From an uncultured cyanobacterium (GTDB taxonomy: Bacteria; Cyanobacteriota; Cyanobacteriia; PCC-9006; JAAUQQ01): a stretch of 64,000 nucleotides of DNA. Positions 1-64,000 of this stretch are shown here, one piece after another. Each line of letters opens with the position of its first letter. The first letter of the stretch is position 1. Where the stretch lies: NCBI GenBank assembly GCA_963718615.1, contig OY970368.1:4608001-4672000 (forward strand). Reading direction: 5' to 3'. The notes below the pieces were generated by a model that did no database searches, was not told where the DNA came from, and saw only the letters and a program-made list of their open reading frames with translations. The position numbers were made by a program, and so were the translations under genes.

Positions 1-208
1 TAACGCTCTCGCTCAATCCGACCACCGTGACCTGAGCAAGAAACTGCCGAACTCTTGATGCTTCTTCGTCTGTAAGCGATGGATAGGAGAGCATTTCCAT
101 TTCGCTAATGACGGATAGGTAAAACTCACCTGTGGGTAAAGGTTGCAGCAAACATCCACCCAGCAAATACAGTGCGACGTTCGTATCCAAAACGTACCGT
201 TCTGCCAT
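1..208 (-). CDS. PIN-domain (VapC-like) toxin, runs off window edge
   Basis: Manual translation MAERYVLDTNVALYLL...YLSVISEMEMLSY shows the PIN motif VLDTN; its ATG overlaps the upstream antitoxin stop (TAATG). Confidence 0.8.
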   Translation of the reverse strand, partial: MAERYVLDTNVALYLLGGCLLQPLPTGEFYLSVISEMEMLSYPSLTDEEASRVRQFLAQVTVVGLSESV

Positions 209-411
209 TACGCCCACTCATCTCGCATCTGCCGTTGGTACTCCAGAGGATCTTGCTGGAGGCCAATAACGCCGCTGAACTGATTCAGATCGGTGCTGGC
301 AGGAGTGCGGGGTTCTTCGGCTTTGAGGAATTGCGATCGCAGAAAGCCACGCTCCTCTTGAGAGAGAGCCTGAATCATTGACCAGATGGACTGTACAAGC
401 TGAACGTTCAT
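208..411 (-). CDS. Putative antitoxin of PIN toxin
   Basis: Last 67 aa of ORF 208..864 (MNVQLVQSIW...DPLEYQRQMRDEWA); typical antitoxin C-terminus, coupled to the PIN gene. Confidence 0.7.
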   Translation of the reverse strand: MNVQLVQSIWSMIQALSQEERGFLRSQFLKAEEPRTPASTDLNQFSGVIGLQQDPLEYQRQMRDEWA

Positions 412-605
412 TGTTCTTATAGCTTTTTCGCATCCGCCACACCATGTTATCCCATCGCAAAATGTCCGCGATCGCGGCGGCGAGGTTTTGTGCTGGGGCC
501 GGAGGATTGCAGCGTCGCAAGATTCGTTGCGATTAGGGTTGGGCGGGTCTTCGCAAGAGCCAGTGCGGAAGTTGTGTACGATTTTGCATCCGTCTCGATC
601 GTCAA

Positions 606-845
606 TTGACAATTCCAATGAAAGAGGCGATCGCTCTTGGACAGAAGGCGATCGCGGTGTTGCTGGAGCTGCGCAAGTTGGATTTGAGCAAGCGGCCTGG
701 GTTGAGTGAGCTGCTGGATTGGGTAGGGTATTTGGAGGCGGTGCGGATACCGGTGGAGCGGTTGGAAGAGCTGCCGCATTTGGGGGCGTTGTTGAAGCAG
801 GAGGGCGATCGCAAGCGGGCGGTGGAGGCGATGGGGAGGAGTTGA
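606..845 (+). pseudogene. C-terminal fragment of MoxR-like AAA ATPase
   Basis: KRPGLSELLDWVGYL...LPHLGALLKQEGD resembles the lid region of cyanobacterial MoxR ATPases; no Walker A present. Confidence 0.55.
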
Positions 846-922
846 GAATTGATAGAACGGACAAAATTTTGGATGGGTTAAGCTGTAGCTATAGTTCGGG
901 ACAATTTGGTCTCTAGGTCATC

Positions 923-1174
923 ATGCATACTCTTTCTCTGCCGTACCCAGACGATCTACTCATAACCTCTGGTCAGTCCCCCCAGGCCCTGGAAGCTGAG
1001 CTTGCGTTCCTTCTTGCTGTCAAGCTATTTGAATTGCGTCGTTTATCTCTAGGTAAGGCAGCGGCTTTCTGCAAAATGAAGAAGCTTCAGTTTATGTATG
1101 AGCTTGGGCGGCTCCAGGTTCCTGTGATTAACCTAGATGACGACCAGATTGCGGATGAGCTAAGCGATGACTAA
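923..1174 (+). CDS. UPF0175 family antitoxin
   Basis: LAVKLFELRRLSLGKAAAFC motif; overlaps the downstream DUF3368 gene. Confidence 0.8.
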   Translation: MHTLSLPYPDDLLITSGQSPQALEAELAFLLAVKLFELRRLSLGKAAAFCKMKKLQFMYELGRLQVPVINLDDDQIADELSDD

Positions 1175-1661
1175 AGCCGCAATCGTTGCGGACAGCAGCC
1201 CGCTCATTTCCCTAGCGATTCTTGAACAGCTTGACCTGTTGCCCCAACTCTATCAGCGGGTTCTGGTTCCGCCAGCCGTTTGGGATGAAGTGACGGTGCA
1301 GGGAGTAGGCTTGCCGGGGTCTTTGGCTGTTAGCCAGACAACATAGTTTGAGATCCAAGCACCCGAGCCTGCAATTCTTCAGCCTTTGTCGATTTTGGTT
1401 GATCGTGGCGAGGCAGAGGCGATCGCCCTGGCCCAATCCATTCCGGACAGTACAGTGATGCTGGACGATGCCCGAGCAAGACGGGTGGCAGAACGCTTTG
1501 GAATTCGGCGAATTGGAACGTTGGGAATCTTGCGTCGCGCAAAGAAGATGGGCTTGATTGCTAAAATCAAACCTTGCATTGAGCAATTGCAGGAGAATGG
1601 AATTTACATTAGTCCCAAGCTGAGCGAGGCGATTTTGCGTGATGTGGGCGAAATTGAATGA
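1167..1661 (+). pseudogene. DUF3368 PIN-like toxin with in-frame amber stop at 1344-1346
   Basis: MTKAAIVADSSPLISL...SQTT*FEIQ...DRGEAEAIALA...IGTLGIL is one continuous frame broken only by TAG. Confidence 0.8.
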
Positions 1662-2083
1662 ATGACGCCGAAAATATCAACCGGCTACACCTGAAGCTAT
1701 TACCAGACTTTCTCTGGCTGCTGTACCAGCGTCTACGGCGGCGGGGTTTTGTGTTGGGTCCGGAGGATTATTCGGCATTGCAGCAGTCGTTGCGGTTGGG
1801 ATTTGGTTGGTCGTCCCAGGGGGCGTTGCGGGAGTTGTGTGGGTCGCTGTGGGCGAAGTCGGTGCGGGAGCGGGAGGCGTTGTTTGCGCTGTTTGATCAG
1901 CTTGTTCCGCAGGAGGAGGGTTGGGAATTTGAGGGGGACGAGGCAATAGGAGATGAGGTAATAGGAGAGTTAGGGGAGGTTAGGACTGAGAGGATTGATG
2001 AGCCAGCGAAATCTGAGGCAGAGACGTTCGGTGTTTTGCTCAACATTCATGCGTCGTTCAAACACGCTACTACGTTCAGATAA
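1658..2083 (+). pseudogene. N-terminal fragment of vWA-type partner of MoxR system, truncated at island edge (~2020)
   Basis: LYQRLRRRGFVLGPEDY...LRELCGSLWAKS resembles N-termini of MoxR-associated vWA proteins; base composition switches near 2030. Confidence 0.5.
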
Positions 2084-2158
2084 CCAAGATCGTGCGGCTA
2101 TTGTATCAGTGCTTACTTATGTACTCTTGTGGAAGTCGCCCGAGAGTAAACATCGCAC

Positions 2159-3196
2159 ATGAAACGATATGCAAATCTACCACTCAGTTTGCCTCGAGTA
2201 GACTTAGGGCTTATTCCTAAGGGATATCAAGGTACCCAAGCAACACTAGCACATATCAAATCATTAATTCGAAAAGGTGCGAAGGACTTCTATGTTCGCC
2301 AGAAGTCGATTGATATTTTGCTAGAAAAATCAGTCAAAGCCAAAGACTACCTTGGAGAAATTAGAGCAATCTTTGAGTGGGTACAAAAAACAATTCGATA
2401 CACGAAAGATCCCTTTCGTGTAGAGATGCTCCACTCTGCTCGGCGTCTATTAGAATTGCGCGCGGGTGATTGCGATGATATGACAATTCTACTCGGTTCT
2501 ATGCTGGAATCCATCGGGCATCCCGTACGCCTAGTCGTAACTGGCCCTGATCCGCTACGGCCTAAACTCTTTAGCCATATTTATCTGGAAGTCTTTCACC
2601 AAGGGCATTGGATTCCACTCGACGCCACGATGCCACATCCTATGGGGTGGGAGCCCAAAACCTTTATTAAACAAGTTATTCATATCGAGAGGAGCTTACA
2701 CATGTTGAATCAACATCAAGAACTGCATAGGTCTACAGATCTATCGTCGCTACCTGATTGGCTAACAAACTTGATTGTCAACATTCACAAGGGAAGTATT
2801 AAGCCCAAAGATCAACGAATTAAACGTTTGTTGGGCTTGCTACATCAACGACAGTTACAGCATCAGAACCGCTGGCTGATAAGAACCTTAGAGTTTATAC
2901 ATCAGCGAGGACTGTCTCACCACCCTCGCCCTGAGCTAGCCAAACGAGTTGAAAATTTGATGCATCACTGGAAAATACTATCAGCAGCATTGGATTCATC
3001 AACATCGCAACAAAATTCCACCTATCCTACCATCACTATTCCAGTTAAATCGGCATCGAAAGCTTCTATAAAAAAGGACAAAATCTTACAGGCAAGACCT
3101 GTCCGCCCTGTAAAAGTTAGCCCTGTTCCAGGGGTGACGGTAAGGCGTGTTGCAACAATCAATCAACACTCGGTTCCATCTCAAAAGCCATTATGA
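2159..3196 (+). CDS. Transglutaminase-like cysteine protease with basic C-terminal extension
   Basis: Triad motifs GDCDD (Cys), FSHIY (His), WIPLDAT (Asp); IFEWVQKTIRYTKDP motif. Confidence 0.8.
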   Translation: MKRYANLPLSLPRVDLGLIPKGYQGTQATLAHIKSLIRKGAKDFYVRQKSIDILLEKSVKAKDYLGEIRAIFEWVQKTIRYTKDPFRVEMLHSARRLLELRAGDCDDMTILLGSMLESIGHPVRLVVTGPDPLRPKLFSHIYLEVFHQGHWIPLDATMPHPMGWEPKTFIKQVIHIERSLHMLNQHQELHRSTDLSSLPDWLTNLIVNIHKGSIKPKDQRIKRLLGLLHQRQLQHQNRWLIRTLEFIHQRGLSHHPRPELAKRVENLMHHWKILSAALDSSTSQQNSTYPTITIPVKSASKASIKKDKILQARPVRPVKVSPVPGVTVRRVATINQHSVPSQKPL

Positions 3197-3549
3197 GACC
3201 TATTCAGAATTCAGGTAACTACGATCGCCTGCTTCCAGCCCAATCAGCCACTCCCAGTAAACTCAATCAGGAAGCCAAGCAAGGAAAAGAACTCTATCGA
3301 AAGTTTAATCACTTCGAGGCATCTCAAACGTTCACAATCCAACATTCTCGGCTGATACCTCCCGTTGTTGTTAGCCTTGGTGAGCTTGTCGGAATTATCT
3401 ACCGATCTGATAAAGATCAACTCGGAAAACCGCAAGTCTATATCCATTTTATGCAAGATCCGCCTCAGTTAGTCAGTAACGTCGAAGGGAGTCAGCTTTA
3501 TATCGTAGGTGGTAGTTATCACATCACTTGTAGAGGCATTGAGGGCTGA
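3193..3549 (+). CDS. Hypothetical protein of putative capsid-like operon
   Basis: ATGA overlap with the upstream gene; beta-rich, ends QLYIVGGSYHITCRGIEG. Confidence 0.7.
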   Translation: MRPIQNSGNYDRLLPAQSATPSKLNQEAKQGKELYRKFNHFEASQTFTIQHSRLIPPVVVSLGELVGIIYRSDKDQLGKPQVYIHFMQDPPQLVSNVEGSQLYIVGGSYHITCRGIEG

Positions 3550-3586
3550 TCTAATCGTTAACTTATAAACCTTGGAGGGAAATTAT

Positions 3587-3868
3587 ATGACATGGGGTAA
3601 GCCATTAGGACTAGATGAGTTGATGATTATCAATCCAGGGCCATCCAATGGGGATGCCTACTTATTGGGCGAAGATGGAACGCTTTACCAGGTTCAGGGA
3701 TTGGGTGAGATAGGCGAATTACCCCAGGATCAACAGTACTTATTGGGTGAGGATGGCACGCTGTATCAAGTTCAGGGGATTGGTCTTGGAGGACGGCCTT
3801 ATCCCCTGTCTGGAAGGCATAGCTGTCAATGTAGAAATCGATCAGCTAGCACTGAAGGTTCCTACTGA
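3587..3868 (+). CDS. Small protein with two YLLGEDGTLYQVQG(L/I)G repeats
   Basis: GGAGG RBS before ATG 3587; internal repeat shared with 4734..5660. Confidence 0.75.
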   Translation: MTWGKPLGLDELMIINPGPSNGDAYLLGEDGTLYQVQGLGEIGELPQDQQYLLGEDGTLYQVQGIGLGGRPYPLSGRHSCQCRNRSASTEGSY

Positions 3869-3944
3869 AAGCTAGCGTTAAGCAGACTGATGATCAATGC
3901 TCACTGACCAACTATAAAGACATTATTGAACAAGGAGTTCGATC

Positions 3945-4694
3945 GTGGGAAAAGTACAAGGTGTTAAGGAAAAGCTTCACTATCCGATTTACGACGCTTT
4001 TTTTGTAAAGGGTCGCCCCTCACCTGATCAGCTTAAAACTGATACCAATAAACCTCAAACCTTCATGGAGGTGATGACTGATCCGAGAATGATCCGTTTC
4101 TTTGTGGATGTTCAGAACAAAACTCGACTGGAAACAAACTTGCAGGCATCGGGTGTTTTGCCTAGTCTCAATACATTTGAGGCTAGGGCTTTACGAGTTG
4201 TCGTTAGTCCACCCTGTTTAGCAGCTCCGCCTACATCAATCGAAAAAGTTCTAGCTATCACTGAATCGTATTGTAAAAACAGTTCTCCAACAGCAGGGAA
4301 GCTTGAAAATGACTCGACAAAAAGAGAACTGTTCGAGAAGCTAAAAAGCGAATATAGTCAATGCAATGGAGACGCTAATCTTGTTCTTTCTGAGTTGATT
4401 TACAACTCCGTGACAACCTTGCTGGTGGGCGAGAAAACTATGATTGAAATGCCGACATACTTCTTTCCGGGTGGTGCCGGTGTTTATCCAGGAAATGGCA
4501 GTATTTCTAATCATGGTGAACCAGATCCTATGGCAACGTTTCGATTCGCTGAACCTGTCATTATCGAGCCTCAGCAAAATTTTCGAGTCGAAATGCTATT
4601 CCCTCAGGGTGTTCCAAAAATTCTGTCTCAAGTCGAAGGTGTATTTAGAATTTGGGTTGTGCTAGATGGTTACTTAACAAGAGATGTACAGTAG
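3945..4694 (+). CDS. Putative single jelly-roll major capsid-like protein
   Basis: AGGAG RBS; beta-strand pattern PIYD...KTRLETNL.SG.LP...F...EPVIIEPQQNFRVEM...IWVVLDGYL; fold is inferred, not computed. Confidence 0.5.
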   Translation: MGKVQGVKEKLHYPIYDAFFVKGRPSPDQLKTDTNKPQTFMEVMTDPRMIRFFVDVQNKTRLETNLQASGVLPSLNTFEARALRVVVSPPCLAAPPTSIEKVLAITESYCKNSSPTAGKLENDSTKRELFEKLKSEYSQCNGDANLVLSELIYNSVTTLLVGEKTMIEMPTYFFPGGAGVYPGNGSISNHGEPDPMATFRFAEPVIIEPQQNFRVEMLFPQGVPKILSQVEGVFRIWVVLDGYLTRDVQ

Positions 4695-4733
4695 GGCTCT
4701 CAATTAGGTCGAAATTATTTAGGAGAGAATACA

Positions 4734-5660
4734 ATGAATCACATGATGGGTACAGGCTATCTCGGCGAAACGAAAATGGGGCCTGATGGCAATCTGTACG
4801 AATGGGTGGAGGGCATTGATGGACTGGGAAATTCGATTGGTTTCTGGAGTAAGTTCAAAAAAATTGGCAAAAGAGCCCTAAGAACGGCTGCTCGCTATCA
4901 TCCTGCTGTTCAAGCATTGAAGCTCGTAAGACGTGGTATTTCTGGCACCGATGGACTAGGGGCTTTGTACCAATCTCCTGATGGTAGCCTCTACCAAATG
5001 CAGGGGCTCGGTGTCGATGAAGAGGGTATGGGTGAAGTCGGTCTGGAAGCAGATGACTTAACTCAAATGATGGGTTTTGGCAGCTATGTGGGTGAAACGC
5101 GCGTAGGGCCTGATGGCAATACTTATCAATGGGTTCAGGGCGTGGATGGTTTAGGCAATCCGATTGGCTTTTGGAAACGCTTTAAACGGTTTGCGCGTAA
5201 GGCAAGACGCTTTGTCCGTAAGGCGTTGCCAGTTGTGCAACAGTTTGCCCCCCTTATTCCTGGCGGAGCGGTGGTGTCATCAGCACTGAGAACTGCTACG
5301 CCGTTTCTTAGACGGGCAGGAGTGGCGGGCGATGGCTTGGGTGCCCTATACGAGGCTCCAGACGGAACCTTGTACCAAATGCAGGGACCAGCAGATGAGG
5401 AAGCCATGCAAGGATTTGCCGAAGATGAGGACATGGCGGGTTTTGCTGATGAAGAGTTACAGGGGTTTGCCGAGGATGAAGAGATGGCGGGCTTTGCCGA
5501 AGATGAAATGGGCGAGTTTGCAGATGATGAGGTCTTGCAGGGCTATGTTCGGCAGGATGGCATGGATGGATTAGCAGCCTATGTACCACAACAGCCACAG
5601 AGCACACCTTGGTATCAACAACCCAGTCAAACTCCCAAAATTTGGGAAGCCCCCTGGTAG
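4734..5660 (+). CDS. Repeat protein with GLG motifs, two cationic amphipathic helices and acidic GFA(E/D) repeats (putative internal/scaffold protein)
   Basis: Duplicated module Y(L/V)GET..GPDGN.Y.WV.G.DGLGN.IGFW + basic helix + DGLGALY..PDG.LYQMQG; acidic tail repeats. Confidence 0.75.
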   Translation: MNHMMGTGYLGETKMGPDGNLYEWVEGIDGLGNSIGFWSKFKKIGKRALRTAARYHPAVQALKLVRRGISGTDGLGALYQSPDGSLYQMQGLGVDEEGMGEVGLEADDLTQMMGFGSYVGETRVGPDGNTYQWVQGVDGLGNPIGFWKRFKRFARKARRFVRKALPVVQQFAPLIPGGAVVSSALRTATPFLRRAGVAGDGLGALYEAPDGTLYQMQGPADEEAMQGFAEDEDMAGFADEELQGFAEDEEMAGFAEDEMGEFADDEVLQGYVRQDGMDGLAAYVPQQPQSTPWYQQPSQTPKIWEAPW

Positions 5661-5734
5661 AAGAACGATAGAAGAGTTTGTGAGCGACTTATTTCTATCC
5701 AGAAAGCACTGAGAAATGTAACGAGGTCAGTTCC

Positions 5735-6484
5735 ATGCAATTTCAGCCAGCTCCAACCCAGATGAGGCGGGCATCCCCTTCTATGACAGGGGGAATAGCA
5801 ATGCCTGTTGATGGCCCAACAACGAAGGAAATTCCCTATGATTATGTAGCAAAGTTTGCGCTTCAAGGGAAGGCTGCCAATCGAATTCAGGATGTTATCA
5901 ACATTAGTGTTGAGGGCTCTTTTGTAGCGACGGCGATCGCCTACAGTTTCATTCCTGCATCGCTACCGATCAGAAATCGTATACTGGAGCCAACTCCCTC
6001 ACCAGAGCCAACTCCCTCACCAGAGCCTATTGTAAGAGAAGTTCCTCCTGAGAGGAGGAGGGATTCAAATCCTCTGCTCGCGTTACTCGAACCTTTCGTA
6101 ACATCCTCCCTGATTCCGCAGAATACTCCGACGGAAAGCCAGAGGAAGCAACTCGAACTTCGGCAGAATCAGCAGCTTGAATTGCTGCAAATGGTTGCTG
6201 AATGTTCGCTGATTAAATTATGCGGCATTCACTTTAAATACAGCATTGTAGATAGTGGCAGCGGTCGAGAGTTGCAAAATCAACCGATTCACAATATTGC
6301 AGGATTAGGAGAGTCGGGGGGCGACAGGCCCTTCCGCCCCTTGGCTAAGCCGATGATGTTTATGCCGCGCTCAACTATCCGCATTGAAGTTGAGGAGATT
6401 TCCGAAGGGCCACTCTATGCTGGGGCGGAACTCTATGTCGTCTTGCATGGTTATAAGATGCTGGGTTATGGCACGGGGGTGTGA
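5735..6484 (+). CDS. Second putative jelly-roll capsid-like protein
   Basis: Beta-rich: INISVEGSFVATAI...IVDSGSGRELQNQP...PLAKPMMFMPRSTIRIEV...LYVVLHGYK; C-terminal strand parallels WVVLDGYL of 3945..4694. Confidence 0.5.
   Translation: MQFQPAPTQMRRASPSMTGGIAMPVDGPTTKEIPYDYVAKFALQGKAANRIQDVINISVEGSFVATAIAYSFIPASLPIRNRILEPTPSPEPTPSPEPIVREVPPERRRDSNPLLALLEPFVTSSLIPQNTPTESQRKQLELRQNQQLELLQMVAECSLIKLCGIHFKYSIVDSGSGRELQNQPIHNIAGLGESGGDRPFRPLAKPMMFMPRSTIRIEVEEISEGPLYAGAELYVVLHGYKMLGYGTGV
5986..6028 (+). repeat. 18-bp tandem repeat encoding EPTPSP x2 inside CDS
   Basis: gagccaactccctcacca repeated twice. Confidence 0.8.
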
Positions 6485-6942
6485 TGAGTCTTTGTCAGGT
6501 TTGTGGTGTTCCTCTAGATGCGGACTATTTCGATAGTGCGAGTATCAAGCCTGCTCCTCAAAATGTGGGTGAAGAGGTGGAGTTGGCTCAATATCATCTA
6601 CATCCTCAATATTGTGGGGCTTTGCTCTGCTTTGCTCAGTATGTCAAACCTGAGGATGAGGCTTTGGCAAATAGCAATATTTTGGAAACGCCTGGGTATG
6701 AATGGGCTGTGCTTTGCAATAACCAAGCCCGTGATCCCTATCTGCCAACGAATCTCATCTTAAATCCTTGGGGACAAAACAATTTGCCTGTTCACTTGCG
6801 ATTGGAGGAGGGCTGTGTGGTGAGGTTGGTGGTACGTAGGGTGTCAGCTTCACCGGAACCGATGCTGCAAAAGGTGGGGGGGCGGTTGCAAGGTCGCTAT
6901 TGGTACAACACCAATTATGGTGGTTTGCCGAATCGCTTATAG
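6484..6942 (+). CDS. Small beta-rich protein, putative minor capsid/penton-like, N-terminal CxxC
   Basis: TGATG coupling; PVHLRLEEGCVVRLVV...VGGRLQGRYWY. Confidence 0.5.
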   Translation: MSLCQVCGVPLDADYFDSASIKPAPQNVGEEVELAQYHLHPQYCGALLCFAQYVKPEDEALANSNILETPGYEWAVLCNNQARDPYLPTNLILNPWGQNNLPVHLRLEEGCVVRLVVRRVSASPEPMLQKVGGRLQGRYWYNTNYGGLPNRL

Positions 6943-6969
6943 ACACTGAATCACAAGAGAGAAAGAGAG

Positions 6970-8544
6970 ATGTATATCTATACTGACAAGCCTTTATCGG
7001 GAATTGAGGAGCCGTCAGTAGGGCTAGCGGGAGATCTCACAGAAAATTTCAACTTAAGTGAGTTTGCCTCTCGGGGAACGCCTGTACCTGCACAGTATCT
7101 CAGTAATGTGAATCGCTTGGCTAAAAATCTACAAGCTCTCAGAAATTATTTGGGAAAGTCAATTCATATTAATTCTGGATATCGTACACTAGCTCACAAC
7201 AGTAGTGTGAATGGGGCGACAACGAGTCAGCATTTACTAGCCAAGGCAGCTGATATTACCGTCAAAGGCATGATTCCAAGTGAGGTATATTGTGCCATTG
7301 AAACATTAATTGCCAATGGCCAAATGCAGCAAGGTGGATTAGGGCTTTATGCCACGTTCGTACATTACGACGTGCGAGATGCCAGAGCTCGTTGGAAAGG
7401 TAAAGGGTCTCTGGTGCCGAGTTGTGGACTCACACCTACAAAAACAATAAATACATTAGATCTGGAAAAAGCCGTTATAAAAAACAGCGAGTGGAGCCAA
7501 AAGCTGGGTTGGTCAGCCTATCTCGGCGCAATTATGGCCTTGGTAGGATATGTGCCATTGCCTTTTCCTAGTCTGAAAAACTTTGCAGAGGCGATCGCCC
7601 GTTGGCAAAGTCATCAAGGATTACTGCCCGCAGATGGCATAATTGGACCTAAAACTTGGGAGAGAATAAAAAAGAATACTCAAATACAACAACCTTTACC
7701 AATCAATCAAAAGCCAGCTAGATTAAGTATAGATCCTGAGACCCTTGAAAAGATTGGTCAATACGCCTCAATTATTGAACGAATTGCTCGCGATAAAGAC
7801 GTTGATCCAAGCATCATAAAAGGCATTATTGCAGCAGAATCAGGAGGTGACCGCTATAAAGAAGCGCCTAGTGGATATAAAGGCTTAATGCAAGCAAAAA
7901 AAACAACAGATCAATTTGAACCTGAAATTAGTATTCACGATGGAGTTGAAAAATTCAAGAAATTTAGAGAAAACTGGCTAGGCCCTCGACTTAAAAAGCT
8001 TGGGATTGATTTGAACGTTCTGGACAAGAAAACCATGGTTGCTTGGGTCACTACAGCTTACAATGCTGGTCATGTGACTGTTCTAAAAGCCGTGGAATAT
8101 GCTACGGCTTCAGGCGATCCTAAAAATTGGATGGCTCCAGAACATTATCAGCGAGCATTAATTTTTTCTGGAGGATACAGTATAAGCACTGCTAAGAAAT
8201 CTTTCTTTAAAAAATTGAGTGAAATTGAGTTAGTGGAAGAGGTAGCAAGGATAAAGCATACGAACATAAACGATCTTCAGAAAGGATATTCTTTTTCAAA
8301 CAAATGGGACATTGAGAAACTCAAGCAAGTCCTCATTAAAGAGGCCGCTAAGGAACAGAAACATTGGAAATTTAGCGGGAAAAAATGTCAATGGTGGCAA
8401 TGCCCTGATCCACCTTTGCTACAAGATATTCGCAGGCATTCATCTCGTTTATTGCTATATGCGGTTGAATTTAAGCGCGAAAATACTCCCAAGTACACTG
8501 GCAAAATCATCAAATATATGAATTATTACGATAAAGCAGATTGA
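6970..8544 (+). CDS. Multidomain peptidoglycan hydrolase: peptidase M15A + PG-binding + lytic transglycosylase (SLT-like)
   Basis: INSGYR..HN....SQHLLAKAADI...FVHYDVR (M15A); WQ..QGL.ADGIIGPKTW (PG-binding); IIAAESGG..GLMQ..AYNAG (SLT). Confidence 0.85.
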   Translation: MYIYTDKPLSGIEEPSVGLAGDLTENFNLSEFASRGTPVPAQYLSNVNRLAKNLQALRNYLGKSIHINSGYRTLAHNSSVNGATTSQHLLAKAADITVKGMIPSEVYCAIETLIANGQMQQGGLGLYATFVHYDVRDARARWKGKGSLVPSCGLTPTKTINTLDLEKAVIKNSEWSQKLGWSAYLGAIMALVGYVPLPFPSLKNFAEAIARWQSHQGLLPADGIIGPKTWERIKKNTQIQQPLPINQKPARLSIDPETLEKIGQYASIIERIARDKDVDPSIIKGIIAAESGGDRYKEAPSGYKGLMQAKKTTDQFEPEISIHDGVEKFKKFRENWLGPRLKKLGIDLNVLDKKTMVAWVTTAYNAGHVTVLKAVEYATASGDPKNWMAPEHYQRALIFSGGYSISTAKKSFFKKLSEIELVEEVARIKHTNINDLQKGYSFSNKWDIEKLKQVLIKEAAKEQKHWKFSGKKCQWWQCPDPPLLQDIRRHSSRLLLYAVEFKRENTPKYTGKIIKYMNYYDKAD

Positions 8545-8723
8545 AGAAGGAAAATACGTACTAGAACAGACACAAAGTAGTAAGCAGGCTAAATATCATC
8601 AGGAACTCGAAAAAACAGCATCTTGATGTCAAAATTAGTGCTCTGAGAACCGAGCGTCGTCGAAGTCTATGCTTGCAGGCATGCTATTAAATTGAAAATT
8701 AGTAAGAGGTTGTAAACCTTGGC

Positions 8724-9653
8724 ATGTACATACTATTGGGACACAAATCAGCGGGAAATCAGTTAGCAGGACTTGGGCAAACGAAAGTAGTAGAAACTCA
8801 TTCACAAAGCTCAACCTCAGCTTTGACTTTAGCTGTCCCTAAAATGGTTAAAGTTGCCGAAACCTCTCCTTCGTTCAGTACTCTATACGTTGGGATTGAT
8901 CTGAATCCCGTTTGGGAAAACCGGAAAATTGATGGCAAATGGAAGCAGACTCGTGCCTATGCCTCACCCATGACGGGCATCTTCATTCCTAAAACCTATA
9001 TCCCTCGATCAACCGTCAACTTGATCTTGTATCTACATGGGTTTAAAGCGCCTTGTGGACTCGATGAAAAAGCGACGATTAACCAATACTGGAGCCAGGG
9101 TTACTTTAAATGGCTAAGAGAAGCCGTTAATGATAGTGGCCAAAATGTGATTCTTGTTGCACCAACATTGGGGCCTAGATCAGGTGCAGGCAAATTGATT
9201 CAATCGGGAGGATTCAATGCGTTTATCGATCAAGTTTTAGCGGCTCTCAACGCCTACAACCCGCTCAACAAAATTCCTTTTATTAATCGATTTACTCGCA
9301 ACCAATCGATAGGCAATATCATATTAGCTTGTCATTCTGGCGGTGGGAAACCAATGCGGGCGATCGCATCTCTAAATCCTAGTACCGACAGCTATGCCGC
9401 CCAGATCAAAGAATGCTGGGGCTTTGACTGCTTGTATAGCGGAGATGACGCCAACGCATGGCGCACATGGGCAAGCGCCCATCCCCAATCCAAACTTTTT
9501 GTCTATTACAAAAATTCTACCCATCGACAATCGGAACAGCTTCGAGACCAACGCCCTCACCTTAGTAACGTCTTTGTTCAAAAGTCCAACGCAAAGAATC
9601 ACTGCTCTGTTCCCAGTCACCATTGGAAAGAACGTCTTGTAAACATATCGTAG
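8724..9653 (+). CDS. Alpha/beta-hydrolase fold protein
   Basis: LILYLHG, nucleophile elbow ACHSGGG, GFDCLY, late His in NHCSVP. Confidence 0.7.
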   Translation: MYILLGHKSAGNQLAGLGQTKVVETHSQSSTSALTLAVPKMVKVAETSPSFSTLYVGIDLNPVWENRKIDGKWKQTRAYASPMTGIFIPKTYIPRSTVNLILYLHGFKAPCGLDEKATINQYWSQGYFKWLREAVNDSGQNVILVAPTLGPRSGAGKLIQSGGFNAFIDQVLAALNAYNPLNKIPFINRFTRNQSIGNIILACHSGGGKPMRAIASLNPSTDSYAAQIKECWGFDCLYSGDDANAWRTWASAHPQSKLFVYYKNSTHRQSEQLRDQRPHLSNVFVQKSNAKNHCSVPSHHWKERLVNIS

Positions 9654-9665
9654 GAGAGCATAAAT

Positions 9666-10493
9666 ATGTATCTATTAACAGATAAACAGATGGATGGACT
9701 AGGTAAATCTGCAAGCCCTATTGATTTAGAACATGCAGTTCAACGCAATCTTCACTATGGGAAGGTGCTTCAGTGGCAGCCTAAACTAGGCGCTATTATG
9801 CGCCTAGTCGATTTTTCGCCTCGGCTTTCTGGACTGATTTGGGAAAATTTAAAGAGCTTTGCTGAGGCAGTGGCTAAGTGGCAGCAGGAACAACGGATAT
9901 CGCCACCTGATGGCATTATCGGGCCAAAAACCTGGGCGAAAATGCAGCTTCTGATTCCAGATACTATCCAGCCTGCGCCATCTGCCCAACCCTCTGGGTC
10001 TTTAAATTTAATTCCCTTAGAGTCACCAGGCGGTGGTCGTCTTAAAGACAAAAGTGAGCTAAAGGCATCTGATCAAGTTACCTTTAAACGCTATACCGGA
10101 ACAGAAACGGTGCCGCTTCATCGCCTTGCTGCCTCGGCTTGGGCAGCTTTGATTAGTGCAGCGCGGATGGATGGGATTGCTGAGCCCTTGTTACTACCGT
10201 CGTCGGGCTATCGTTCCGATCAAAGACAAGCCAAAGCATGGGCAAAAGCGCTCAAAAAGTATGGCACTAAGGAACTAGCCAGAAAGTGGGTCGCGCCACC
10301 AGGCAATAGTGCTCATCGGACGGGGCGGGCGATCGATTGTTGGCTCGGCCTGCGCAACGGTAGTGAAAATGTGACTAAATTGCGTCGGCAGCCTGCTTAT
10401 CAGTGGTTAGTGAAAAATGCTTCCCGATTCGGGTTTTATCCCTATTCAGCCGAACCTTGGCATTGGGAATATAATCCGCCTAATCTAGGCTAA
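9666..10493 (+). CDS. PG-binding domain + peptidase M15B (VanY-like D,D-peptidase)
   Basis: DGIIGPKTW; SGYRS..Q, APPGNSAHRTGRAID, EPWHWEY. Confidence 0.85.
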   Translation: MYLLTDKQMDGLGKSASPIDLEHAVQRNLHYGKVLQWQPKLGAIMRLVDFSPRLSGLIWENLKSFAEAVAKWQQEQRISPPDGIIGPKTWAKMQLLIPDTIQPAPSAQPSGSLNLIPLESPGGGRLKDKSELKASDQVTFKRYTGTETVPLHRLAASAWAALISAARMDGIAEPLLLPSSGYRSDQRQAKAWAKALKKYGTKELARKWVAPPGNSAHRTGRAIDCWLGLRNGSENVTKLRRQPAYQWLVKNASRFGFYPYSAEPWHWEYNPPNLG

Positions 10494-10608
10494 CACTGTC
10501 TATTGTGAGTCTCTAATGGATATTAAAGAAGGAATATTAGAGAAGCGATATTAGAGGTCTACTATCGGCTTGGCTAGATTACCCACGCCATTCTCCTGGT
10601 ACAGTGCA

Positions 10609-11511
10609 ATGAAGAACCTTTTCCCAAACCTATCAATTCATTTGAGTCAGCGAAAAGGGGCTTGCGCGCTCGATCCCAGCTTGTTTCTCTCCCACTATGG
10701 CCTGTTGCTGGTTCAATCGTTAGGAGAAGCGGTGGAACTTTGGATAGCGCGAGAATTATGGCATATTCTAGATAGCCCTGAATTTTATCTCAACCACCCA
10801 GAGCCGATTGCCCCCCAAACCAGCTTTGTGCCTCTTATCGGGACTCAAAAAGAAACGTATCAACGACAAGCTCAGAAAAACCGTGTGCAGGTACTTCAGC
10901 ATTGGCAGTCCTATCGAGCGAGAACCCCTCCAACCCAGCTCAACCTATGTTGGCTCGGCGATAAACCTGGAGAGTCTTACTTGCCAGACGGAACCGACCC
11001 AAATCTGATAGAGCATTGGGAAATATTAGCGCGATCGCTCGAAGCCCACGCCCCACAGAACACCCCTAGACTCGAGAATCCACTTACACCCGCCTTCCGA
11101 GACACTGCCGCCCTCGCTGCCGTTTTGGGGTCTGCCTTCATCCTCACGCATCAGACCTCAGATAGCCAAGAAACAATAGACACATCCCCAGAAATTTGCC
11201 AGGCACTCGAAGCATGGGGGATTCCATGCCACAAGATTGATCCTTTAGATACCATAGCTGCTCTAGAGCGAGACTATCTACTTCGGTTAATTATTGATAC
11301 AGGGTGCTCAAAACTTTTATGGGCAGGGCTAAACTTAGTCGTATTGCACTTAGTTGTGCCCCCTGTTGTTACTCCTTATCGTCAGGATCACTATCCGTGG
11401 AACACACATTCTTTACTGAAAGGGTGTGATTCAGAAAGACTAACGTGCATTGTTAATCCTTGGGAGGACGCACGAGGCTTCTGGTATGAGATCTCAGCCA
11501 GCTCAGCCTAA
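10609..11511 (+). CDS. Hypothetical protein upstream of LuxR regulator
   Basis: Long ORF (start 10570 or 10609); CALDPSL...ELWIARELWHILD, possibly degenerate PIN-like. Confidence 0.65.
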   Translation: MKNLFPNLSIHLSQRKGACALDPSLFLSHYGLLLVQSLGEAVELWIARELWHILDSPEFYLNHPEPIAPQTSFVPLIGTQKETYQRQAQKNRVQVLQHWQSYRARTPPTQLNLCWLGDKPGESYLPDGTDPNLIEHWEILARSLEAHAPQNTPRLENPLTPAFRDTAALAAVLGSAFILTHQTSDSQETIDTSPEICQALEAWGIPCHKIDPLDTIAALERDYLLRLIIDTGCSKLLWAGLNLVVLHLVVPPVVTPYRQDHYPWNTHSLLKGCDSERLTCIVNPWEDARGFWYEISASSA

Positions 11512-11612
11512 ATGGAAAGTAAGGTACCTGTGAAGGTACTATTCAGTCTTAGTTTTTCTCTCTAGGATCACAAGTATCAAAGTACGATCCTACCTTTAGC
11601 AGGGTTTTTATC

Positions 11613-12074
11613 ATGGGAAAGCAGGCAAGCTTAGATTTAAAGAAGCAGCGAGATCAAAGCTCTATGGCTTCCGCCATCGTAAGTGACTTCTATGTTAAAG
11701 GCCATCACTATTTGGTTGTTGATGGGAAAGGAAAACTTGAGGATGTGGCTGAGCAAGAATCAGGATTTTCTAGTTGTTGTGTAGACTCTATCGTTGCTCA
11801 ACTCCGTTTAAATGGCGAAGACTATGCCGTAATAGAAGTAAGGAGCTACTCTGTAAAAGAAAGCACTTTGGATGCGAGCACTCTTCTAACAGCCCGAGAA
11901 CTTCAGATTGTTCAATTGGTTGCGAAAGGATACGTTAACAAGCAAATCGCTCATCAGCTACAAATCAGTGAATGGACCGTTTCAACCCATCTTCGCCGAG
12001 TCTTTGCAAAGCTAGGCGTTGATAGCCGTGCTGCAATGGTCTACTCAGTACTCTGTCAAGTTAACCTTCCCTGA
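11613..12074 (+). CDS. LuxR/NarL-family HTH transcriptional regulator without receiver domain
   Basis: LTARELQIVQLVAKGYVNKQIAHQLQISEWTVSTHLRRVFAKLGVDSR. Confidence 0.9.
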   Translation: MGKQASLDLKKQRDQSSMASAIVSDFYVKGHHYLVVDGKGKLEDVAEQESGFSSCCVDSIVAQLRLNGEDYAVIEVRSYSVKESTLDASTLLTARELQIVQLVAKGYVNKQIAHQLQISEWTVSTHLRRVFAKLGVDSRAAMVYSVLCQVNLP

Positions 12075-12180
12075 AACATTAGACAGTGAACTTTCAGCCA
12101 ATGGCTGCCGGTATCATTAAAATCCAAGCTGAAGAAGTTATGAAGTTGCAGCATTAGTTGGGCGATAGAGCCAACTGCAA

Positions 12181-12279
12181 GGGAGCGTTCAGATGGTTCA
12201 GATTTTTGTGTAAATCCCCAAAAACAAACGAAATGATAAGGGTTTTAACCTGGTTCTACCCGATTTTGTGAACACTCCC
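12181..12279. mobile_element. ~99-bp MITE-like element
   Basis: Terminal inverted repeats GGGAGCGTTCAGA / TGTGAACACTCCC; sits exactly where the HepT gene is cut. Confidence 0.5.
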
Positions 12280-12433
12280 CACGCGCTGCCTCACCAGTGA
12301 CTTGAAGTTGATACAACATCCAAGTTTGAATCAACTCCTGCTCCACAAACGCAGCCTTCCCCTGAACCGCATACTGCTCAATCTTGGCGATCGCCTCAGC
12401 CATATCCTCCAGCTACTCAATATCCCGCCTCAC
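12280..12433 (-). pseudogene. HepT/DUF86 toxin, amber stop at codon 7 and 3'-truncated
   Basis: Manual translation MRRDIE*LEDMAEAIAKIEQY...ELIQTWMLYQLQVTGEAAR; GTGA overlap with MNT gene. Confidence 0.75.
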
Positions 12434-12840
12434 AACGCCACCGCCTCCCCCAACACCTCCTCCCGCACCGACTCCCGCAACTGCTTCGCCACCACCACAT
12501 CCACCCGCCGTCCCAACAACGCCGACAAATCCCGCATCAGCTCCACCGGAAACCAAGGCTTCGTCACCCCACAAACATCCACCAAAAAATCCACATCACT
12601 ATCCGCCTGAGCCTCCCCCCGCGCCACCGAACCAAACACCCGCACATTTCCCACACCGTGCTCCTGAGCCAGCGCCAAAATCTCATCCCGAAACGCCAAC
12701 ACATCCTCCAGCCGATACCCCACCCGGTTCTGAGGCGTGGGCCAATCTGCTAGCCACTCCAAATGCTTCACCAGCCGCAGAATGTCATCCCGAGATAGAG
12801 ATTCCGCCTGTTGTAAGATTTGTTCTAAAGCTGCGCCCAT
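12430..12840 (-). CDS. Minimal nucleotidyltransferase (MNT) antitoxin
   Basis: VRVFGSVARGEAQADSDVDFLVD. Confidence 0.85.
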   Translation of the reverse strand: MGAALEQILQQAESLSRDDILRLVKHLEWLADWPTPQNRVGYRLEDVLAFRDEILALAQEHGVGNVRVFGSVARGEAQADSDVDFLVDVCGVTKPWFPVELMRDLSALLGRRVDVVVAKQLRESVREEVLGEAVAL

Positions 12841-12892
12841 GCTGCCGACCTGGTAAGGGGGTGTTCTACTATTCTAAATTCTACATTTACCC

Positions 12893-13894
12893 ATGGAACT
12901 GACCGGAGCCCAACTTGCTCAATTCCAACAAGCCCTGCTCAGCGCCTTCCCCAGCAAAGCCAAGCTGGCGCAGATGGTCAGTTTTCACCTTGATGAGAAT
13001 TTGGATGCGATCGCCGGAGGCCAAAACCTCTCCGACCTCACCTTCAGCCTACTCCAACACCACCAAGCCCACGGCACCCTCGACCAACTCCTCAGCGCAG
13101 CACTCACAGAAAACCCCAATAACCCAACCCTACAAGACTTTGCAAGAGCACTCCAGAATCCAACCCCAAAACCAATACCCCCTAACGCAACCAGCACAAC
13201 CTTCACGCAAACCAGCTCCGGCGGCACCAACTTCCAAACCCAAGTGACCGGCGGACAAGTTCATCAAGCCCAGACCATCAATATCTACCACGGTTCTACC
13301 CCGCCCCACGACACAGCCTCACCCCGCGAAACAGCTCAAACTCCCGGCTACACCGAAAACGATCCAGCCCGCCGATATCTCAATAACGTTCTCAAAAAAC
13401 TCACCCAAAACGGCGCAACCACTCTCCCTTTAAGCGAAACCAACTCCACCCTCGATCTCATCGCCAAAATCACCGATTTCGAACCCGGTCTCGGCATGCG
13501 CGGCGACGCCTTCTTCCTCTTCGCCAGCTTCGACAGCCTCACCCCCGCCGGACTCCGCACCTACTCCGCCCAGTGCCTCAACCTCGCCCAAAGCTACCCC
13601 ACCTCATCCCCCGGACGCGCCATTTTCAACTTCCGAGTCCCCACCCGCTGCTGTTTCTCCGTCGCGATCGTCCAACAACTCGACAGCACCACCGCCACCA
13701 CCATCCGCAACAACAACCCCTTCAAAGATGCCGTAGACGTACTCTGGTACGAAATTCCCGTCATCTTCGACCTCAGTCAACGGCAACTCGTCTACTATCA
13801 AGCAGCCAGCGATTTCTGGGAGAACTTTCGCGGCGAAATTGCCTGGAAAAAACTGCGAGAAACCATTCAGCAACTTCTAGATTCTCAAGGCTAA
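12893..13894 (+). CDS. EAD1 (effector-associated domain 1) protein with unknown C-terminal domain
   Basis: N-terminus MELTGAQL..FQQALLSAFP....L.QMV.F.LDENLDAIA...L..A..ENP.N is EAD1-like. Confidence 0.75.
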   Translation: MELTGAQLAQFQQALLSAFPSKAKLAQMVSFHLDENLDAIAGGQNLSDLTFSLLQHHQAHGTLDQLLSAALTENPNNPTLQDFARALQNPTPKPIPPNATSTTFTQTSSGGTNFQTQVTGGQVHQAQTINIYHGSTPPHDTASPRETAQTPGYTENDPARRYLNNVLKKLTQNGATTLPLSETNSTLDLIAKITDFEPGLGMRGDAFFLFASFDSLTPAGLRTYSAQCLNLAQSYPTSSPGRAIFNFRVPTRCCFSVAIVQQLDSTTATTIRNNNPFKDAVDVLWYEIPVIFDLSQRQLVYYQAASDFWENFRGEIAWKKLRETIQQLLDSQG

Positions 13895-14146
13895 TAAACC
13901 CCTTGCATGAATTCTAACCGGCACTCTGTGATCTTCTCTTGCCTTGAGCGATTGTTTTCTAGACAAGCTCCCATAACCCGATGCTACAAGTTAGTCTCCG
14001 ACTCATTGGATCGTCCGGCAGACCGTTGCGTCTGAGGTTCCCCAGGCTATACGGTCATGTGGAACTATGTGCAGTTTTGTTCTCCTTCGTTGTTAAGCAA
14101 TAATCTGGAACTAGGGCATTGCAACCCTTCTCCCCCTTTGGTTTGC

Positions 14147-15409
14147 TTAATCCATCAAATTCTGAAAAAATTCAATCGTATCCTTCAACTCCTCCACAAA
14201 CGTATCAATTTCATCCCGAGTATTGTAGAGATACAAACTCGCCCGCGCCGTCGCAGAAAGCCCCAACGCCCGATGGAGCGGCTGGGTACAGTGGTGCCCC
14301 GTACGAATAGCGATGCCGGATTGATCGAGCATCGTTGCCAAATCCGTCGGGTGTAAGTTCTCAACCGTAAACGCCGCCAAGGCTGCTCGCCCGCTGCCGT
14401 TTGCTTGGGGTTGAGGGCCATAGAGGGTCAGTTCCGGCACTGCATTGAGTTGCTTGAACAAATAAGCTGTGAGTTCCTGCTCATAGGCATGAACCCGATC
14501 CATACCAATTTGAGTGAGATAGTCTACCGCTGCACCGAGGGCGATCGCCTCGGCGATCGCAGGCGTCCCCGCTTCAAACTTATGAGGCAAATCCGCATAG
14601 GTCGAGTGATCTAGATAGACATCCTGAATCATCTCGCCTCCACCCAAAAACGGTGGCATGGACCGGAGCAAGTCTAGTTTGCCATACAAGAACCCAATCC
14701 CCGTTGGCCCACACATCTTATGTCCAGAAGCCACGAGCCAGTCGCAGTCGAGCTGTTGAACATCTAGGGGCAAGTGGGGCGCGCTTTGACAGGCATCGAT
14801 CAGAACTCTTGCGCCTTGGCGGTGGGCGATCGCCACAATCTCTTCCACCGGGTTAATGCAGCCCAGAGTATTAGACACATGCACGATCGAGACCAGCTTG
14901 GTTTTAGGCCCAACCAAGCTACGGAAATGATCCAGATCAAACTCACCGGTTTCCGTCACCTGCACATGCTTCAGCACGGCTCCAGTCCGCTGGGTCACAA
15001 ACTGCCAAGGCACTAAATTGCTATGGTGTTCCATCACGGACAAAATGATTTCATCCCCAGCCTCAAGCTGCGTCATCCCCCAGGCGTAGGCCACCAGATT
15101 AATCGCTTCCGTGGCGTTGCGGGTATAGACAATTTCCTTAAACGAGGTTGCATTGATAAACCGCGCAACTTTCTCCCTTGCTGCCTCGTAGGATTCCGTC
15201 GCCCTCGCGCTGAGGGTATGGGCACCGCGATGGACGTTGGAATGATCAACGCGATAGTAATGTTGCAATTCTTCGAGCACCGCAATCGGCTTTTGAGAAC
15301 TTGCAGCACTATCAAAATAAATCAGCGGTTTGCCGTTAACTTCCTGCTTGAGAATTGGGAAATCAGCGCGAACTTGATCGGCTAGGGAAGGAGCAAGGGT
15401 GAGGGTCAT
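14147..15409 (-). CDS. sufS: Cysteine desulfurase SufS
   Basis: [29 protein letters not shown]. Confidence 0.97.
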
Positions 15410-16812
15410 GGGTTTAGAGCTGTTAGCTGCATCACATGCTGAATAAGACTTTGCCGCAAAGCTCCGACGGGAAGCTTTTGTAAAATTTCCGTCGTAAAGG
15501 CTTCGATCAACAACCGCTGGGCGTTCTCGCGATCGATGCCGCGACTTTGCAAATAGAAGATTTCGTCATCCTCCAATTGACTGACCGTGGCCCCGTGGGT
15601 GCATTTGACATCATCCGCCACGATTTCGAGTTGGGGTTTTGTATCGATACGGGCGCGGTTAGACAACAGCAAATTGCGGTTGAGCTGGGTCGCATTGGTT
15701 TGCTGCGCGGCTTGGGGGACATCGACTCGACCGCTAAAAACCGAACGGGCGTTGTCCGTGGCGATCGCCTTATACAACTGATCGCTTTGACAATGGGGTT
15801 CCCGATACTGAATATTGCTGTGGGTATCGACGAGACGGTGATTGGAGGCGATCGCCAACCCATACAAGTTGCTCTCTACCTGGGTACCGTCGTGATGCAC
15901 CTCCAAATTGTGCCGAGACAAAGCTCCGCCAAGCTGCACCGCAATGTTGGTATAGCGACTGTCCCGAGCCTGGAGCACCGCCGTTTTGTTGAGGAAAAAC
16001 GCTGCATCATTGTCTCGCTGGATCAGGCTGTGACGCACTTCAGCGTTATCCTTGAGCACCAGTTCCGTCACCGCATTGGTGAAGGCTTGGCCTTGGCCGA
16101 GGCTCACATAGTCCTCAATCAGGGTCAGGCTGCTGCCTGCTTCTGCAACAACCAAGGTACGCGGATTCGCAAGGGTGGCTCCAGCCGTTGAAACAAACAG
16201 AAGATGAATCGGTTGCTCAACCGTGGCATTACGCTGAGCCTGAATCACCGCAAGATCGCGAAAACTGGCGGTATTCAATGTCGTAAACACCTCATCTGCG
16301 TCGGGGAGTTTGGCGAGGTGCGTGGTATCGGTCAAGACTGAGGCATTGCCCAGAACAAGGGTTTCCCCTATCCCAGCCAAGTCCGACCATTCCGCCGAAA
16401 ACACACCATCCACAAACACCAGACGATGGGTATCCGGCAAAACATAGGGTGCAATCCAATCCCCCGTCAGGACGAATTGCGGTTCGTCCTGCCCTTGCAC
16501 CGCGCCTGCTGCCACAAAGTTAGCCGAGAGCAATTTCGATAAATCTGTAAACCGCCAAGCCTCATCACGGGTGGAGGGAATGGCCAATTCAGGAATGCGG
16601 GCTGCGGCTTGGGTTTGGAGCTTAGCGATGCCTTCGAAAGCTTGCGCAGCAATCGGGGTTGCTTCGTCATCAGTCTGGACGAACTGCCGTTCGTTCCTAC
16701 GGTCGCGGGCGATTACTAATAAACCCATCAGATAGGCCGCGCGTTTTTCCGCTGGGGATTGACGGACCTCGCGATCAGAATTGGTAACGACCTGAGATAG
16801 AGCTGCATTCAT
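15406..16812 (-). CDS. sufD: Fe-S assembly protein SufD
   Basis: [19 protein letters not shown]; operon position. Confidence 0.95.
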
Positions 16813-17597
16813 GAGGCCACCCCCACCGCAAGCTGTTCATCGATCCAGTCATAGCCCTTATCTTCCAGCTTAAGGGCAAGTTCTTTACCACCGGTTTTAA
16901 TGATTTTGCCATCGTACATGACATGAACAAAGTCGGGTGTAATGTAGTTGAGCAGGCGCTGGTAGTGGGTGATCATAATCGTGGCGTTGGTCTCATTGGT
17001 GAGTTGATTCACCCCCTCGGCTACGATTCGCAAGGCATCAATATCCAAACCCGAATCTGTCTCATCTAAAATCGCCAGGGAAGGCTCTAGCAACGCCATT
17101 TGCAAAATCTCATTGCGCTTCTTCTCCCCACCGGAAAAGCCCTCGTTGACGCTGCGGTTCAAAAAGGCCGGGTCCATTTTGACAACGCCCAACTTTTCTT
17201 CGACGACTTCATCAAAATCAAAGGCATCCAGTTCTTCTAATCCCTGAGCTTTGCGACGGCTGTTGTAGGCGACGCGCAGGAAATCGAGGTTGCTGACGCC
17301 GGGAATTTCTAAGGGATATTGGAAGGCAAGAAAGACACCTTGGCGCGATCGCTCCTCCGGCTCCAACTCCAACAACTCCTTGCCCTGGAACAGCACTTCA
17401 CCCCCCGTGATCTCATAGGCTGGATGCCCTGCCAAAACCTTTGACAACGTACTTTTCCCAGACCCATTGCGTCCCATAATCGCGTGGATTTCTCCCGCCT
17501 TGACTTCGAGGTTAACACCTTTCAAGATCGGGGTTCCATTAATCGTTGCTGTCAAATCCTTGACTGAAAGAATGACGTCGCTATTTTCAATAATCAC
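16809..17597 (-). CDS. sufC: Fe-S assembly ATPase SufC
   Basis: [20 protein letters not shown]. Confidence 0.97.
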
Positions 17598-17638
17598 AAA
17601 TCTTCTCCTCCCTGCAAATCCCCAATTGCTTTTCGCCT

Positions 17639-17671
17639 AGACACCGGGTATTGGCACAACACCCGGTGTCT
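17639..17671. other. GC-rich hairpin in sufB-sufC spacer
   Basis: agacaccggg...cccggtgtct inverted repeat. Confidence 0.5.
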
Positions 17672-17696
17672 CCATTCCCTTCAAGGCCGGGTCCTT

Positions 17697-19133
17697 TTAT
17701 CCGACCGCTCCCTCTAATTTGAGGCTCAGCAGCTTATCTGCCTCCACTGCAAACTCCATGGGCAACTGATTAAACACATCCTTACAAAAGCCGCTGATCA
17801 TCATCGAGACCGCATCTTCCAAGGAAATGCCCCGCTGCATCAGATAGAACAACTGGTCTTCACCAATTTTGGAGGTTGAAGCCTCGTGCTCTACCTTAGC
17901 TCCAGGGTTTTGGACCTGGATGTAGGGGAAGGTGTTGGCGGCGGCGCGATCGCCAATCAGCATCGAGTCACACTGGGAATAATTTCGAGCCCCCTCCGCC
18001 TTCGGCCCAATCTTCACCAATCCCCGATAGCTATTGGAAGAGCGCCCCGCCGAAATCCCCTTGGAGACAATCGTGCTGCGGGTATTCTTGCCAATGTGGA
18101 CCATCTTGGTGCCGGTGTCTGCCTGCTGCATGTTGTTGGTTAGCGCCACGGAGTAGAACTCGCCGACGGAGTTATCGCCAACAAGAACGCAACTGGGATA
18201 TTTCCAGGTAATCGCCGAACCGGTTTCTACCTGGGTCCAGGAGATCTTGGAGTTTTTCCCCTTGCAAAGACCCCGCTTCGTGACAAAGTTGTAGATTCCA
18301 CCCTTGCCGTTCTCGTCGCCCGCAAACCAGTTCTGCACCGTGGAGTATTTGATGTCGGCATTTTCTAACGCCACCAGCTCCACCACCGCCGCATGGAGTT
18401 GATTCGTATCAAACATAGGTGCGGTGCAGCCTTCCAGATAGCTCACTTGGCTGTCGTCTTCCGCAATGATCAGCGTCCGCTCAAACTGCCCCGTATCGCC
18501 GCTATTGATGCGGAAATAGGTAGACAATTCCATCGGACACTTCACGCCTTTGGGAATATAAACAAACGAGCCATCGCTAAACACCGCCGAATTGAGCGCC
18601 GCAAAATAGTTGTCGCCCACGGGCACCACAGACCCCAGGTATTGCTTGACCAGGTCGGGATAGTCCAGTACTGCCTCGGAAATCGAGCAGAAGATCACGC
18701 CATGCTTGGCCAGATCCTTGCGAAATGTCGTGGCGATCGACACACTATCAAACACTGCATCCACCGCCACGTTGGACAAGCGCTTCTGTTCTGAAAGCGG
18801 CAATCCTAACTTCTCAAAGGTTTCCAGCAGGGCCGGGTCTACCTCGTCAAGACTTGTCTTTTTCTCTTGTCTCTTCGGTGCAGCGTAGTAAACGATATTT
18901 TGGTAGTCAATCTTGGGATAGCCCACCGCCGCCCAGTCCGGCTCCGTCATCGTCAGCCACTTGGCATAGGCTTTCAAACGGAACTCCAGCATGAACTCCG
19001 GCTCGTTCTTCTTGGCAGAAATCAGCCGAACCACAGCTTCACTGAGACCTTTAGGAATTTTTTCCGTCTCAATGTCCGTGATGAAGCCGTACTTGTAAGG
19101 CTGGTTAACTAGGGTTTGGACAGAAGCGCTCAT
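17697..19133 (-). CDS. sufB: Fe-S assembly protein SufB
   Basis: [30 protein letters not shown]. Confidence 0.97.
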
Positions 19134-19150
19134 GAATTTCGCGGCTGATC

Positions 19151-19525
19151 TCAGCTAGCAGTGACGTAGGCGTTAGTCGTGGCGCGGATTTCTTCTATGG
19201 AGATTTCTTGCTTGTCTCCGGCGAAGTCGTTATCCGGCGTCAGAAAGAGCATGCAGTGGCATTCGTGGCGCTCTCGCATGGGGACGCAGGGGCAATTCCA
19301 ATAGGCCGCTGCGGCTTCTGCTTCTTTATCTTCGTAGTGGCGGCAGGGACAGAGCGGGGCACCCAGCTCATCTTTATGCTTGGCCAACCCCTCAATGACC
19401 ACCGCCGTCACACCGAGATCGACGCAGAAGTAGGTGCTGCTGCGCTGGGCATAGGTCTGCGAGAACTTTCTCATCGCCTCTAGGCTCTTTTCAGAGGCCT
19501 GGGAGGGGCCGGTAGAGGTAGACAT
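19151..19525 (-). CDS. ftrC: Ferredoxin-thioredoxin reductase catalytic subunit
   Basis: CPC, CPC, CHC motifs. Confidence 0.95.
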
Positions 19526-19571
19526 AGGGAAGTGGTTGTGAAACAAACAGGTGGACTATAATCTAGTAAAA

Positions 19572-19626
19572 CAACATCATCGTTGCTTTACTCGATCATA
19601 ACGCTACTTTAGCAACAGGTCTGTTG
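19572..19626. promoter_or_regulatory. Two SufR operators CAAC-N6-GTTG
   Basis: CAACATCATCGTTG (19572-19585) and CAACAGGTCTGTTG (19613-19626) in the divergent ftrC/sufR promoter. Confidence 0.85.
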
Positions 19627-19697
19627 TCAAAGTCCCGTTAATAATTATTTAAGGTTAATGTTTACGTCTCGTTGGCCTGTTAAGAGAACCGTAAGGC

Positions 19698-20396
19698 ATG
19701 TCTGCAACCCAGAACCAAACAACGAAGGAGGATATTCTGCAATATCTGCTCAAGCATGGGCAGGCACGGGCGCAGGTCCTTGCAGAAACCTTAGGCGTGA
19801 GTCCCCAGGCAATTCGGCGGCATCTGAAGGAGTTAGAGGCGGAGAACTTGATTTTACATCAGGCGGTCCCTGCGAAGATGGGTCGCCCCCAGCATGTCTA
19901 TGCCCTCAGTCGCGAGGGCAGAGCCCGCTTGCCGGATAACTACAATCAATTCGCGGTGTCCCTGCTGACGACCCTGGCGGAGACGGTGCCGCCGGACCAG
20001 TTCCGGGATATTCTCAAGAGCCAGTGGCAAAAAAAAGTTGAAGAATATCGCGATCGCATCGGTGAGGGCTCCTTGGGCGATCGCCTGACCAAGCTCACAG
20101 AACTTCGTCAGGCAGAGGGCTTTATGGCCGAGGTTCACCCCCTTGACTCTGAGGCGTTGCAGTTGATTACGGCCAATGGCCACGCGGATCCGAATGGGAC
20201 ACTCGGTCAGGGGCCAGGATTTGTCGTAACAGAATATAACTGTGCGATCGCGGAAGTCGCGGAATCTTTCCCCACGGTCTGTGGCCATGAGCTAGAACTA
20301 TTCACCGCGCTCTTTCCCGATTGCCAAGTGAAGCGAACCCATTGGATGATTCGCGGTCAACATTCCTGTGGTTATTTGATTCAGCAATATGATTAA
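19698..20396 (+). CDS. sufR: Fe-S cluster regulator SufR
   Basis: N-terminal HTH, GRPQHVY, C-X12-C-X13-C-X14-C pattern; divergent from suf operon. Confidence 0.95.
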   Translation: MSATQNQTTKEDILQYLLKHGQARAQVLAETLGVSPQAIRRHLKELEAENLILHQAVPAKMGRPQHVYALSREGRARLPDNYNQFAVSLLTTLAETVPPDQFRDILKSQWQKKVEEYRDRIGEGSLGDRLTKLTELRQAEGFMAEVHPLDSEALQLITANGHADPNGTLGQGPGFVVTEYNCAIAEVAESFPTVCGHELELFTALFPDCQVKRTHWMIRGQHSCGYLIQQYD

Positions 20397-20793
20397 TCCC
20401 GAACAGCTCTTGACACCGGAAGAATCGTCCCTCGTGGAGGGTGCTTTGATGACGACGAAGGAAAAGTTTTCAACGCGGGTGGCGATCTATGGGCTGCGGG
20501 TGCTGAAGCAAATTGGGGCGGAGCGGGGAATGGCTTTGGACGCGATCGGGGCTGCGGAGTTGAATCAGTTTTTGACAGAAGACGAGCAGGCCCAGCAGGC
20601 GGTAGCGCAAAACGGATTTGCGATCGATGAGTCGTTTAAGGGCTTTTGGGCTCAGATCATTCTTTCGTCGATTAAGCCGCTGCACCAGGTTGCAGCGGCC
20701 CAGGGTATAGGTCTGGGGGATCTAACGGTGGGACAGATTATTGCTGGGTTTGAGGCAAAGAGTAAGGCGTTGCATAACCCGGATGTGGGCTAA
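20389..20793 (+). CDS. Conserved cyanobacterial hypothetical protein
   Basis: Overlaps sufR end; core-like composition. Confidence 0.7.
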   Translation: MINPEQLLTPEESSLVEGALMTTKEKFSTRVAIYGLRVLKQIGAERGMALDAIGAAELNQFLTEDEQAQQAVAQNGFAIDESFKGFWAQIILSSIKPLHQVAAAQGIGLGDLTVGQIIAGFEAKSKALHNPDVG

Positions 20794-20925
20794 TCGCCGC
20801 GAAGCTTGCGATCCTTGCGATCAAAGAAGCTTGCGATAAAATTTGTCACCGATTAATTTGTTACCGCTCCGTCACCGTACATACTGGTCAAGAAGCCATG
20901 GCGCAGAAGTGCGCGGGAGAAGGAG

Positions 20926-22449
20926 ATGACAGCAGCGGCCACGAGTCAATCGGCAAGCTACATCATGGCACTCGACCTCGGCACCACCGGCAACCGTGCC
21001 ATTCTCTTCGATCGCCAAGGTCAAGTTGTCGGCCAAGCCTACCGGGAACTAACGCAACATTATCCTGAACCGGGCTGGTTAGAGCATGATGCTATGCAAA
21101 TTTGGCGGGATACGCGCTGGGCGATGGAAACGGTGGTCAAAACGGCCCAGATCAACCCGGCGGAGATTGCGGCCCTAGGGCTGACGGTCCAGCGGGAAAC
21201 CTGTTTGCTTTGGGATAAAACGACGGGGGAGCCCCTCCATCGGGCGATCGTCTGGCAGGATCGGCGGACGGCAGGATTTTGCGATCGCCTCCGCGCCGAG
21301 GGCCAAGCGAAGAAAATCTATGACAAAACGGGACTGATTCTCGATGCCTACTTCTCCGCCACGAAGCTGCACTGGTTGCTGGAGGAACTGGAGCGATCGG
21401 GGCCGGTGAATCTCACCCAGACCTTGGCCGGAACCATTGATGCCTGGGCTCTCTGGAACCTCACCGGAGGAAAAGTCCACGCCACGGACCACAGCAACGC
21501 GAGCCGTACGATGCTGATGAATTTGTCCACGCAAGCTTGGGATAGCGAACTTTTGGATTTGTTCGGCATTCCTGATGTGCTGATGCCGGAGGTCAAGCCC
21601 AGTTTGGGTTTGTTTGGCTATACGGATCCGAGCCTCTTAGGGGTGGAGATTCCGATTATGGCGGTGTTGGGAGATCAGCAGGCGGCGCTGTTTGCCCATG
21701 GGTGCGATCGCCCCGGTCTGCTCAAATGCACCTACGGCACGGGCAGCTTTCTGGTCGCCCACACGGGGCAGGAGATTGTGCGCAACAATCACGGCTTGCT
21801 CTCGACGATCGCCTGGACCGAAGCCCATACCTCTGAACCACCCACCGTTGGCTATGCACTAGAGGGTGCGATTTTTACGAGTGGGGCTTGTATCCAGTGG
21901 CTGCGGGATGGACTCAAGATCATTGATGCGGCAGGGGAAACAGAGGCGTTGGCACTACAGGTGCCGGATAGTAATGGCGTTTACTTTGTGCCGGCCTTGA
22001 GCGGTCTGGGTGCGCCCCACTGGGATATGACCGCGCGGGGCGCATTTCTGGGGCTGACGGCGGGGGTGCAGCGGCAGCATTTGGTGCGATCGGTATTGGA
22101 GGCGATCGCCTTTCAGGTTAAGGAAGGGGTAAATGCGGTGAATGCAGGCTGTGGAACACCTATCCATTGTCTTAAGGTAGACGGCGGCGGTTGTAGTAAC
22201 AATTTTCTCATGCAGTTCCAGGCAGATGCCCTAGGAATTCCGGTGGAGCGTCCCCAGGTTTTGGATGCAACAGCCCAGGGTGCAGCCTTTGGGGCGGGTT
22301 TAGCGATCGGATTTTGGCAGGATTATGGAGCGTTGATTAGCACCCGCCAAGTCGATCGGGTGTTTGAGCCCCAGGGAAAAAGCGATGAGATGAGTGCTAG
22401 ATTTGAGCAGTGGCAGAGCGCCGTGGAGCGGGTGAAGGATTGGGGGTAG
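20926..22449 (+). CDS. glpK: Glycerol kinase
   Basis: ALDLGTTG, AIVWQDRRT, TDHSNASRT, GDQQAALF, TYGTGSF. Confidence 0.96.
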   Translation: MTAAATSQSASYIMALDLGTTGNRAILFDRQGQVVGQAYRELTQHYPEPGWLEHDAMQIWRDTRWAMETVVKTAQINPAEIAALGLTVQRETCLLWDKTTGEPLHRAIVWQDRRTAGFCDRLRAEGQAKKIYDKTGLILDAYFSATKLHWLLEELERSGPVNLTQTLAGTIDAWALWNLTGGKVHATDHSNASRTMLMNLSTQAWDSELLDLFGIPDVLMPEVKPSLGLFGYTDPSLLGVEIPIMAVLGDQQAALFAHGCDRPGLLKCTYGTGSFLVAHTGQEIVRNNHGLLSTIAWTEAHTSEPPTVGYALEGAIFTSGACIQWLRDGLKIIDAAGETEALALQVPDSNGVYFVPALSGLGAPHWDMTARGAFLGLTAGVQRQHLVRSVLEAIAFQVKEGVNAVNAGCGTPIHCLKVDGGGCSNNFLMQFQADALGIPVERPQVLDATAQGAAFGAGLAIGFWQDYGALISTRQVDRVFEPQGKSDEMSARFEQWQSAVERVKDWG

Positions 22450-22500
22450 AAGGCGTAAAAATTTCGAAGGGGTACAAAAGCAGAAAAGCAGACAAAAACA

Positions 22501-22525
22501 AGGGACATGGCATTGCCATGTCCCT
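22501..22525. terminator. Hairpin between convergent glpK and rplL
   Basis: agggacatggc-att-gccatgtccct perfect stem. Confidence 0.6.
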
Positions 22526-22561
22526 ACGTTTAATCCGTAACAGATTATTACTTGAGAATGA

Positions 22562-22945
22562 TTACTTGAGGGCGACCTTACCGCCAGCTTCCTCAAGCTG
22601 CTTCTTCATCTCTTCGGCAGCATCCTTGGCAGCGGCTTCCTTGATTGCAATTGGTGTGCCTTCAACCATGGCCTTCGCTTCCTTCAGACCCAGGCCCGTG
22701 ATGGTGCGAACTACCTTGAGGACAGCGATCTTCTTGTCGGCGGGAACGTCTTCGAGAACAACGTCAAATTCAGTCTTCTCTTCAACTTCTTCCGCAGCAG
22801 CCGCAGCCGGAGCCATCATCATCATGCCGCCGCCCGTTGCAGCTGCACTAACACCGAAGGTTTCTTCGATTTCTTTAACCAATTCAGACGCTTCGAGAAG
22901 CGTTAGACCTTTGAGCTTTTCTACGATTTCAGAAACTGCAGACAT
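22562..22945 (-). CDS. rplL: 50S ribosomal protein L7/L12
   Basis: [19 protein letters not shown]. Confidence 0.98.
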
Positions 22946-22999
22946 GGGGAGTTCTCCTAATTAAATACAAATCCAACTTGCACGGAACTTACAGCCGCT

Positions 23000-23530
23000 T
23001 TAGGCCGCATCTTCCTTCTCGGACATCGCCTTGATAGCGCGGGCCAAACCAGTGGGCACTTCGTTGATGCCAACCGCCAGTTTGGTGGCCACACCATTGA
23101 TTGCGCCTGCAATTTGTGCCATGAGTTCTTCCTTAGAAGGTAGGTCACCAATCGCCTTGATTTGATCAAGGTTCATGACTCTCCCTTCAAAAACACCCCC
23201 GCGAAGTTCGGTTTTTTTGGTGTCCTTTTGGAACTTTTGGTAAGCCTTAATGGCACCACCTAAGTCTTCCTTGAGCAGCAGGAATGCATTGCTTCCCTTG
23301 AGCAGATCGCTCATGCCTGACCAGTTGTCATCACCGGTAATGGCCTTCTCCATGAAGGTGTTTTTGGTGACTTTGCAAACCGCGCCGGATTCTCGCAGGC
23401 GGTTCCGTAGGTCAGTAATCTCAGCAACGGTCAGCCCTTGGTAATCCATGACGATCGCCATTTGGGCTTCTGCTAGCTGAGACTTCAGGAGAGCAACCAC
23501 GTCCTCTTTATTGGCACGTGTTCTTCCCAT
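23000..23530 (-). CDS. rplJ: 50S ribosomal protein L10
   Basis: [20 protein letters not shown]; AGGAGG RBS. Confidence 0.97.
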
Positions 23531-23609
23531 ATTTTGTCTCACCTCCTTACAGCGGGTTTGAAACGTGAACGGGGATGAATAACTCGACGAAACCTGTGGT
23601 CAAACCAAT

Positions 23610-23755
23610 CAATACAAAACCCCAGCCACAGCAGCCGGGGTTGAAGACCAAACGAAACGCAGTGCGTCAGCTCGGAAACTCTTCCTCGGCAGGATTTATG
23701 CTGAGACGATGGCTTAGGAAAGCGATCGCCCTGCCCCTGCTGTCTTGGGTTGAGG
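23610..23755 (-). promoter_or_regulatory. Ribosomal protein L10 leader RNA
   Basis: Minus strand CCAAGACAGCAGG...TAAATCCTGCCGAGG upstream of rplJ; boundaries approximate. Confidence 0.75.
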
Positions 23756-23896
23756 CTATGGAGTTGTAGCGTTTGGCTGATGCGTTAGGCGTTCCTCGGT
23801 GTTAATCAAAACCTGAGCCGGATACCTGAAAATGAATCCATGGATGAATCCATCTCATTATCCAACGGTTTCCCATCATACCGGAAAAAGCACCGG

Positions 23897-24613
23897 TTAG
23901 GCTGCTTCTTCGAGTTTCAGGTCACGCAACGTGCTGATATCCACTTCGATGGAGGGTCCCATGGTTGCGGAGACGTACATGCTGCGCCAGTAGCGGCCCT
24001 TCGCGCCAGAAGGACGGTTGCGATCGACACATTCCTGAAAGGCTTTCAGGTTAGCGAGCAAATCCTCAGGGCTAAAACCCGCTTTCCCAAAGGAAATATG
24101 GACGATCCCGGTTCGATCTGCCCGGAATTCGAGCTTACCCGCCTTGAATTCGCTAATGGCTTGAGCAAGGTCCGTGGTGACGCTGCCGCCCTTGGGCGAA
24201 GGCATCAACCCCCGAGGACCCAGGACACGGCCTAACCGTGCCACCTTGGGCATCATGTCCGGGGTGGCAATCAGGATGTCAAAATCCATCATGCCCTTGG
24301 CAATTTCGTCAATCAGTTCTTCGGAGCCGGCAATGTCAGCCCCAGCGTTGGTCGCTTCTGCAACCTTCTCACCCCGAGCAATGACGGCCACGCGAACGGT
24401 CTGGCCGGTGCCCTTGGGCAGTGCTACGGTGGTGCGGAGCTGTTGGTCGGTGTATTTGGGATCGATGCCGAGGCGAACATGGACCTCAGCGGATTCATTA
24501 AACTTGGCGGTAGCGGTCTCCTTAAGCAACCCCATGGCCTCTAGGGGCTCATAGGCCTTGGGCTCTACCTTGGCTTGCAGTTCGCGAACGCGACGGGAAG
24601 TTTTTCTAGTCAT
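23897..24613 (-). CDS. rplA: 50S ribosomal protein L1
   Basis: [19 protein letters not shown]. Confidence 0.98.
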
Positions 24614-24690
24614 AAGGCGTTGGGGTAATAACGAGGAGTTTCTCTCCCCCGAATAACGACAGCTTGAACAAACGTGTGAACAAATGCAAT

Positions 24691-24743
24691 CTGAGAAACT
24701 GTAATCCCAGAGACTGTAATCCCAGAGACTGTAATCTCAGAGA
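24691..24743. repeat. 15-bp tandem repeat x3 in rplK-rplA spacer
   Basis: (gagactgtaatccca) units with minor variation. Confidence 0.8.
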
Positions 24744-24767
24744 AATCTCAAAAAAACCAGCTAAACC

Positions 24768-25193
24768 TTAGCCGGAGACGGTGACGCCCATATTCCGAGC
24801 CGTCCCTTCGACGATTTTCATCGCCGCTTCAATGTCGTTGGCATTGAGGTCGGGCATTTTGGTCTTAGCGATGTCCTCTAGCTGCGCACGGGTAATGGAG
24901 GCAACTTTATCCTTGGCGGGATGGGCGGACCCTTTTTCGATCCCAGCGGCTTTTTTAATCAAAACGGACGCGGGCGGGGTTTTTAGGATGAACGTAAAGC
25001 TGCGATCTTCAAAGACGGAGATCTCAACCGGAATGACCATACCCGCTTGGTCTGCGGTTCTGGCGTTATATTCCTTACAGAACATCATGATATTGACGCC
25101 GTGCTGACCCAAGGCGGGACCGACCGGCGGTGCTGGGTTCGCTTTCCCTGCGGGAAGCGCCAGCTTGATCATTGCAACTACCTTTTTAGCCAT
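24768..25193 (-). CDS. rplK: 50S ribosomal protein L11
   Basis: [18 protein letters not shown]. Confidence 0.98.
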
Positions 25194-25284
25194 CTGACTT
25201 GTTACTCAGTAGATCAAGTAAAAGTGCCAGGAAACCTTCGTTCCCCAGCGTTTTGAAGTAGACAAATGCTACCCCAAACCTGTA

Positions 25285-25938
25285 TTAGCCCTGCTTTTCG
25301 ACTTGGTTGAATTCCAGCTCCACTGGAGTACCCCGACCAAAAATCGAGAGGAGGGCACGAAGCTTGCTGCGCTCAGGGCTGACTTCAACGACTTCGCCTT
25401 CGAAATCCTTGAAGGGACCGCTGAGGACTAGGATGCGATCGCCTTCCGCTAGATCCACCTTGACGACGGGCTTCTGCTCTTCGGCGCGCTTAAAGATCCG
25501 CTGAACCTCACCGGGGCTGAGGGGCATGGGCTTGACGTGACCGCGACCACGACCATAGCGTCGTTTTTGCTCAGCACCCACAAAGTTGATGACGTTGGGG
25601 GTGTTTTTCACCACCTGCCAGGTGTCATCGTCCATGACCATGCGGATGAGCACATAGCCGGGAAAGATTTTCTCTTCCGCTGTGGTGCGGGAGCCGTCTT
25701 TTTTCAGCTTGACCATGGGCGTTTCGGGAATCTCAACCTGAACGATGCGGGAGGCCACGTCCAAGGTTTGTAGCCGTTGCTCTAGGTTGATTTTGACCCG
25801 TTTCTCACAGCCCGAGGCCACTTGGACCGCGTACCAACGGGCTTTTTTGGCGATCGCCTCAGGAGAAGGTTCGCCTTCACCCTCCGCATCTATCGCCTCT
25901 AGCGCTTCATTCTGGTCTTCGTCGTACAGTTCACTCAC
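25285..25938 (-). CDS. nusG: Transcription factor NusG
   Basis: WYAVQVASGCEKRV, FPGYVL, KOW motif GPFKDFEG. Confidence 0.97.
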   Translation of the reverse strand: MSELYDEDQNEALEAIDAEGEGEPSPEAIAKKARWYAVQVASGCEKRVKINLEQRLQTLDVASRIVQVEIPETPMVKLKKDGSRTTAEEKIFPGYVLIRMVMDDDTWQVVKNTPNVINFVGAEQKRRYGRGRGHVKPMPLSPGEVQRIFKRAEEQKPVVKVDLAEGDRILVLSGPFKDFEGEVVEVSPERSKLRALLSIFGRGTPVELEFNQVEKQG

Positions 25939-25943
25939 GGCGC

Positions 25944-26249
25944 TTATCCAAATACCTGTTTCGAGACCCAGCTCAGAAGGTTATCCACGAGATAGATGAC
26001 CGTTGCGGATAGGCTAACCATCAGAATTACGGCTGCGGACTCACTAATGAGCTGCTGACGACTGGGCCAGACGACTTTGCCTAGCTCTTCTTTGGTGCCC
26101 TGGAGAAAATTCACCAAGTTAAAGCTTTCGCTTTCCTGGCCTTTGGCAGCCGCTTTGGGAGCCTTGTTGGCTTTGCCAGTATCGGCGGCGGGCTGGTTTG
26201 CGTTTGCTCCTTTTTTGTCCTTTGGCGCTGCTGCCTCTTTTTTGGCCAC
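25944..26249 (-). CDS. secE: Preprotein translocase SecE
   Basis: ELGKVVWPSRQQL; GTG start after AGGGGGAGG. Confidence 0.92.
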   Translation of the reverse strand: MAKKEAAAPKDKKGANANQPAADTGKANKAPKAAAKGQESESFNLVNFLQGTKEELGKVVWPSRQQLISESAAVILMVSLSATVIYLVDNLLSWVSKQVFG

Positions 26250-26373
26250 GGCCTCCCCCTTGGTTTCAAAGCGGCGGTTCGTAACCGCTGGTCTCTGTTT
26301 ATATAGTGTGGGTTTTGACGAGGCTGCGCAAGCACAGTGCGTCACAATCCACGAGGATCTAGCATAGCGGACT

Positions 26374-26646
26374 TTGGTTGGTTTGCGTAGTCCTTGCAAC
26401 GAAAGTTCTGGGGGCGGTGGTGGTTATGTCAAAATAGAGAAGCATCCATATCGGCGAATCGAGACGCTGGAAGAATATGTTTTGATTGATCCCGATCGAA
26501 TTTCAGTGGAGCACTATCGGCGCAATGAGCGGGGAAACTGGGAATTGGTGGGAGAATTGGCAGATCAGGAGGCCGTTATGCAGTTGGAGTTGGTGGGATT
26601 GGCGGTGCCGGTAGAGCTGTTGTATGACGAGATTGAATTTCCGTAA
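26374..26646 (+). pseudogene. Uma2-family endonuclease C-terminal fragment
   Basis: YRRIETLEEYVLIDPDRISVEHYRR. Confidence 0.7.
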
Positions 26647-26708
26647 GATAATTCCGCAGCGTTAAAGCTTTATCATTATCCGAAGAGGCCACCGGATTTA
26701 GAACCTGG

Positions 26709-27146
26709 GTGAATGCCCAAAAGGGCGAAGCGGCGGTGACGAATCCCTTGGATGGTGAATTACCTGAGGCGTTTTCAGTCATGGGCGATCGCCTCAATAC
26801 CCTTCACATCCAATCTCGTTCCAATCTAGGTTCCGTCTCTTTGGAGGACAGTAAGGATCAAATTCGCAGTGAATTGTCTTCACAACTTCAGCAATTGACG
26901 CGGGTGACTCAGCAATTACATCAGCATTTTGTGGCGAGACAACGTGCGATGGGCGATCAACGGCGCTATGGCATTGATCTCGAATACAAGCTAATGCAAG
27001 CAGGCGGAAATGCGATCGCGCTCTATGTGAAGCAAAGTAGATTATTGAATCTCGATCTTAAGCTCAATGTTGTTGTTGCTTCCCGCTCTTGTCCTGGATT
27101 TACAGGGATGGTGTATGTGTTTGGTAAACATTTCAATGTTTTCTAG
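26709..27146 (+). pseudogene. Probable fragment of PEP/pyruvate-binding-like protein
   Basis: AAVTNP, DLEYKL...LYVKQSR resemble the end of that domain; rest absent. Confidence 0.35.
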
Positions 27147-28517
27147 GTTTGGTATCAGAGCTAATTTACAAATAAAACCGTAAGAAGCCAAGATCCCTTG
27201 CTGTATAATGACTTAATCCTCTTAATAATTCAAGGCAACGGCACTGTTCGGTTAAGGAGTGAAGGTCAATTGTAGCGCTCATCTTCTAGATGGACAGTGT
27301 CGAGTGCGATAGCTCCTCGCCAAAGTGAGTGCTTTAATCCTTTAGAGAGCCTCAGCTAGGCCATAGGCTAAAATTCCTAACCCACCGGTAATAGTAGCTG
27401 CGATCGCATACTCTTTGTAGGATGCAGGATTCGTTGTGCGGCGTTCCTTAAAAAATAACCGCTCCCACGTAACCGCTAGCTTAGGATAAAGCAGCAAGAC
27501 TAACCCATTTCCTAACAAAAACGGTGCAAGCGCACGTAGCCCTGTTGCATTAGCCTGAAGCAGAGTTTGTAACATTTCATTAGGGCTAAAGAAAATTGCC
27601 ATAGCTGCGATCGTACGAACATTTAAGAACATCAGCTTCGCAATATAAGTCAGAGGAAATAACAGTAGCAATACCAACAGCGGCTTTGGAGTCCTTCCGC
27701 GCCGAGCCATCCATTGGCGCAGCTTGGTCGGTGGATGCGATAGCCGAGAGGTTAACCAGGTCCAGCGGGAGATAGATGGCGAAACCAGGGCGAGACCCCG
27801 TAACAAGGGTTCAGATGACTGTTGTTCGGCAACCACAAATTGGTCAGCATTAAACTCAGCACACCAGGTTGCCATCAACGGTGTCGCAATCACAACTGGT
27901 GTTAAGATCAGCAACGCAATAATAATAGAAATGCTACCAGGCAGCTCCACAGTAAAGAAGTTTTTCATCTGAAGAAAAAGCCAACCTAGAAACCAATTTG
28001 ATTGACTAGTAAAATCAACAGAATCAATGCCTAACTCTCTCAGTTGTGCGTTAATATCCTCGGCTTGGCGATTTACCTCATTCCACTGCTGTGCTATCTG
28101 CCAATGCTCCTGAAAAGAGTCAATTGACATTCCCACATAGACCACAACTGAAGGAACAATAAAAAACAGTACCAAAAACGGTAGCCAGGAATTTAATAGA
28201 GTCTCAAAGAAACTCCCAGCCCCAACCATCAAAACATCGCCATGGCGGCAATGCCCCAACTCATGGAGTAAGACAGCTCTTCCAGCTTCTCGATCTGAGC
28301 GCCATAGCTTAACCAGGCCCCCAAAAATAGCGATTGCTGATTGTCGATAACCCGTTGCATAGGTAAATGCAACCTGATCTGCGCGCTTTAAATTCACTTT
28401 GACTTCAACACCTGGTGCATATTCCTTCACGGTCTCTATTATTTCTTTTAGAGCCGGTGTAGCAGTCGAAGGCAGAGCAAGATTATACCGATGCTCGACA
28501 TGACGCTTGCGAAGGTG

Positions 28518-29806
28518 TGAGGTGGACCCAATCGACTGAACAGATTTAACAGGAGACTAAGCTCTGAATTCTCCCCGGATTGGACCTCTATTCAGCGACT
28601 GCTCTCAGCTGCACCGTCAAAGTAAATCTCATCCGGTGTTTTGTAATCCAACGACTGATGCAATCTCAACTGATTATACCAGCTAAACCATTTCTTCACC
28701 TCCTGATTTAAGTGATTCCCATCCTCAAAACTCTTCAGATAAATCAGCTCGTACTTCAGCGATCGCCACAGCCTTTCAATGAAGATGTTGTCATGACACC
28801 TTCCCCGTCCATCCATGCTCACCTGGGCTCCGGCTGTTCTCAACCTCTCGGTAAACACCTTCGCCGTGAACTGAGACCCCTGATCTGAATTGAAGATATC
28901 AGGACATCCATATTCCTCCAACGCTTCCTCCAATGCATCCAAACAGAACTGCACATCCATCGTGTTCGAGATTCGCCAGCTCAGCACCTTACGGCTGTAC
29001 CAGTCCATAATCGCCACCAGATAGAAATGCCCCTTCAGCACCGGCAGATAGGTGATGTCCGTGCTCCAGACCTGGTTTACCTTATCAATCGCCACACCCC
29101 TCAGCAGATAGGGATATATCTTGTGCTCCGGGTTTGCCACAGTCAGCTTCGGCTTCGGATACAGCGTTTGTAGACCCAGCTTTCGCATCAACCGCTGCAC
29201 TCGCTTGCGATTCACATCATGACCCTCTCTCTTCAACTGAGCCGTCATCCGACGAGAGCCATAGAACGGCATCTCCAGATACAGCTCATCCAAGCGACGC
29301 AGCAGTTCTAGCTCAGAGTCACTCACTGCTTTGGCACGGTAGTACAAGCTCGAACGGCTGATGCCCAGTAGCTGACATTGACGCACCAGGCTCAACTCCT
29401 CGTGCTCTCGCTCTACCAGGGCTTTTCGCTGCTCAACCCCAGTTTGGCTGAGCACTCCGCTAAAAAATCCCGTTCCACCTTCAGCTTGCCGATTTGCCGA
29501 TACAGCTCGTTGATTTCTGCCTGTTTATTCGCTTCCTCCTTTCCTCTATCAGATGTCTGGCCTGAATCAAAGACGCTGCTTGCCCCTTCCAAGAGCTGCC
29601 TCTTCCACTGATGGATCAGCGTTGGATGCACATTGTGTTGGCTCGCCAGTTCCGGCACCGTCTTTGCCCCTTGCAAGGCTTCCAAGGCGATTCTCGATTT
29701 GAACTGGGCGCTGTACTGTCGGCGTTTCTTGCTCATCTTCTACTCCTATCATTTTTCGTGGAGTTTCAGAGCTTAACCCCCTGTCCAGTTTTTGGGGTCC
29801 ACTATA
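28518..29806 (-). mobile_element. IS3-family element copy 1 (1289 bp), 3-bp TSD GTG
   Basis: Imperfect TIRs tgaggtggaccc / ggggtccactata; orfA 29413..29736 and DDE orfB 28592..29455. Confidence 0.95.
28592..29736 (-). CDS. IS3 transposase OrfA/OrfB (overlapping frames, probable -1 frameshift)
   Basis: WSTDITY, NSDQGSQF, IERLWRSLKYE. Confidence 0.92.
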
Positions 29807-30114
29807 GTGAGGCATAAAGACATACACGACACCGATCAGCAACATAGCAATAGGCAAAAGCTCAGTAAACCCCGGCAACACTAACATAATGGCCGTATGC
29901 GGCCCCCCAATGCCTGCTGGTAAGGGTTGGGGCGACAGCATCGGTTGTATAGTCTCTTGCCAGTGATAGATCAAGACACTCGGCAGTATTAGCAAGTAGG
30001 TAACGAGCCAAAACCATAGCCAAGGAGGCAAGACGCCCGCTTGGTGTAGTTCTTTTAGCTGAGAGTCCTCATTTTTTGGAGCTGTATAATCTGAGGCGGC
30101 ATGATCTAATGTCA

Positions 30115-30678
30115 TTATTTACCTCCTTCCAGAGTTTTAATAAAAACAGTAGAGTTTTTAGGATTTTCCAGCAAAGCTCGAATCACTCGATAGGTAATCA
30201 AATCGCACTGATCTTCGGGCAAACCAGAAACCTGAAGCTCAGCTGAGACAGTTTGCATCACAATCTTGAGAGGCTGATATGGATTGTCAGGCAACGACTT
30301 TATTTTCTGAGATGCGCTAATCTTATTCCTCAAATCTAGAGTGCTATTAAGCAGCGAAACTAGGTCTGACACGTCGGTAGTCAGCAACTCATATAGAAAC
30401 GGTCCATTTTGAGCAATAGCCTTTAGAATCCACGGAAAAAGAGCAATCAACCCGCCAGACCCAAACCCGCCGACTACACTGCCTTGTTCTCGCTTAAAAA
30501 GCTCTTCCCGCTCCTTGCCGCCTTCCACAAATGCCTGCACCATAATTGGTGCCAGATCAACTTCATCAGGAACAGCATCTTCAGCCAGTTTTAAGGCAAT
30601 AGCCATCATTATCTCATCATTTTCTGTAGCACCCATAATTTCTATACCCTTAAAGAAAATGCTTGGAGATCTCATCAA
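30115..30678 (-). CDS. Hypothetical protein coupled to M48 gene
   Basis: TAATG overlap with the protease start; true start may be internal. Confidence 0.6.
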   Translation of the reverse strand: MMRSPSIFFKGIEIMGATENDEIMMAIALKLAEDAVPDEVDLAPIMVQAFVEGGKEREELFKREQGSVVGGFGSGGLIALFPWILKAIAQNGPFLYELLTTDVSDLVSLLNSTLDLRNKISASQKIKSLPDNPYQPLKIVMQTVSAELQVSGLPEDQCDLITYRVIRALLENPKNSTVFIKTLEGGK

Positions 30679-30983
30679 GCGAGGAAATACTTAATAGGAC
30701 CTCTAAGAACCCTAAAAACATTGATGCAGGCATCCAAGCAAAGAACATGAAACCCAACTCTATGTAAACAGGAGAATTGCTTGAGTAAATTCATGGAAAA
30801 CTACTCGCAGCCTAATGAGTAGTTTTTAAAGTGGCAAGTCTTTATAGCTATCACTGCTTTAGAGCATAGATCCTAAGGTCAGGCTAATCAAAATGAATTT
30901 AATGCTTTGACGTAAAATAGAACGTATCTTAACAAGTCTGCTCTAGTGGAGGAAGTGATAATTCATCAACTGATCTCCCGACT

Positions 30984-31721
30984 TCATCCCTTGCGCTGAC
31001 GGCTTCGAGCCGCATTGTATTCCTGATACCGAGCCTGTTTCCGCATCGATTTCAAATTGCCAACAGCAAGCTGACGCTGGAGATCGTCTAGCTGCGCTAA
31101 CTCTGCCTGAAGCGCAGGGGTTGCGGGAGCCGTTTTGAGTGCTTCACACACCTGAGTGAGGGTTTGCGACGCTGCGGCCACATTGCCTTGGTCTAGGGCG
31201 GCGATCGCCACCACTCTCGCCCTTGCCGCCTGTAAAATCCTCACCTGCTCCTCAACCGCTTTGTGCAATGGCAACTCATCTAGAGCCAAACCTAACATCA
31301 CTGGCAGTTGTATAGTGCGATAGAACGATTGCCGCCGGGCTGAATCTGGCGAATCCCAAGCCAGACGTACCGAACAGAGCACATCGCTAAGGGAAGATTG
31401 AGTCGCTTGGGGAGGAACCTGGAGTTGAAACACGACCTCAATTGGAGAACCACTCATCAGATTGGGCAACATCCAATTGCCCGCTGGAGTTTGGGACAGA
31501 TCGTTTAAGAGCTGATCGAGCTGACAATCGTTTTTAGGACGAATGCCTAAGCTAACTTGGCGACCGAGGGTGGCCATCAAACCCTGCAATTCAGAAGCAA
31601 AGAAATCCGGCAATTGCTGAGGTGATTCAATATGAAAAAAGTTGCCATCTCCCCGATTTGCCATCATCGCGAGCAAATCTTCATTGTAATCATCACCTAA
31701 CCCCATGGTGGTCGTACTCAC
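30984..31721 (-). pseudogene. C-terminal half of vWA-domain protein
   Basis: STTTMGLGDDYNEDLL..MA..GDGNFFHIE; MIDAS N-terminal half missing, abuts clpB stop. Confidence 0.7.
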
Positions 31722-31732
31722 TCCCCGCTGAT

Positions 31733-34387
31733 TTACCCCCGCGACTTTGCTGTAAAGACCAATTTGCCTTCTTTCTCATCCACCACTATACAATCTCCTT
31801 CTACAAAGGCGTTTTCTAGGAGCTTCGTGGCGATCGGGTTTTCCAATTCTCGTTGAATGGCCCGCTTCAAAGGCCGTGCCCCATAGACCGGATCGTAGCC
31901 CGCTTCGGCGATGTGCATTTCGGCGGCGGGGGTCATCTCTAGGGTCATGTTTTGGGCGGCGAGGAGCTTATGGAGGCGCTGGATTTGGATGGAGGCGATC
32001 GCCCGCAACTGATCCTTGGACAACGCTTGGAACGTGATCGTTTCGTCAATGCGGTTGAGCAACTCCGGACGAAAATGTTTGCGCAAGGCTTTGTTGACTC
32101 GGTTATAGGCTTCCGCTGCTTTCTCGGGCTCTGCCCCGATCGCCTCCAAAATAAAGCTGCTGCCAATGTTGCTCGTCATCACAATCACCGTATTGCGAAA
32201 ATCGATCAGCCGCCCCTGGGAATCGGTAATCCGACCATCATCCAACACTTGTAGTAGCAAGTTAAAGACATCGGGATGGGCTTTTTCGACTTCATCGAGG
32301 AGCAAAACCGAATAGGGTTTGCGGCGAATGGCTTCCGAAAGTTGACCTCCCTCTTCATACCCCACATAGCCCGGAGGCGCACCGATGAGGCGAGAGACCG
32401 CATGTTTCTCCATATATTCGGACATGTCGAGCCGGACCAAGGAATCTTCCGTATCGAAAAGGCATTGGGCCAAGGCACGGGCCAACTCGGTTTTACCCAC
32501 CCCCGTGGGACCCAGAAAGAGGAACGAACCTAGGGGGCGAGCCGGATCGTTCATGCCTGCGCGGGCACGGCGAATTGCTGCCGCCACTGCAACCACGGCT
32601 TCATCCTGGCCAATCACCCGCTGGTGGAGATAGGACTCCATTTGCAGCAGCTTTTGTCGTTCCGTGGCCATCAGCCGATTAACAGGAATACCGGTCCAAC
32701 GGGCCACAATTTCAGCGATATCGTCATTAGTGACTTGCTCCCGCAACAGCGTCATACCCTGGCGCTGCATCTCCAGCAGTTCTGCCTCCTTTGCTTCTCG
32801 GCTTTGTTGCAGACTGGCTAGGCGTTCGTACTTGAGTGCTGAGGCGGTTTGCAGATCTCCCTCCCGCTCGGCTTGGTCGATTTGGACCCGCACCTGTTCT
32901 TCCTGTTCCTGGAAGGCCCCCACGGCATCCAGAAGATCCTTCTCGCTGCGCCATTGGGCGGTGAGGACCGCTTGTTTTTCGGTCAACTCTGCGATTTCGG
33001 CATTAATCGGGCCAAGCCGGTCTGCTGGACGGAAGCCAGTTGTATCGGCAAATCTTGTTTGGGCTTCGCCTTCTAGCGACAGCTTTTCCATTTCGAGCTG
33101 CATCAGTCGCCGGTCGATGACTTCTAGCTCCGTGGGTTTGGAGGTGATTTCCATTTTGAGCTGGGCAGCGGCTTCATCCACGAGGTCAATGGCTTTGTCC
33201 GGGAGGAAGCGATCGCTAATATACCGATTCGACAACACCGCCGCCGCCACCAGCGCCGAGTCCGTAATCTTAACCCCATGGTGAACTTCGTAACGCTCCT
33301 TCAGCCCTCGCAAAATCGAAACCGTATCTTCAACGGAGGGTTGGCTAATCAACACCTGCTGAAAGCGTCGTTCCAATGCCGGATCCTTTTCTATATTTTT
33401 GCGATATTCATCCAGCGTCGAGGCTCCAATACAGCGCAGCTCGCCCCGCGCCAGCATCGGTTTGAGCAAATTACCTGCATCCATCGAGCCCTGCTGGCCC
33501 TGCCCTGCCCCGACGACGGTGTGGAGCTCGTCGATAAAGAGAATAATCTGACCATCGGAATGGGTGACCTCATGGAGGACCGATCGCAACCGATCTTCAA
33601 ATTCCCCCCGATACTTGGCTCCGGCAATCAATGAGCCCATATCCAGACTGATCAGACGACGCTGTTTGAGGGATTCTGGTACATCGCCATTGACGATGCG
33701 TTGGGCGAGCCCTTCGGCGATCGCTGTCTTCCCCACCCCTGGTTCCCCGATGACCACGGGGTTGTTCTTCGTCCGCCGCGACAGCACCTGAATGACCCGC
33801 CGAATCTCATCATCTCGGCCAATCACCGGATCCAGTTTCCCAGATGCCGCCGCCTCGGTCAGATCCCGCCCATATTTTTCTAAGTTTTCATAGCGGGATG
33901 CTTCTTCCTTCGCCTCCTGCTGGACCTCCGCTTCGACCTTGACCTGAGCCCGGCGTTCTTGAATGGCCGTCGAGAGGGTTTTGGCGTCTAGGGTGTAGGG
34001 ATCACAAAGACGACGTCCGACGCGATCGTCCTCCACAAACCCCATGAGCACATGGTCAATATCAATACAGGCATCTTGCCAAATCTGCCGCGCTTGCTCT
34101 GCCTTATCCAGCAGCTCATCGAGACTGCGCCCCAGATAAAGCTGACCATTGGTCGCGACGCGGGGTTGGCGACGGGCAAATTCCTCCAGCCGCTGATAGA
34201 GATCCGCCGAGTCCACGGAGATGCTTTCCAGGAGCTGGGAGGCATAGCCATCCTCATGTTCTAGCAGGGTCAGCATGACATGTTCGACCTCTAGCTGCTG
34301 CTGCCGAAATTGCCGCGCCACTTCCTGAGAGGAGACGATGGCGTTCCAGACGGCTTCGGTGAACTGGTTGGGGTCGGTAGGCTGCAT
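31733..34387 (-). CDS. clpB: ATP-dependent chaperone ClpB
   Basis: Two NBDs ([16 protein letters not shown]) and coiled-coil M domain; MQPTDP start. Confidence 0.97.
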
Positions 34388-34513
34388 GGGTGGGGTCAGT
34401 CGGATGAGGGGGAGTATGGACGTGAGTATGGGTTTATAGCTTACTATCTTGTGCTTGCCAACGTGGTGTGGGGAATGCACCAGGCTGGGGTGCGGTCTTG
34501 GGTTTTGACGGTC

Positions 34514-35024
34514 CTAGGGGGATTCGCTAGAATTTGGACGCAATACTCTAGTGGGTGTCGGGGTCAGAGAGTTTGAGGTTGAGGGCAGTGCTGTAGTCGA
34601 TGGCGAGGTCGAAGCGAGCGCGATCGTAAATGTCGTTGAGCAGTTGCTGGAGCACGATCGCAGGTTCAGCTTCGTTGGTTCGATGATGGTGATGACTTCG
34701 TTGTTTTTGGTGGCTCGGATCGTCAGAAAGCGTTCTTTCACCTGCCGTGGCATCGGGACTTCGACGGCCAACGGTTTGGACAGGGTGGCGGTGAGGGTGG
34801 GGGTTTCCGCGATGTCTTGGCCTTGGACTGTGGCGACATCGGCAACGCCAATGCTTTCGGCGGATTCATCGGTGGTGTATCCGTTCTTCAATGGAGGCGC
34901 GGTAGCGGGGCGCGATCTGCGGAGTGAGGGCGTCGGCAATGGCGATGATCAGCCGATTATGGACCTGGGGCCAGAGGTCTGAGCGTTCTAGGTAGGGGTC
35001 CATTCCGGGGAAGGGGCTGGGCAT
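34514..35024 (-). pseudogene. DUF4058 family pseudogene (frameshift/deletions)
   Basis: Manual translation MPSPFPGMDPYLE..LWPQVHNRLI; continues in another frame (ERFLTIR...VITIIE). Confidence 0.75.
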
Positions 35025-35093
35025 GGCATTACCTTTGTCCTAGCGTTTGTCGTGGATTGATCCTAGCGGATCTGCTGTTCAGAGGTCTGACAG

Positions 35094-36164
35094 TCAATCC
35101 CACTCTGCATACTGCGGCGGATTTGCCCCCACCCGCTGAGTCACCTTGGGATATTTGGCCCTTGCCTGAGGTTTGCCAATTTCCAGGGTTTCGATGTGGT
35201 GCCACCAGTCATCGCCAAAATCGAACCAGTAGCCCCAGGATTCACCGGGTTCTAGGTTAAGATCTGCGATCGCTGTCTTTTTCACCTCCCCAGCGGGCTC
35301 ATCCCTGCTGTGATCCATGGCAACGTTCAAAACATAGCGATCGGCATCGGGATCATTCGGCTTCATCCCTTTCACTTGGAACTCATACAGATGCTCTTCC
35401 TCTCGACCAAAGGCTTGAAACAGAGCGTTGTGCAGCTCGGCCAAGGTCTGATCACCCCGAATTTCGACGGTACGACTAATCTCAGGATTCTTTTTCATGA
35501 AGGCTTCCGTAACGGGACCACTGATAATTGACGCCTTGAGTGTGTAGAGAATCTTGGCAGCGGTGCTTTTGGAAGTTGCTTTTTGGGGAGTCGTGTTTTT
35601 CTGAATCGAAACGCCACTATCCAGCAATTGCAAAAACACATCGCTATCGTCTTTGTGCCCTGGAATATAGGGAATCATCCCTTTTCTGTAAGCCTCCACT
35701 TGAGCACCGATGGGGGCATCGCGGATATCCATGATGAAGCCATTGACCGACAACATCCAAGCCATGGGATTGTCATTCATGCGGCTGGGCACGGTCCAGT
35801 TGGGGTCCATCTGATGTATCTTCAACAGATCTCGAACCGTTTTGGATTTCCCCTGGCCGGTGCTGCTGCCCACGCCAAACCATTGGTAGAGTTCTGTGGC
35901 GCTGAGGTGGGGGTCAAAGCTGGAATCGAACAGGAAGTTGACCATGCCGATGGCGTGGCTGATGCCGCAGGCCCAGGTTTTGTCGTGGCCTTTGTCGAGG
36001 GGGGAGGGGCGTTTGCGACAGAGGGCGGCGGTGGCGGAGCGGATCAGTTGGGCGTATTCGTCGTTGAGATGGGCTGCGGCAAAGGCGTCGGTGATGGCGG
36101 TGATGCGATCGAACTTCTCCTGCATGGTCTTGGGCACTTGGTCAGACTTGGAGGAGGCAGCCAT
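35094..36164 (-). CDS. DUF6398-like + pRiA4b ORF-3-like protein
   Basis: LCRKRPSPL..G...WACGI...VNFLFD; HLYEF, YWFDFGDDWWH. Confidence 0.75.
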   Translation of the reverse strand: MAASSKSDQVPKTMQEKFDRITAITDAFAAAHLNDEYAQLIRSATAALCRKRPSPLDKGHDKTWACGISHAIGMVNFLFDSSFDPHLSATELYQWFGVGSSTGQGKSKTVRDLLKIHQMDPNWTVPSRMNDNPMAWMLSVNGFIMDIRDAPIGAQVEAYRKGMIPYIPGHKDDSDVFLQLLDSGVSIQKNTTPQKATSKSTAAKILYTLKASIISGPVTEAFMKKNPEISRTVEIRGDQTLAELHNALFQAFGREEEHLYEFQVKGMKPNDPDADRYVLNVAMDHSRDEPAGEVKKTAIADLNLEPGESWGYWFDFGDDWWHHIETLEIGKPQARAKYPKVTQRVGANPPQYAEWD

Positions 36165-36289
36165 GGGAGTACGTGGGAATTAGCAATGACGACGTTTCTT
36201 ATTTTGACATAGCCCGCTTGGGTCACCGGTGACAAGCTCTAAGCCTTAATCGCTACAATCGAAAATAGGTAATTTTTGAGACTCACACC

Positions 36290-36691
36290 ATGGCAGATCC
36301 GATGACGGCGGCGGCGATCGCGGGCTTAGCTCTCTCCAAGTTTGCGGAGAGCGGGGCGAGCGAGGCGGCGAAGAAGTTGATTGAGGGTTTGTGGGGGGCG
36401 ATTACAACCCGATTTAAAGGCCGCAAGAAGGCGGAGGAGGCGATCGCCCAACTGGAAGCCAGCCAGGGCAAAGCTCCGGAGGCGGAGGCCAATTTGGTTC
36501 GGGTGTTGGATGCGGAGATGTTTGAGGATGAGGCGTTTGCGGGGCAGGTGCAGCAGTTAGCGCAGCAGATTATCCAGATTCAAAATCAGAATCAAACGCA
36601 GTCTAGCAATACCTTTACGTCGAATGACAATTCGCAGATACGGGCGGTGGGGCAGGTTTATGGGACGGCGAATTTGGGGGATCAGAAATAG
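36290..36691 (+). CDS. Small helical (Bell-like) effector with C-terminal putative amyloid signalling motif
   Basis: Amphipathic helical N-terminus, Q/N linker, C-terminal motif matching the NLR N-terminus at 37554. Confidence 0.7.
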   Translation: MADPMTAAAIAGLALSKFAESGASEAAKKLIEGLWGAITTRFKGRKKAEEAIAQLEASQGKAPEAEANLVRVLDAEMFEDEAFAGQVQQLAQQIIQIQNQNQTQSSNTFTSNDNSQIRAVGQVYGTANLGDQK

Positions 36692-36894
36692 CGGGCTTTG
36701 GGCTTGGCAATTTTGAGAATGGCGATCGCCTGCTCTCGTTTCACGCTCGGAAAATGGTCCAGAAACTCGCTCAGCGGGTCCCCGGCTGCGAGGTAATCGA
36801 GCAGGTTTTTCACCGGCACGCGAGTGCCAACAAAGACAGGAGTTCCGCTTAAAATGCCAGGGTCGCTGTGAATGACTGAAGAAAGAGTAATCAT
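36682..36894 (-). CDS. DUF433 antitoxin-like protein
   Basis: HSDPGILSGTPVFVGTRVPV. Confidence 0.8.
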   Translation of the reverse strand: MITLSSVIHSDPGILSGTPVFVGTRVPVKNLLDYLAAGDPLSEFLDHFPSVKREQAIAILKIAKPKARYF

Positions 36895-37000
36895 GGCCGC
36901 TGGGCTCATTACAAGGATTTGGGTGTCGAAGCTCGATCGTAGCTGATTTTATGGGGATGGGTTGATGGCTGGGAAACCGACCAATCAGTTTGAATCCTAC
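36861..37000 (+). repeat. Diverged duplication of 37437..37590 (DUF433 start + NLR start)
   Basis: gtgaatgactgaagaaag and aaaccga.caatcagtttgaatccta occur in both copies. Confidence 0.75.
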
Positions 37001-37074
37001 GGCCGCTGTTGTGAACGGTCCCAAGCCGTCGGTTATCCTAGATATGAGCCCGTACCATCATTGCTGCTCAAGAT

Positions 37075-37365
37075 ATGACTCCTCAACTCGCAACGGCGAT
37101 CGCAGCCACTCAACCCCTTTCCCTCCTGGAATTGACGCAGCTCATCAGTATCCTCGCCAGCAACCTGCACAAAATCCAGGCGCTGGAGGCAGAGAGTGTC
37201 GCTTTTTGGAGCAATCCATCGTTGGCAGATCTGAGCCAAGCCCAATCCGCACCTCTTTTTCTTGGTCTCCAGACCGTTGCGGGTGATCTTTGGCCGGAGG
37301 AAGAATCCATTGATAACTTCCTCAGTTCTCTGCAAGAACAACGCCAATCGGACGTGGCCGCATGA
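37075..37365 (+). CDS. Hypothetical antitoxin-like protein
   Basis: DLWPEEESIDNFL C-terminus; following gene apparently deleted. Confidence 0.55.
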   Translation: MTPQLATAIAATQPLSLLELTQLISILASNLHKIQALEAESVAFWSNPSLADLSQAQSAPLFLGLQTVAGDLWPEEESIDNFLSSLQEQRQSDVAA

Positions 37366-37553
37366 CCAAGATGACGATGGAATCAGTAATTTAAGGATTC
37401 TGACCAGGGCCTAGCCAACCGTGCGGATTATCCACAGGTCGCGGTGAATGACTGAAGAAAGATTAATCATTGCCGTTAGTCAAATCGCGAGGATTTGGCG
37501 CAGGGGTTTGGGTGTTACAGGTTGGTCGTAGCTGATTTTGTGGGGTAGGGTGA

Positions 37554-38198
37554 GTGGCTGAGAAACCGAACAATCAGTTTGAATCCTATGACCAGTCGCA
37601 GATGCGGGCGGTGGGGGAGGTGCATGGCGATGCTTATTTGGGGGATCAGCACCATCACCATGGCGGCCCAGAAATCACCGTTTCTGGGGTGGGGGACTCG
37701 CCGCCCAATTTCCAGGACTATTGGGTGGAGCGGCGGGTTTATCAAGCTGCTCTGATCGATCGCCTCGACCGTCACCCGGCCACCGAAATCGTCGCAGAGG
37801 GTGGCTTTGGCAAGTCGTCTTTGGCGGCTTGGGCACATCAGCATTTGCAGAATTCGTTTCAAAAACGCATTTGGGTGAGACTGCAGCAGGACAAGCAGCA
37901 GGACAAGAGCTTTGACCGGGTGGCGCGCTGGATTTTGCAGGAAATTGGCTTCCCAAACAAAGACCCTCGGGCGGATGGGGAAACGCTGCTGCGGGAGTTG
38001 TGCTATCGGCTGAATGACCCGAATCGACCGGTGAAGGCGCTGGTGGCGTTGGCGCTGGTGGAGCAGGTGGCGGAGACGCAGGATTGGGAATGGTTTGAGC
38101 GGTTTCTGGAGGCGTGGGCGCGGCAGGGGAAGCTAAGTCGGGTGTTGGTGACAACGCGGCTGTCGGTGTTGGCGGAGGAGCCGATCCTTCTGTTTTGA
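37554..38198 (+). pseudogene. N-terminal part of NB-ARC/STAND NLR-like protein
   Basis: P-loop AEGGFGKSSLA, sensor SRVLVTTR; truncated at the insertion. Confidence 0.8.
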
Positions 38199-38231
38199 TT
38201 GTCTAGGACTGTCGGGCAGAAATCAGTAGAA

Positions 38232-38399
38232 ATAAGGAAGCTGCAACGCACTGAAGGTGAGCTTCTATGTGGAGACAGAAGCTTGTTCTTGAACTGCGAG
38301 ATGGGTCAAGACGGCGCTCACTTCGGTCACACCCATGTCCTTGGTATGGCGTTTGTTGTGAAACAGGAGGTAGCGCCGAATCCACTGAACGTAAGTTCG
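38232..38399 (-). pseudogene. intI: Integron integrase N-terminal (SAM-like) fragment
   Basis: Manual translation TYVQWIRRYLLFHNKRHTKDMGVTEVSAVLTHLAVQEQASVST*. Confidence 0.75.
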
Positions 38400-38825
38400 T
38401 AAGTTTGTTATGTAGACACCCGGATTCGATGGTAAAGATTGTGTGATTTTCTACGCCGACTTAAATGAGGTGATTATACTGAGGTACTACGCAATAATAC
38501 TCAAATCGAGGCGTTATCCAGCAACTGTGCCGAGATAACGCTTTGAGAGGGGTAGTTATCATGAAGTCTTGCCTAGTAATATCCAACCAGGGGTGTTACC
38601 CAGGGTGATTGCATTGATAAGAGGCTGGAACTAGGGGTTATAAATCGCTCGTTATACGGTGCGAGTTCTGAACCTTTCTCGACCAGGTTAGCTGAACGAG
38701 TAGGTGGGCACAATCAATGTGAACAGAGATTCCCGAACCACAAAGGTTTCAGGCTTTCTTGTTTAATACTTATTTGCGCCGACCGACCTACCATCTTCAC
38801 GGAAGCCCCGTAAGGATAGACAATA

Positions 38826-39731
38826 ATGTCAACTGGGAAGCCCTTAGAGATCGATTACTCTCAACCAGATTCAACTTCAACATTTGCCCCACGCCCACGC
38901 ATTCATTCCAGTCAGCAAGCAGGATGGAAAAATATTCATCTGGCACACTATCAAATGCCTGCAATGGAAATCCCTGAAACGATGAGTGTTCAGCACATCA
39001 TCGCCCTGCCGTTTGTTAAATGTCAAACAGTGCAAGAATTAGTTTTTGATGGGAAATGTTATCAAACACAGCATGATCAAAAGGATATGGGATGTATTGC
39101 TATAATTCCTGCTGATGCACCGTTTAGCGCTAAGTGGAATCGAGAGTCCGGCGTGACTCATTGCTATCTTGATCCAACATTTGTCGCCCATGCTGCCTAT
39201 GAGTCGATCAACTTAGAACAAGTTGAGCTGAATTTGGTGATTCAAAAAACTGATCTGCTCGTTTGCCAAATTGTCTTAGCTCTACAACAGGTATTGGAAA
39301 CCGATGCAACGAACAGTTGCTTTTATGCAGAGTCAATGGCTACGGCTCTAGCAGCCCATTGTTTAAGAACATATTCAACTCGCAAGCTCGTTCTACAGAA
39401 GTACGAGGATGGCTTACCGAAGTACAAACTGAAGCAAGCTCTTGAATACATGAACGTTCATCTGAGTGAGAATGTATCATTAGCATCTGTTTCTGAAGAA
39501 GTACAGATCAGCCAATTCCATTTCTGTCGATTGTTTAAGCAGTCAACTGGAATGACTCCCCACGCGTATTTGATTCAGCAACGAGTTGAGCGAGCAAAAC
39601 AACTTCTCAAAAGGAAAGAGGGCAGCATGCTCGATATTGCTATTGAGTGTGGCTTTGCTAATCCGAGCCACTTTGCCAAGCATTTTCGGAAACATACAGG
39701 CATTTCGCCGAAGCAGTTTCGGATGTTGTAG
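38826..39731 (+). CDS. AraC-family transcriptional regulator
   Basis: SQFHFCRLFKQSTG...IAIECGFANPSHFAKHFRK. Confidence 0.92.
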   Translation: MSTGKPLEIDYSQPDSTSTFAPRPRIHSSQQAGWKNIHLAHYQMPAMEIPETMSVQHIIALPFVKCQTVQELVFDGKCYQTQHDQKDMGCIAIIPADAPFSAKWNRESGVTHCYLDPTFVAHAAYESINLEQVELNLVIQKTDLLVCQIVLALQQVLETDATNSCFYAESMATALAAHCLRTYSTRKLVLQKYEDGLPKYKLKQALEYMNVHLSENVSLASVSEEVQISQFHFCRLFKQSTGMTPHAYLIQQRVERAKQLLKRKEGSMLDIAIECGFANPSHFAKHFRKHTGISPKQFRML

Positions 39732-39833
39732 CAAGAATGTGTCGCGATCGCAAGAATATATTCGCCTTAAGAAGTAAAGCATATTAAAGTTATCTAAGTT
39801 ACGTAATAACACTTGTGAACAACTTGTAAGGAG

Positions 39834-40160
39834 ATGTACTTCATGTCTATTAGTAATAGTGTTGTTGATGGAATGATGCCAGAGTTTGATCCTACAAATC
39901 CAGATGCCGACTACGGTGATGTAGTTCGCGCTGGTGGTGACGCAATTCTGAACGCTGTAACAGGTGGTGCTGCAGGGAATGCCTTTTCACAAGGTGCTCA
40001 AGGAATCGAGGATTTGAATGAGTTCACCGATAATGCTTTTACGGCTGAAAGTATTGTAGCGATGACCGAGGATGTTGCACCCGTAGTTGAACAGTTTAGT
40101 GAACAGGTATCAGAAGGTGCAAGCGATTTGGTGGAAAACGTGTTTGGTGGACTTTTTTGA
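39834..40160 (+). CDS. Acidic hypothetical protein
   Basis: AGGAG RBS; downstream of AraC gene. Confidence 0.6.
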   Translation: MYFMSISNSVVDGMMPEFDPTNPDADYGDVVRAGGDAILNAVTGGAAGNAFSQGAQGIEDLNEFTDNAFTAESIVAMTEDVAPVVEQFSEQVSEGASDLVENVFGGLF

Positions 40161-40334
40161 TTCTAAAAAGGGAAAAAGAGCAGCTAGTACTCTGGGGCTG
40201 AAATATCCAGACTATCTCTTCTCGTGCAGACCATACTGAGTCAGAAGCCAGAGAAAGAACTGGTCAAATGACTTCCGCCACCGAGTACTAGTCGCTTAGA
40301 CACTCATCCTATATTAAATTCTTAGGTTATTAAA

Positions 40335-41414
40335 ATGCTTGAGAAATATACTCCTATGGCACAGGATTGCTTTTCAACGCCAGCATGTAACGAGGAAAAT
40401 GCTTCACTGATGACTGATAGCTCTGAGGCAGACGGACAACTGGTTGGCAATACTCCTGTAAATTCACAACCAATTACTTCTCAAGAAGGTTCAACTCAGC
40501 CTGATCATCCTTTCCAGGCTAGGAAAGCACTTCAAGGGTTTAGCGGAAATTTGGTAAAAGGAGTTTGGCAGCTTAGTGGTGACGTTGCTGGGAAAACAAC
40601 AGAAATTGGTAGTAAAGTTGCTCAATCTGCTACTAAATTAGGGCAAGAAGCAGTTCAATCCGTGACAGAACTTAGGCGAGAAGCAATTCAATCTGTGACA
40701 GGATTTACTCAAGAAGTCGCTGAATCCACAGCCAAACTAGGGCAAGAAGCAACTCAATCAGCACTTTCTCAAGAGGCAGTCCAAGATGCTCTGCTACTGG
40801 TTGGAGGAAATACTCACGCTTCACAAGTTGCGAAGGAAGCTTCAGTTGAGGCGTATGTAAAGCAAGTCAATTTGAGCAGAGTCCAAAAGTTTGTTGTTGC
40901 TCTGAAAGAGAAGATTTCGACAAAAAATCTGGAAGAACTGTCCCAACAAATTGTGGTTCAGCAAACTCTCCGAATTACCGGAAATTCTGCCGCACTGAGT
41001 CTCATCCCAGGAAAATTAGTCGAGGCAATGGGCTTTGATCAGGCTTCGCTCACTCTGGCACAAGCTGAAATCATTTACCAAATTGCTGATGTATATGGGC
41101 TGGAGTTAAAGACTCCATCACGCAGAGAGGAAGCCTTCGCAATTTTTGATCGGACTTTCAGAATGGCTAGACAAATGAAGATGTCCATGAATCTGGGAGT
41201 TGTTCCAACGCTTCCGATCGTTGGTGGGCTTTTAAGTGCAATCCCAATTTTGGGAGGTGCTTTAAATGTAGGGAGTGATGCGTTTTTAATCTCTCTAACT
41301 GGAGATACAGCCTGCTATCTTTACAAAACAATTGCAGAGGAGAAGGTGGCTGGGGAAACTCTCAAGAGTTTTAAGCAGGAAACGCAAACACGGTATAAGC
41401 AACGTTTGTGGTAG
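40335..41414 (+). CDS. Hypothetical protein (EcsC/DUF697-like C-terminus)
   Basis: 11-aa helical repeats, then QAEIIYQIADVYG and a Gly-rich hydrophobic segment. Confidence 0.55.
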   Translation: MLEKYTPMAQDCFSTPACNEENASLMTDSSEADGQLVGNTPVNSQPITSQEGSTQPDHPFQARKALQGFSGNLVKGVWQLSGDVAGKTTEIGSKVAQSATKLGQEAVQSVTELRREAIQSVTGFTQEVAESTAKLGQEATQSALSQEAVQDALLLVGGNTHASQVAKEASVEAYVKQVNLSRVQKFVVALKEKISTKNLEELSQQIVVQQTLRITGNSAALSLIPGKLVEAMGFDQASLTLAQAEIIYQIADVYGLELKTPSRREEAFAIFDRTFRMARQMKMSMNLGVVPTLPIVGGLLSAIPILGGALNVGSDAFLISLTGDTACYLYKTIAEEKVAGETLKSFKQETQTRYKQRLW

Positions 41415-41441
41415 TAAACCTAATTTTTTTGTTCAGGAGCT

Positions 41442-41831
41442 ATGGATATGGACTGGTTAGAAAGTTTGTTTGAGTGGCTTAGCGATGTCTTGGATGCTAA
41501 TGCTGATGGCGCAGTCACCTTTAATGATATTACAGATGGAATCAGCGATGTAGTAGAAACAGTGACTGACTTTGCCGATCAAGATAATTCTGGGGTAATC
41601 AATTTTAATGATGCATCCAGTTTGGTTCTTAATTTCATCGATAAAAACGGATCTAGACAAATTGATTCAGAGGACTTTCAGCAGTTATTATTTGGTGTTT
41701 TTGACAAAAATGGTGATGGTCAGTTTACTTCAATTGATGTAACACTACGAAAACTTGCCGCTGAGGTAGGAGAGAATTTTGGACCAGCAGCTAGATTGGC
41801 TTTTCTCAACACTGCGAAAAATTTACTTTAA
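41442..41831 (+). CDS. EF-hand calcium-binding protein
   Basis: Four loops DANADGAVTFND, DQDNSGVINFND, DKNGSRQIDSED, DKNGDGQFTSID. Confidence 0.85.
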   Translation: MDMDWLESLFEWLSDVLDANADGAVTFNDITDGISDVVETVTDFADQDNSGVINFNDASSLVLNFIDKNGSRQIDSEDFQQLLFGVFDKNGDGQFTSIDVTLRKLAAEVGENFGPAARLAFLNTAKNLL

Positions 41832-41904
41832 CTTAACCTGAGCAAGTTAGATTTTGCTCGTTGAAAAGTAAATTGCAAATAAAGTGGGATGTTTCGGAAG
41901 CACG

Positions 41905-41992
41905 ATCTAGCAACGTCCATTCACACCGATCGTCGAAAAATGATCGGTTTAATGCAGAGTCTATCTGCAGCGGGTGATGGGCACCGTTAGAC
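41905..41992 (+). other. attC-like recombination site
   Basis: ATCTAGC...GTCCATTCACACCG / CGGGTGATGGGC...GTTAGAC imperfect stem with extrahelical bases. Confidence 0.55.
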
Positions 41993-42064
41993 CACTGAGT
42001 TACCTGTTGGGGTGTAGCTAGAACGTTATTGCAAGTTGTAACTTCAGTCTTCAAATAGGAGTGA

Positions 42065-42814
42065 ATGCTTATGCTACCTCTCGTAGTGAATTTGAATTTG
42101 AGCGGCAGTGTAGGACAGGGTGGAAGAAACCATTCTCAAGATGTTCTCACTGTCAAGAATCGATTGGCTGATTTGGGTTATCCAGTTACCAGAGATGCGA
42201 TCGTCAACTCTGAAACTATTGCCATCATTAAACTATTTCAATCGATTATTAAAGGAGAGACAATAATTGTTGGAGATGGCAGAATTGACCTAAATGGTCC
42301 TACACTCAAATTTTTACAGGCGACAAATGCGCCTCAATGGTTAGAAATGCCAAAGGGAGATGCTTCTGAAGGTTTTATAAATCATGACGAACGTCAGAGA
42401 GATAATCATGATTTCGGTACAAATTGGGTGGTTGAAACCATTCAGGCTGCGGCTCAAATCTATCTGACCACTCATCTTTCTAGCCATCCAACAGCAGCCT
42501 TGATTCAAACTAATGACTTAAGTAAGCCAAAGGGAGGTTCTACACCAGTCCATGCAACTCATCAGACTGGTTTGTCATGTGATCTTCGACTACCTCGTAA
42601 AGATGGCCAAGCAGGTGGCATTGTATTCAGTGATTCTCGGTTTGATCGGGATGCAATGAGAGCAATGCTTCAAGCTATACGCAATCAAAACAAGTACAAA
42701 ATCAAGCGTATTTTCTTCAACGATCTTACATTGATTGCTGAAGGTCTCTGTAAAAATGCACCGGGTCATGACAATCATGTGCATCTTGATATCATTCCCC
42801 CTCAACCACAGTAG
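42065..42814 (+). CDS. PG-binding + MepA-like (LAS) murein endopeptidase
   Basis: SVGQGGRN, DLSKPKGG..HATHQTGLSCD, HDNHVHL. Confidence 0.75.
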   Translation: MLMLPLVVNLNLSGSVGQGGRNHSQDVLTVKNRLADLGYPVTRDAIVNSETIAIIKLFQSIIKGETIIVGDGRIDLNGPTLKFLQATNAPQWLEMPKGDASEGFINHDERQRDNHDFGTNWVVETIQAAAQIYLTTHLSSHPTAALIQTNDLSKPKGGSTPVHATHQTGLSCDLRLPRKDGQAGGIVFSDSRFDRDAMRAMLQAIRNQNKYKIKRIFFNDLTLIAEGLCKNAPGHDNHVHLDIIPPQPQ

Positions 42815-42914
42815 ATGCTTATGGGAATAGGCTTTTAGAGATTTTAGCTGATTTACAACAGCATAGTGGCAACCTTTAATTTGTTCTGTAATTACTCTGA
42901 TAGGAGTCAAATCA

Positions 42915-44588
42915 ATGGCACTTCTTTCTCTTGGTTCATCCGGTACTGAAGTTCGTAAGTTACAGGAAAAACTCATTAAATTAGGTTTTTTGAGTTCAGC
43001 AGCTTCAGGGAGTTTTGATGCAACGACAGAATCCGCAGTTAAAGATTTTCAAACTCAGCATCCGTGGTTACTGACGGATGGTGTTGTCGGGCCGATGACG
43101 TTGGGTGAGATTGGTGATTCGATTTCAGTGCTTGATGGACAAGTTGCCTTGAAAGCATTTGCTGCGGGTTCCGCTTCTCTAGATATGGCATCCCTCAGGG
43201 CGAACTCCCTATTAAGTTTGGCAATTCAGAGACGGTTACGAGGGTTAGGTTTATACCCAGGTGGAAAATTGATTGATGGTGATTTCGGACAAAATAGTCA
43301 AGCAGCACTCGAGAATTTTTGTGATAAAGTCGCCCCTCCAGTTACTTCGCCCTTGCAACTGACTCCTTCAATCGCAGATAAGCTATTAACCACTCAGCAA
43401 ATTTCCTCAGTCTTGGATAATGTGCAAAATACTAGTGTTATTGCAACAATATTCAAAGACTTTCAGAAGGCGGTTGGAGCCAATGATGCCAAACTGGGAT
43501 TCCTAGACATGGGGGCACAACAATCTCCATTTAAGGAAACGATCTATCGTGGTAAAGATTTTTTAGCGGCAACAAAGTCAGCAGGAATCCAGAGTAGCTC
43601 GCCTGGGATACTCAGCTTTTCTAGTTATCCGAATATTGGAACTGCACCAACGATTGCCGCTAGCAGTTTAAATTTCTTAGGGTCTGACATTACAGAAGCC
43701 TGTTTGTGTGTGGGGCATTTCGATGGGGGGCAGCTAACCACAAGCTGGTTGGGCAAAGAAGCACTTGATCTGGTTGAGTGTTGGAGCGCCAGTAAAATCA
43801 TCCCCATGCTGAATGTTCTGTGTAAAGTGGGAGATCGAGTTCCCAGCGATCCGAGCGACTTGATTCTGAAGAATACAGGCAGTACGGGACGACAATTTGA
43901 ACTTTCTAATGCACTAGTTGATATCTGTTCCTATAGAGTGGATGTTTCTCACTCCAATGCTTTGTCTGCAACTTTGAATTCTTTTGAAAGTAATCGACCA
44001 AGATGGATCAAAAATCAAACTGGTAATGCCAAGGCAATTCAGTTTGGTGGAAAATATGGGATTACGGCAACAATTGGAGTGCCAGAAATTCGTGATCGTT
44101 CCAGCAACAGCCAAATCTTAAGTTTTCAATCGACTGCTACTGGAGGGAATTTAATTTCTGCTTATGACTTAACAAGGTTTATTTCCTTGGTCGGGTGGCA
44201 CGGACTACTATCTAATACGCAGAAATTACCTGGTATTTCAGATCGAGGTCTCGATCAAGCCGTCATTGCGTTCGGTACCGATACTGCACGATATGTGGAT
44301 ACAGCAATTTCAACACTTGGTCTTGAAAATGTGGTGGATTCCCTTGTTGTTCTTTCTAAATTGGGCTTTGGCCCCTCCCCGACCCGTGGTGTAACAGAGT
44401 TGGTTTATACCGCATTTGCTCAATTTGTTGACAAACAAGATCCAATAAATCAAAAGCTCAGAAGTTTTTCTTTAACATTGCGTAGCAGTAAACCTTCAGT
44501 AAACGGTGTAGGGATTAAATTAGATACGGCGATAGCTACCGCTGTTACAGAAATTGTTCGGCGGATTGTAACCGAAGATTTTTCTTAA
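42915..44588 (+). CDS. Two PG-binding domains + serine beta-lactamase/PBP-like domain
   Basis: GSSGTEVRKLQ..DGVVGPMT; IDGDFG; WSASKII (SxxK); SKLG. Confidence 0.7.
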   Translation: MALLSLGSSGTEVRKLQEKLIKLGFLSSAASGSFDATTESAVKDFQTQHPWLLTDGVVGPMTLGEIGDSISVLDGQVALKAFAAGSASLDMASLRANSLLSLAIQRRLRGLGLYPGGKLIDGDFGQNSQAALENFCDKVAPPVTSPLQLTPSIADKLLTTQQISSVLDNVQNTSVIATIFKDFQKAVGANDAKLGFLDMGAQQSPFKETIYRGKDFLAATKSAGIQSSSPGILSFSSYPNIGTAPTIAASSLNFLGSDITEACLCVGHFDGGQLTTSWLGKEALDLVECWSASKIIPMLNVLCKVGDRVPSDPSDLILKNTGSTGRQFELSNALVDICSYRVDVSHSNALSATLNSFESNRPRWIKNQTGNAKAIQFGGKYGITATIGVPEIRDRSSNSQILSFQSTATGGNLISAYDLTRFISLVGWHGLLSNTQKLPGISDRGLDQAVIAFGTDTARYVDTAISTLGLENVVDSLVVLSKLGFGPSPTRGVTELVYTAFAQFVDKQDPINQKLRSFSLTLRSSKPSVNGVGIKLDTAIATAVTEIVRRIVTEDFS

Positions 44589-44615
44589 TTAAAGATAACT
44601 GGAGGATGTAAGGCG

Positions 44616-45542
44616 ATGAATTTTAGAGTGATTTCGGCAGGGCTTAATATCCGTTTATCTGGAGTTGTGGAACCCAACAACATCATTACAGTATTACCTC
44701 AGAATCAAATCGTTACGCGAATTGGTAATGAATCTGACAGTGATAGGTGGTGGCAAGTGAGAACTACTTTAATGGGGCGTATTATTGAGGGATTCGTGAA
44801 CAAATCCTTCCTAGCTAGCCTTCTACAAACAACTGAAAAAGTTTTGTGGGTTGTGAACTATCCTAGCTTAGAGTGGTTTATAGACCGTGCAACCTTTATT
44901 AAAGCAACAGCTGTTGCAATCCGAACAGATAACGATATGGAAACTGCCATTTCTGCTTTTCATGCTAAAGGCATTAAGGTCTACGGTTGGCGCTGGCCTT
45001 CTGCACAGCGAGATCGTGCTTTAAAGGAAGCGAACAGAGTAGTTGAACTATTGAGTAGAGGCTTAGATGGATATTATGTAGATCCTGAAGGTGAAGAAGG
45101 AAAGCATTATGATTGGGATCAACCTGATTTAGAGACAACAGCTGAAGAGTTTTGCCAGAAAATTACGATAGCTTCACCTGGTAAACCATTTGGGACAACA
45201 TCCCACTTTAGAGGAGAAAAAGTATTTAGCAAATTGCCCTGGAAGGTCTTCATAAAATACTCTAATGTATTACTACCACAAGCTTACTGGCGGGTTAAGC
45301 AAGGAACAGTCAGTGGCGGCAATCCGCAGAAAAACTATCTTACAGCGATTGATGAATGGCAATCGATTGGTGGATCTAGAAATTTAATAGTCCCAATGGC
45401 TGGAGAGCTTGAACATGTCAATGGAGCAGAAATTGAGAGTTATGCAGAAGTCGCGAAAGCGCAAGGAGTAAGTAGTCTACATTTCTATACAGCAACAAAG
45501 ACTACGAAATCGGAAGTTTGGAAGGCAGTCGCAAACTTGTAA
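44616..45542 (+). CDS. SH3b + putative glycoside hydrolase (TIM barrel)
   Basis: LNIR...WWQV...EGFV; DGYYVDPE, LPQAYW. Confidence 0.65.
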   Translation: MNFRVISAGLNIRLSGVVEPNNIITVLPQNQIVTRIGNESDSDRWWQVRTTLMGRIIEGFVNKSFLASLLQTTEKVLWVVNYPSLEWFIDRATFIKATAVAIRTDNDMETAISAFHAKGIKVYGWRWPSAQRDRALKEANRVVELLSRGLDGYYVDPEGEEGKHYDWDQPDLETTAEEFCQKITIASPGKPFGTTSHFRGEKVFSKLPWKVFIKYSNVLLPQAYWRVKQGTVSGGNPQKNYLTAIDEWQSIGGSRNLIVPMAGELEHVNGAEIESYAEVAKAQGVSSLHFYTATKTTKSEVWKAVANL

Positions 45543-45598
45543 ATTACATAGTAACAACGGTCTTAATTCATCTATAGAAAATCAAGAGGTATTCAGGA

Positions 45599-46369
45599 AT
45601 GGTCACTTTAAAAGTTAAGCCAGAAAGTTTAAATCTGCGCAAGGCTCCAGAAATTAAGGATGGAAATATTATTGCCTCACTACCAATGGCACAGGAAGTG
45701 GAAACATTGACAAATAATCCTTCTGATCGTTTCTGGCAAGTCAAAACCCAAGTTAATGGATCGACGCTAGAAGGTTTTGTTAGTGCGGCTTTTTTGAGAG
45801 TACCTGTTAGTCTTGCTAAAGAGAAACTTATTAGTTCATCTGTAAAAGAGTGGCTAAGATTTTCTCGTGGCAATAAGCTGGAATTTGAGGATCCTCAATA
45901 CAAGTACGTTGGAGAATACTGGACTAGCATTGGTTTGAATTTCGATGGTAAAGATCGAGACCAACCTTGGTCAGCAGCATTTATTTCCTTTGTTGCTCGT
46001 GCTGCTGGTTATAGTGAATTTAAATTTGCACCTGCTCACTCAACCTATGTCTATGATGCAGTGGACAAAAGGCAGAGGAATATCACAACAGCACCTTTTT
46101 GGGCTTTTGATGTTAATGATCATAAACCTCAGCTAGGTGATCTAGTTTGCCGAACACGTGATGGGGTTAGTATTGCTTCGATAGCTAATTTACCCAGAGG
46201 AGGCTTTAAGAGTCACTGTGACATTATTGTCGAAATTCAAGATTCAGAAGTACGAACATTAGGCGGTAATGTTAGTCAATCTGTTTCAATCACGTCATAT
46301 CCATTGGATGATGATGGTTTCTTGAGAAAAGTGAATAATGTATATGGAATTTTGAAAAATAATCTATAA
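45599..46369 (+). CDS. SH3b + DUF2272/CHAP-like amidase
   Basis: PWSAAFIS, GDLVC, SHCDI, GGNVSQSV. Confidence 0.8.
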   Translation: MVTLKVKPESLNLRKAPEIKDGNIIASLPMAQEVETLTNNPSDRFWQVKTQVNGSTLEGFVSAAFLRVPVSLAKEKLISSSVKEWLRFSRGNKLEFEDPQYKYVGEYWTSIGLNFDGKDRDQPWSAAFISFVARAAGYSEFKFAPAHSTYVYDAVDKRQRNITTAPFWAFDVNDHKPQLGDLVCRTRDGVSIASIANLPRGGFKSHCDIIVEIQDSEVRTLGGNVSQSVSITSYPLDDDGFLRKVNNVYGILKNNL

Positions 46370-46945
46370 ACGATCTGGATCAAAAACATGGAACTTTATG
46401 TAGTTCAAGCGACCAGCCTTAATGTTCGTTCATTGCCTAAAGTAGAGGAGAATAATAAAATTGCATCTATTCCTCAAAATCATGTGGTCTCCAAACTTAA
46501 CACCACTGAAGGAGATGCTTGGTGGAAAATTTTAACTATCAAAGATGGGCAACCCTTGGAAGGTTATGTCGCAAGTCGATTTCTAGAAGCAGCACCTAAG
46601 CGAATTCGAGCGATTGGCTGGTTTAAGGAACAGTTTCGAGATCAGATAAATGCTGCCATTTCAGGCACTCCCTTTAGCTTGGATCTATTAGTTGCGATCG
46701 CGATGCAAGAAACGTATTACATTTGGGGAAATGTGTATAGCACGAGCTCGCTTAATGAGGTACTGAAACTCTGTACTGGAGATACTCTAGATGCTCCCAA
46801 TCGATCTGCATTTCCAAAAAATAAAGTAGAATTATTAGCTCGCGAAAAGGGAGATGAGATGTTTGCGATCGCTCGTGAAGCCTTGGAAGCAGTTGCTAAC
46901 TTTGTTCCTTCGTTTAAGCGTGTAGCAGATTCTTCTCCAAATAAG

Positions 46946-47850
46946 GGTAGTGCTTTTATGTAAAGGATAAAGAAAAACAGAGTGAAGCAGTTGTAGTCAA
47001 TAGGAGCTGAAGATAAAGGGAAAGAAGGGAAAACTGTTGTAGAAACGAGGAGCGGTTGTAGGAGAAAGGAAAAGATGACCATAGAACGTACTTGCCCGAC
47101 CTGTGGCTCCCACGACATTTCCAAGAACGGCACAACCCGCCGAGGCAAACAAAACTACAAATGCCGAGACTGCAACCGACAGTTTGTCGAAGACCCCCAG
47201 TGGAAGCCGAAAGACAAAGACACCCAGAGTTTGATAGACCTGCTGCTGCTAGAGAAAATTCCCCTGGCAGGGATTGCTAGAGCAACGGGCGTTTCGAGTA
47301 GCTGGCTGCAAGATTACGTCAATGAACACTATAAGGCGGTGCCCCAAAAGGCAGAGGTACTGCCCAAAGCGAAAGGAAGGCTGAGGGTGCAAATGGATGA
47401 GCTATGGTCCTTTGTGGACCATAAGGGCAACAAGCAATGGGTCTGGATAGCTTTGGATGCGAACACCCGAGAGGTGATTGGCTGCCACATCGGCGACCGC
47501 TCCCGAGCATCAGCCGTGGCGTTATGGCAATCCTTACCGTCGGTGTATCGGCAATGCGCCACGGTCTATACGGATTTTTGGGAAGCCTACGAGAGTGTGA
47601 TTCCAGCGCAGCGTCATCGTGCCGTCAGCAAAGACAGTGGGTTGACGAGCTACATCGAAAGGTTCAACAACACCCTGAGGCAGAGGGTTTCGCGCCTAGT
47701 GAGAAAAACCTTGTCTTTCTCCAAGAAGCTGGACAACCATATCGGTGCAATTTGGAATTTCATTCATGAGTACAACCGTCTAATCAGAGAAAAGATGCTG
47801 AACAACCAGCCCAATGATATTTTCTCCATCCTTTACTAAAGGGGACTACC
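46946..47850 (+). mobile_element. IS1-family element (905 bp), 8-bp TSD CAAATAAG
   Basis: TIRs ggtagtgcttttatgtaaaggat / atcctttactaaaggggactacc. Confidence 0.93.
47075..47839 (+). CDS. IS1 transposase (single ORF)
   Basis: Zn ribbon CPTC..CRDC, DELWSFV, TDFW, IERFNNTLRQR. Confidence 0.93.
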   Translation: MTIERTCPTCGSHDISKNGTTRRGKQNYKCRDCNRQFVEDPQWKPKDKDTQSLIDLLLLEKIPLAGIARATGVSSSWLQDYVNEHYKAVPQKAEVLPKAKGRLRVQMDELWSFVDHKGNKQWVWIALDANTREVIGCHIGDRSRASAVALWQSLPSVYRQCATVYTDFWEAYESVIPAQRHRAVSKDSGLTSYIERFNNTLRQRVSRLVRKTLSFSKKLDNHIGAIWNFIHEYNRLIREKMLNNQPNDIFSILY

Positions 47851-48234
47851 CAAATAAGTTCTGCCGAGGTTATGGCATCTTTCAACTCGACTTGCAGTTC
47901 TTCAAGAACAACCCTGATTATTTTCTTCAAAAGAAGTGGTACAGCTTTGATGAGTGCCTCGCTCAGTGTGTTAACGAACTAAAAGCAGCCATGAGACGCG
48001 CTTATGGTAGCGGTAAAACGGCATTAACCGATGAAGAAAAAGTCTATGCCGCGATCGCCTACAACCAAGGGAGTGTAGACTTCTCCAAAAAGTTTAAGCA
48101 GGGTTTTCGAGATCAAAGTGGCAAGTATTATGGTGAGTACATTTGGGAATATCTACAGCTTGCTAAGTCGGTACCTTAAGTCTTGATGTGTATAAAGTAA
48201 CCCATGAGCTATCGCGGTCCAATCGGGATAGGGA

Positions 48235-48456
48235 GTGCGATTCGTTGCAGACGAATAACGGTGCAAGCCTGTAAATAACTCTGCCAGCTTGGCTTCCAAA
48301 GATGAAGCACTCCAAAGAGCTGAACTGTCCTAATGATGAGGGTGAAAGCCCCTTCCATCAAACTCGGATGTGACTCCTGATCTGCCCACGATGACCCGAC
48401 TCGGAATTCGGGAAGTCGAAGCTGGGAGCAGGGCGCAATCAGACACTCATAGCAAG
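48235..48456 (+). ncRNA. Group II intron 5' fragment (domain I), copy A
   Basis: Starts GTGCGATTCGTT, contains GGGTGAAAGCCCC; similar to 58554 copy; no RT ORF. Confidence 0.6.
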
Positions 48457-48620
48457 GGACGGAGAAGAACGATGCCACGCTAGAGGAACGAGGAGAGCAA
48501 CTGCACCAGACAACCGGAGTGCTGGTTGGGCGTACAACAGTAGACCGTATGGTGAAGAAGCTAGGATATACCGTCAAAAAAACACTACACGCGACAGAGA
48601 AAGCGAGTGAACGAGTCTAA
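48457..48620 (+). pseudogene. IS630-family transposase fragment
   Basis: NDATLEE...TVDRMVKKLGYTVKK followed by an A-run and TLHATEK. Confidence 0.65.
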
Positions 48621-48882
48621 TTCTTCTAATTTCACTCTATTAAATGCTGCCTCTAACGAAACATGGACTGGCAGTTGTAATTGGAGAGGTATTGGTGTTC
48701 AAATAAATGGTAGCTCAAGCATAACATTCGTGATTTGGTTATTTTTAGAGGTGCTTCTACTATTTCGCTGAAAGCTCATAACCCCCCCAAAATCTTTGTG
48801 CAATTCTGCATCACCCTCTTTTGCCCTGTTAAGAAAGAGTGATGCTATCCTTAGTGATAAAAGCCTTCGAGGATAGAATACA

Positions 48883-49092
48883 ATGAAAAGTCGTAGCTTC
48901 ACAGTCATTCTTCACAAAGAAGATGACATGTACATTGCTGAATGTCCAGAAGTTGGGACGGTTGATCAGGGGGAAACGATCGAGCAGGCGATCGCGGGTT
49001 TGAAAGAGGCAACGCGGCTCTACTTAGAAGAATTTCCCCTCCCTGAAACATCTCCTAGACTTGTAACCAGCATTGAGGTCAGCTATGCCTAA
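48883..49092 (+). CDS. hicB: HicB-family antitoxin
   Basis: YIAECPEVGTVDQGETIEQAIAGLKEA. Confidence 0.85.
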   Translation: MKSRSFTVILHKEDDMYIAECPEVGTVDQGETIEQAIAGLKEATRLYLEEFPLPETSPRLVTSIEVSYA

Positions 49093-49312
49093 GATGCCAC
49101 GGGTCTCAAGCAGAGAAGCGATTCAGGCACTTGAGCGATTAGGGTTCGAGCAAGTTCGTCAAACAGGCAGTCATATTGTGATGAAGAAAGAAACTAAAGA
49201 GGGCAAAATTGGCTGCGTTGTGCCTATGCATCGGGAATTGAAGGTTGGTACGTTGAGCGGCGTTCTCAAGCAAGCGCAAGTCACAGTCGAAGAGTTCATT
49301 GAGAGTCTATGA
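49085..49312 (+). CDS. hicA: HicA-family toxin
   Basis: LERLGF..VRQTGSHI, VPMHRELKVGTL. Confidence 0.85.
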   Translation: MPKMPRVSSREAIQALERLGFEQVRQTGSHIVMKKETKEGKIGCVVPMHRELKVGTLSGVLKQAQVTVEEFIESL

Positions 49313-49579
49313 GGTCTTATCCCTGAACCTTCATCCAGAGGTTCCGACTTGAAAGCAATCCTTAAACCCAGGGCTCATTTTTAGGAAACCCACTGAAGGG
49401 GTTCAGTCGCGCTGATCTGCTCAAAGACCCTGGCTGGGAGCTGGCTTGAGTTCCTTTCGTGAAGGGTTTAGATTAGCCTGGGGTTTTCAACCTCGGGCGA
49501 TCGTGAGGTGCAATTCGTCAATCTTGATGCCGTCTGACTGATGTCGAACTCACGTTAACTCAGAAATCGGCCCATACAA

Positions 49580-50659
49580 TTGGGGGCGGGGTTGTGGGGC
49601 AAGGGGTTGCTGTTGGCGGAGGGGGAGCGGTTTTCGTTGCACCCGTTGGTGAAGGAGTTGGTGGTGGCACGGTTGCCGCAGCAATTGCAGCAGCAGGCCC
49701 ATGAACGGGCGATTGACTACTACAGCGCTCATTTCCAAGCCTGGGATGGAACGATCGAGAGCTGCCAAGCGGAGCTAGAGGGCTTTTATCATGCCTGGGA
49801 GCTGGGGCAGTATGGGCGGGCCAAGGGGATGCTCGATCGCTGCGTTAATCAGCTCGATCGCGCAGGCTACTGGCGGGAGCTGCGAGGGCTGTATGAGCAA
49901 CTCACCACGACCTGGCAGCCTGAGGACGACGACGCGACCCAAAACCTCGGCTGGGCTTGGACAAGGTTGGGGAATTTGCAGCGGCGGTTGGGGGACGTGG
50001 CGCAATCCATCGACAGCCACCACCAAGCCCAGGCCCTGTTCGATCGCCTAGACTTCGCCCCAGGCAAAGCCGCCGCCCTCAGCGGTCTCGGCCTTGCGTA
50101 CGACTCCCTCGGGGACTATCAACGGGCGATCGACTTCCATTCTCAGAACCGGGAACTGGCGGAGGCAATCGGCGATAAACGTGGCATTGCGAATTCCCTC
50201 GGCAATCTCGGCAATGCGTACTACTCCCTCGGGGACTATCAACGGGCGATCGACCTCTATTCTCAGCACCGGGAACTGGCCGAGGCGATCGGCGATCGAA
50301 ACGGAGCAGCGAGGTCTTACTTCAACCTCGCCCAAGCCCAAGCCAAACTCGACGACCACTGGGCCGCCAAACAAAACCTCGAACAAGCCAAAGCCATCTT
50401 CACCGCCCTCAAACTCGATCACATGATCGAGAAATGCGACCAAGCCATCCGCGAACGCAACCAAATCATCGCCGCCACCCCTCGCCGCGTCCCCACCCTC
50501 GGCGAACCCGCCGAACCCGCCCTCCCCGACTAGTGGGAAAAATCCCTCCCCGCCAACGAAAATAAACCACGCCCCTCCTCCTCCAGCAAAACTCCAGTGT
50601 GGTTCTGGTTCGTCGTCGGCATTGGGATTGTAGCTTTGGTGTGGTGGCTAAAGCGCTAG
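49580..50659 (+). pseudogene. C-terminal part of NLR-like protein (winged helix + TPRs + TM tail); amber at 50531-50533
   Basis: FSLHPLV, TPRs LGNLGNAYYSLGDYQRAID; frame continues PD*WEKSLP...WFWFVVGIGIVALVWWLKR. Confidence 0.75.
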
Positions 50660-50759
50660 AGACACCAGCCCAATCTCCGAGCCTCCCCTCCACAAAGCTA
50701 AAATAGAGCCACCCACACCCGAGCCCCCATCGTGACACCCCTACAACCTCCCATGAGCC

Positions 50760-50875
50760 ATGCCCTCCAAAGATGTCATCCACGATCCAGTTAAGCGATC
50801 GATCCAAACCGCAGGCTGGCAAATCACAGATGATCCCTATGTCATCTCCTACGGGGAACGTTTTCTCTTCATGAA
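50760..50875 (+). pseudogene. XisH fragment
   Basis: MPSKDVIHDPVK..., GWQITDDP in a shifted frame, directly upstream of xisI. Confidence 0.6.
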
Positions 50876-50892
50876 CAATGCGAAATAAAACA

Positions 50893-51213
50893 ATGGATAC
50901 CCAAACCCTCCGAACTGCCATCAAGCAAGTCCTAAATCAATACGCTCGATACGTGCCCTCCCACGGAAAAATCCGCCTCGAAACCGTCTTTGATACCGAG
51001 CAAGATCGCTACGCCCTCATGCAAACCGGTTGGAGCCAAAAGCATCGCATTCGAGGCAACCTGATTTACATCACGCTTCAAGACGATAACGTAATCATCG
51101 AGTACGACGGAACCGAACAAGGCATCAGCGATGATCTCCTCGCCTGTGGCATCCCTTCAGAAAAAATCATCTTTGCGTTCCTGGTCGAAGAACCCCTCGC
51201 CCTTGTTGGCTAA
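50893..51213 (+). CDS. xisI: XisI family protein
   Basis: FDTEQDRY, IEYDGTEQGI..DLL..GIP..KI.FAF. Confidence 0.85.
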   Translation: MDTQTLRTAIKQVLNQYARYVPSHGKIRLETVFDTEQDRYALMQTGWSQKHRIRGNLIYITLQDDNVIIEYDGTEQGISDDLLACGIPSEKIIFAFLVEEPLALVG

Positions 51214-51307
51214 ACCCCAAGCCCCGGCCTCACCCTGCTCATCGCCTGGCTGCGGCGCTAATCCACCCCCTAAAATAGAACCACCCCAAGCATTCGAGGT
51301 CACAAAC

Positions 51308-51511
51308 ATGACCCCCATCAAACAACAACTCCTCAACGCCATCGACCAAGCCCCAGACGCCTTCTTAGAACAGCTCTTTCAATTCCTTCAAACCCTCTCC
51401 AGCGATCCCAAAAGCCGACCTCCCTTCGGCGCAATGAAAAACAGCGGCACCATTCTCGGCGACATCATCTCCCCCATCGTTCCCCCGAGTGATTGGGAAG
51501 TGCTTCAGTGA
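51308..51511 (+). CDS. Antitoxin-like protein
   Basis: RPPFGAMKNSGTILGDIISP..DWEVL; GTGA overlap with PIN gene. Confidence 0.7.
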   Translation: MTPIKQQLLNAIDQAPDAFLEQLFQFLQTLSSDPKSRPPFGAMKNSGTILGDIISPIVPPSDWEVLQ

Positions 51512-51897
51512 AACTCCTCCTCGACACCCACATCTGGCTCTGGTACCTCCTCGGCAATCCCCAGCTTTCCATCACGCTTCAAAACACCATTGCCTCACCC
51601 GAAACCGAACTCTAGCTGAGCCCCATCAGTCTCTGGGAAACCCTCGTGCTCGCCGAGAAAGGGCGGATTACCTTACAACCTGACCCTGAAGCATGGGTGG
51701 ATCAAGCACTGGCAATACTTCCGGCCCGAGAGGCGACTCTGAACCATGCGATCGCCCGCCTTAGCCGCCAGCTTGAGCTACCCCACCAAGATCCAGCGGA
51801 TCGCTTCCTAGCTGCGACCGCCATCCATTACGGCTTGACCCTGGCCACTGTAGACAGAACTCTGGTCAATGCTCCGGGCTTGCAAACCATCAGTTGA
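51508..51897 (+). pseudogene. VapC PIN toxin with amber stop at 51613-51615
   Basis: MKLLLDTHIWLW...ETEL*LSPISLWE...HQDPADRFLAATA. Confidence 0.85.
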
Positions 51898-52017
51898 TCC
51901 TCAAAGCTAGAGAAAATGAGAGAAATTTGCCTGCGTGGGTTTCGTCCTCGGCCTCATCCTGCTCATCACCTGGCTGCGGCGCTAAACTACCCAGCACCTC
52001 ACAGTCCCTTAATCGAG

Positions 52018-54096
52018 TCACTCGCCTGATGGGCAAACGCAACCCAACGCAGCCCGAACAAAGGCCCATTTATCCGCAGCTTCCTCAATCACCTTCGCGG
52101 TCGGCTTACCCGCACCATGACCCGCCTTCGTTTCAATCCGAATCAGCACCGGATTATCACCCCCATGGGCTGCCTGGAGTGCAGCGGCGAATTTAAAGCT
52201 GTGGGCAGGAACCACGCGATCGTCATGGTCTGCGGTGGTAACCAACGTTGCAGGGTAAACCGTTCCTGGTTTAAGGTTATGCAGCGGCGAATAGGCATAG
52301 AGCGCCTCAAACTCCTCGGGATTGTCCGCCGAGCCATAGTCCGAGCACCAAGCCCAGCCAATGGTGAATTTGTGGAACCGCAGCATATCCATTACTCCCA
52401 CCGCAGGCAGCGCCGCTGCGAACAGCTCTGGTCGTTGGGTTATACAAGCTCCGACCAAAAGGCCCCCATTGCTGCCACCGGAAATGGCGAGTTTGCTGGG
52501 GCTGGTGTATTGATGCTCAACCAACCATTCCGCCGCACTGATGAAATCGTCAAAGACATTTTGCTTATGCAGTTTGGTTCCCGCCTGGTGCCAGACTTCG
52601 CCGTACTCACCGCCCCCCCGCAAATTGGGTATGGCGTAGACACCGCCCATTTCCATCCAAACCAAATTGGCAGGAGAAAAGGAAGGGGTTAACGACACAT
52701 TAAATCCCCCATAGCCATAGAGAATCGTTGGGTTTTGGCCCTTGCGCTCTAGCCCCTGCCGATAGGAGATAAACATCGGCACCTGGGTTCCATCCGAACT
52801 GGCATAGAAAACCTGCTCCGTGACGTAATGGGCTGGGTCAAAATCCACTTGGGGTTGACGAAATAATGAACTTTCACCCGTTACTAAGTTGTAGCGATAG
52901 ATCGTTGTCGGCGTGGTAAAGCTAGTGAAACTATAGAAGGTTTCCGTATCTTCTCGCTTCCCACCGAAACCGCCCACCGAGCCAATTCCCGGCAGCTCCA
53001 CCTCTCGCACAACGTCACCCGCGAGGGAAAACAGCTTGACTTGGCTGCGGGCATCCTTGAGGTAAGAGGTTACAAATTGATGATTGAGTAAGCTGACCCC
53101 CCGGAGGGTTTCTTCGGCTTCGGGGATAATTTCCTGCCATTGGGCGCGATCGCTCTCCTCCAAGTCGATCCCAATCACCCGACCCCGAGGCGCATGCAAA
53201 TCGGTCTTAAACCAAAATAAACTACCCTCGTTATCAATAAAATTAAACTGGGCCTCAAATTCAGAGATCAACTCGACAACGGTGCTCTCTGGCTGGGATA
53301 AATCCTTGTAAAACACTAAATTCTTACGCTCGGTCCCCTGCCAAACGGAGATGATTAAATAGCGTCCATCTTCCGTTACTTCACCGCTAAAGCCCCATTC
53401 TTTTTGGTCGGGGCGATCGTAAATCAGAATATCCTCTGCCTGATCGGTCCCCAGCTTATGATAATACAACTTCTGAAAATAATTAACATCCTCAAACTGC
53501 TTCTCCACTTGGGGCTCATCGTAGCGGGAGTAGAAAAACCCTTGACTATCCTTCGTCCAAGTGGCCCCGGAAAATTTGACCCAACGCACTTGGTCGGCGC
53601 GATCGGTTCCCGTATCGACCTCGCGAACTTTCCACTCCTGCCAATCCGAGCCCGAGTGCGACAGACCATAGGCCAGCAACCGGCCATCCTCACTCAGGGC
53701 TAGACCCGAGAGCGCCACGGTCCCGTCTTCGCTGAGGGTATTGGGGTCGAGCAGGACGCGGGCTTCTGCCTCTAGGCTGGGTTGGGTGTAGAGGACGCTT
53801 TGATTTTGCAGTCCATCGTTTTTGAAATAAAAATAGCGGGTGCCCTGGTCCGAGGTGCGCTTAAACGGAATGCCGTAGCGCTCGTAGTTCCAAACCTCCG
53901 TCAGCCGCTGCTGAATCCCAGGCCGCTCCGTTAAACCCTGCAAATAGCCAAACGTTACTTCGTTTTGAGCCGATACCCAGGCTTGGGTTTCATCACTGTT
54001 GGGATCTTCGAGCCAGCGGTAGGGATCGGCCACGGGCGTGCCGTGGTAGTCATCAACTTGGTCAACCGTACGAGTTTGGGGATATTGCAAAGCCAT
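52018..54096 (-). CDS. Prolyl oligopeptidase (S9A)
   Basis: DPYRWLED, GGSNGGLL, DHDDRV, AGHGAG. Confidence 0.95.
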   Translation of the reverse strand: MALQYPQTRTVDQVDDYHGTPVADPYRWLEDPNSDETQAWVSAQNEVTFGYLQGLTERPGIQQRLTEVWNYERYGIPFKRTSDQGTRYFYFKNDGLQNQSVLYTQPSLEAEARVLLDPNTLSEDGTVALSGLALSEDGRLLAYGLSHSGSDWQEWKVREVDTGTDRADQVRWVKFSGATWTKDSQGFFYSRYDEPQVEKQFEDVNYFQKLYYHKLGTDQAEDILIYDRPDQKEWGFSGEVTEDGRYLIISVWQGTERKNLVFYKDLSQPESTVVELISEFEAQFNFIDNEGSLFWFKTDLHAPRGRVIGIDLEESDRAQWQEIIPEAEETLRGVSLLNHQFVTSYLKDARSQVKLFSLAGDVVREVELPGIGSVGGFGGKREDTETFYSFTSFTTPTTIYRYNLVTGESSLFRQPQVDFDPAHYVTEQVFYASSDGTQVPMFISYRQGLERKGQNPTILYGYGGFNVSLTPSFSPANLVWMEMGGVYAIPNLRGGGEYGEVWHQAGTKLHKQNVFDDFISAAEWLVEHQYTSPSKLAISGGSNGGLLVGACITQRPELFAAALPAVGVMDMLRFHKFTIGWAWCSDYGSADNPEEFEALYAYSPLHNLKPGTVYPATLVTTADHDDRVVPAHSFKFAAALQAAHGGDNPVLIRIETKAGHGAGKPTAKVIEEAADKWAFVRAALGCVCPSGE

Positions 54097-54402
54097 GGCG
54101 ATCGCAGCAAAGACAACGCAGTTTCTAGCCTAGCAGCCTCGCTGTCCGTAAACCGTTTTGCCCAACAATTAGGTCTTTTCTGTCTTCGCTTAAGTAATAC
54201 TCACTAGATCTTCAAGCAGAAAACAAGTCTTTTATACACAAATGGCGGATGGCGTCTTTAAGATTAAGGGTATTACTGGGTCACTTCGTTGGTTTGATTT
54301 TTTGTGATGACCAACGAAGAAAGTGGGGGCGTTACGGCATTTTGCTGAGTCGTTTTGAAAACGCAAGCAACTATCTCAGTCCTTGACAGCAGAGTTTTAT
54401 CT

Positions 54403-57390
54403 ATGAGCAGTTCTCGTCAAACGTGGGGGCGTTCTTCTGGGGGAAGGCGACGCCCTGAAGCCGTTTTCACCCGCTCATTGGCTCCGGAGCTCGGCACCCA
54501 AGCGCCAATTCCCCGGATGATCTCCGACCAGCCTGTGGAGTCTCCGAAGCTTCAGCAACGGCGGTCGGTCCAGCGTAGCCAATCCTTATCCAAGACCCAG
54601 TCCGCTGATCTGGATAGTCTGAGTGCCGCGCTGGAGGCCTTGGAAAAAACGGAGTATCTAGAAGCCTTGCAGGTGTTTGATGCCCTGGATGCGATCGCCC
54701 AGCAGTGGGTAACGCCGCCTGCGGCGCAGGGGATTGCGGGGAATTCCCAGCCTGGATCCCCAAGCCCTTCTCCGACAGGGACAGCTTCTGCACCCAAGTT
54801 GGAGGATGTTTTCCAGGGGACGGAGTGGAAATCCCTGACGCTGATCGAGATTGCCGAAGAAATAGAAGCGGCTGCGGCGTTTGATGCCCTGGCGGTCTTA
54901 GCCAATGAGCCGGGGCCTCAGCCTAGGGTTCGGCCACCTGAAGTTCTGCCGACCGTTCAGCTTCAGACAGCGGAGGTGCCTGTGCCGGGGGGACGGGTGA
55001 TCGCCCAGCCGATTCCGACAAACGCTGCGATCGCCGCACCGCAACCCAGCCTCTCTGCACCGGTACCGCCCGTCGTGGACCCAGAGCCCAGCCTCTCTGC
55101 ACCGGCCCCGCCCGTCGTCGAGCCGGAGCCCGTCGTTTTCGCATCAGCACCGCCCGTCGCGGACCCAGAACCCAGCGTCTCTGCACCGGCACCCGTTCCA
55201 CCACCGCCAATGCCCTTGGCCCAGCCGGTGCAACCGCCCCATCCCGCAGCACTGTCTGAGCCCCCAACACAGATGCCGACGCTGATACCGGTCAGCCTCA
55301 ACGGCCTTCAGGGCACGGCAACGCTAACAGGCCGGGTAGACACCCACGCGGACATCCACAGCTATTCCTTCTCATTGGAGCAAACCAGCGATTTCAACCT
55401 CATTCTGGAGGGGCTTTCTGCCCATGCTGATGTGCAGCTTTTGGATGCGGATGGCAAGTTGCTGTACCAATCGAATGCAGGCAATCTGTCGGCAGAATTG
55501 ATCAATGCCACGCTACCAGCGGGGGATTATCAAGTCAACATTCAGGTGCCGTTGGACGGGAATGGTTCGGGCCCAACTGCCCGTACAACTGAGGGTGCGA
55601 CGGATTATAAACTGGTGCTTTCCGCCGTGCCGGATGGGTCGGGAACATCCAATAATCTGGAGGTCACAAGCGCAACTTACCTAGGCGGTCTCGGCAATGA
55701 CACCGCCAGTGCCATCGAGCTTTCGCCCCAGCGGGAATTGGTTGTCGCCGGTAACTTTAGCGCTGCGCCCAATACCGTTTCCCAGCGATTTTTGCTGGGG
55801 GCAGCGACGGAGAGCGCAGGCCAAATTGTACGCATGTCCCTCAGTGGTCAGGAGATCCTGTCGATTACCCATTTGGGCAACGAGATCAATGACATGGATG
55901 TTAATCGGGAAAATGGCACGATCGCGGCGGGCGGCGATTTTGGCATTACGCTGCTGAATGCGGCGGCGGATCAGGTGTTGTGGTCCCAGAAATTGGATGG
56001 GGAAGTGCGGCGGGTGGCGATCGCCAACGATGGCAAGGTCGTCACGCTCCACGACAAAACCGTCACGGTCTGGAGCGCCACAGGCACCCAGTTGGCCCAA
56101 ACGACCTTAAGCCGCAGCTTTGTGGAGGATATTGCAATTCATCCCACCACCGGAGCGATCTACGCCGTTGGGTTTGATAACAAATACAATAGCCTCGACC
56201 AAAACCCGGTTCAGGTGGCCTATATGACGGCCTTTGATAGTCAGTTGAACGTCAACTGGCAAACCTGGGGCTACGATGCCGACACCCTCACCCATGGCCA
56301 AAACGACATGGCCGATACACGGGGCTATCGGGTGACCATCGGTCGGGATGGTGAGTTGTATTTCCTGGGTGAAGTGGCTGGAGGCAACTCGGTGTTCCGC
56401 TGGAACGGCAAGGACCGCTCCACCAATACGCTGGTCAAATACGATGCCTACAATGACCCCTACAACTCCGCAAGCCCTCACCAGACCTACTATGCCCGAA
56501 TTGATCCCGCAACTGGAGAAGTGGTGCAGGGACAGTTGGCCATCGCTCGGCTCGCCAATGGTGCTGCCAATGCGGTGCGGGTGATTGATGGGTCGATCGC
56601 GGCGGATGAACAGGGCAATGTCTATATTGGGGGACGGTCTTTTGCTGGCATTGACGATCGCAATCTCCAGCAAGTGGGTGGGCAAACCGTTGGCGACTAT
56701 GCCAAGGGCGATCCCTTTGCTTTGGTGATTTCCAGCGACTTTAGGACTCGTCGCTCCTGGACACCCTTTACGGAAAACGGCGGCCAAGGGACGATTAGCG
56801 GGTTTGCCGTGGGTGAGGGTCGGGCGGCGGTGCTGGGTACGGTGGATCAGGGGTCGCTGATTACGAAGGCGGCGCTGAATGATCGGCCTTTTAATCCCGA
56901 TGATCCGAATACGAAGGATGTCTATCTGGCAACCTGGGGAACGGATACGGAAAGTGAGTTTGCGTCCTATCAGTATGGGACTACAGGCAATGATGTGCTG
57001 TCCGGGGGCAAAACTGAGGATGTGTTCTGGGGTGAGATGGGTCAGGATGTGATGAAGGGTGGCGGCGGTGCGGATGTCTTTGCCTATTTTAAGGGGGGAG
57101 ATGGGGGCGATCGCATCACCGATTTCAGTGCCGATGACCAGCTCAGTTTCTCGGCCCTTGGCTTTGGTGGGGGGTTGCAGGCGGGAGTGGAGTTGGTGAT
57201 AGGGCAGGCGGCTTCGACGGGGACGTTTGTCTTGGGCAGTCAACCGCTGGGCAGCAGCGCCAATTTTCTCTATTCCCAGGGCAAGCTCTGGTTTGATGGG
57301 GATGGAACGGGGCCTCAGGAGGCGATCGAGATTGCCTCGTTTGATGGGGCTCCAAGCTTAGAGGTGTCGCAGATTAAGATTGCGGCGTAG
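54403..57390 (+). CDS. Large surface/secreted protein: Pro-rich stalk, PPC-like domain, beta-propeller-like region, RTX-type Ca-binding C-terminus
   Basis: PEPSLSAP repeats; GTTGNDVLSGG, GQDVMKGGGGADVF, DRITDF; start uncertain (54355 or 54403). Confidence 0.7.
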   Translation: MSSSRQTWGRSSGGRRRPEAVFTRSLAPELGTQAPIPRMISDQPVESPKLQQRRSVQRSQSLSKTQSADLDSLSAALEALEKTEYLEALQVFDALDAIAQQWVTPPAAQGIAGNSQPGSPSPSPTGTASAPKLEDVFQGTEWKSLTLIEIAEEIEAAAAFDALAVLANEPGPQPRVRPPEVLPTVQLQTAEVPVPGGRVIAQPIPTNAAIAAPQPSLSAPVPPVVDPEPSLSAPAPPVVEPEPVVFASAPPVADPEPSVSAPAPVPPPPMPLAQPVQPPHPAALSEPPTQMPTLIPVSLNGLQGTATLTGRVDTHADIHSYSFSLEQTSDFNLILEGLSAHADVQLLDADGKLLYQSNAGNLSAELINATLPAGDYQVNIQVPLDGNGSGPTARTTEGATDYKLVLSAVPDGSGTSNNLEVTSATYLGGLGNDTASAIELSPQRELVVAGNFSAAPNTVSQRFLLGAATESAGQIVRMSLSGQEILSITHLGNEINDMDVNRENGTIAAGGDFGITLLNAAADQVLWSQKLDGEVRRVAIANDGKVVTLHDKTVTVWSATGTQLAQTTLSRSFVEDIAIHPTTGAIYAVGFDNKYNSLDQNPVQVAYMTAFDSQLNVNWQTWGYDADTLTHGQNDMADTRGYRVTIGRDGELYFLGEVAGGNSVFRWNGKDRSTNTLVKYDAYNDPYNSASPHQTYYARIDPATGEVVQGQLAIARLANGAANAVRVIDGSIAADEQGNVYIGGRSFAGIDDRNLQQVGGQTVGDYAKGDPFALVISSDFRTRRSWTPFTENGGQGTISGFAVGEGRAAVLGTVDQGSLITKAALNDRPFNPDDPNTKDVYLATWGTDTESEFASYQYGTTGNDVLSGGKTEDVFWGEMGQDVMKGGGGADVFAYFKGGDGGDRITDFSADDQLSFSALGFGGGLQAGVELVIGQAASTGTFVLGSQPLGSSANFLYSQGKLWFDGDGTGPQEAIEIASFDGAPSLEVSQIKIAA

Positions 57391-57507
57391 GGCTGGGTGA
57401 GTTGGGGGATGTGAGGCTGCTCAAGGATGGTCTAGGGATCGAGGGGGCTGCGCACGGCTCGGCCCTCTTGAATGAAGCGTTTGTATGATTCCGTCTAATT
57501 CTGGATT

Positions 57508-57793
57508 CAAGGGATTAGACGGAAATTCGTGCAAAGATTTTTGAAGGAAAACCCTTCTGGGTCGTCTTATTCAGAGAATTTACGGATATTATGTGGAAGA
57601 TGGTTCCGCCTAATCCCGAATGAAAGAGATTAGGCGGAACTGGGTTCGGCCTAATCTTCTGTTTTGGGGTGTTATGCAGAATTCGATTCTGTCTAATATC
57701 CGTTTTGGGGTGGATAGGCTGAACGGGTTCTGTATAACACCCCCTTTTTAGGGAATTAGGCAGAATTGATTCAGTCTAATTAGATTGTTAAAT
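57508..57793 (+). repeat. ~285-bp non-coding palindrome-rich repeat, copy 1 (attI-like)
   Basis: Highly similar to 59059..59343; multiple TTAGGCGGAA/TTCCGCCTAA variants; ends GTTAAAT. Confidence 0.75.
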
Positions 57794-57877
57794 CGCAGCG
57801 GAAATATAAATTAGCGAGGAGGCTTGCCTGTAGATTTAATGTTAGCGCTTGGGAACACTACAAACAACTCCGCTACG

Positions 57878-57993
57878 AATTAACAAATCGCTGCAACCGA
57901 CGCAGTAGAGAAAGGATTGATGAGCCAGCCGCGCTATCAACATGCGTTGATAATAGCTAGATTTCTTGGCGCGGCTGAGCTAAATTGATAGCC
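57878..57993 (+). other. Degenerate attC-like site
   Basis: AATTAAC AAATCGCTGCAACCGAC...GCGGCTGAGC...GATAGCC. Confidence 0.45.
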
Positions 57994-58036
57994 TGCTTGA
58001 TTTTTTGGAAAAGTAAACTAGCCAGCCTTTGTATTT

Positions 58037-58258
58037 GTGAGTGAGCATATGACTTGGGAATATTTAACCGTCCGAGCCACAGTAATTAGCAATGCTCAAA
58101 TCTCTGGAGTCTTTATAAATAATGAGCAAGTTAAAGCTTGGGATAAGAGGCAGTTACACGAACTTCTGAATGATTTGGGCAGTCAAGGTTGGGAATTTGT
58201 GTTTGTACAGAAGGTACCGAGTGAAGTTTATATTTTTAAGAGATCGATTGCTTCGTAA
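58037..58258 (+). CDS. DUF4177-like small protein
   Basis: WEYL...LNDLGSQGWEFV...YIFKR. Confidence 0.75.
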   Translation: MSEHMTWEYLTVRATVISNAQISGVFINNEQVKAWDKRQLHELLNDLGSQGWEFVFVQKVPSEVYIFKRSIAS

Positions 58259-58553
58259 CTCTATCGCTAGCAGTCTGTGCTGTTAGTCCTTACGGACTTC
58301 ACTTGAGTTTTAGTTTCGTTCTAAGCCCTCAATTTTTCTGTTATGAATTAGTTTCTTGGGGTTATCGACTAGGGTACAAAAGTGTCTACATTCAGTGCTG
58401 GTGTAGTTTAACGATCTGCTGCCCTGGACAGTGCGATCGCCAATCTTGTATGGTGCGTTCCCAAGACAACTCCTACCTGCTCCACTATTAATTTCTGGGA
58501 ACGTACCAGGATTAGTCCTTGAGCAAGCGATCGCAGTCTAATCGGGATAGAAA

Positions 58554-58905
58554 GTGCGATTCGTTGCAGAAGAATAACGGTGCAAGCCCGTCAATAACTC
58601 TGCCAGCTTGTCTTCCAAACATGAAGCACTCTCAAAAGCTGAACTTTCCTCTTGATGAGGGTGACAGTCCCTTCCATCAAACTCGGATGTGACTCCTGAT
58701 CTGCCCACGATGACCCGACTCGGGATTTGGGAGATCGAAGCTGGGAGCAGGGCGCAATCAAACACTCATTGCAAGTGAACTGGCGCGAATAGGGAGTTTC
58801 CACGGTAAAACAGAGCCTAGAACAGCAACCTACCCAAAAGCAGCCGCAATCCAAAAACCTGGCTTCCGACCGATTCCTTCTCGCGTAGGGTGCTGGCACG
58901 GTCCT
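58554..58905 (+). ncRNA. Group II intron 5' fragment, copy B
   Basis: Starts GTGCGATTCGTT; homologous to 48235..48456; 3' end approximate. Confidence 0.55.
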
Positions 58906-59058
58906 CTAAAAGAGTGATCAACGAAATCTCGTAGCTAAAATCCACGCATTCGCTGGATTTCAGAGAGCATCACTCCCAAGCAGGACAGTGCCCTATTTTA
59001 CTGCACTGCTGGTTTATCTTCAGATTTCAGCACTAGATCGTTCACACTATTCCAGATA

Positions 59059-59343
59059 CAAGGGATTAGACGAAAATCCGTGCAAAGATTCTTGAAGGAA
59101 AAACCTTCTGGGTCGTCTTATCCAGGGAATTATGGATATTATACGGAAGATGGTTCCGCCTAATCCCCTCCATTCGGGATTAGGCGGAATTGGGTTCAGC
59201 CTAATCTTCTGTTTTGGGGTGTTATGCAGAATTCAATTCCATCTAATATCCGTTGTGGGGTGAATAGGCCGAACAGGTTCTGTATAACGCCCTCTTTTTA
59301 AGGGATTAGGCTGAATTGATTCAGTCTAGTCAGATTGTTAGAC
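59059..59343 (+). repeat. ~285-bp attI-like repeat, copy 2
   Basis: Ends in core site GTTAGAC (59337-59343). Confidence 0.75.
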
Positions 59344-59430
59344 TGCTCTAGATCTCGGTAGGGACGTTCACTGACGCTATCTGTTGAAGCATTATTCTAA
59401 GGTTCAGAAAATATAGGGGTTTTCAGCTTT

Positions 59431-60852
59431 ATGAGACTGAAGTATTGTTTAATTGCATCTATAGTTATCATTTCTACACTGATTTTCTCCGGACTTACTC
59501 AAATACCTCTTAGTGCCTCTGTAACATTCCTTCAAACGCACGACCAACTAATTGCTCAGTCAGAGAATCTCCAAGCTAACCCTGGAGATAAAATAATATT
59601 TGGATATATTGAAGATGCTCCTCCTGTAAGTATCAAAAGTGGAGCCATTGTAAGTGGATATTGTAATCAGTTGGCGACGTATCTTGGACAACAAGGACTG
59701 CAATTAGAATTGGTTCCAATGCAATTCTCGCAGCGATTCCGAGCCTTTGAAACAATTAGGGATTCAGTCATACAAGAAAAGCAACCAGCAATTGAATGTG
59801 GCCCTAGTACAAAGACTATACAGAGAGAGAAAGACCTTGAGAAGCTCAATGAAGAGAAAGATGTTACCAGCAGATTTTCAAATATCTTTTTCACAACAAG
59901 TGCTAAGCTTCTTATTCAAAAATCAAAGCTTCGTGACCTAAATGAACATCCAGAGAATCTGAAGATAGGAGTACTTGGCAGTACTACTACTCAAGTTATT
60001 GGACAAATTTATCCAACCTCTAACATTAGAAGTGTTGAAGATAGAACGGATGCCATTGGTCAATTAGTACAAGGGGGACAAAATGGTGGAATTGACGCTT
60101 ATGCAAGTGATGAAATTCTTTTAATGGGAATTAGAAATGATAATGAATTCACAAAAAGGAAAGAATTTGTTATAGAGCCTAAGCTCTATGGGTTCACTCG
60201 TGAAGAGTATGGAGTTGTAATTTATAACGATGATAGTTTACGAGATAAGATAAACGATTGGATTAATGGGGATGGACAAAACGCAAAGCGTGATCTAGAG
60301 AGGCAGGTATTTATATCTTCTATGTTGAGAGGATTTGTCTCAAGTGATTATTTTTACCTGGTATTACTTGGCATCCTAGCTGCTTTCGCACTTTTGCTCA
60401 TCAGCCATCCCTGGTTTACTTTTCTGATTCTTAAATTGATACCTGTAAAATTAGCTAACAGATTTTTAGATTGGCTTAAAGCTAGAAGAAGGCAAAAGGG
60501 CAAGAATGATCTAATAGTAGTTTTCACAAATAAGCTCCTCAATAATGAGGTGTTTACTGTAGTTGCTCACAACGCAAACGATAAGTTTAATATTGGATTT
60601 ATTGATAGTGATGCTGCAATTAAATTGGTTGAAGAGGTAGGTATTCAGCCGCTTCTTCGGAGGTATCGAGAAGATGGATTGCCACAGGAAAAGGCTGAAG
60701 AGAAGGTTGTTGAGGTGATAAAAGTAAGCGCAGAAAATAACCATCAAATCTATAAGATGCTGCAAACTTGGGTAGATGCGGCTGGCACAACTGCTGCTAA
60801 TGAAATAGCTACTAAGATCATTGAGCGTGTTCTTGGTCAAGCCGGTAATTGA
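59431..60852 (+). CDS. Amino-acid ABC-type substrate-binding domain fused to TM and cytoplasmic tail (gene cassette)
   Basis: Signal-like N-terminus, DAPPVS, GVLGSTTT, DAYASDEILL, EEYG. Confidence 0.7.
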   Translation: MRLKYCLIASIVIISTLIFSGLTQIPLSASVTFLQTHDQLIAQSENLQANPGDKIIFGYIEDAPPVSIKSGAIVSGYCNQLATYLGQQGLQLELVPMQFSQRFRAFETIRDSVIQEKQPAIECGPSTKTIQREKDLEKLNEEKDVTSRFSNIFFTTSAKLLIQKSKLRDLNEHPENLKIGVLGSTTTQVIGQIYPTSNIRSVEDRTDAIGQLVQGGQNGGIDAYASDEILLMGIRNDNEFTKRKEFVIEPKLYGFTREEYGVVIYNDDSLRDKINDWINGDGQNAKRDLERQVFISSMLRGFVSSDYFYLVLLGILAAFALLLISHPWFTFLILKLIPVKLANRFLDWLKARRRQKGKNDLIVVFTNKLLNNEVFTVVAHNANDKFNIGFIDSDAAIKLVEEVGIQPLLRRYREDGLPQEKAEEKVVEVIKVSAENNHQIYKMLQTWVDAAGTTAANEIATKIIERVLGQAGN

Positions 60853-60885
60853 CCGCAAAGTTTGTGCATTAACTAGTGCCGAACA

Positions 60886-60971
60886 GTCTAACAACCCGGT
60901 TGGAGCGGACTGAACAGAGATCTTGGCGGGGAAGCAAAGGTTCTGGCAGCCGCTCAACCGGAACGTTGGAC
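60886..60971 (+). other. attC site (86 bp)
   Basis: R'' GTCTAAC, CCGGTTGGAGCGG / CCGCTCAACCGG stem with one extrahelical base, R' GTTGGAC. Confidence 0.8.
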
Positions 60972-61050
60972 TGCAACGCACGAAGCGAAAACACCAAAAG
61001 CTAACTAGCGATTGTAGACTTAGACATACAAAACAGTTTTTGATGATTGC

Positions 61051-63386
61051 ATGGGATTTTCTCCAATTTCGATTAGTGGAAAAACAGCTTATATTCATTC
61101 AGCAGTATCAGAGCCGGATTTTGGGGCTGCTACGGTTCTTTCCGATGATCCTTGGGATTATGTAGCATTGTGGTTGCGTCGGGCAGGAAACGATGAGGCG
61201 CGATTTTATTGGGAGCAATCACGCGAGTTTTATAAAGCATCTATCGAGTTGTCGCCTATCTCTTCACCGCTCACTTCATATTACTGCTTCTTAAATGCTA
61301 CGAAATCTTTACTTACTCAGAAGCGAATTTCTTTTTCAGATAAGCATGGTGTTACCGGATTTACAAAAACTGGCAAAAAGTGTTTAACCAATGAAGTGGT
61401 TAAACTTCAGGGGAGTGGAGTATTGTATTCGCTATGCAGTTTTCTAGGTGAAAATATTCTCCCTAATGAAACTTACTCTCTAAATGAAGTTTTTTATCAT
61501 CTACCATTTCTACATAGGGCATTTACATTAACATACAAGTCAAAAACTGAGCTATTCCTACCAGTTAAGCAACCCATGTTTGTTCGGAAAGACGGTAGTG
61601 ATGATGCTTGGTTTGTTGCTGAACTAGATGCGAGATATGCCTCCAGTCAATTAAAGAACATTCTGCCATCTGCATACGAGGTAGATGCAGGTGTAAAAAA
61701 TCGTTGTTTGATAAGACGAAAAAAGAGATTCAAGTGGAAAACAAGAGGCAACCACCAAGCGAATAATCTAACCAATTTGGTCAATTATCACAAGGAAGTA
61801 CGACGAGATATCACTCCTATTTTTGCTCCGATAAATAGTTGGTATTGAGGTGGACCCAATCGACTGAACAGATTTAACAGGAGACTAAGCTCTGAATTCT
61901 CCCCGGATTGGACCTCTATTCAGCGACTGCTCTCAGCTGCACCGTCAAAGTAAATCTCATCCGGTGTTTTGTAATCCAACGACTGATGCAATCTCAACTG
62001 ATTATACCAGCTAAACCATTTCTTCACCTCCTGATTTAAGTGATTCCCATCCTCAAAACTCTTCAGATAAATCAGCTCGTACTTCAGCGATCGCCACAGC
62101 CTTTCAATGAAGATGTTGTCATGACACCTTCCCCGTCCATCCATGCTCACCTGGGCTCCGGCTGTTCTCAACCTCTCGGTAAACACCTTCGCCGTGAACT
62201 GAGACCCCTGATCTGAATTGAAGATATCAGGACATCCATATTCCTCCAACGCTTCCTCCAATGCATCCAAACAGAACTGCACATCCATCGTGTTCGAGAT
62301 TCGCCAGCTCAGCACCTTACGGCTGTACCAGTCCATAATCGCCACCAGATAGAAATGCCCCTTCAGCACCGGCAGATAGGTGATGTCCGTGCTCCAGACC
62401 TGGTTTACCTTATCAATCGCCACACCCCTCAGCAGATAGGGATATATCTTGTGCTCCGGGTTTGCCACAGTCAGCTTCGGCTTCGGATACAGCGTTTGTA
62501 GACCCAGCTTTCGCATCAACCGCTGCACTCGCTTGCGATTCACATCATGACCCTCTCTCTTCAACTGAGCCGTCATCCGACGAGAGCCATAGAACGGCAT
62601 CTCCAGATACAGCTCATCCAAGCGACGCAGCAGTTCTAGCTCAGAGTCACTCACTGCTTTGGCACGGTAGTACAAGCTCGAACGGCTGATGCCCAGTAGC
62701 TGACATTGACGCACCAGGCTCAACTCCTCGTGCTCTCGCTCTACCAGGGCTTTTCGCTGCTCAACCCCAGTTTGGCTGAGCACTCCGCTAAAAAATCCCG
62801 TTCCACCTTCAGCTTGCCGATTTGCCGATACAGCTCGTTGATTTCTGCCTGTTTATTCGCTTCCTCCTTTCCTCTATCAGATGTCTGGCCTGAATCAAAG
62901 ACGCTGCTTGCCCCTTCCAAGAGCTGCCTCTTCCACTGATGGATCAGCGTTGGATGCACATTGTGTTGGCTCGCCAGTTCCGGCACCGTCTTTGCCCCTT
63001 GCAAGGCTTCCAAGGCGATTCTCGATTTGAACTGGGCGCTGTACTGTCGGCGTTTCTTGCTCATCTTCTACTCCTATCATTTTTCGTGGAGTTTCAGAGC
63101 TTAACCCCCTGTCCAGTTTTTGGGGTCCACTATATATATCCAGAAGAAATTGAAAACAGTTACACCAATATCAAAATCACAATTGCCTCTGATTTTTGTT
63201 GCGATGCACAAGCTTAGTGAGTTGTCGAGATATGATCCCATAACATTGGCGCGTCATCTAGACCTACAGCATAACTGGATTCTTACAGAGTTTCTTCAAG
63301 TGGCACCAGCACAATTTATTAACCACATTGCTTGTGAAATCACAGGTAAAGAGTTTGTAAAACCATATGCAGCAAGGCTATCGTAA
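61051..63386 (+). pseudogene. YaaC-like protein interrupted by IS3 (gene cassette)
   Basis: PLTSYYCFLNA, HG, LSELSRYDP; removing the IS joins INSWY|IQKKL in frame. Confidence 0.75.
61846..63134 (-). mobile_element. IS3-family element copy 2, 3-bp TSD TAT
   Basis: Same length and identical ORF translations as 28518..29806. Confidence 0.95.
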
Positions 63387-63456
63387 AACAGTCCAACATA
63401 GGCCCTGAGGCGGACAGGGTCAATAGATGAAGATAAAAAATAACTCTGATATCAAG

Positions 63457-64000
63457 TGTCAAGACATTTGCCTGTCGCGACAATTAGAAGGCGGGGAGCC
63501 CACTGAATTGGCAAAAGGAAATGAGAAGCGGCAATCTCAGGTCAAGACGACAATCTAAGATCGCTTCTGGTGTGTCGATGTTTGGGAGTCAGATTCAGAG
63601 GATTTTGCCGGGAGTGCCTTCAAGTTCTCAGAGCGCTGGTGAGCGGAGCGTTTACGAAAACTGTCCGCCTTGATTTCGAGAATGACCGCATGGTGAATGA
63701 GGCGGTCAACGGCGGCGACGGTCATCATGGAATCACCAAAGATGGAGTTCCACTCACTGAACGGCTGATTGGCAGTGACCATGATGCTTTTGCGCTCATA
63801 GCGATAGGCAATGAGTTCAAAGAGAACGGAGGTTTCTGCCTCGGATTTTTGGACATAGCCGAGGTCATCAATGATCACGAGGTCAAAGCGGTCGAGCTTT
63901 TTCAGGGCAGGCTGAAGCTGGAGATGAAGCTTTTCTTTTTGGAGATACTGCACCAGGGTGGTGGCACAGAAGAATTTGACGCGCTTGCCCGCTTCCAGGG
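63457..64000 (-). mobile_element. IS21-family element end
   Basis: TGTCAAG terminus with internal repeat; carries istB. Confidence 0.75.
63555..64000 (-). CDS. istB: IS21 helper ATPase IstB (partial)
   Basis: IIDDLGY, LFELIAYRYER, AAVDRLIHH. Confidence 0.9.
   Translation of the reverse strand, partial: LEAGKRVKFFCATTLVQYLQKEKLHLQLQPALKKLDRFDLVIIDDLGYVQKSEAETSVLFELIAYRYERKSIMVTANQPFSEWNSIFGDSMMTVAAVDRLIHHAVILEIKADSFRKRSAHQRSENLKALPAKSSESDSQTSTHQKRS

Follow-up and report, generated by a model that had tools for sequence, protein, structure and literature searches.

Many copies of a short peptide motif, [MLIV]-x-G-[LFIY]-[GA], are encoded by a few neighbouring genes of an uncultured cyanobacterium, which raises the question of what these copies are for. 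The genes lie at one end of the window, i.e. the whole stretch of 64,000 nucleotides that was analysed. A sequence-only reading had taken the motif for an operon-wide cleavage site resembling that of the adenoviral protease (adenain), at which the enzyme encoded by the first gene trims a scaffold and frees cargo proteins from their leaders. From gene content and sequence comparison, the locus rather appears to be a horizontally transferred module that consists of seven core genes and a polymorphic array of tagged cargo genes (Table 1). The motif is not one thing, but several different things, depending on the gene.

Table 1. Genes and leaders of the locus, with positions in the window.
Feature	Position	Strand	Description
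g1	2159..3196	+	Transglutaminase-core cysteine enzyme, candidate processing protease or cross-linker; first core gene
g2	3193..3549	+	118-aa core protein; 4-nt overlap with g1
g3	3587..3868	+	Small repeat protein, two or three DG-x-LY-x-x-x-G-[LIF]-G units
g4	3945..4694	+	Predicted jelly-roll-like beta-sandwich with long helical insert
g5	4734..5660	+	Repeat-rich scaffold-like protein; 9 motif matches
g6	5735..6484	+	Second predicted jelly-roll-like beta-sandwich with helical insert; AF2 pLDDT 76.6
g7	6481..6942	+	153-aa core protein; overlaps g6
g8	6970..8544	+	Cargo 1: peptidase M15, peptidoglycan-binding domain and lytic transglycosylase (Pfam PF08291, PF01471, PF01464)
g9	8724..9653	+	Cargo 2: no known family
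g9 leader	8724-8780	+	Residues 1-19, end AGLGQ
g10	9666..10493	+	Cargo 3: peptidoglycan-binding domain (PF01471) and VanY-type D-Ala-D-Ala carboxypeptidase (PF02557, E 1.9e-22)
g10 leader	9666-9707	+	Residues 1-14, end DGLGK
g11	10570..11511	+	313 aa, no assigned family; island membership tentative
g12	11613..12074	+	LuxR/GerE-type regulator (PF00196, E 5.3e-19)

Results

A conserved core in changing surroundings

The genes between positions 2159 and 6942 (g1-g7) constitute a seven-gene core in related loci. The order g4-g5-g6-g7 is identical in 31 of 39 loci, the other eight being short or partial records, and g1 is located upstream of g4-g7 wherever sequence exists. Judged by record titles, the core occurs in about ten phyla, the titles naming Cyanobacteria, Proteobacteria, Nitrospira, Chloroflexi, Acidobacteria, Gemmatimonadales, Rokubacteria, Actinobacteria, Armatimonadota and Sorangium. 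Flanking genes vary between loci, and the island has a G+C content of 0.43-0.47 as compared to 0.53 in its flanks. Horizontal transfer is moreover indicated by the rarity of g4, which only one of 41 related genomes possesses.

The genes behind the core form an array that varies between loci and encodes peptidoglycan hydrolases, proteases and a patatin lipase; in the window, the cargo comprises three cell-wall hydrolases or esterase-like proteins (g8-g10). Neither an export route nor a membrane component or immunity gene could be identified for the module. Further downstream, g11, which has no match in Pfam or PADLOC, has a relative (59%) at the equivalent place in locus L017 only, and in L001, L002 and L017 relatives of g12 follow the module. 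A regulator of the latter type accompanies the module in cyanobacterial loci.

Candidate shell proteins

g4 is the most conserved core protein (50-74% identity across phyla), and the best whole-domain matches of its AF2 model (pLDDT 76.6, pTM 0.70) are SPV1 (6oj0_T, Z 6.8, 130 residues aligned), SPMV (6.7), HHIV-2 (6.6) and HCIV-1 (6.5), middling values of which even the best lies under the tool's caution line of 8. In BFVD, the top named rows for g4 are circovirus-type capsid proteins (E about 2e-3). g6 reaches VIA Z values of 9.4 with SPMV (125 aligned) and with the SPV1 MCP (122 aligned), 8.4 with HCIV-1 and 8.3 with P23-77 VP17, the viral best being level with a non-viral PHM domain (9.3). 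g6 may be regarded as a distant paralogue of g4. The C-terminal halves of the two proteins align only weakly (hhalign probability 4%). Taken together, the models suggest that g4 and g6 are jelly-roll beta-sandwiches nearest to single-jelly-roll capsid proteins, although the matches are middling. g7 has an invariant CxxC and a conserved C-terminus, GGR-x-x-GR-x-WY, and shows no similarity to g4, g6 or the PDB.

Might the locus then be a remnant or virion module of a tailless jelly-roll virus, with the hydrolases as lysis or entry enzymes and the motif as a maturation signal of virion proteins? The jelly-roll-like models, with capsid proteins of sphaerolipoviruses, SPV1 and satellite viruses among the best matches, the PHROG call for g8 (endolysin, E 3.7e-32), the lower G+C content and the rarity of g4 in related genomes would fit such an origin. 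However, the flanks of the loci differ, and clustering of all ORFs of the 39 loci yielded no conserved gene besides g1-g7; genes for a packaging ATPase, for replication or for an integrase are missing from the conserved set. Scans of IMG/VR (with two patterns), of 50,697 phage records and of 72,556 plasmids did not yield a relative either, and we consider a viral origin very unlikely.

Motif copies and repeat proteins

All motif copies listed in the sequence-only reading were found again in the genes concerned, i.e. VQGLG and VQGIG in g3, IDGLG, MQGLG, VDGLG, MQGFA, MAGFA (twice), LQGFA and MDGLA in g5, IAGLG in g6, LAGLG at residue 14 of g9 and MDGLG at residue 9 of g10. Copies absent from that list are MMGFG in g5, MLGYG in g6 and MDGIA at residue 168 of g10, the last being a chance occurrence. 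For IAGLG of g6, a role as a processing site is not supported: G190, L191 and G192 are invariant in 29 sequences, and in the model they form a buried loop of the folded beta-sandwich.

The genome background amounts to 1668 matches in 1,669,107 aa (4148 ORFs of at least 150 aa), i.e. 1.0 per 1000 aa. Against this background the ten genes g1-g10 (2628 aa) are clearly enriched, with 16 matches observed and 2.6 expected (Poisson P 2e-8). Most of these matches, 11 in all, fall in the repeat proteins g5 (9 versus 0.31 expected, P 5e-11) and g3 (2 versus 0.10, P 0.004), and the eight other genes have 5 matches versus 2.2 expected (P 0.07). The enrichment over the proteome hence holds for the locus as a whole and not outside g5 and g3, where the above-chance feature is the position of the motif rather than its number. 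'Operon-wide' is an overstatement, since g1, g2, g4, g7 and g8 contain no match.

g3 probably starts with the ATG at 3587, which is preceded by GGAGG, a TTG at 3572 also being open. g5 combines two units that end with GLG-N-x-IGFW and two GLGALY...LYQMQG units with stretches of basic amphipathic character and with hydrophobic-x-G-[FL] repeats in an acidic array; its C-terminal tail is conserved. It has 752 homologues (E<=1e-3), and in the best 120 of these the median number of motif copies is 9 (26 per 1000 aa versus 1.0 in the background), in agreement with the scaffold-like behaviour that had been ascribed to g5. The more general hydrophobic-x-G-hydrophobic has a median of 19 per protein in the 120 homologues (55 per 1000 aa versus 7.8). 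It constitutes the conserved core of the repeat, since among 2278 instances the residue that would close the longer motif is G or A in just 53%, and D or E in 34%. Position 2 is Q in 558 and R in 574 of these instances, most homologues having L-R-G rather than L-Q-G. In g5 and g3 the motif often follows a Tyr (LY-x(3-6)-GLG), and by sequence both proteins look like scaffold proteins.

An N-terminal tag on diverse cargo

g8, g9 and g10 all start with MY[IL]; MY[ILVM] starts are found in only 16 of the 4148 ORFs of the genome, and three neighbouring MY[IL] starts have a chance probability of about 6e-8. The start of g9 is framed by a stop only six codons upstream, and GGAG lies 12 nt upstream of that of g10. 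In these two proteins the motif closes a leader whose conservation extends to other genomes, which bears out the short N-terminal leaders suggested for them, and dozens of unrelated downstream proteins elsewhere carry leaders too. The leader of g8, which is not conserved among related loci, is degenerate (MYI start, but SGIEE...VGLAG in place of GLGQ).

The tag follows the pattern M-Y-[ILVM]-x(2-8)-G-L-G-Q, spans about 10-20 residues and is often followed by a Pro. Unbiased numbers come only from a census with a loose pattern among plus-strand ORFs that start within 7 kb behind g7 in related loci. It detected the tag on 34 of 110 such ORFs, as compared to 0 of 34 on the minus strand of the same region, 2 of 156 upstream of g1 and 15 of 4148 in the window's genome, i.e. 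an 85-fold enrichment behind the core (Fisher P 8e-13 and 5e-45 versus controls). Many of the 76 untagged ORFs are probably spurious or ordinary neighbours. In protein sets picked by eye, in which the consensus is partly circular, a MAFFT alignment of 60 cargo proteins gives MYxxxxxGLGQ and nothing else (mean column identity 7%), and 45 N-termini give MYxxxxxGLGQxP; MY starts are present in 55 of the 60, with I, L, V or M as residue 3 in 51. The families among the 60 are OmpA (5), PG_binding_1 (4), Amidase_2, Trypsin_2 and M35 (2 each) as well as patatin, VanY, M15, SLT, GH75, M14 and M91 (one each), i.e. a tag of roughly 10 residues is the only common feature of a changing set of enzymes.

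The tag resembles the repeat unit of the scaffold, but this resemblance is statistically weak. YVQGVDGLGN, the commonest g5 unit, is the top match to a cargo-tag matrix in 34 of the 120 g5 homologues, and the median best score is 5.9 in g5 homologues versus 0.5 in background proteins. Scores of at least 10, however, are reached by 0.8% of g5 homologues and 1.0% of background proteins. No g5 unit from the window itself is among the top 40 matches in the genome.

If the enrichment were a mere by-product of the low-complexity repeats of g5 and g3 and the rest coincidence, no common function would be needed. This would suit the small excess outside the two proteins (P 0.07) and the similar start of an ordinary HlyD-family protein elsewhere in the genome. 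It is already contradicted by the tag census, with its three controls, and by the repeats conserved across the 120 g5 homologues, and as it also leaves the three adjacent starts in the window to chance, it is hardly credible.

The transglutaminase-fold enzyme

g1 matches Transglut_core (PF01841) with E 1.7e-12 (48 bits versus a cut-off of 23); behind this domain come a helical region and a basic tail rich in Pro and Val. GDCDD, SHIY and LDAT (residues 103, 139 and 154) lie inside the match, and the intact Cys-His-Asp set noted earlier is retained in orthologues: Cys105 and His140 in 32 of 32, Asp155 in 31 of 32, the sole exception (L026) being broken at that point. The nearest solved relative by sequence, 3isr, is titled 'putative cysteine protease' (E 0.015). 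In five loci (L021-L024 and L029) the g1 ORF extends into the C-terminal signature of g2, a protein with syntenic orthologues of 47-68% identity for which searches of Pfam, PHROGs, NCBIfam and PADLOC gave no family and the ESM Atlas no usable match.

In the superfamily, the Cys-His-Asp triad serves proteolysis and transglutamination alike. Were g1 a true transglutaminase, the Gln of GLGQ and the Gln-rich LYQ-x-QG units would be acyl donors for isopeptide links to lysines of shell or scaffold, and the cargo would be covalently fixed, not freed. In 16 of 32 cargo tags the residue directly behind G[LIFY][GA] is a Gln, Q is frequent at position 2 of the g5 motif, and g4 (K59, K164) and g6 (K241) contain invariant lysines. 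Yet the other half of the tags have E, K, D, A or other residues (K in g10), the g5 homologues mostly show L-R-G, and the acceptor site is undefined. We consider this chemistry quite unlikely. Docking and cross-linking roles of the motif fit the data equally well.

Nor is the motif likely to be primarily an adenain-like cleavage code by which the scaffold is chopped and cargo freed from leaders. The invariant triad, the title of 3isr and the linker-like, acidic or Pro-rich contexts of the motif (in g5 and after cargo tags) are compatible with cutting, and small residues, i.e. Gly, are usual at the cut sites of papain-like leader proteases. That proteases occur among transglutaminase-fold proteins, as had been stated, is borne out by the lasso-peptide B2 proteins, which are described as leader proteases of this fold (10.1101/2022.04.06.487251), and phage T4 is reported to use one short peptide for both targeting and cutting (PMC9026906). 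However, the positions that define the adenain code vary: the first is hydrophobic in only 7 of the 32 cargo leaders with xxG[LIFY][GA], and the last is G or A in about half of the g5 repeats. A mere cut site would require neither the conserved Tyr nor the strict N-terminal placement of MY, and g1 has no relationship with adenain, whose family did not turn up in searches of Pfam, PHROGs or NCBIfam. Cleavage of tags and scaffold by the transglutaminase-fold enzyme is nevertheless plausible.

Discussion

Based on these findings we suggest that the jelly-roll proteins, together with g7, may build an assembly resembling a shell, on or around the g5/g3 scaffold, which would bind via its many motif copies. 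Cargo would gain entry through an N-terminal tag that mimics a single scaffold unit, as the common Y...GLG pattern suggests. Finally, the transglutaminase-fold enzyme would process scaffold and tags, cutting being the most likely mode; this is the least supported step and, taken alone, a tentative proposal. For the model as a whole, i.e. tag-addressed cargo, capsid-like assembly, scaffold motif and processing by the enzyme, we estimate a probability of roughly 0.55, and we likewise lean towards the tag being an address label that recruits diverse cargo to the assembly.

The closest parallel may be the capsid targeting sequence (CTS) of T4. There, according to the descriptions, an N-terminal peptide of about 10 residues is the only conserved feature of diverse core-addressed proteins, and the same short motif closes the tag and is repeated within the scaffold (PMC3012670, PMC9026906); gp21 cuts at L/I-x-E, removing the 10-residue CTS and fragmenting the scaffold (PMC9026906). 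T4, however, has an HK97-fold shell and a serine protease, whereas the module has a candidate beta-sandwich shell, a transglutaminase-fold enzyme, a Y...GLG(Q) motif, putative cleavage and no surrounding phage genome. Encapsulins, too, are chromosomal, horizontally spread shell gene sets beside cargo genes with a short terminal targeting peptide, but family searches and the models of g4 and g6 revealed no HK97-fold or Linocin-type protein in the module, its tag is N-terminal, its core includes a scaffold protein and a Cys enzyme, and its cargo consists of lytic or degradative rather than ferritin-like or peroxidase-type enzymes.

The likeness to adenovirus is superficial: several motif copies of the window fit the reported adenain code, (M/I/L)XGX-G or (M/I/L)XGG-X, on paper (PMC3386624), and adenovirus also has jelly-roll capsid proteins, but the supposed resemblance fails at the enzyme and at the code-defining positions in g5 homologues and cargo leaders. 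With sphaerolipoviruses (HHIV-2, HCIV-1, SH1, P23-77) and SPV1 the module would share two neighbouring, distantly related beta-sandwich proteins. Their paired vertical single-jelly-roll MCPs are among the best rows (Z 8.3-9.4 for g6, 6.0-6.8 for g4), but non-viral sandwiches (PHM) score equally, sequence similarity, packaging ATPase, membrane-protein and other viral genes are absent, and an assembly of g4 and g6 is putative. Lasso B2 and its recognition partner B1 can occur fused, and g1 likewise has a small partner, g2, to which it is joined in the five loci. As described for B2, a papain-/transglutaminase-like Cys enzyme would act on N-terminal leaders, which for g1 is putative. Its substrates, however, would be complete enzymes (110-570 aa) instead of peptides, a lasso cyclase is lacking, and in the Pfam search g1 matches PF01841 and no lasso-type family.

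Taken together, the locus represents an undescribed gene set that resembles parts of a virus shell and is widely transferred among bacteria.

Organisation of the module in the window

The module consists of a seven-gene core followed by a variable array of enzyme genes. Besides a tag that is specific to this array, it comprises a repeat protein packed with copies of a related short motif and a Cys enzyme whose catalytic triad is intact. In the window ten genes, g1 to g10, are arranged head to tail on the + strand (2159-10493), g1 to g7 constituting the core and g8 to g10 the cargo. The g1/g2 and g6/g7 pairs overlap by 4 nt each, and the gaps in the succession g8-g9-g10 are 180 and 13 nt. The G+C content amounts to 43-47% at 2001-12000 as compared to 53% on both flanks, i.e. 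the drop coincides with module and cargo. A search for RNA runs covering 2159-10493 found none. Regarding the cargo, g8 contains peptidase M15, peptidoglycan-binding and lytic transglycosylase domains and g10 a peptidoglycan-binding domain and a VanY carboxypeptidase, and g9 is without a match in the family library search; in its product a hydrophobic strand is followed by H-S-G-G, which may correspond to the nucleophile elbow of alpha/beta-hydrolases.

No family was found for g2 to g7 in Pfam, NCBIfam and PADLOC, nor in PHROGs at E<0.01, and searching the PDB by sequence gave nothing credible for g4, g5, g6, g7 and g9. An alignment of the g4 profile with the designed proteins Ika8 and Ika4 comprises 45 residues, with no stretch passing alone, and was taken as spurious. 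In the ESM Atlas, g7 leads to unnamed clusters only and g2 to no usable match. Profile comparison with hhalign yielded no relation of g7 to g4 or g6 and only a weak C-terminal alignment between g4 and g6.

Directly upstream of the island lies a UPF0175/DUF3368 pair that presumably resembles a small toxin-antitoxin-type pair. The gene just past the island codes for 333 aa, and the N-terminal part of its product is Effector-associated domain 1 (EAD1), which marks conflict systems of multicellular bacteria (see table).

Coordinates of features in the window and in related loci
Feature	Source	Positions	Strand	Remark
UPF0175 (E 3.8e-20) and DUF3368 (E 6.1e-16) pair	window	923-1174 / 1386-1661	+	directly upstream of the island
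g1, transglutaminase-core protein	window	2159-3196	+	PF01841, E 1.7e-12
g9	window	8724-9653	+	cargo, H-S-G-G stretch
333-aa protein with EAD1	window	12893-13894	+	PF19955, E 1.1e-22
Array-end gene pair	L009	16077-17484		
Array-end gene pair	L012	19090-20225		
Array-end gene pair	L020	16339-18345		
Array-end gene pair	L034	14886-17050		
Methyltransferase	L018	14538-15335		
Methyltransferase	L030	13656-14423		
Methyltransferase	L031	7259-7912		
Methyltransferase	L033	5483-6271		PF13649, E 1.4e-14 (tested in this locus only)
BTAD/SARP-type activator	L037	7154-8089		

The motif [MLIV]-x-G-[LFIY]-[GA], which the sequence-only reading described as operon-wide, was recovered by a regular-expression scan in all named instances, together with three further ones (MMGFG in g5, MLGYG in g6 and MDGIA in g10). 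Against a background of 1.0 per 1000 aa (1668 matches in 4148 ORFs of at least 150 aa from the window's own genome), the ten genes contain 16 instances where 2.6 are expected (P 2e-8). Thus, the enrichment as such stands, but it is concentrated in g5 (nine instances) and g3 (two), whereas the other eight genes together have five as compared to 2.2 expected (P 0.07), with none in g1, g2, g4, g7 and g8. LAGLG in g9 and MDGLG in g10 are the tail ends of the cargo tag described below. IAGLG in g6 sits in an invariant segment, HN-x-AGLG, inside the predicted beta-sandwich; processing at this position is improbable.

Distribution of the core across genomes

When g4 was used to scan prokaryote genomes, one for each species, 39 loci with a g4 identity of 46-74% were obtained, whose record titles name Cyanobacteria, Proteobacteria, Nitrospira, Chloroflexi, Acidobacteria, Gemmatimonadales, Rokubacteria, Armatimonadota, Sorangium and Actinobacteria, the latter including Mycolicibacterium vaccae and Streptomyces. 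The order g4-g5-g6-g7 is the same as in the window in 31 of these loci, the other eight being short or partial records, and g1 lies upstream of g4-g7 wherever the record extends far enough. The cargo genes g8, g9 and g10 are not conserved among the loci, and clustering of all ORFs from the 39 loci revealed no further widely shared gene and no packaging ATPase, replication gene or integrase. Among 41 genomes of the window's relatives g4 is present only in the window's own, and no relatives of g4 were found in IMG/VR (searched with two peptide patterns), in 50,697 INPHARED phage records or in 72,556 PLSDB plasmids. Conservation restricted to the core, the occurrence in one of 41 related genomes and the absence from the phage and plasmid sets together argue that the module is a compact, horizontally moving chromosomal island.

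The same results weaken the idea that the module might be a viral remnant, to which the jelly-roll-like models of g4 and g6 (see below) could point, as no other viral gene was found in the 39 loci and no g4 relative in IMG/VR (two peptide patterns) and INPHARED.

Several variations of the core were observed. In P0122, P0124 and P0125, which form a divergent branch of g4 proteins, the inserts at the corresponding position are far larger, being helical or of low complexity, and one of these proteins has a tandem second copy. A g4-g6 fusion was sought among the eight longer g4 proteins and none was found, three of them looking like frameshifted read-throughs into neighbouring genes and others representing the divergent branch with its larger inserts or tandem copies. 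In five loci (L021-L024 and L029) the g1 frame continues to the C-terminal signature of g2, resulting in a fused enzyme and partner, and in actinobacterial loci g2 and g3 were not found as separate genes. In the latter (L028, L030 and L031) the N-terminus of g5 resembles that of g3, which hints that g3 and g5 may work together.

The surroundings of the module differ as well. In several proteobacterial and Nitrospira loci the cargo array ends with the same two genes, coding for a ~177-aa protein of unknown function and a ~527-aa M23 peptidase (PF01551, E 6.6e-16), both without the MY tag. In loci from Chloroflexi and Actinobacteria, the module is followed by a SAM-dependent methyltransferase gene. 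Eight loci, among them L037, harbour a BTAD/SARP-type activator ~2.9 kb upstream of g4; instead, cyanobacterial loci have a LuxR/GerE regulator downstream of the module.

An N-terminal tag marks the cargo proteins

Locus by locus, product after product encoded behind g7 starts with MY-[ILVM], followed by 2-8 residues and G-L-G-Q. In an unbiased count with a loose pattern, this tag is present in 34 of the 110 + strand ORFs that start within 7 kb behind g7, as compared to 0/34 on the opposite strand, 2/156 upstream of g1 and 15/4148 in the window's genome (Fisher P = 8e-13 and 5e-45). Sixty cargo proteins, picked by eye from the ORF listing, were aligned and have a mean column identity of 7%, the sole consensus being MYxxxxxGLGQ; 45 cargo N-termini give MYxxxxxGLGQxP. 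The residues kept are the Tyr at position 2, the next hydrophobic residue, G-L-G and, usually, the Gln.

In the window all three cargo proteins, g8, g9 and g10, start with MY[IL], g8 carrying a degenerate form of the tag, and MY[ILVM] starts occur in only 16 of the 4148 ORFs of the genome. For g9 and g10 the start is the first ATG to follow a stop located 4-6 codons upstream, and a purine-rich or GGAG sequence precedes the starts of g8 and g10. An unlinked gene of the same genome, whose product starts with MYLTIDGLG, is an ordinary HlyD-family protein and was taken as a chance match.

According to their predicted domains the cargo proteins are cell-envelope-attacking or degradative enzymes. 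The 60 proteins include wall binders, i.e. OmpA-type (five) and PG_binding_1 domains (four), as well as amidases, trypsin-like and M35 peptidases, a patatin lipase, VanY, M15, SLT, a GH75 chitosanase-family enzyme, M14 and M91.

The repeat proteins g5 and g3

Of 752 g5 homologues (E<=1e-3), the 120 best contain 3-17 copies each of the motif of the sequence-only reading (median 9) and 10-25 of the more general hydrophobic-x-G-hydrophobic pattern (median 19), the latter corresponding to 55 per 1000 aa versus 7.8 in the genome. Together with the tag count in the downstream ORFs, these repeat counts exclude chance as the source of the tag and repeat pattern. In the same 120 proteins position 2 of the motif is mostly R, Q or D, and position 5 is G in 31%, D in 25%, A in 22% and E in 9% of 2278 instances, which argues against a conserved need for the terminal G/A. 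Among the sequence contexts, VQGVDGLGNP, DEELRGFAED and DEELRGLDED are the most frequent. g3 contains two or three units of DG-x-LY-x-V-Q-G-[LIF].

Spacing is identical in the g5 unit Y-V-Q-G-V-D-G-L-G-N and in the most frequent form of the tag, Y-hydrophobic-x-x-x-[DE]-G-L-G-Q. With a matrix built from 19 cargo tags, the YVQGVDGLGN unit is the best site in 34 of the 120 g5 homologues, and the median best score is 5.9 in these proteins versus 0.5 in background proteins; high scores are no commoner in g5 homologues than in the background, and the window's own g5 units are not among the top 40 genome matches. The resemblance between cargo tag and g5 unit is no more than suggestive. Since the proteins that carry the tag are enzymes of full size, a RiPP-like reading of g5 as multi-core precursor was dropped.

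The g1 enzyme

PF01841 is the sole Pfam match of g1 and covers residues 60-156 (48 bits, cut-off 23). The Cys, His and Asp motifs are located where the sequence-only reading had placed them, and the triad is conserved in 32 orthologues, C105 and H140 in all of them and D155 in 31, the exception being a broken gene. The proposal of a candidate maturation protease with an adenoviral-like site holds as far as a Cys enzyme with intact triad is concerned, but neither the family nor the recognition code agrees with adenain. g1 belongs to another family, the transglutaminase-core proteins, and no adenain (MEROPS C5) family was found for the ten proteins in Pfam, PHROGs and NCBIfam. Adenain recognises (M/I/L)XGX-G and (M/I/L)XGG-X, as stated in PMC3386624, whereas only 7 of 32 cargo tags have M/L/I/V at the first motif position and only about half of the g5 repeats end with G/A. 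On these sequence comparisons the adenovirus label for the motif fails.

A Cys-His-Asp triad serves both cutting and cross-linking chemistry, and thus the motif has two rival readings: it may purely be a cut site for g1, or the Gln of GLGQ may be the acyl donor in a cross-linking reaction with invariant lysines of g4 or g6 as acceptors. The chemistry of the g1 triad would allow either. Evidence against cross-linking is that half of the tags have another residue in place of the Gln and that most g5 repeats have Arg instead.

Predicted folds of g4 and g6

AlphaFold2 models were calculated from alignments of 31 (g4) and 29 (g6) orthologues. Both proteins have 249 residues, both models have a mean pLDDT of 76.6, and both exhibit a beta-sandwich broken by a long helical insert at the place where orthologue lengths vary. 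For g4, Foldseek found no match in the PDB at E<=1e-3, the weak list consisting mostly of jelly-roll capsid proteins, and with an exhaustive aligner all matches stay below the caution line of Z = 8 (SPV1 6.8, SPMV 6.7, HHIV-2 6.6, HCIV-1 6.5, P23-77 VP17 6.0). In BFVD, one unnamed viral protein (E 1.6e-4) is followed by circovirus-type capsid proteins (~2e-3). For g6, 14 chains have a Z of at least 8, among them SPMV and SPV1 (9.4 each), a PHM domain (9.3), STIV A223 (8.6) and the sphaerolipovirus-type proteins of HCIV-1 (8.4) and P23-77 (VP17, 8.3), with non-viral sandwiches tying with the viral capsid matches. Based on these scores, a jelly-roll fold of the predicted structures is reasonably supported, and g4 and g6 may have a capsid-like function. 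Predicting a g4+g6 complex with two alignments (A1 and A2) gave a score of 0.00 and a mark of 0.32, which speaks neither for nor against pairing.

Discussion

The combination of a shell, a terminal targeting peptide and a processing enzyme is known logic; the parts found here appear to be new. Neither the module nor the GLGQ tag is described in the family libraries, solved structures and literature that were searched, and passages of PMC3482391 contain no description of them.

By analogy, phage T4 is the closest functional precedent. According to PMC9026906, the first 10 residues suffice for targeting in T4, targeting and processing determinants adjoin in the peptide, and one protease also fragments the scaffold by cutting at a motif of three residues, which is in essence the idea of the sequence-only reading minus its adenovirus label. 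Similarly, a short N-terminal peptide alone is common to the diverse proteins studied here (MYxxxxxGLGQ in the 60 hand-picked cargo proteins), but the prohead serine protease and HK97-fold capsid families of T4 were not found in Pfam and PHROGs searches. Encapsulins share the arrangement of cargo genes beside candidate shell genes with a short terminal peptide, present here in 34/110 downstream ORFs. However, Pfam and NCBIfam gave no encapsulin/Linocin match, and both g4 and g6 are modelled as beta-sandwiches that contain helical inserts. In contrast to sphaerolipoviruses, an FtsK/HerA-type ATPase was not found in g0-g12, with no further conserved gene family across the 39 loci. Polymorphic toxins resemble the module in having a constant N-terminal element and variable enzymatic domains in arrays, but the element here comprises only ~10 residues.

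Taken together, we propose as the most likely mechanism that g4, g6 and probably g7 would form a shell-like assembly and that g5 and g3 would be a multivalent scaffold that binds via its repeats. The N-terminal tag would imitate a scaffold unit and thereby recruit the cargo, and finally, as the step with the least support, g1 would process scaffold and tags. A more far-reaching reading, to which we assign a probability of roughly 0.3, describes a domesticated, genome-free shell present in about ten phyla, a jelly-roll counterpart of encapsulins, in which two virus-type single-jelly-roll proteins would be placed on a multivalent repeat scaffold, interchangeable cell-wall-, lipid- and protein-degrading effectors would be loaded by MY...GLGQ as universal tag and a g1-type protease would mature the particle by cutting scaffold and tags, making it an unrecognised class of toxin-carrying or lytic particle.

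If the proposed mechanism holds, any protein could become a passenger of a compact, portable seven-gene assembly by carrying a tag of 10 residues. The module would represent a shell-and-cargo system unlike encapsulins, microcompartments and phage heads in sequence and fold, and it would imply that jelly-roll capsid-type proteins have been taken over by cells just like HK97-type ones. Additionally, it would provide context for five unnamed protein families (g2, g4, g5, g6 and g7) and a ready-made tool for putting proteins into particles. Finally, the cargo repertoire, i.e. peptidoglycan hydrolases, OmpA-type wall binders, proteases, a patatin lipase and a chitosanase-family enzyme, suggests that bacteria of soils, sediments and mats may use the module to kill competitors or for controlled lysis.

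What the first reader, a model, noticed from the sequence alone, without database searches (positions are those of the whole stretch)
6970..10493. Shared N-terminal leader on three unrelated enzymes: likely cargo-loading tag
Seen: MYIYTDKPLSGIEEPSVGLAG (6970), MYILLGHKSAGNQLAGLGQ (8724) and MYLLTDKQMDGLGKS (9666) precede unrelated catalytic domains. None has a hydrophobic Sec signal, although at least two act on extracytoplasmic peptidoglycan. The leader echoes the structural repeat YLLGEDGTLYQVQGLG of gene 3587. Inference: a beta-strand docking peptide followed by a cleavage site, analogous to encapsulin cargo-loading peptides or eCIS leaders, and potentially programmable.
Basis: partly seen in the sequence, partly recalled or inferred. 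Interest (0 to 1): 0.85.

Follow-up and report, generated by a model that had tools for sequence, protein, structure and literature searches.

The report
Conserved N-terminal tag on hydrolase cargo
Three neighbouring cell-wall enzymes share a short N-terminal tag that also heads over a hundred unrelated proteins beside the same unannotated seven-gene cluster in many bacterial phyla, which points to an undescribed protein-sorting system, possibly built on capsid-like proteins.

Summary
The three genes at 6970, 8724 and 9666 start MY[IL]...GLG. Only 17 of 6,826 long ORFs in this genome start MY[ILVM]. The genes follow a seven-gene core: a transglutaminase-fold Cys enzyme, two repeat proteins, two 249-aa jelly-roll proteins and two small unknowns. 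This core recurs in 53 loci whose records name at least 11 phyla. Downstream of it, 104 ATG-started ORFs in 39 loci begin MY[ILVMF], with modal leader MYIRTxEGLGQ. No upstream ORF matches the strict motif. The tagged proteins vary: peptidoglycan hydrolases, proteases, lipases and many unknowns. Elsewhere the same catalytic domains lack this tag. No core or cargo protein has a Sec-like or transmembrane segment. Five core proteins match no Pfam, NCBIfam or PADLOC family. My best reading is a system-specific sorting or assembly tag that couples polymorphic hydrolase cargo to a soluble, possibly capsid-like assembly. The transglutaminase-fold enzyme may process the GLGQ box. Docking, cleavage and particle formation are untested. 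No description of the system turned up in five full-text searches.

The parts
2159..3196 (+). Core gene 1: transglutaminase-fold Cys enzyme (345 aa)
   Evidence: Pfam Transglut_core E 1.7e-12. The Cys (GDCDD), His (sHIY) and Asp (LDAT) motifs are at least 90% conserved in 31 homologues. The nearest solved chain is 3isr, 'putative cysteine protease', E 0.015. Present in the homologous loci.
3193..3549 (+). Core gene 2: conserved 118-aa protein of unknown fold
   Evidence: No Pfam, NCBIfam, PHROG or PADLOC match. 39 ORF hits in the related loci. Conserved C-terminal block GELVGxxYR...QLYIVGGSYrvTxrGIEG.
3572..3868 (+). Core gene 3: small repeat protein (98 aa) with LGLDELMI(I/V)NPG and then [YF][FL]LGxDGxLYxxxG hairpin-like repeats
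   Evidence: Sequence. 41 ORF hits in the related loci. Family sequences listed.
3945..4694 (+). Core gene 4: 'A249', a jelly-roll protein with a long helical-hairpin insertion
   Evidence: Family of 2,308 proteins, none with a Pfam domain. AF2 model pLDDT 72.2. VIA-align: Orf virus D13-type scaffold 9ikc_A Z 7.8 (rmsd 4.8, 144 aligned); SPV1 capsid 6oj0_T Z 6.8 (rmsd 3.7, 137 aligned).
4734..5660 (+). Core gene 5: 308-aa repeat or scaffold-like protein with GxDGxLYxWVxGxDGLGNxIGFW modules, basic helices, an acidic (EDEEhxGh)n tail and an invariant C-terminal W(K/E)(P/A)(L/P)W
   Evidence: Sequence. [YWF]h-x4-GhG[NQ] occurs at 64 sites in 43 of 55 family members, against 9 sites in 1.71 M background residues.
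5735..6484 (+). Core gene 6: 'B249', a jelly-roll protein
   Evidence: AF2 model pLDDT 75.7. VIA-align: PHM 5wm0_A Z 9.5 (rmsd 3.2, 116 aligned); SPV1 capsid 6oj0_T Z 9.4 (3.3, 133); satellite panicum mosaic virus 1stm_A Z 9.4 (3.5, 124); P23-77 VP17 3zmn_A Z 8.8 (3.9, 119). 428 clusters in the 1.84-billion-protein library, and 68 of the best 150 are at least 380 aa. The long ones among the first 40 inspected are tandem doubles.
6481..6942 (+). Core gene 7: conserved 153-aa protein (CxxC, NPWG, VGGRLLGRxWYN)
   Evidence: No family match. 49 ORF hits in the related loci. Consensus.
6970..7032 (+). Leader 1: MYIYTDKPLSGIEEPSVGLAG
   Evidence: Sequence. The PHROG endolysin match begins at residue 22.
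6970..8544 (+). Cargo 1: M15_3 peptidase + PG_binding_1 + SLT transglycosylase (524 aa)
   Evidence: Pfam. phrog_894 endolysin E 3.7e-32.
8724..8780 (+). Leader 2: MYILLGHKSAGNQLAGLGQ
   Evidence: Sequence. Its closest homologues start MYILIGEGIGLGQ and MYILTGERLVGLGQ.
8724..9653 (+). Cargo 2: 309-aa protein without a family, probably related to peptidoglycan
   Evidence: No Pfam or PDB sequence match. Homologues are fused to PG_binding_1/3, VanY and Peptidase_M74.
9666..9710 (+). Leader 3: MYLLTDKQMDGLGKS
   Evidence: Sequence. The Leptolyngbya JSC-1 counterpart starts MYVLTDEGLGQ.
9666..10493 (+). Cargo 3: PG_binding_1 + VanY-type peptidase (275 aa)
   Evidence: Pfam VanY E 1.9e-22. NCBIfam shows weak VanXY/LdcB-type hits below cut-off.
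10570..11511 (+). 313-aa unknown that travels with the regulator; lies in the low-GC island
   Evidence: No family. A homologue followed by a LuxR-type gene lies in the same position in L025. GC 0.455-0.49.
11613..12074 (+). LuxR/GerE-type HTH regulator, probable regulator of the cluster
   Evidence: Pfam GerE E 5.3e-19. LuxR-type homologues lie at the cluster edge in L002, L003, L025 and L037.

Best explanation
The MY[ILVM]...GLG(Q) peptide is a system-specific N-terminal sorting or assembly tag. Canonically it is 11 residues, MYIRTxEGLGQ, often followed by a Pro/Ala-rich linker. It is grafted onto a polymorphic, horizontally shuffled set of hydrolases. In this window all three look peptidoglycan-related. 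Elsewhere the set also includes proteases, lipases and many unknowns.

The tag couples these proteins to a soluble assembly made by the seven upstream genes. I infer that the two jelly-roll proteins (3945-4694 and 5735-6484) form the structural body. The two repeat proteins would act as scaffolds. The scaffold 4734-5660 carries an internal motif, [YW]V[QE]G[VI]DGLGN, with the same spacing as the tag, so cargo would use the same binding site as the scaffold. The catalytically intact transglutaminase-fold Cys enzyme may act on the shared GLGQ box, either by cleaving it or by isopeptide cross-linking through the Gln.

The cargo acts on envelopes and nothing in the module can cross a membrane. The loaded assembly would therefore be released by lysis and act outside the producer.

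Shown: the tag exists, is modular, is selected at the peptide level, and is tied to this gene module across phyla. Inferred: docking, processing, particle formation and release.
For: 1. Conservation with position. 53 loci share the core order TGase-u118-rep98-A249-rep308-B249-u153. In the 45 loci where the core end could be set, there are 116 M[YF][ILVMF] ORF sites of at least 80 aa on the + strand downstream (297 kb). Upstream (273 kb) there are 11 and 13 on the two strands, and 14 lie downstream on the - strand. For the stricter MY[ILVM]x(1-12)G[LIVM][GAS], the counts are 42 downstream +, 0 upstream, 2 downstream - (both in L037) and 2 inside or before the core.

2. Tag counts per locus. 35 of the 39 loci with at least 3 kb downstream hold 1-6 ATG-started tagged ORFs.

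3. Consensus among 104 ORFs. Position 3: I46 L27 V17 M11 F3. R4 30, T5 36, G8 43, L9 40, G10 42, Q11 32. M1 and Y2 are fixed by the selection.

4. Real starts and peptide-level selection. An SD-like motif lies within 20 nt upstream of 91 of 104 starts. Tyr2 codons are TAT 54 and TAC 50, and all four Gly codons are used.

5. Modularity. Pfam on 103 tagged proteins gives Beta-lactamase2 6, Aspzincin_M35 6, OmpA 5, Trypsin_2 5, PG_binding_1 3, Amidase_2 2, Patatin 1, Lipase_3 1, GH75 1 and more. Only 2 of the 120 best homologues of the VanY cargo, and 6 of 120 for the 309-aa cargo, start MY[ILVMF]. Many others carry a different N-terminal motif (LFEAPF type) and sit in a different conserved neighbourhood.

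6. Soluble system. No transmembrane or Sec-like segment occurs in any core or cargo protein. The same core occurs in records titled Brevibacillus, Mycolicibacterium, Nitrospira, Methylomonas and Leptolyngbya. These organisms have different envelope types (general knowledge).

7. Structural body. Both 249-aa proteins model as jelly rolls, and vertical single-jelly-roll capsid proteins are among the top matches: SPV1, P23-77 VP16 and VP17, HCIV-1 and HHIV-2. Tandem double forms exist. PMC8812541 (passages read) describes two single-jelly-roll capsid proteins that heterodimerise and a proposed fusion into double jelly rolls.

8. Shared box. The rep308 motif has the same spacing as the tag. B249 N-termini in many loci read MRxGL[GS]Q, followed by a Pro-rich linker. 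One cargo (L021:16664-17344) carries both the MY tag and a rep308-type module.

9. The Cys/His/Asp motifs of the TGase-fold enzyme are at least 90% conserved.
Against: There is no direct evidence that the tag binds anything, that it is cleaved or cross-linked, or that particles form.

The jelly-roll matches are middling, with Z 6.6-9.5. Non-capsid jelly rolls score as well: PHM Z 9.5, nucleoplasmin, GOLD domains, CBMs and Ena pilins. Foldseek found nothing at E <= 1e-3 in the PDB for either model. In BFVD it found only one weak hit, E 8e-4 with TM 0.25.

A249 and B249 are only marginally similar to each other (BLASTP E 0.11; hhalign E 0.0076 at probability 5%).

The Gln of GLGQ is preferred, not invariant: 32 of 104 at position 11, and LGQ within 30 residues in 39 of 104. 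This weakens the cross-linking idea.

A fixed-spacing PSSM of the canonical tag does not pick out the repeat proteins above background. The resemblance to rep308 therefore rests on a five-position pattern.

The window's own three leaders are divergent. Only one scores with the canonical PSSM.

No lysis or release gene is evident in the module.

The 104 ORFs were selected for the MY start, so M1 and Y2 frequencies are by construction.
Confidence: 0.55

Rival explanations
1. The leader is a propeptide or processing signal only. It would be a recognition and cleavage site, or an N-degron-type instability signal, for the transglutaminase-fold Cys protease. That would keep cytoplasmically made lytic enzymes latent or short-lived until they are activated. 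There would be no packaging into any assembly.
For: A conserved papain-like Cys/His/Asp enzyme heads every locus. Its nearest solved relative is titled a putative cysteine protease. The GLGQ box also sits at the N-terminus of the B249 protein in many loci, as expected for a common processing site. Transglutaminase-fold leader proteases are known from lasso-peptide B2 proteins (abstract of 10.1101/2022.04.06.487251 in the listing).
Against: This does not explain why five further conserved non-enzymatic proteins always accompany the enzyme: two jelly rolls, two repeat proteins with tag-like motifs and two small proteins. It also does not explain why non-enzyme cargo of 110-125 aa carries the tag. 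An 11-residue extension is short for an inhibitory propeptide.
Confidence: 0.17
2. The leader is an export signal for an unrecognised secretion route, and the seven core genes encode or assist a secretion device rather than a particle.
For: The cargo acts on extracytoplasmic substrates such as peptidoglycan and lipids, and none has a Sec signal. Polymorphic arrays of N-terminally tagged effectors are typical of secretion-linked conflict systems (title and abstract of PMC3482391, listing).
Against: No core protein has a transmembrane segment. No ATPase or channel family recurs in the flanks. The recurrent flank families are the cargo themselves and probable regulators (judged from sequence clusters and not from Pfam on all of them). 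The same soluble core occurs in organisms with one and with two membranes (record titles).
Confidence: 0.12
3. The conserved 5' end is selected at the nucleotide level, either as a translation-initiation or regulatory element or as a homology handle for swapping cargo cassettes. The peptide itself would have no function.
For: Codons in the leader lean towards A-ending forms. Leu9 is TTA 22 and TTG 12, Gln11 is CAA 21 against CAG 11, and Glu7 is GAA 19. The cargo complement differs from locus to locus.
Against: Tyr2 is split TAT 54 and TAC 50. All four Gly codons are used at G8 and G10. Position 3 is any of I, L, V or M with many codons. The spacing between MY and GLG varies. Conservation is therefore at the amino-acid level. 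An A-rich 5' codon bias is common in genes generally (general knowledge).
Confidence: 0.03
4. Chance resemblance of three N-termini.
For: The three window leaders are short, and they differ in the spacing of MY and GLG.
Against: About 1e-4 runs of three are expected in this genome. The same start occurs on 104 ORFs in 39 related loci and is not seen upstream of the core.
Confidence: 0.01

Closest known systems
Bacterial microcompartment encapsulation peptides (N-terminal peptides on Pdu/Eut cargo enzymes; recalled, not retrieved here)
   Same: A short N-terminal extension, followed by a poorly conserved linker, sits on otherwise unrelated enzymes. The enzymes are encoded next to the shell genes.
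   Different: No BMC-H or BMC-P family is present in the cluster (Pfam). BMC peptides are amphipathic helices (recalled), whereas this tag is Gly-containing with an invariant Met-Tyr-aliphatic start. The cargo here is hydrolases acting on envelopes, not a metabolic pathway.
Encapsulin cargo-loading / targeting peptides
   Same: A short linear tag directs dedicated cargo, encoded beside the shell gene, into a virus-derived protein shell. Abstracts of PMC7925596 and PMC8346489 were seen in the listing.
   Different: The encapsulin peptides in the PMC7925596 abstract are C-terminal, and the shell is HK97-fold. Here the tag is N-terminal and the candidate shell proteins are jelly rolls. No encapsulin family was found by Pfam. 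There are many alternative cargoes per locus, up to 6.
eCIS/PVC effector N-terminal loading signals (recalled, not retrieved here)
   Same: An N-terminal, non-Sec leader on diverse toxins or enzymes. The cargo is encoded downstream of the structural genes, is loaded in the cytoplasm and can be swapped.
   Different: No sheath, tube, baseplate or AAA+ ATPase families occur among the cluster proteins. The leader here is much shorter and has a sharp consensus.
Polymorphic toxin systems (PMC3482391, title and abstract seen)
   Same: A constant N-terminal trafficking part with a highly variable catalytic part. Arrays of alternative genes lie downstream of a conserved apparatus. The distribution is patchy and looks horizontally transferred.
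   Different: Here each cargo is a separate full gene with an 11-residue tag, not a large multidomain protein with cassette tips. No adjacent immunity genes are evident in the window, where the intergenic gaps are 180 and 12 bp.
Capsids built from two vertical single jelly-roll proteins (Helvetiavirae; SPV1, P23-77, HCIV-1, HHIV-2, SH1)
   Same: Two different jelly-roll proteins of about 250 aa sit in one operon. Those capsid proteins are among the best structural matches. Fused tandem forms exist. PMC8812541 describes a proposed fusion of two single jelly rolls into a double one.
   Different: No packaging ATPase, replication or integration genes recur with the core. No relative was found in IMG/VR or in GenBank phage records. 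The fold match is no better than to cellular jelly rolls such as PHM.
Leader peptidases of the papain/transglutaminase fold (C39 double-glycine peptidases; lasso-peptide B2)
   Same: A Cys/His/Asp enzyme is encoded with substrates that share an N-terminal leader ending in a small-residue box.
   Different: The substrates here are whole enzymes of 100-580 aa, not peptides. No ABC transporter or RRE partner occurs in the cluster. Cleavage is untested.

Membership tests
Encapsulin nanocompartment | HK97-fold shell protein (Pfam encapsulin/Linocin_M18 family) | tested here: not met
   No such Pfam or NCBIfam hit in any of the 10 cluster proteins. The two candidate shell proteins model as jelly rolls.
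Encapsulin nanocompartment | C-terminal targeting peptide on cargo (family 1) | tested here: not met
   The shared peptide is at the N-terminus. C-termini were not examined for a second motif.
Bacterial microcompartment | BMC-H (PF00936) and BMC-P (PF03319) shell proteins | tested here: not met
   Pfam scan of the cluster proteins found none.
eCIS / PVC / tailocin | Sheath, tube and baseplate proteins | tested here: not met
   No such Pfam, NCBIfam or PHROG families among the cluster proteins. The only 'tail' PHROG hits lie within the VanY and SLT enzyme domains.
Sec/Tat signal peptide | Hydrophobic h-region (Sec) or twin-arginine motif plus h-region (Tat) in the first ~35 residues | tested here: not met
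   Maximum 10-residue Kyte-Doolittle mean of 0.89 or lower in the first 35 residues of the three cargo proteins. No RR motif appears in the three leaders.
Double-glycine leader / C39 peptidase-ABC exporter | C39 peptidase domain fused to an ABC transporter; leader ending in GG | tested here: not met
   No C39 or ABC family in the cluster or its window flanks. The box is G-L-G-Q, not GG at a fixed distance.
Transglutaminase-core superfamily (gene 2159-3196) | Pfam Transglut_core above the gathering score, with a Cys-His-Asp triad | tested here: met
   48 bits against a cut-off of 23. The triad motifs are at least 90% conserved in 31 homologues.
Helvetiavirae-type capsid (two vertical single jelly-roll MCPs) | Two paralogous vertical jelly-roll major capsid proteins | tested here: inconclusive
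   Both proteins model as jelly rolls. For B249: SPV1 Z 9.4 (rmsd 3.3, 133 aligned), P23-77 VP17 Z 8.8 and HCIV-1 Z 8.4. For A249: SPV1 Z 6.8. Cellular jelly rolls score equally, and A/B paralogy is marginal.
Helvetiavirae-type capsid (two vertical single jelly-roll MCPs) | FtsK/HerA-type genome-packaging ATPase and a virus genome context | tested here: inconclusive
   No ATPase in the window cluster. No recurrent non-cargo, non-regulator family in the flanks of 45 loci (by sequence clustering; the flanks were not all scanned with Pfam). No relatives in IMG/VR or in GenBank phages.
Known anti-phage defence systems (PADLOC) | Match to a PADLOC model | tested here: not met
   No hit for any core protein. 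Only HTH-level hits for the LuxR-type regulator.

The most novel reading that the evidence does not exclude
The seven-gene core builds a previously undescribed, horizontally mobile bacterial particle. Its shell would be made of two capsid-like single jelly-roll proteins, fused into a double jelly roll in some lineages. It would carry no genome. Through an 11-residue N-terminal tag that mimics a motif of its own scaffold protein, it would load a changeable arsenal of cell-wall, lipid and protein hydrolases. The particle would be released to attack other cells. That would be a jelly-roll counterpart of encapsulins and a tail-less 'enzyme bacteriocin' particle, with a short and probably transplantable loading tag.
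Probability: 0.3. Interest if true: 0.95.

Novelty: categorically new. Interest (0 to 1): 0.86.

Why it matters
If the reading holds, this is a new way for bacteria to sort proteins. An 11-residue N-terminal tag is shared by more than a hundred unrelated proteins in at least 11 phylum-level groups, and it is tied to an apparatus in which five of seven proteins belong to no described family.

It could reveal a jelly-roll-based protein assembly in cells. The known cellular shells (encapsulins and microcompartments) use other folds. That would bear on how capsid-like proteins move between viruses and cells (PMC8812541).

It also shows that the same peptidoglycan-hydrolase domains are re-addressed by swapping short leaders between at least two different unannotated systems.

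In practice, a very short tag with a sharp consensus would be attractive for loading foreign proteins. The many tagged proteins without any family are a pool of candidate new lytic enzymes.

The claim is directly testable with a handful of constructs.

Tried and rejected
1. Complex prediction with A249 + B249 + the first 36 residues of cargo, each as an alignment, gave 'no answer' (score 0.00, controls not run). I use it neither for nor against binding.

2. The look-up of sequencing runs for RNA listed no RNA holder.

4. Virus membership. The IMG/VR scans with the A249 and B249 alignments found pattern matches, but none encoded a relative. tblastn of A249 against GenBank phages gave no match.

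5. Foldseek of B249 against BFVD gave only weak, generic jelly-roll rows, the best at E 8e-4 with TM 0.25. Foldseek against the PDB found nothing at E <= 1e-3 for either model.

6. The 'echo' with the repeat proteins, tested with a fixed-spacing PSSM built from 39 canonical leaders, gave no enrichment. At score >= 8, rep98 had 1 hit in 3,964 positions and rep308 had 2 in 15,990. Background was 28 in 553,146. Only the looser patterns pick out rep308.

7. phmmer against PDB sequences found nothing for the 309-aa cargo or for the largest cargo family, which has an HExxH motif. Pfam at E <= 1 gave nothing meaningful for them either.

8. ESM Atlas. For B249 the nearest clusters are unnamed and virus-rich (0.97, 0.97, 0.96). 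The nearest named clusters carry PM2 P2_N/P2_C at only 0.75, and recognition was low. For the 153-aa protein there are only unnamed clusters. I treat both as leads only.

9. Literature. Five full-text searches found no description of this gene cluster, its motifs, or a jelly-roll compartment with tagged cargo. The searches cover only the held library. Supplementary files were not consulted, so the datasets of PMC8812541 could list related families that I did not see.

10. A search of 400 other genomes of the same phylum for A249 and for an LFEAPF-type homologue of the 309-aa cargo found neither in those searched.

11. I considered an N-degron reading, with Tyr exposed after loss of Met. No test was available, so I folded it into the processing rival.

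12. Counting limits. ORFs were called mechanically, not with a gene finder. ATG-only scanning misses tagged genes with GTG or TTG starts, for example the Brevibacillus locus L047, where one search shows MYIRYTGALGQ but one search counts 0. ORFs more than 100 codons past the preceding stop were dropped. One ORF that ran off its locus (in L038) was dropped before the Pfam count, so 103 of 104 were scanned.

Full report
WHAT IS IN THE WINDOW

Twelve co-directional genes lie on the + strand between about 2159 and 12074. The block is a compositional island. Its GC is 0.40-0.51, against 0.51-0.58 in the windows on either side.

Gene order and matches:
- 2159-3196: a transglutaminase-core protein (Pfam E 1.7e-12).
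- 3193-3549: a 118-aa unknown.
- 3572-3868: a 98-aa repeat protein.
- 3945-4694: a 249-aa unknown, here 'A249'.
- 4734-5660: a 308-aa repeat protein.
- 5735-6484: a second 249-aa unknown, here 'B249'.
- 6481-6942: a 153-aa unknown.
- 6970-8544: Peptidase_M15_3 + PG_binding_1 + SLT.
- 8724-9653: no family.
- 9666-10493: PG_binding_1 + VanY.
- 10570-11511: a 313-aa unknown.
- 11613-12074: a LuxR/GerE regulator.

The five non-enzymatic core proteins and the 153-aa protein match nothing in Pfam, NCBIfam, PHROGs or PADLOC.

THE OBSERVATION

The three enzyme genes start MYIYTDKPLSGIEEPSVGLAG, MYILLGHKSAGNQLAGLGQ and MYLLTDKQMDGLGKS, exactly as reported.

None has a Sec-like hydrophobic stretch. No core or cargo protein has a candidate transmembrane segment.

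In the whole 6.1-Mb genome, 17 of 6,826 first-ATG ORFs of at least 100 aa start MY[ILVM]. Three of these are the consecutive genes here, where about 1e-4 runs of three are expected.

A looser leader pattern finds only three further sites in the genome. Two are internal to long frames, and the third heads a 490-aa ORF that I take by eye for a glycogen synthase. This genome therefore holds no orphan cargo.

CONSERVATION ELSEWHERE

A249 belongs to a family of 2,308 database proteins, none with a Pfam domain or an informative name.

A scan of one genome per species returned 53 loci. Their record titles name Cyanobacteria, Nitrospira/Nitrospiraceae, Alpha-, Beta- and Gammaproteobacteria, Chloroflexi, Acidobacteria, Gemmatimonadetes, Rokubacteria, Actinobacteria (Mycolicibacterium vaccae, Kribbellaceae, Acidimicrobiia), Brevibacillus, Armatimonadota and Verrucomicrobia.

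The loci share the order TGase - 118 - small repeat - A249 - large repeat - B249 - 153.

The system is rare within the window's own phylum. None of 400 other sampled genomes has A249.

ORFs downstream of the core

Downstream of the 153-aa gene the genes differ from locus to locus, yet nearly all begin the same way. Examples are MYIRTNEGLGQ, MYLRTAEGLGQ, MYIKTNEGLGQ, MYMRTRDGLGR and MYLRTAGLGQ.

In the 45 loci where the core end could be set, ORF sites starting M[YF][ILVMF] with at least 80 aa downstream number:
- 116 on the + strand downstream (297 kb);
- 11 and 13 on the two strands upstream (273 kb);
- 14 on the - strand downstream.

For the stricter MY[ILVM]x(1-12)G[LIVM][GAS], the numbers are 42 downstream +, 0 upstream, 2 downstream - and 2 in the core region. 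Both downstream - hits are in the Mycolicibacterium locus and look genuine. The core-region hits are the small repeat protein itself and an ORF before the TGase gene in L041.

After filtering there are 104 ORFs in 39 loci. Of the 39 loci with at least 3 kb downstream, 35 hold one to six of them. The count is a lower bound, because GTG and TTG starts were missed.

Leader consensus

Among the 104 ORFs, position 3 is I46 L27 V17 M11 F3. The other modal residues are R4 30, T5 36, G8 43, L9 40, G10 42 and Q11 32. The commonest box is GLGQ, seen 20 times.

The stretch after the leader is somewhat richer in Pro than the rest of the protein, 10.4% against 6.2%.

An SD-like motif lies within 20 nt upstream of 91 of 104 starts. 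Synonymous codons vary freely (Tyr2 TAT 54 and TAC 50; all four Gly codons), so selection acts on the peptide.

MODULARITY

Pfam on 103 tagged proteins finds Beta-lactamase2 (6), Aspzincin_M35 (6), OmpA (5), Trypsin_2 (5), PG_binding_1 (3), Trypsin (3), Amidase_2 (2), Patatin, Lipase_3, GH75, Peptidase_M14, Peptidase_M91 and others. Most have no family.

The largest tagged family has 52 members in 32 loci at about 281 aa. It has an HExxH motif but no Pfam or PDB sequence match.

Among the 120 best database homologues of the window's VanY-type cargo, only 2 start MY[ILVMF]. For the 309-aa cargo the figure is 6 of 120.

The tag is therefore an add-on, not part of the domains.

Many of the untagged homologues carry a different conserved acidic N-terminus, such as ...QWLFEAPF, ALFEAPLAHE or FNPEPFE. 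In metagenome loci L113, L131 and L136, two to four consecutive genes with that other leader follow a different block of unannotated genes.

The same hydrolase domains thus appear to be re-addressed by swapping short leaders. This is the strongest indirect argument that these leaders are addresses.

WHAT THE CORE MAY BE

Both 249-aa proteins give usable AF2 models, with pLDDT 72.2 and 75.7. Both are beta jelly rolls with a long helical insertion.

For B249, the exhaustive structural aligner ranks:
- PHM, Z 9.5 (rmsd 3.2, 116 aligned);
- the SPV1 capsid protein, Z 9.4 (rmsd 3.3, 133 of 178 aligned);
- satellite panicum mosaic virus coat, Z 9.4;
- P23-77 VP17, Z 8.8, and VP16, Z 7.8;
- HCIV-1, Z 8.4, and HHIV-2, Z 7.7.

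For A249 the full-length matches are the Orf-virus D13-type scaffold (Z 7.8, 144 aligned), SPV1 (Z 6.8, 137) and satellite panicum mosaic virus (Z 6.6). Many rows that match only the helical insertion lie among them.

Foldseek's weak top rows for A249 are also SPV1 and SH1 capsid proteins, at E 0.06-0.3.

These Z values are middling, and non-capsid jelly rolls score as well. The jelly-roll fold is well supported. The capsid relationship is a hypothesis.

Two facts fit the capsid relationship. First, two different jelly-roll proteins sit in one operon. This matches the viruses with two vertical single-jelly-roll capsid proteins described in PMC8812541 (passages read). Second, tandem fusions exist. 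Of the 150 best cluster representatives found with the B249 profile, 68 are at least 380 aa. Those of about 420-550 aa among the first 40 inspected contain two full B249 domains.

Three facts argue against a virus. No relative occurs in IMG/VR or in GenBank phage records. No ATPase, replication or integration family recurs in the flanks. A249 is 38-80% identical across phyla, which is unusually conserved for a capsid protein.

The A249/B249 relationship itself is marginal.

THE SHARED BOX

The large repeat protein has two modules of GxDGxLYx[YW]VxGxDGLGNxIGFW. These are followed by basic helices, a Gly/Ala-rich hydrophobic stretch, a long acidic (EDEELRGL)n tail and an invariant C-terminal WKPLW-type end.

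Its motif [YW]V[QE]G[VI]DGLGN is aromatic, aliphatic, x3, acidic, G-L-G, amide. This is the same spacing as the canonical leader Y-[ILV]-R-T-x-E-G-L-G-Q.

The pattern [YWF]h-x4-GhG[NQ] occurs at 64 sites in 43 of 55 family members. In 1.71 million residues of this genome's ORFs it occurs 9 times. With a Met before it, it heads 14 of 104 cargo proteins.

One cargo (L021:16664-17344) has both the MY tag and a full module of the repeat protein.

In many loci the B249 N-terminus reads MRxGL[GS]Q, followed by a Pro-rich linker.

A rigid PSSM of the leader does not detect the repeat proteins. I therefore treat the mimicry as suggestive only.

MECHANISM, AND HOW SURE I AM

I commit to the following reading, with a confidence of about 0.55 that its core is right. 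The leader is an address that couples variable cargo to the assembly made by the core proteins.

The jelly-roll pair would form the body and the repeat proteins the scaffold. The tag would use the scaffold's binding site.

The TGase-fold enzyme has a conserved catalytic triad, and its nearest solved relative is titled a putative cysteine protease. It is the obvious candidate to act on the GLGQ box, more likely by cleavage than by Gln cross-linking, because the Gln is not invariant.

The system is wholly soluble. It occurs unchanged in organisms with one and with two membranes. I therefore think it assembles in the cytoplasm and leaves by lysis, rather than being a trans-envelope secretion machine.

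None of docking, processing, assembly or release has been shown. The single complex prediction gave no answer and counts for nothing either way.

The rivals are processing-only, an unknown export route, a nucleotide-level element, and chance. They are weighed in their own sections.

COMPARISON AND NOVELTY

The tag works like microcompartment encapsulation peptides, encapsulin targeting peptides or eCIS loading signals. The locus is organised like a polymorphic effector system.

It is a member of none of these. Their defining shell, sheath or transporter families were looked for and not found, and the tag's position and sequence differ.

Five full-text searches found no description. The limits are that only the held library is searched and that supplements were closed.

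I rate it categorically new as a system. The idea of a cargo tag is not new in itself.

VERDICT

- Interest is high, because a sharp 11-residue tag on more than 100 unrelated proteins, tied to an unannotated seven-gene module across many phyla, is unexpected and can be tested at once.

Noticed in passing
L113:1629-11738, L131:1094-10927, L136:2721-11705 (metagenome loci): A second, unrelated leader system. Runs of consecutive ORFs start with ...(W)LFEAP(F/L). In L113 two of them carry VanY and M15_4 + PG_binding_1 domains (Pfam), and the locus was fetched through its 309-aa-type domain. They follow another conserved block of genes without Pfam families, including YSNPE/FEDEWE repeat proteins. 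An M20 peptidase comes next (Pfam), and then an ORF that by eye looks like an amidohydrolase.
   Followed up: partly
P0241, P0242, P0247-P0249 and others; loci L045, L050, L053: Tandem double forms of the B249 jelly-roll protein at about 420-550 aa, with two full domains. Of the best 150 cluster representatives, 68 are at least 380 aa. In L045, L050 and L053 a double form stands beside a second, shorter B249 hit and a longer A249.
   Followed up: partly
L012, L013, L016-L018, L029-L031, L043, L046, L048, L049 B249 genes (alignment A3): In most non-cyanobacterial loci the B249 protein itself starts MRxGL[GS]Q, followed by a Pro-rich, low-confidence linker before the jelly roll. This GLGQ box resembles the one on the cargo. 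The window's copy starts MQFQPAPTQMRR instead.
   Followed up: partly
L021:16664-17344: A cargo ORF that has the MY start (MYVWKKDGLDH...) and also a full GEVRLGQDNRLYRWVAGFDGLGNPVGFW module of the large repeat protein. An M15-like end follows.
   Followed up: no
window 2001-12000: The cluster is a low-GC island at 0.40-0.51, against 0.51-0.58 in the flanking windows. None of 400 other sampled genomes of the phylum has the A249 gene. Together these suggest horizontal acquisition.
   Followed up: partly
leader codons in 104 cargo ORFs: Leu9 of the leader is nearly always TTA (22) or TTG (12), while Leu at position 3 uses CTN codons. Gln11, Glu7 and Thr5 also favour A-ending codons. This may be the usual 5' codon bias for weak mRNA structure. 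It was not tested.
   Followed up: no
L004:17110-17955 and 51 further ORFs in 32 loci: The commonest tagged family is about 281 aa and contains an HExxH motif (LHEGVHLFAHP). It has no Pfam or PDB sequence match and is absent from the window. It may be a near-core metallopeptidase.
   Followed up: partly
window 923-1661: A UPF0175 antitoxin-like gene (923-1174) is followed by what looks like a DUF3368 (PIN-like) gene split into two ORFs, 1167-1346 and 1386-1661. Only the second matches DUF3368 in Pfam.
   Followed up: no
window 12430-13894: Just past the island lie a nucleotidyltransferase (NTP_transf_2, - strand, 12430-12840) and a 333-aa protein with an N-terminal Effector-associated domain 1 (EAD1, E 1.1e-22; 12893-13894). 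They are probably unrelated to the cluster.
   Followed up: no
flanks of L004, L007, L011, L020, L035, L039, L040 and others: Recurrent flank families read by eye like regulators. They are a family of about 457 aa in 19 loci, one of about 123 aa in 9 loci and one of about 311 aa in 9 loci. In cyanobacterial loci a LuxR-type gene takes this place. The regulator identities outside the window were not tested with Pfam.
   Followed up: no

Follow-up and report, generated by a model that had tools for sequence, protein, structure and literature searches.

A probable decaying Bell/BASS-type effector-NLR module in a cyanobacterium, and the exchange of its tags among relatives

Described effector-NLR pairs and the present locus

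Bell/BASS/NLR gene pairs were reported by Dyrka et al. (2020; bioRxiv 10.1101/2020.01.06.895854) in multicellular Actinobacteria and Cyanobacteria. As that preprint describes them, Bell domains carry an acidic residue followed by a hydrophobic helix at the N-terminus, BASS motifs are enriched in N, Q and G and depleted of K, P and L, 57% of the collinear pairs lie no more than 10 bp apart, and Leptolyngbya and Pseudanabaena are mentioned as hosts (bioRxiv 10.1101/2020.01.06.895854). The BASS11 motif has been studied experimentally in Bab/Agp, an antiphage abortive-infection pair of E. coli, and this pair, going by its preprint, is the only case for which both phage defence and membrane damage have been shown (Ibarlosa et al. 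2024, bioRxiv 10.1101/2024.11.07.622273). Fibrils and prion behaviour have been shown for the BASS1, BASS3 and BASS11 motifs. Amyloid relays from NLRs to pore-forming effectors tie bacterial, fungal and animal cell-death pathways together; to our knowledge, such a role has never been tested in cyanobacteria.

The window (the whole 64,000-nucleotide stretch of DNA analysed) contains what is probably a decaying Bell/BASS-type two-gene module of a cyanobacterium (Table 1). In the intact form, which relatives retain, an NB-ARC/TPR NLR with a predicted C-terminal membrane-anchoring helix bears a 26-residue tag at its N-terminus, and the 133-aa helical protein encoded directly upstream, the effector, ends in this tag as well. 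When a ligand drives the NLR to oligomerise, its tags would gather into a cross-beta nucleus able to template the effector tag, and the templated effector would free its N-terminal hydrophobic helix to attack the membrane, so that the cell is killed or arrested. This mechanism is proposed by analogy with systems that have been studied by experiment, namely BASS1, BASS3, BASS11 and the fungal HET-S/NWD2, and it is from the same analogy that we infer the amyloid fold, the templating, the membrane attack and any role in defence.

This kind of module is already known, having been published in 2020 with cyanobacteria included; what is new at the locus is that the NLR has been wrecked by inserted mobile DNA. 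As in the pairs of the 2020 preprint, a motif of about 25 aa at the effector C-terminus recurs at the N-terminal end of a collinear NB-ARC/TPR protein, and the host belongs to a filamentous group of cyanobacteria. Effector and NLR lie on the same strand; the 862-nt gap between them, with a convergent DUF433 gene inside it, is atypical of those pairs, which are usually separated by 10 bp or less, and the NLR of the window, unlike theirs, is a pseudogene. In Bab/Agp, too, the effector is a small, helical, Bell-related protein whose C-terminal tag recurs at the N-terminus of the sensor next to it; likened here by description, Bab is shorter (109 aa) and its host setting is a proteobacterial prophage island. 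Fungal HET-S/NWD2 (HeLo, HRAM, NACHT-WD NLR), in which the NLR head templates the effector tail, follows the same logic and gene layout, whereas the effector of the window has a single tag copy rather than two pseudorepeats, and the NOD and repeat types differ.

Table 1. Coordinates of the effector gene, the split NLR and associated features in the window
Feature	Position	Strand	Evidence
Effector gene, 133 aa, intact; Bell-like helical N-domain (1 to ~103) and disordered tail	36290..36691	+	ORF, AF2 model, homologues
Effector-side tag, class A, residues 107-132	36608..36685	+	BLASTP, tblastn coordinates
Convergent DUF433 gene (75 aa); overlaps the final 10 nt of the effector gene	36682..36909	-	PF04255, E 7.5e-18
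Partial duplication, first copy: DUF433 5' end, spacer and second truncated NLR start	36861..37004	+	Repeats D1, D3
96-aa ORF inside the ~600-nt cassette separating the two repeat copies	37075..37365	+	ORF list
NLR N-terminal fragment (native residues 1-211) with the tag, Walker A (GGFGKSS) and the beginning of NB-ARC	37554..38186	+	NB-ARC match, tblastn
NLR-side tag, class A, residues 7-32	37572..37649	+	BLASTP, repeat comparison, tblastn, profile search
Inserted mosaic DNA, ~11.4 kb, splitting the NLR	38187..49600	.	GC, Pfam, breakpoints from tblastn and X8 contig
Tyrosine-recombinase fragment in insert	38274-38396	-	Pfam
IS1-family transposase in insert	47075-47839		Pfam
HicA toxin gene and upstream HicB-position gene in insert	48883-49312		Pfam
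NLR C-terminal fragment: end of NOD module and three TPR units	49601..50530	+	75% identity to P0061 residues 339-591
In-frame TAG (50531-50533), then NLR C-terminus remnant including predicted hydrophobic tail anchor	50531..50653	+	tblastn

The effector and the tag shared with the NLR

The effector begins with MADPMTAAAIAGLAL (MADP at the start), in which an acidic residue at position 3 is followed by a hydrophobic helix. The AF2 model predicts helices at residues 7-15, 25-41, 46-57, 63-79 and 81-108, and pLDDT falls below 50 from residue 104 on, that is, in the tail. A protein of this size (Bell effectors being about 120-140 aa) with a helical N-domain of about 100 aa and a hydrophobic first helix after an acidic residue 2 or 3 has the features of a Bell effector; the N-domain is therefore Bell-like by size, helices and N-terminus, a resemblance short of demonstrated homology to Bell proper. 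Sixty homologues were found at E <= 0.001, the closest being 94% identical, and the family alignment gives a consensus of MxEP.T, with P4 and T6 conserved at >=90%. In class-A relatives, those sharing the tag described below, the helical domain is 57-94% identical.

Neither Pfam nor NCBIfam nor PADLOC gave a family match for the effector, and none of the three holds a Bell profile. Its model found a best Foldseek match in the PDB of only E 1.6 and a best VIA-align match, against 48,161 chains, of Z 5.4 (rmsd 3.4 A, 78 residues), which is at the noise level of helical bundles; these fold searches returned no HeLo, MLKL or Bab-like match, a result that says nothing about the fold. The family profile had no match with E <0.2 among PDB sequences. 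HeLo (PF14479) did not match the window effector at E <= 1, and its best score in the relatives (P0022, E 0.031, 14.5 bits) lies below the cut-off of 23.2 bits. Precomputed matches to PF20701 (HetE-N) are attached to 4/60 of the effector homologues and to 24% of the members of one neighbouring Atlas cluster. This identity was rejected, as it was not reproduced at E <= 1 on the window effector or on the four flagged relatives (cut-off 25 bits); a PF20701 scan of the whole genome gave nothing at the locus, and our search found no literature description of the family.

The domain family comprises 485 representative clusters at E <= 1e-3, mostly of 120-160 aa, and the cluster names of 10 representatives are each blank or 'hypothetical protein'. 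Some members have the effector-type domain N-terminal to NB-ARC, TIR, CHAT or TPR proteins. Since TIR and CHAT are themselves effectors, the domain could serve for targeting or as an adaptor and leave the killing to another part. The genome has a third Bell-like gene (L004), which adjoins a NACHT gene; its tail did not match the head of the adjoining NACHT frame (best score 30).

The C-terminal end of the effector (NTFTSNDNSQIRAVGQVYGTANLGDQK) resembles the N-terminal sequence of the NLR (MAEKPNNQFESYDQSQMRAVGEVHGDAYLGDQ). By our own count, the last 26 residues of the effector align with NLR residues 7-32 with 17/26 identities and no gap, a shared motif of 26 aa that exceeds the length of at least 15 aa expected of a Bell/BASS-NLR pair. 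BLASTP aligns the two proteins over the tag stretch only (17/30 identities, 22/30 positives, E 3e-9). The earlier note, which had reported this gapless alignment between otherwise unrelated proteins and had compared the arrangement with Bell/NLR pairs, was thus right on each point: the ~26-aa tail of a helical effector of ~130 aa matches the head of the NB-ARC/TPR protein linked to it. Its ascription of the module to a cyanobacterium also holds, as 56 copies of the HIP1 octamer are found where 0.97 would be expected and the relatives' labels are cyanobacterial but for one.

Within the genome the tag is restricted to these two genes. As a control for chance, we made an HMM from 25 distinct class-A tags and ran it over all 144,477 six-frame segments of at least 25 aa in the 6.1-Mb sequence, and it matched the effector (E 1.2e-18) and NLR (E 6.8e-16) genes only; no third gene with a class-A tag was found among these segments, the next match having E 0.24. 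The class-A pattern is F-x-S-x-D-x-SQMRAVG-x-V-x-G-x-A-x-LGDQ, and the class-A effectors (n=28) are most strongly conserved in the tail, 11/27 invariant columns lying in the last 25 residues. In the tag, N, Q or G occupies 10/26 residues, K and P are absent and L occurs once. The tag thus resembles BASS motifs in N/Q/G bias, length and position, the features which, with gene layout, were those compared. With RHIM, the fungal PP motif and BASS3 it shares the character of a short, putatively amyloid-type signalling tag built around G and Q. The defining core of that group is G-phi-Q-phi-G, whereas the effector has G-Q-V-Y-G (VGQVYG) and the NLR has G-E-V-H-G (VGEVHG), so that neither fits the signature; RHIM and Ses_B Pfam profiles gave no match at E <= 1. 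A complex prediction with two effector tails (98-133) and two NLR heads (1-40) scored 0.02 against a mark of 0.32 and is neutral as evidence.

The intergenic region and the broken NLR

The DNA between the two genes has been rearranged. The DUF433 gene has this same position in one relative (L016, 80% identity) and on contigs from the metagenome runs X8 and X5. In the first copy of the duplication, repeat families D1 and D3 are 81-82% identical to 37437-37593, and this copy includes a second NLR start (ATG at 36965, MAGKPTNQFESY) followed by unrelated sequence. On X8 and X5 contigs, 36950 or 36908 is joined straight to 37555 and the ~600-nt cassette is absent, while X1 and X2 contigs contain it. 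The 96-aa ORF within the cassette belongs to no family in Pfam, NCBIfam or PADLOC.

With partial duplications this close, and with the tags alike in DNA also (75% identity across 79 nt, 36607-36685 against 37571-37649, repeat family D2), the tag match might be a functionless by-product of local DNA duplication. We regard this as extremely improbable: the tail-to-head match recurs in L010, L012, L016 and metagenome contigs, other tag classes show equal pairing, and the conservation of class-A effectors is strongest in the tail itself.

The NLR ORF at 37554-38198 (+ strand, 214 aa, GTG start) matches NB-ARC (PF00931, E 5.6e-7, above the curated cut-off), and the N-terminal fragment within it is 55% identical to the intact orthologue P0061 over residues 8-239. 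Past 38186, three foreign codons lead to a TGA at 38196-38198 that ends the ORF, which is the stump of a gene of ~970 aa, a point absent from the earlier note. This TGA was considered as a nonsense mutation, with homology extending to ~38267-38279, and this was rejected: an X8 metagenome contig, from a relative, diverges exactly at 38186 and continues beyond it as intact NLR sequence, so that the TGA lies in foreign DNA. GC drops after ~38400 from 0.56-0.58 to 0.39-0.46. In addition to the mobile-element and toxin genes of Table 1, the insert encodes an AraC-type regulator, peptidoglycan-binding, M74-like peptidase, DUF2272 and SH3 proteins and an EF-hand protein (Pfam). An NB-ARC lies collinear with the effector and within 5 kb of it (from 37554), and the TPR part (TPR_12, E 1.7e-24) lies beyond the insert at 49601-50530. 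About 125 residues of the NOD module are absent from the split gene, the Walker B aspartate, present in 9/9 relatives, is replaced by A, and tblastn reads through the in-frame TAG to align to the last residue of P0061.

The NLR copy is a pseudogene. Because it is split by ~11.4 kb, has lost part of the NOD module and its Walker B residue and contains an in-frame stop, and because the genome has no other tagged gene, the module is most likely non-functional and the effector an orphan. The 'amyloid-signalling immune module' of the earlier note is accordingly upheld in its pair layout and not as an intact system at this locus, where the NLR is in two parts, incomplete and damaged at further points. 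No RNA run is among the sequencing runs listed, and the share of the sampled words found in any one run did not exceed 0.18. Unless the effector has some other use, it is slightly odd that it should be intact and well conserved next to an NLR with several lesions.

The module might instead be active in a reduced form, in which an expressed 214-aa stump nucleates the effector as a constitutively primed or stress-released trigger. The stump retains its start codon, the complete tag and Walker A, the effector, 94% identical to its closest relative, is without lesion, and in fungi the isolated NWD2 N-terminal motif is reported to convert HET-S. Such activity is nevertheless distinctly unlikely, given the change to alanine of an aspartate kept by all nine relatives and the loss, or displacement by 11.4 kb, of the winged-helix and TPR parts; a free nucleating tag next to its effector would also be expected to be toxic and selected against. 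A decaying module, with a receptor no longer working, remains the preferred reading.

Pairing and tag exchange in related cyanobacteria

Related cyanobacteria encode the same helical domain with at least six different tails. At 13/25 loci, the last 35 residues of the effector match best, with scores of 47-86, to the start of the immediately downstream frame; a further 3/25 show this match at borderline scores of 35-41, and the remaining 9/25 give scattered matches only (23-36). The matching next-door proteins are P-loop NTPases, and tail and head agree class by class. A partner was found in four tag classes, clearly in A, B and C and at borderline scores only in E; six loci with longer acidic tails (L014, L018-L022) had no matching neighbour.

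The earlier note had proposed covariation between adjacent pairs in other genomes and intact effector-NLR pairs in relatives as checks on its reading, and both were found, the former for tag classes. Scores of class-A tails are 54-91 when the NLR head is also of class A and 13-38 when it belongs to another class, with similar results for the other classes. As judged from these scores, pairing within class A is not one-to-one and the covariation holds at the level of the tag class only: the window NLR head scores 91 with the L010 tail and 84 with the tail of its own effector. Four class-A pairs were verified, those of the window, L010, L012 and L016, and the last three are intact. The NLR is intact in P0061, L012, L015 and L016, and also in P0062, a class-A protein which may form a fifth pair with the effector P0032, going by their equal longest contig (121,401 nt). 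The number of class-A NLRs is a lower bound, with a word-index search for the head in longer proteins giving 3 candidates, and a class-A tail is also linked to a class-A head on an X8 metagenome contig. All named relatives are cyanobacterial by record title except one MAG labelled Actinomycetota, and the 30 relatives searched include no closely related strain of the same genus.

The intact NLR orthologues have a predicted C-terminal transmembrane anchor, a feature not in the preprint text of Dyrka et al. 2020 (0 occurrences of 'transmembrane' in the text as accessed). If confirmed, the anchor would bring the sensor to the very membrane proposed as the target of the effector. It also bears on a different account of the tag, as a specific docking peptide that passes the signal without prion-like templating, whether by beta-strand augmentation, by co-folding or through a third factor (a protease or membrane receptor) recognising both ends. 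Recruitment of the effector to a membrane-anchored NLR could then suffice, and the cross-beta fold of the tag, which is disordered in the monomer model, is drawn from analogy only. We consider docking of this sort unlikely, since the tag agrees in length, composition, position and gene layout with motifs having fibrils and prion behaviour (BASS1, BASS3, BASS11), and since repeated swaps of unrelated tails on one N-domain, with the partner changing too, fit self-templating tags, for which a match to each other is enough.

Because it is broken, the locus itself contributes little when taken as one example. The effector family is a compact natural experiment, with one domain bearing at least six unrelated tails and, in the classes that have a partner, each tail having its own receptor head, and it provides material for asking how amyloid-tag specificity and orthogonality evolve. 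A bolder and rather doubtful proposal is that the class-A tag represents an uncatalogued BASS family confined to Leptolyngbya-like cyanobacteria and carried on tail-anchored NLRs, its tags being exchangeable cassettes replaced in both partners. If true, a single conserved effector and receptor chassis would carry a naturally occurring set of orthogonal amyloid 'address codes'.

The tails themselves have been exchanged as cassettes. L011 is 71% identical to the window in NB-ARC and 78% in the effector, and both of its genes share a different tag. In a tree built from 58 N-domains, 11 changes are needed to account for the six tail classes, and one class-A protein groups as sister of two from class B (support 99/96).

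The effector-receptor pair and its published counterparts

By architecture the effector gene and the NB-ARC/TPR sensor (NLR) downstream of it belong to a published class of bacterial signalling pairs, and the pair has decayed in this genome. Residues 7-32 of the NLR match the final 26 residues of the effector before its terminal K without gaps, with 17 identities by our count. BLASTP of the two proteins gave 17/30 identities (E 3e-9) and no similarity beyond this stretch, so the earlier note's tag match between otherwise unrelated proteins stands. At the DNA level the tags (repeat family D2) are 75% identical across 79 nt. As a chance control, an HMM built from 25 distinct tag versions was run against 144,477 six-frame segments of at least 25 aa from the 6.1-Mb single-contig genome. 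It matched the effector and NLR genes only (E 1.2e-18 and 6.8e-16; next E 0.24) and found no third tag-bearing gene in any of the six frames. The match is real and is not a product of chance.

Profile scans assigned the effector to no family of Pfam, NCBIfam or PADLOC. Its AlphaFold2 model (54 homologues; mean pLDDT 71.5) has five helices within residues 7-108, in line with the small helical effector first proposed, and pLDDT is below 50 in the tail from residue 104. The N-terminus, MADP followed by a hydrophobic helix, fits the Bell signature in the preprint text of Dyrka et al. (10.1101/2020.01.06.895854), an acidic residue at position 2 or 3 and then a hydrophobic first helix. The gene carries no lesion, and its nearest relative is 94% identical. 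In 28 class-A effectors (class A being the tail type of the window tag), 11 of the 27 invariant columns fall within the final 25 residues, which we read as possible selection acting on the tag. Searched against 1.84 billion proteins, a profile of the effector family matched 485 representative clusters (E ≤ 1e-3), most of them of 120-160 aa. Among ten of the longer representatives the domain precedes NB-ARC in one, TIR in two, CHAT in two, TPR in three (one weak) and GUN4 in two, with P0170 counted under both CHAT and TIR; one has nothing recognisable behind the domain. The NB-ARC fusion recalls the Bell-NLR fusions which, in the same preprint text, occur now and then.

That text describes ten BASS motif families, of which four occur in cyanobacteria only, and 44 further pairs outside these families, and reports that BASS1 and BASS3 form fibrils and behave as prions. 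For BASS11, phage defence and membrane damage are described in the text of Ibarlosa et al. (10.1101/2024.11.07.622273). The Bell/BASS-NLR pairs of Dyrka et al. have exactly the design of the window pair, as the earlier note had recognised. The G-phi-Q-phi-G core of RHIM and BASS3 is absent from the window tag. By analogy, amyloid templating between the tags would be followed by membrane attack by the effector. The locus itself is of moderate to low interest; its family is of somewhat greater interest because of cassette-like tag exchange and putatively membrane-anchored receptors.

Features of the effector-NLR locus (window coordinates)
Feature	Position	Strand	Remarks
Effector ORF	36290-36691	+	133 aa; ORF reading
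DUF433 gene	36682-36909	-	E 7.5e-18; convergent; overlaps final 10 nt of effector
Partial duplication	36861-37004 and 37437-37593		81-82% identity; covers DUF433 5' end and NLR start
Cassette between duplication copies	ORF 37075-37365		~600 nt; 96-aa ORF
NLR ORF	37554-38198	+	214 aa; ORF reading
NLR N-terminal part	37563-38186		P0061 residues 8 to ~213
Low-GC mosaic island	38187-49600		~11.4 kb; between NLR pieces
NLR C-terminal part	49601-50530		P0061 residues 339-591, 75% identity; aligns also to last TPR units
In-frame TAG	50531-50533		in NLR C-terminal part
NLR remnant after TAG	50534-50653		final 38 residues of P0061, with hydrophobic C-terminal helix

Tail classes and receptor heads in relatives

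Across 60 homologues the effector N-domain is kept while the tails differ, falling into at least six unrelated types: sorted by pattern, 31 are class A, 12 C, nine B, four E, two D and two F. First-pass patterns were followed by refined patterns for 58 tree rows; both dropped rows (<120 aa) are class A. Pairing was surveyed at 25 loci, 23 from public genomes and two from the window's genome, by aligning the final 35 residues of each effector to every frame of its own locus. In 13 of them the best match was the start of the immediately downstream frame (score 47-86). At L013, L015 and L023 the tail also matches that start, but with scores of 35-41 that overlap background. The other nine gave only scattered matches of 23-36 across all frames of the locus: two stop where the contig ends, the effector of one is truncated, and in six the tails are long and acidic, with no partner detected among the locus frames.

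Of the 16 downstream frames, 14 show a P-loop pattern. The 16 x 16 tail-head matrix is block-diagonal: class-A tails score 54-91 with heads of their own class and 13-38 with those of every other class. Co-variation of adjacent pairs in other genomes, the check proposed in the earlier note, thus holds between tag classes; inside class A pairing is not one-to-one. The clearest single case is L011, where the NB-ARC domain is 71% and the effector 78% identical to those of the window and both proteins carry a class-B tag. A maximum-likelihood tree of 58 N-domains needs 11 changes of tail class (minimum 5) and places a class-A protein as sister of two class-B proteins (support 99/96). The tails are therefore exchanged as cassettes, with the receptor head following.

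Decay of the NLR and the spacer

The second gene was rightly called NLR-like: NB-ARC (PF00931) scores 29.5 bits against a cut-off of 23.5, and the Walker A motif is GGFGKSS. Mapped on the intact orthologue P0061 (967 aa), the NLR is split in pieces and lacks the ARC and winged-helix region, ~125 residues at roughly 214-338. A metagenome contig of sequencing run X8 tracks the window to 38186 and then reads ALGGMNVEEG in our translation, where the intact NLR P0062 has ALGGMNIAEG. The left breakpoint is 38186, and since the X8 contig continues beyond it as intact-NLR sequence, codons 212-214 and the TGA of the window NLR are foreign DNA. The Walker B aspartate, found in 9/9 aligned relatives, is alanine here. 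With these lesions and the in-frame TAG, the proposed working module does not hold at this locus; it is most likely dead in this genome. A 12-nt (QQDK) duplication at 37887-37898 is absent from the X1 and X8 contigs and all aligned relatives.

Of the six relatives whose C-terminus is complete, five (L012, L015, L016, P0061 and P0062; P0063 is the exception) end, by eye, in ~20 hydrophobic residues followed by R or K, and the window remnant has the same hydrophobic end. In sequence this looks like a C-terminal membrane anchor of the clade's NB-ARC/TPR receptors. The preprint text of Dyrka et al. (10.1101/2020.01.06.895854) makes no mention of transmembrane segments, and a literature search on membrane-anchored receptors of this kind gave nothing specific.

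Effector and NLR are separated by 862 nt. The DUF433 gene has the same position in L016 (Alkalinema, 80% identity), and contigs from runs X8 and X5 place it there too, so this arrangement is older than the strain. The duplication includes a second NLR start at 36965 (12 codons), and the cassette ORF belongs to no known family. In contigs of X8 and X5, which stem from two separate studies, 37555 follows directly on 36950 or 36908 and the cassette is missing; those of X1 and X2 have it. All these contigs are from related organisms, matched at 80% likeness. At ~37400-37470 the minus strand has another DUF433 start, which is degraded.

Island, host and further Bell-like genes

From 38190 the island has a 41-residue tyrosine-recombinase SAM-domain fragment (minus strand, E 1.1e-8), which occurs at high depth in other sequence contexts. 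The DNA after it has a GC content of 0.39-0.46 versus 0.56-0.58 and encodes an AraC regulator, peptidoglycan-binding, M74-like peptidase, DUF2272, SH3 and EF-hand proteins, an IS1-family transposase, and a HicA toxin with a gene in the HicB position upstream; the peptidoglycan-binding, peptidase, DUF2272 and SH3 genes form a cluster. XisI-family (50878-51213) and PIN-domain (51646-51897) genes directly follow the NLR remnant, amid much toxin-antitoxin and mobile-element debris. Upstream of the effector, a divergent gene (35094-36164, minus strand) encodes a DUF6398 (E 5.8e-43) and PRiA4_ORF3-like (E 1.7e-21) protein. GC alternates over the 64 kb in blocks of ~0.40-0.46 and 0.52-0.60, which suggests several foreign-DNA islands.

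The host is a cyanobacterium, as supposed: the HIP1 octamer, expected 0.97 times in the window, is found there 56 times, and the relatives' assemblies are Leptolyngbya-like, Alkalinema, Nodosilinea, Phormidesmis and Pseudanabaena. Its genome has three further Bell-like genes. One (L003/L005, G000:C1:5665202-5665523) carries a disrupting stop or frameshift, with no NLR in the vicinity; another (L004, G000:C1:2249907-2250218) lies beside a NACHT gene, with no tail-to-head match detected between the two. The remaining effector (L002, G000:C1:4382615-4383013; 150 aa) is directly followed by an NB-ARC-type protein with which it has a different tag in common, GGKQWIA-x-x-Q-x-F (score 78), and this pair looks intact within the extent of the locus.
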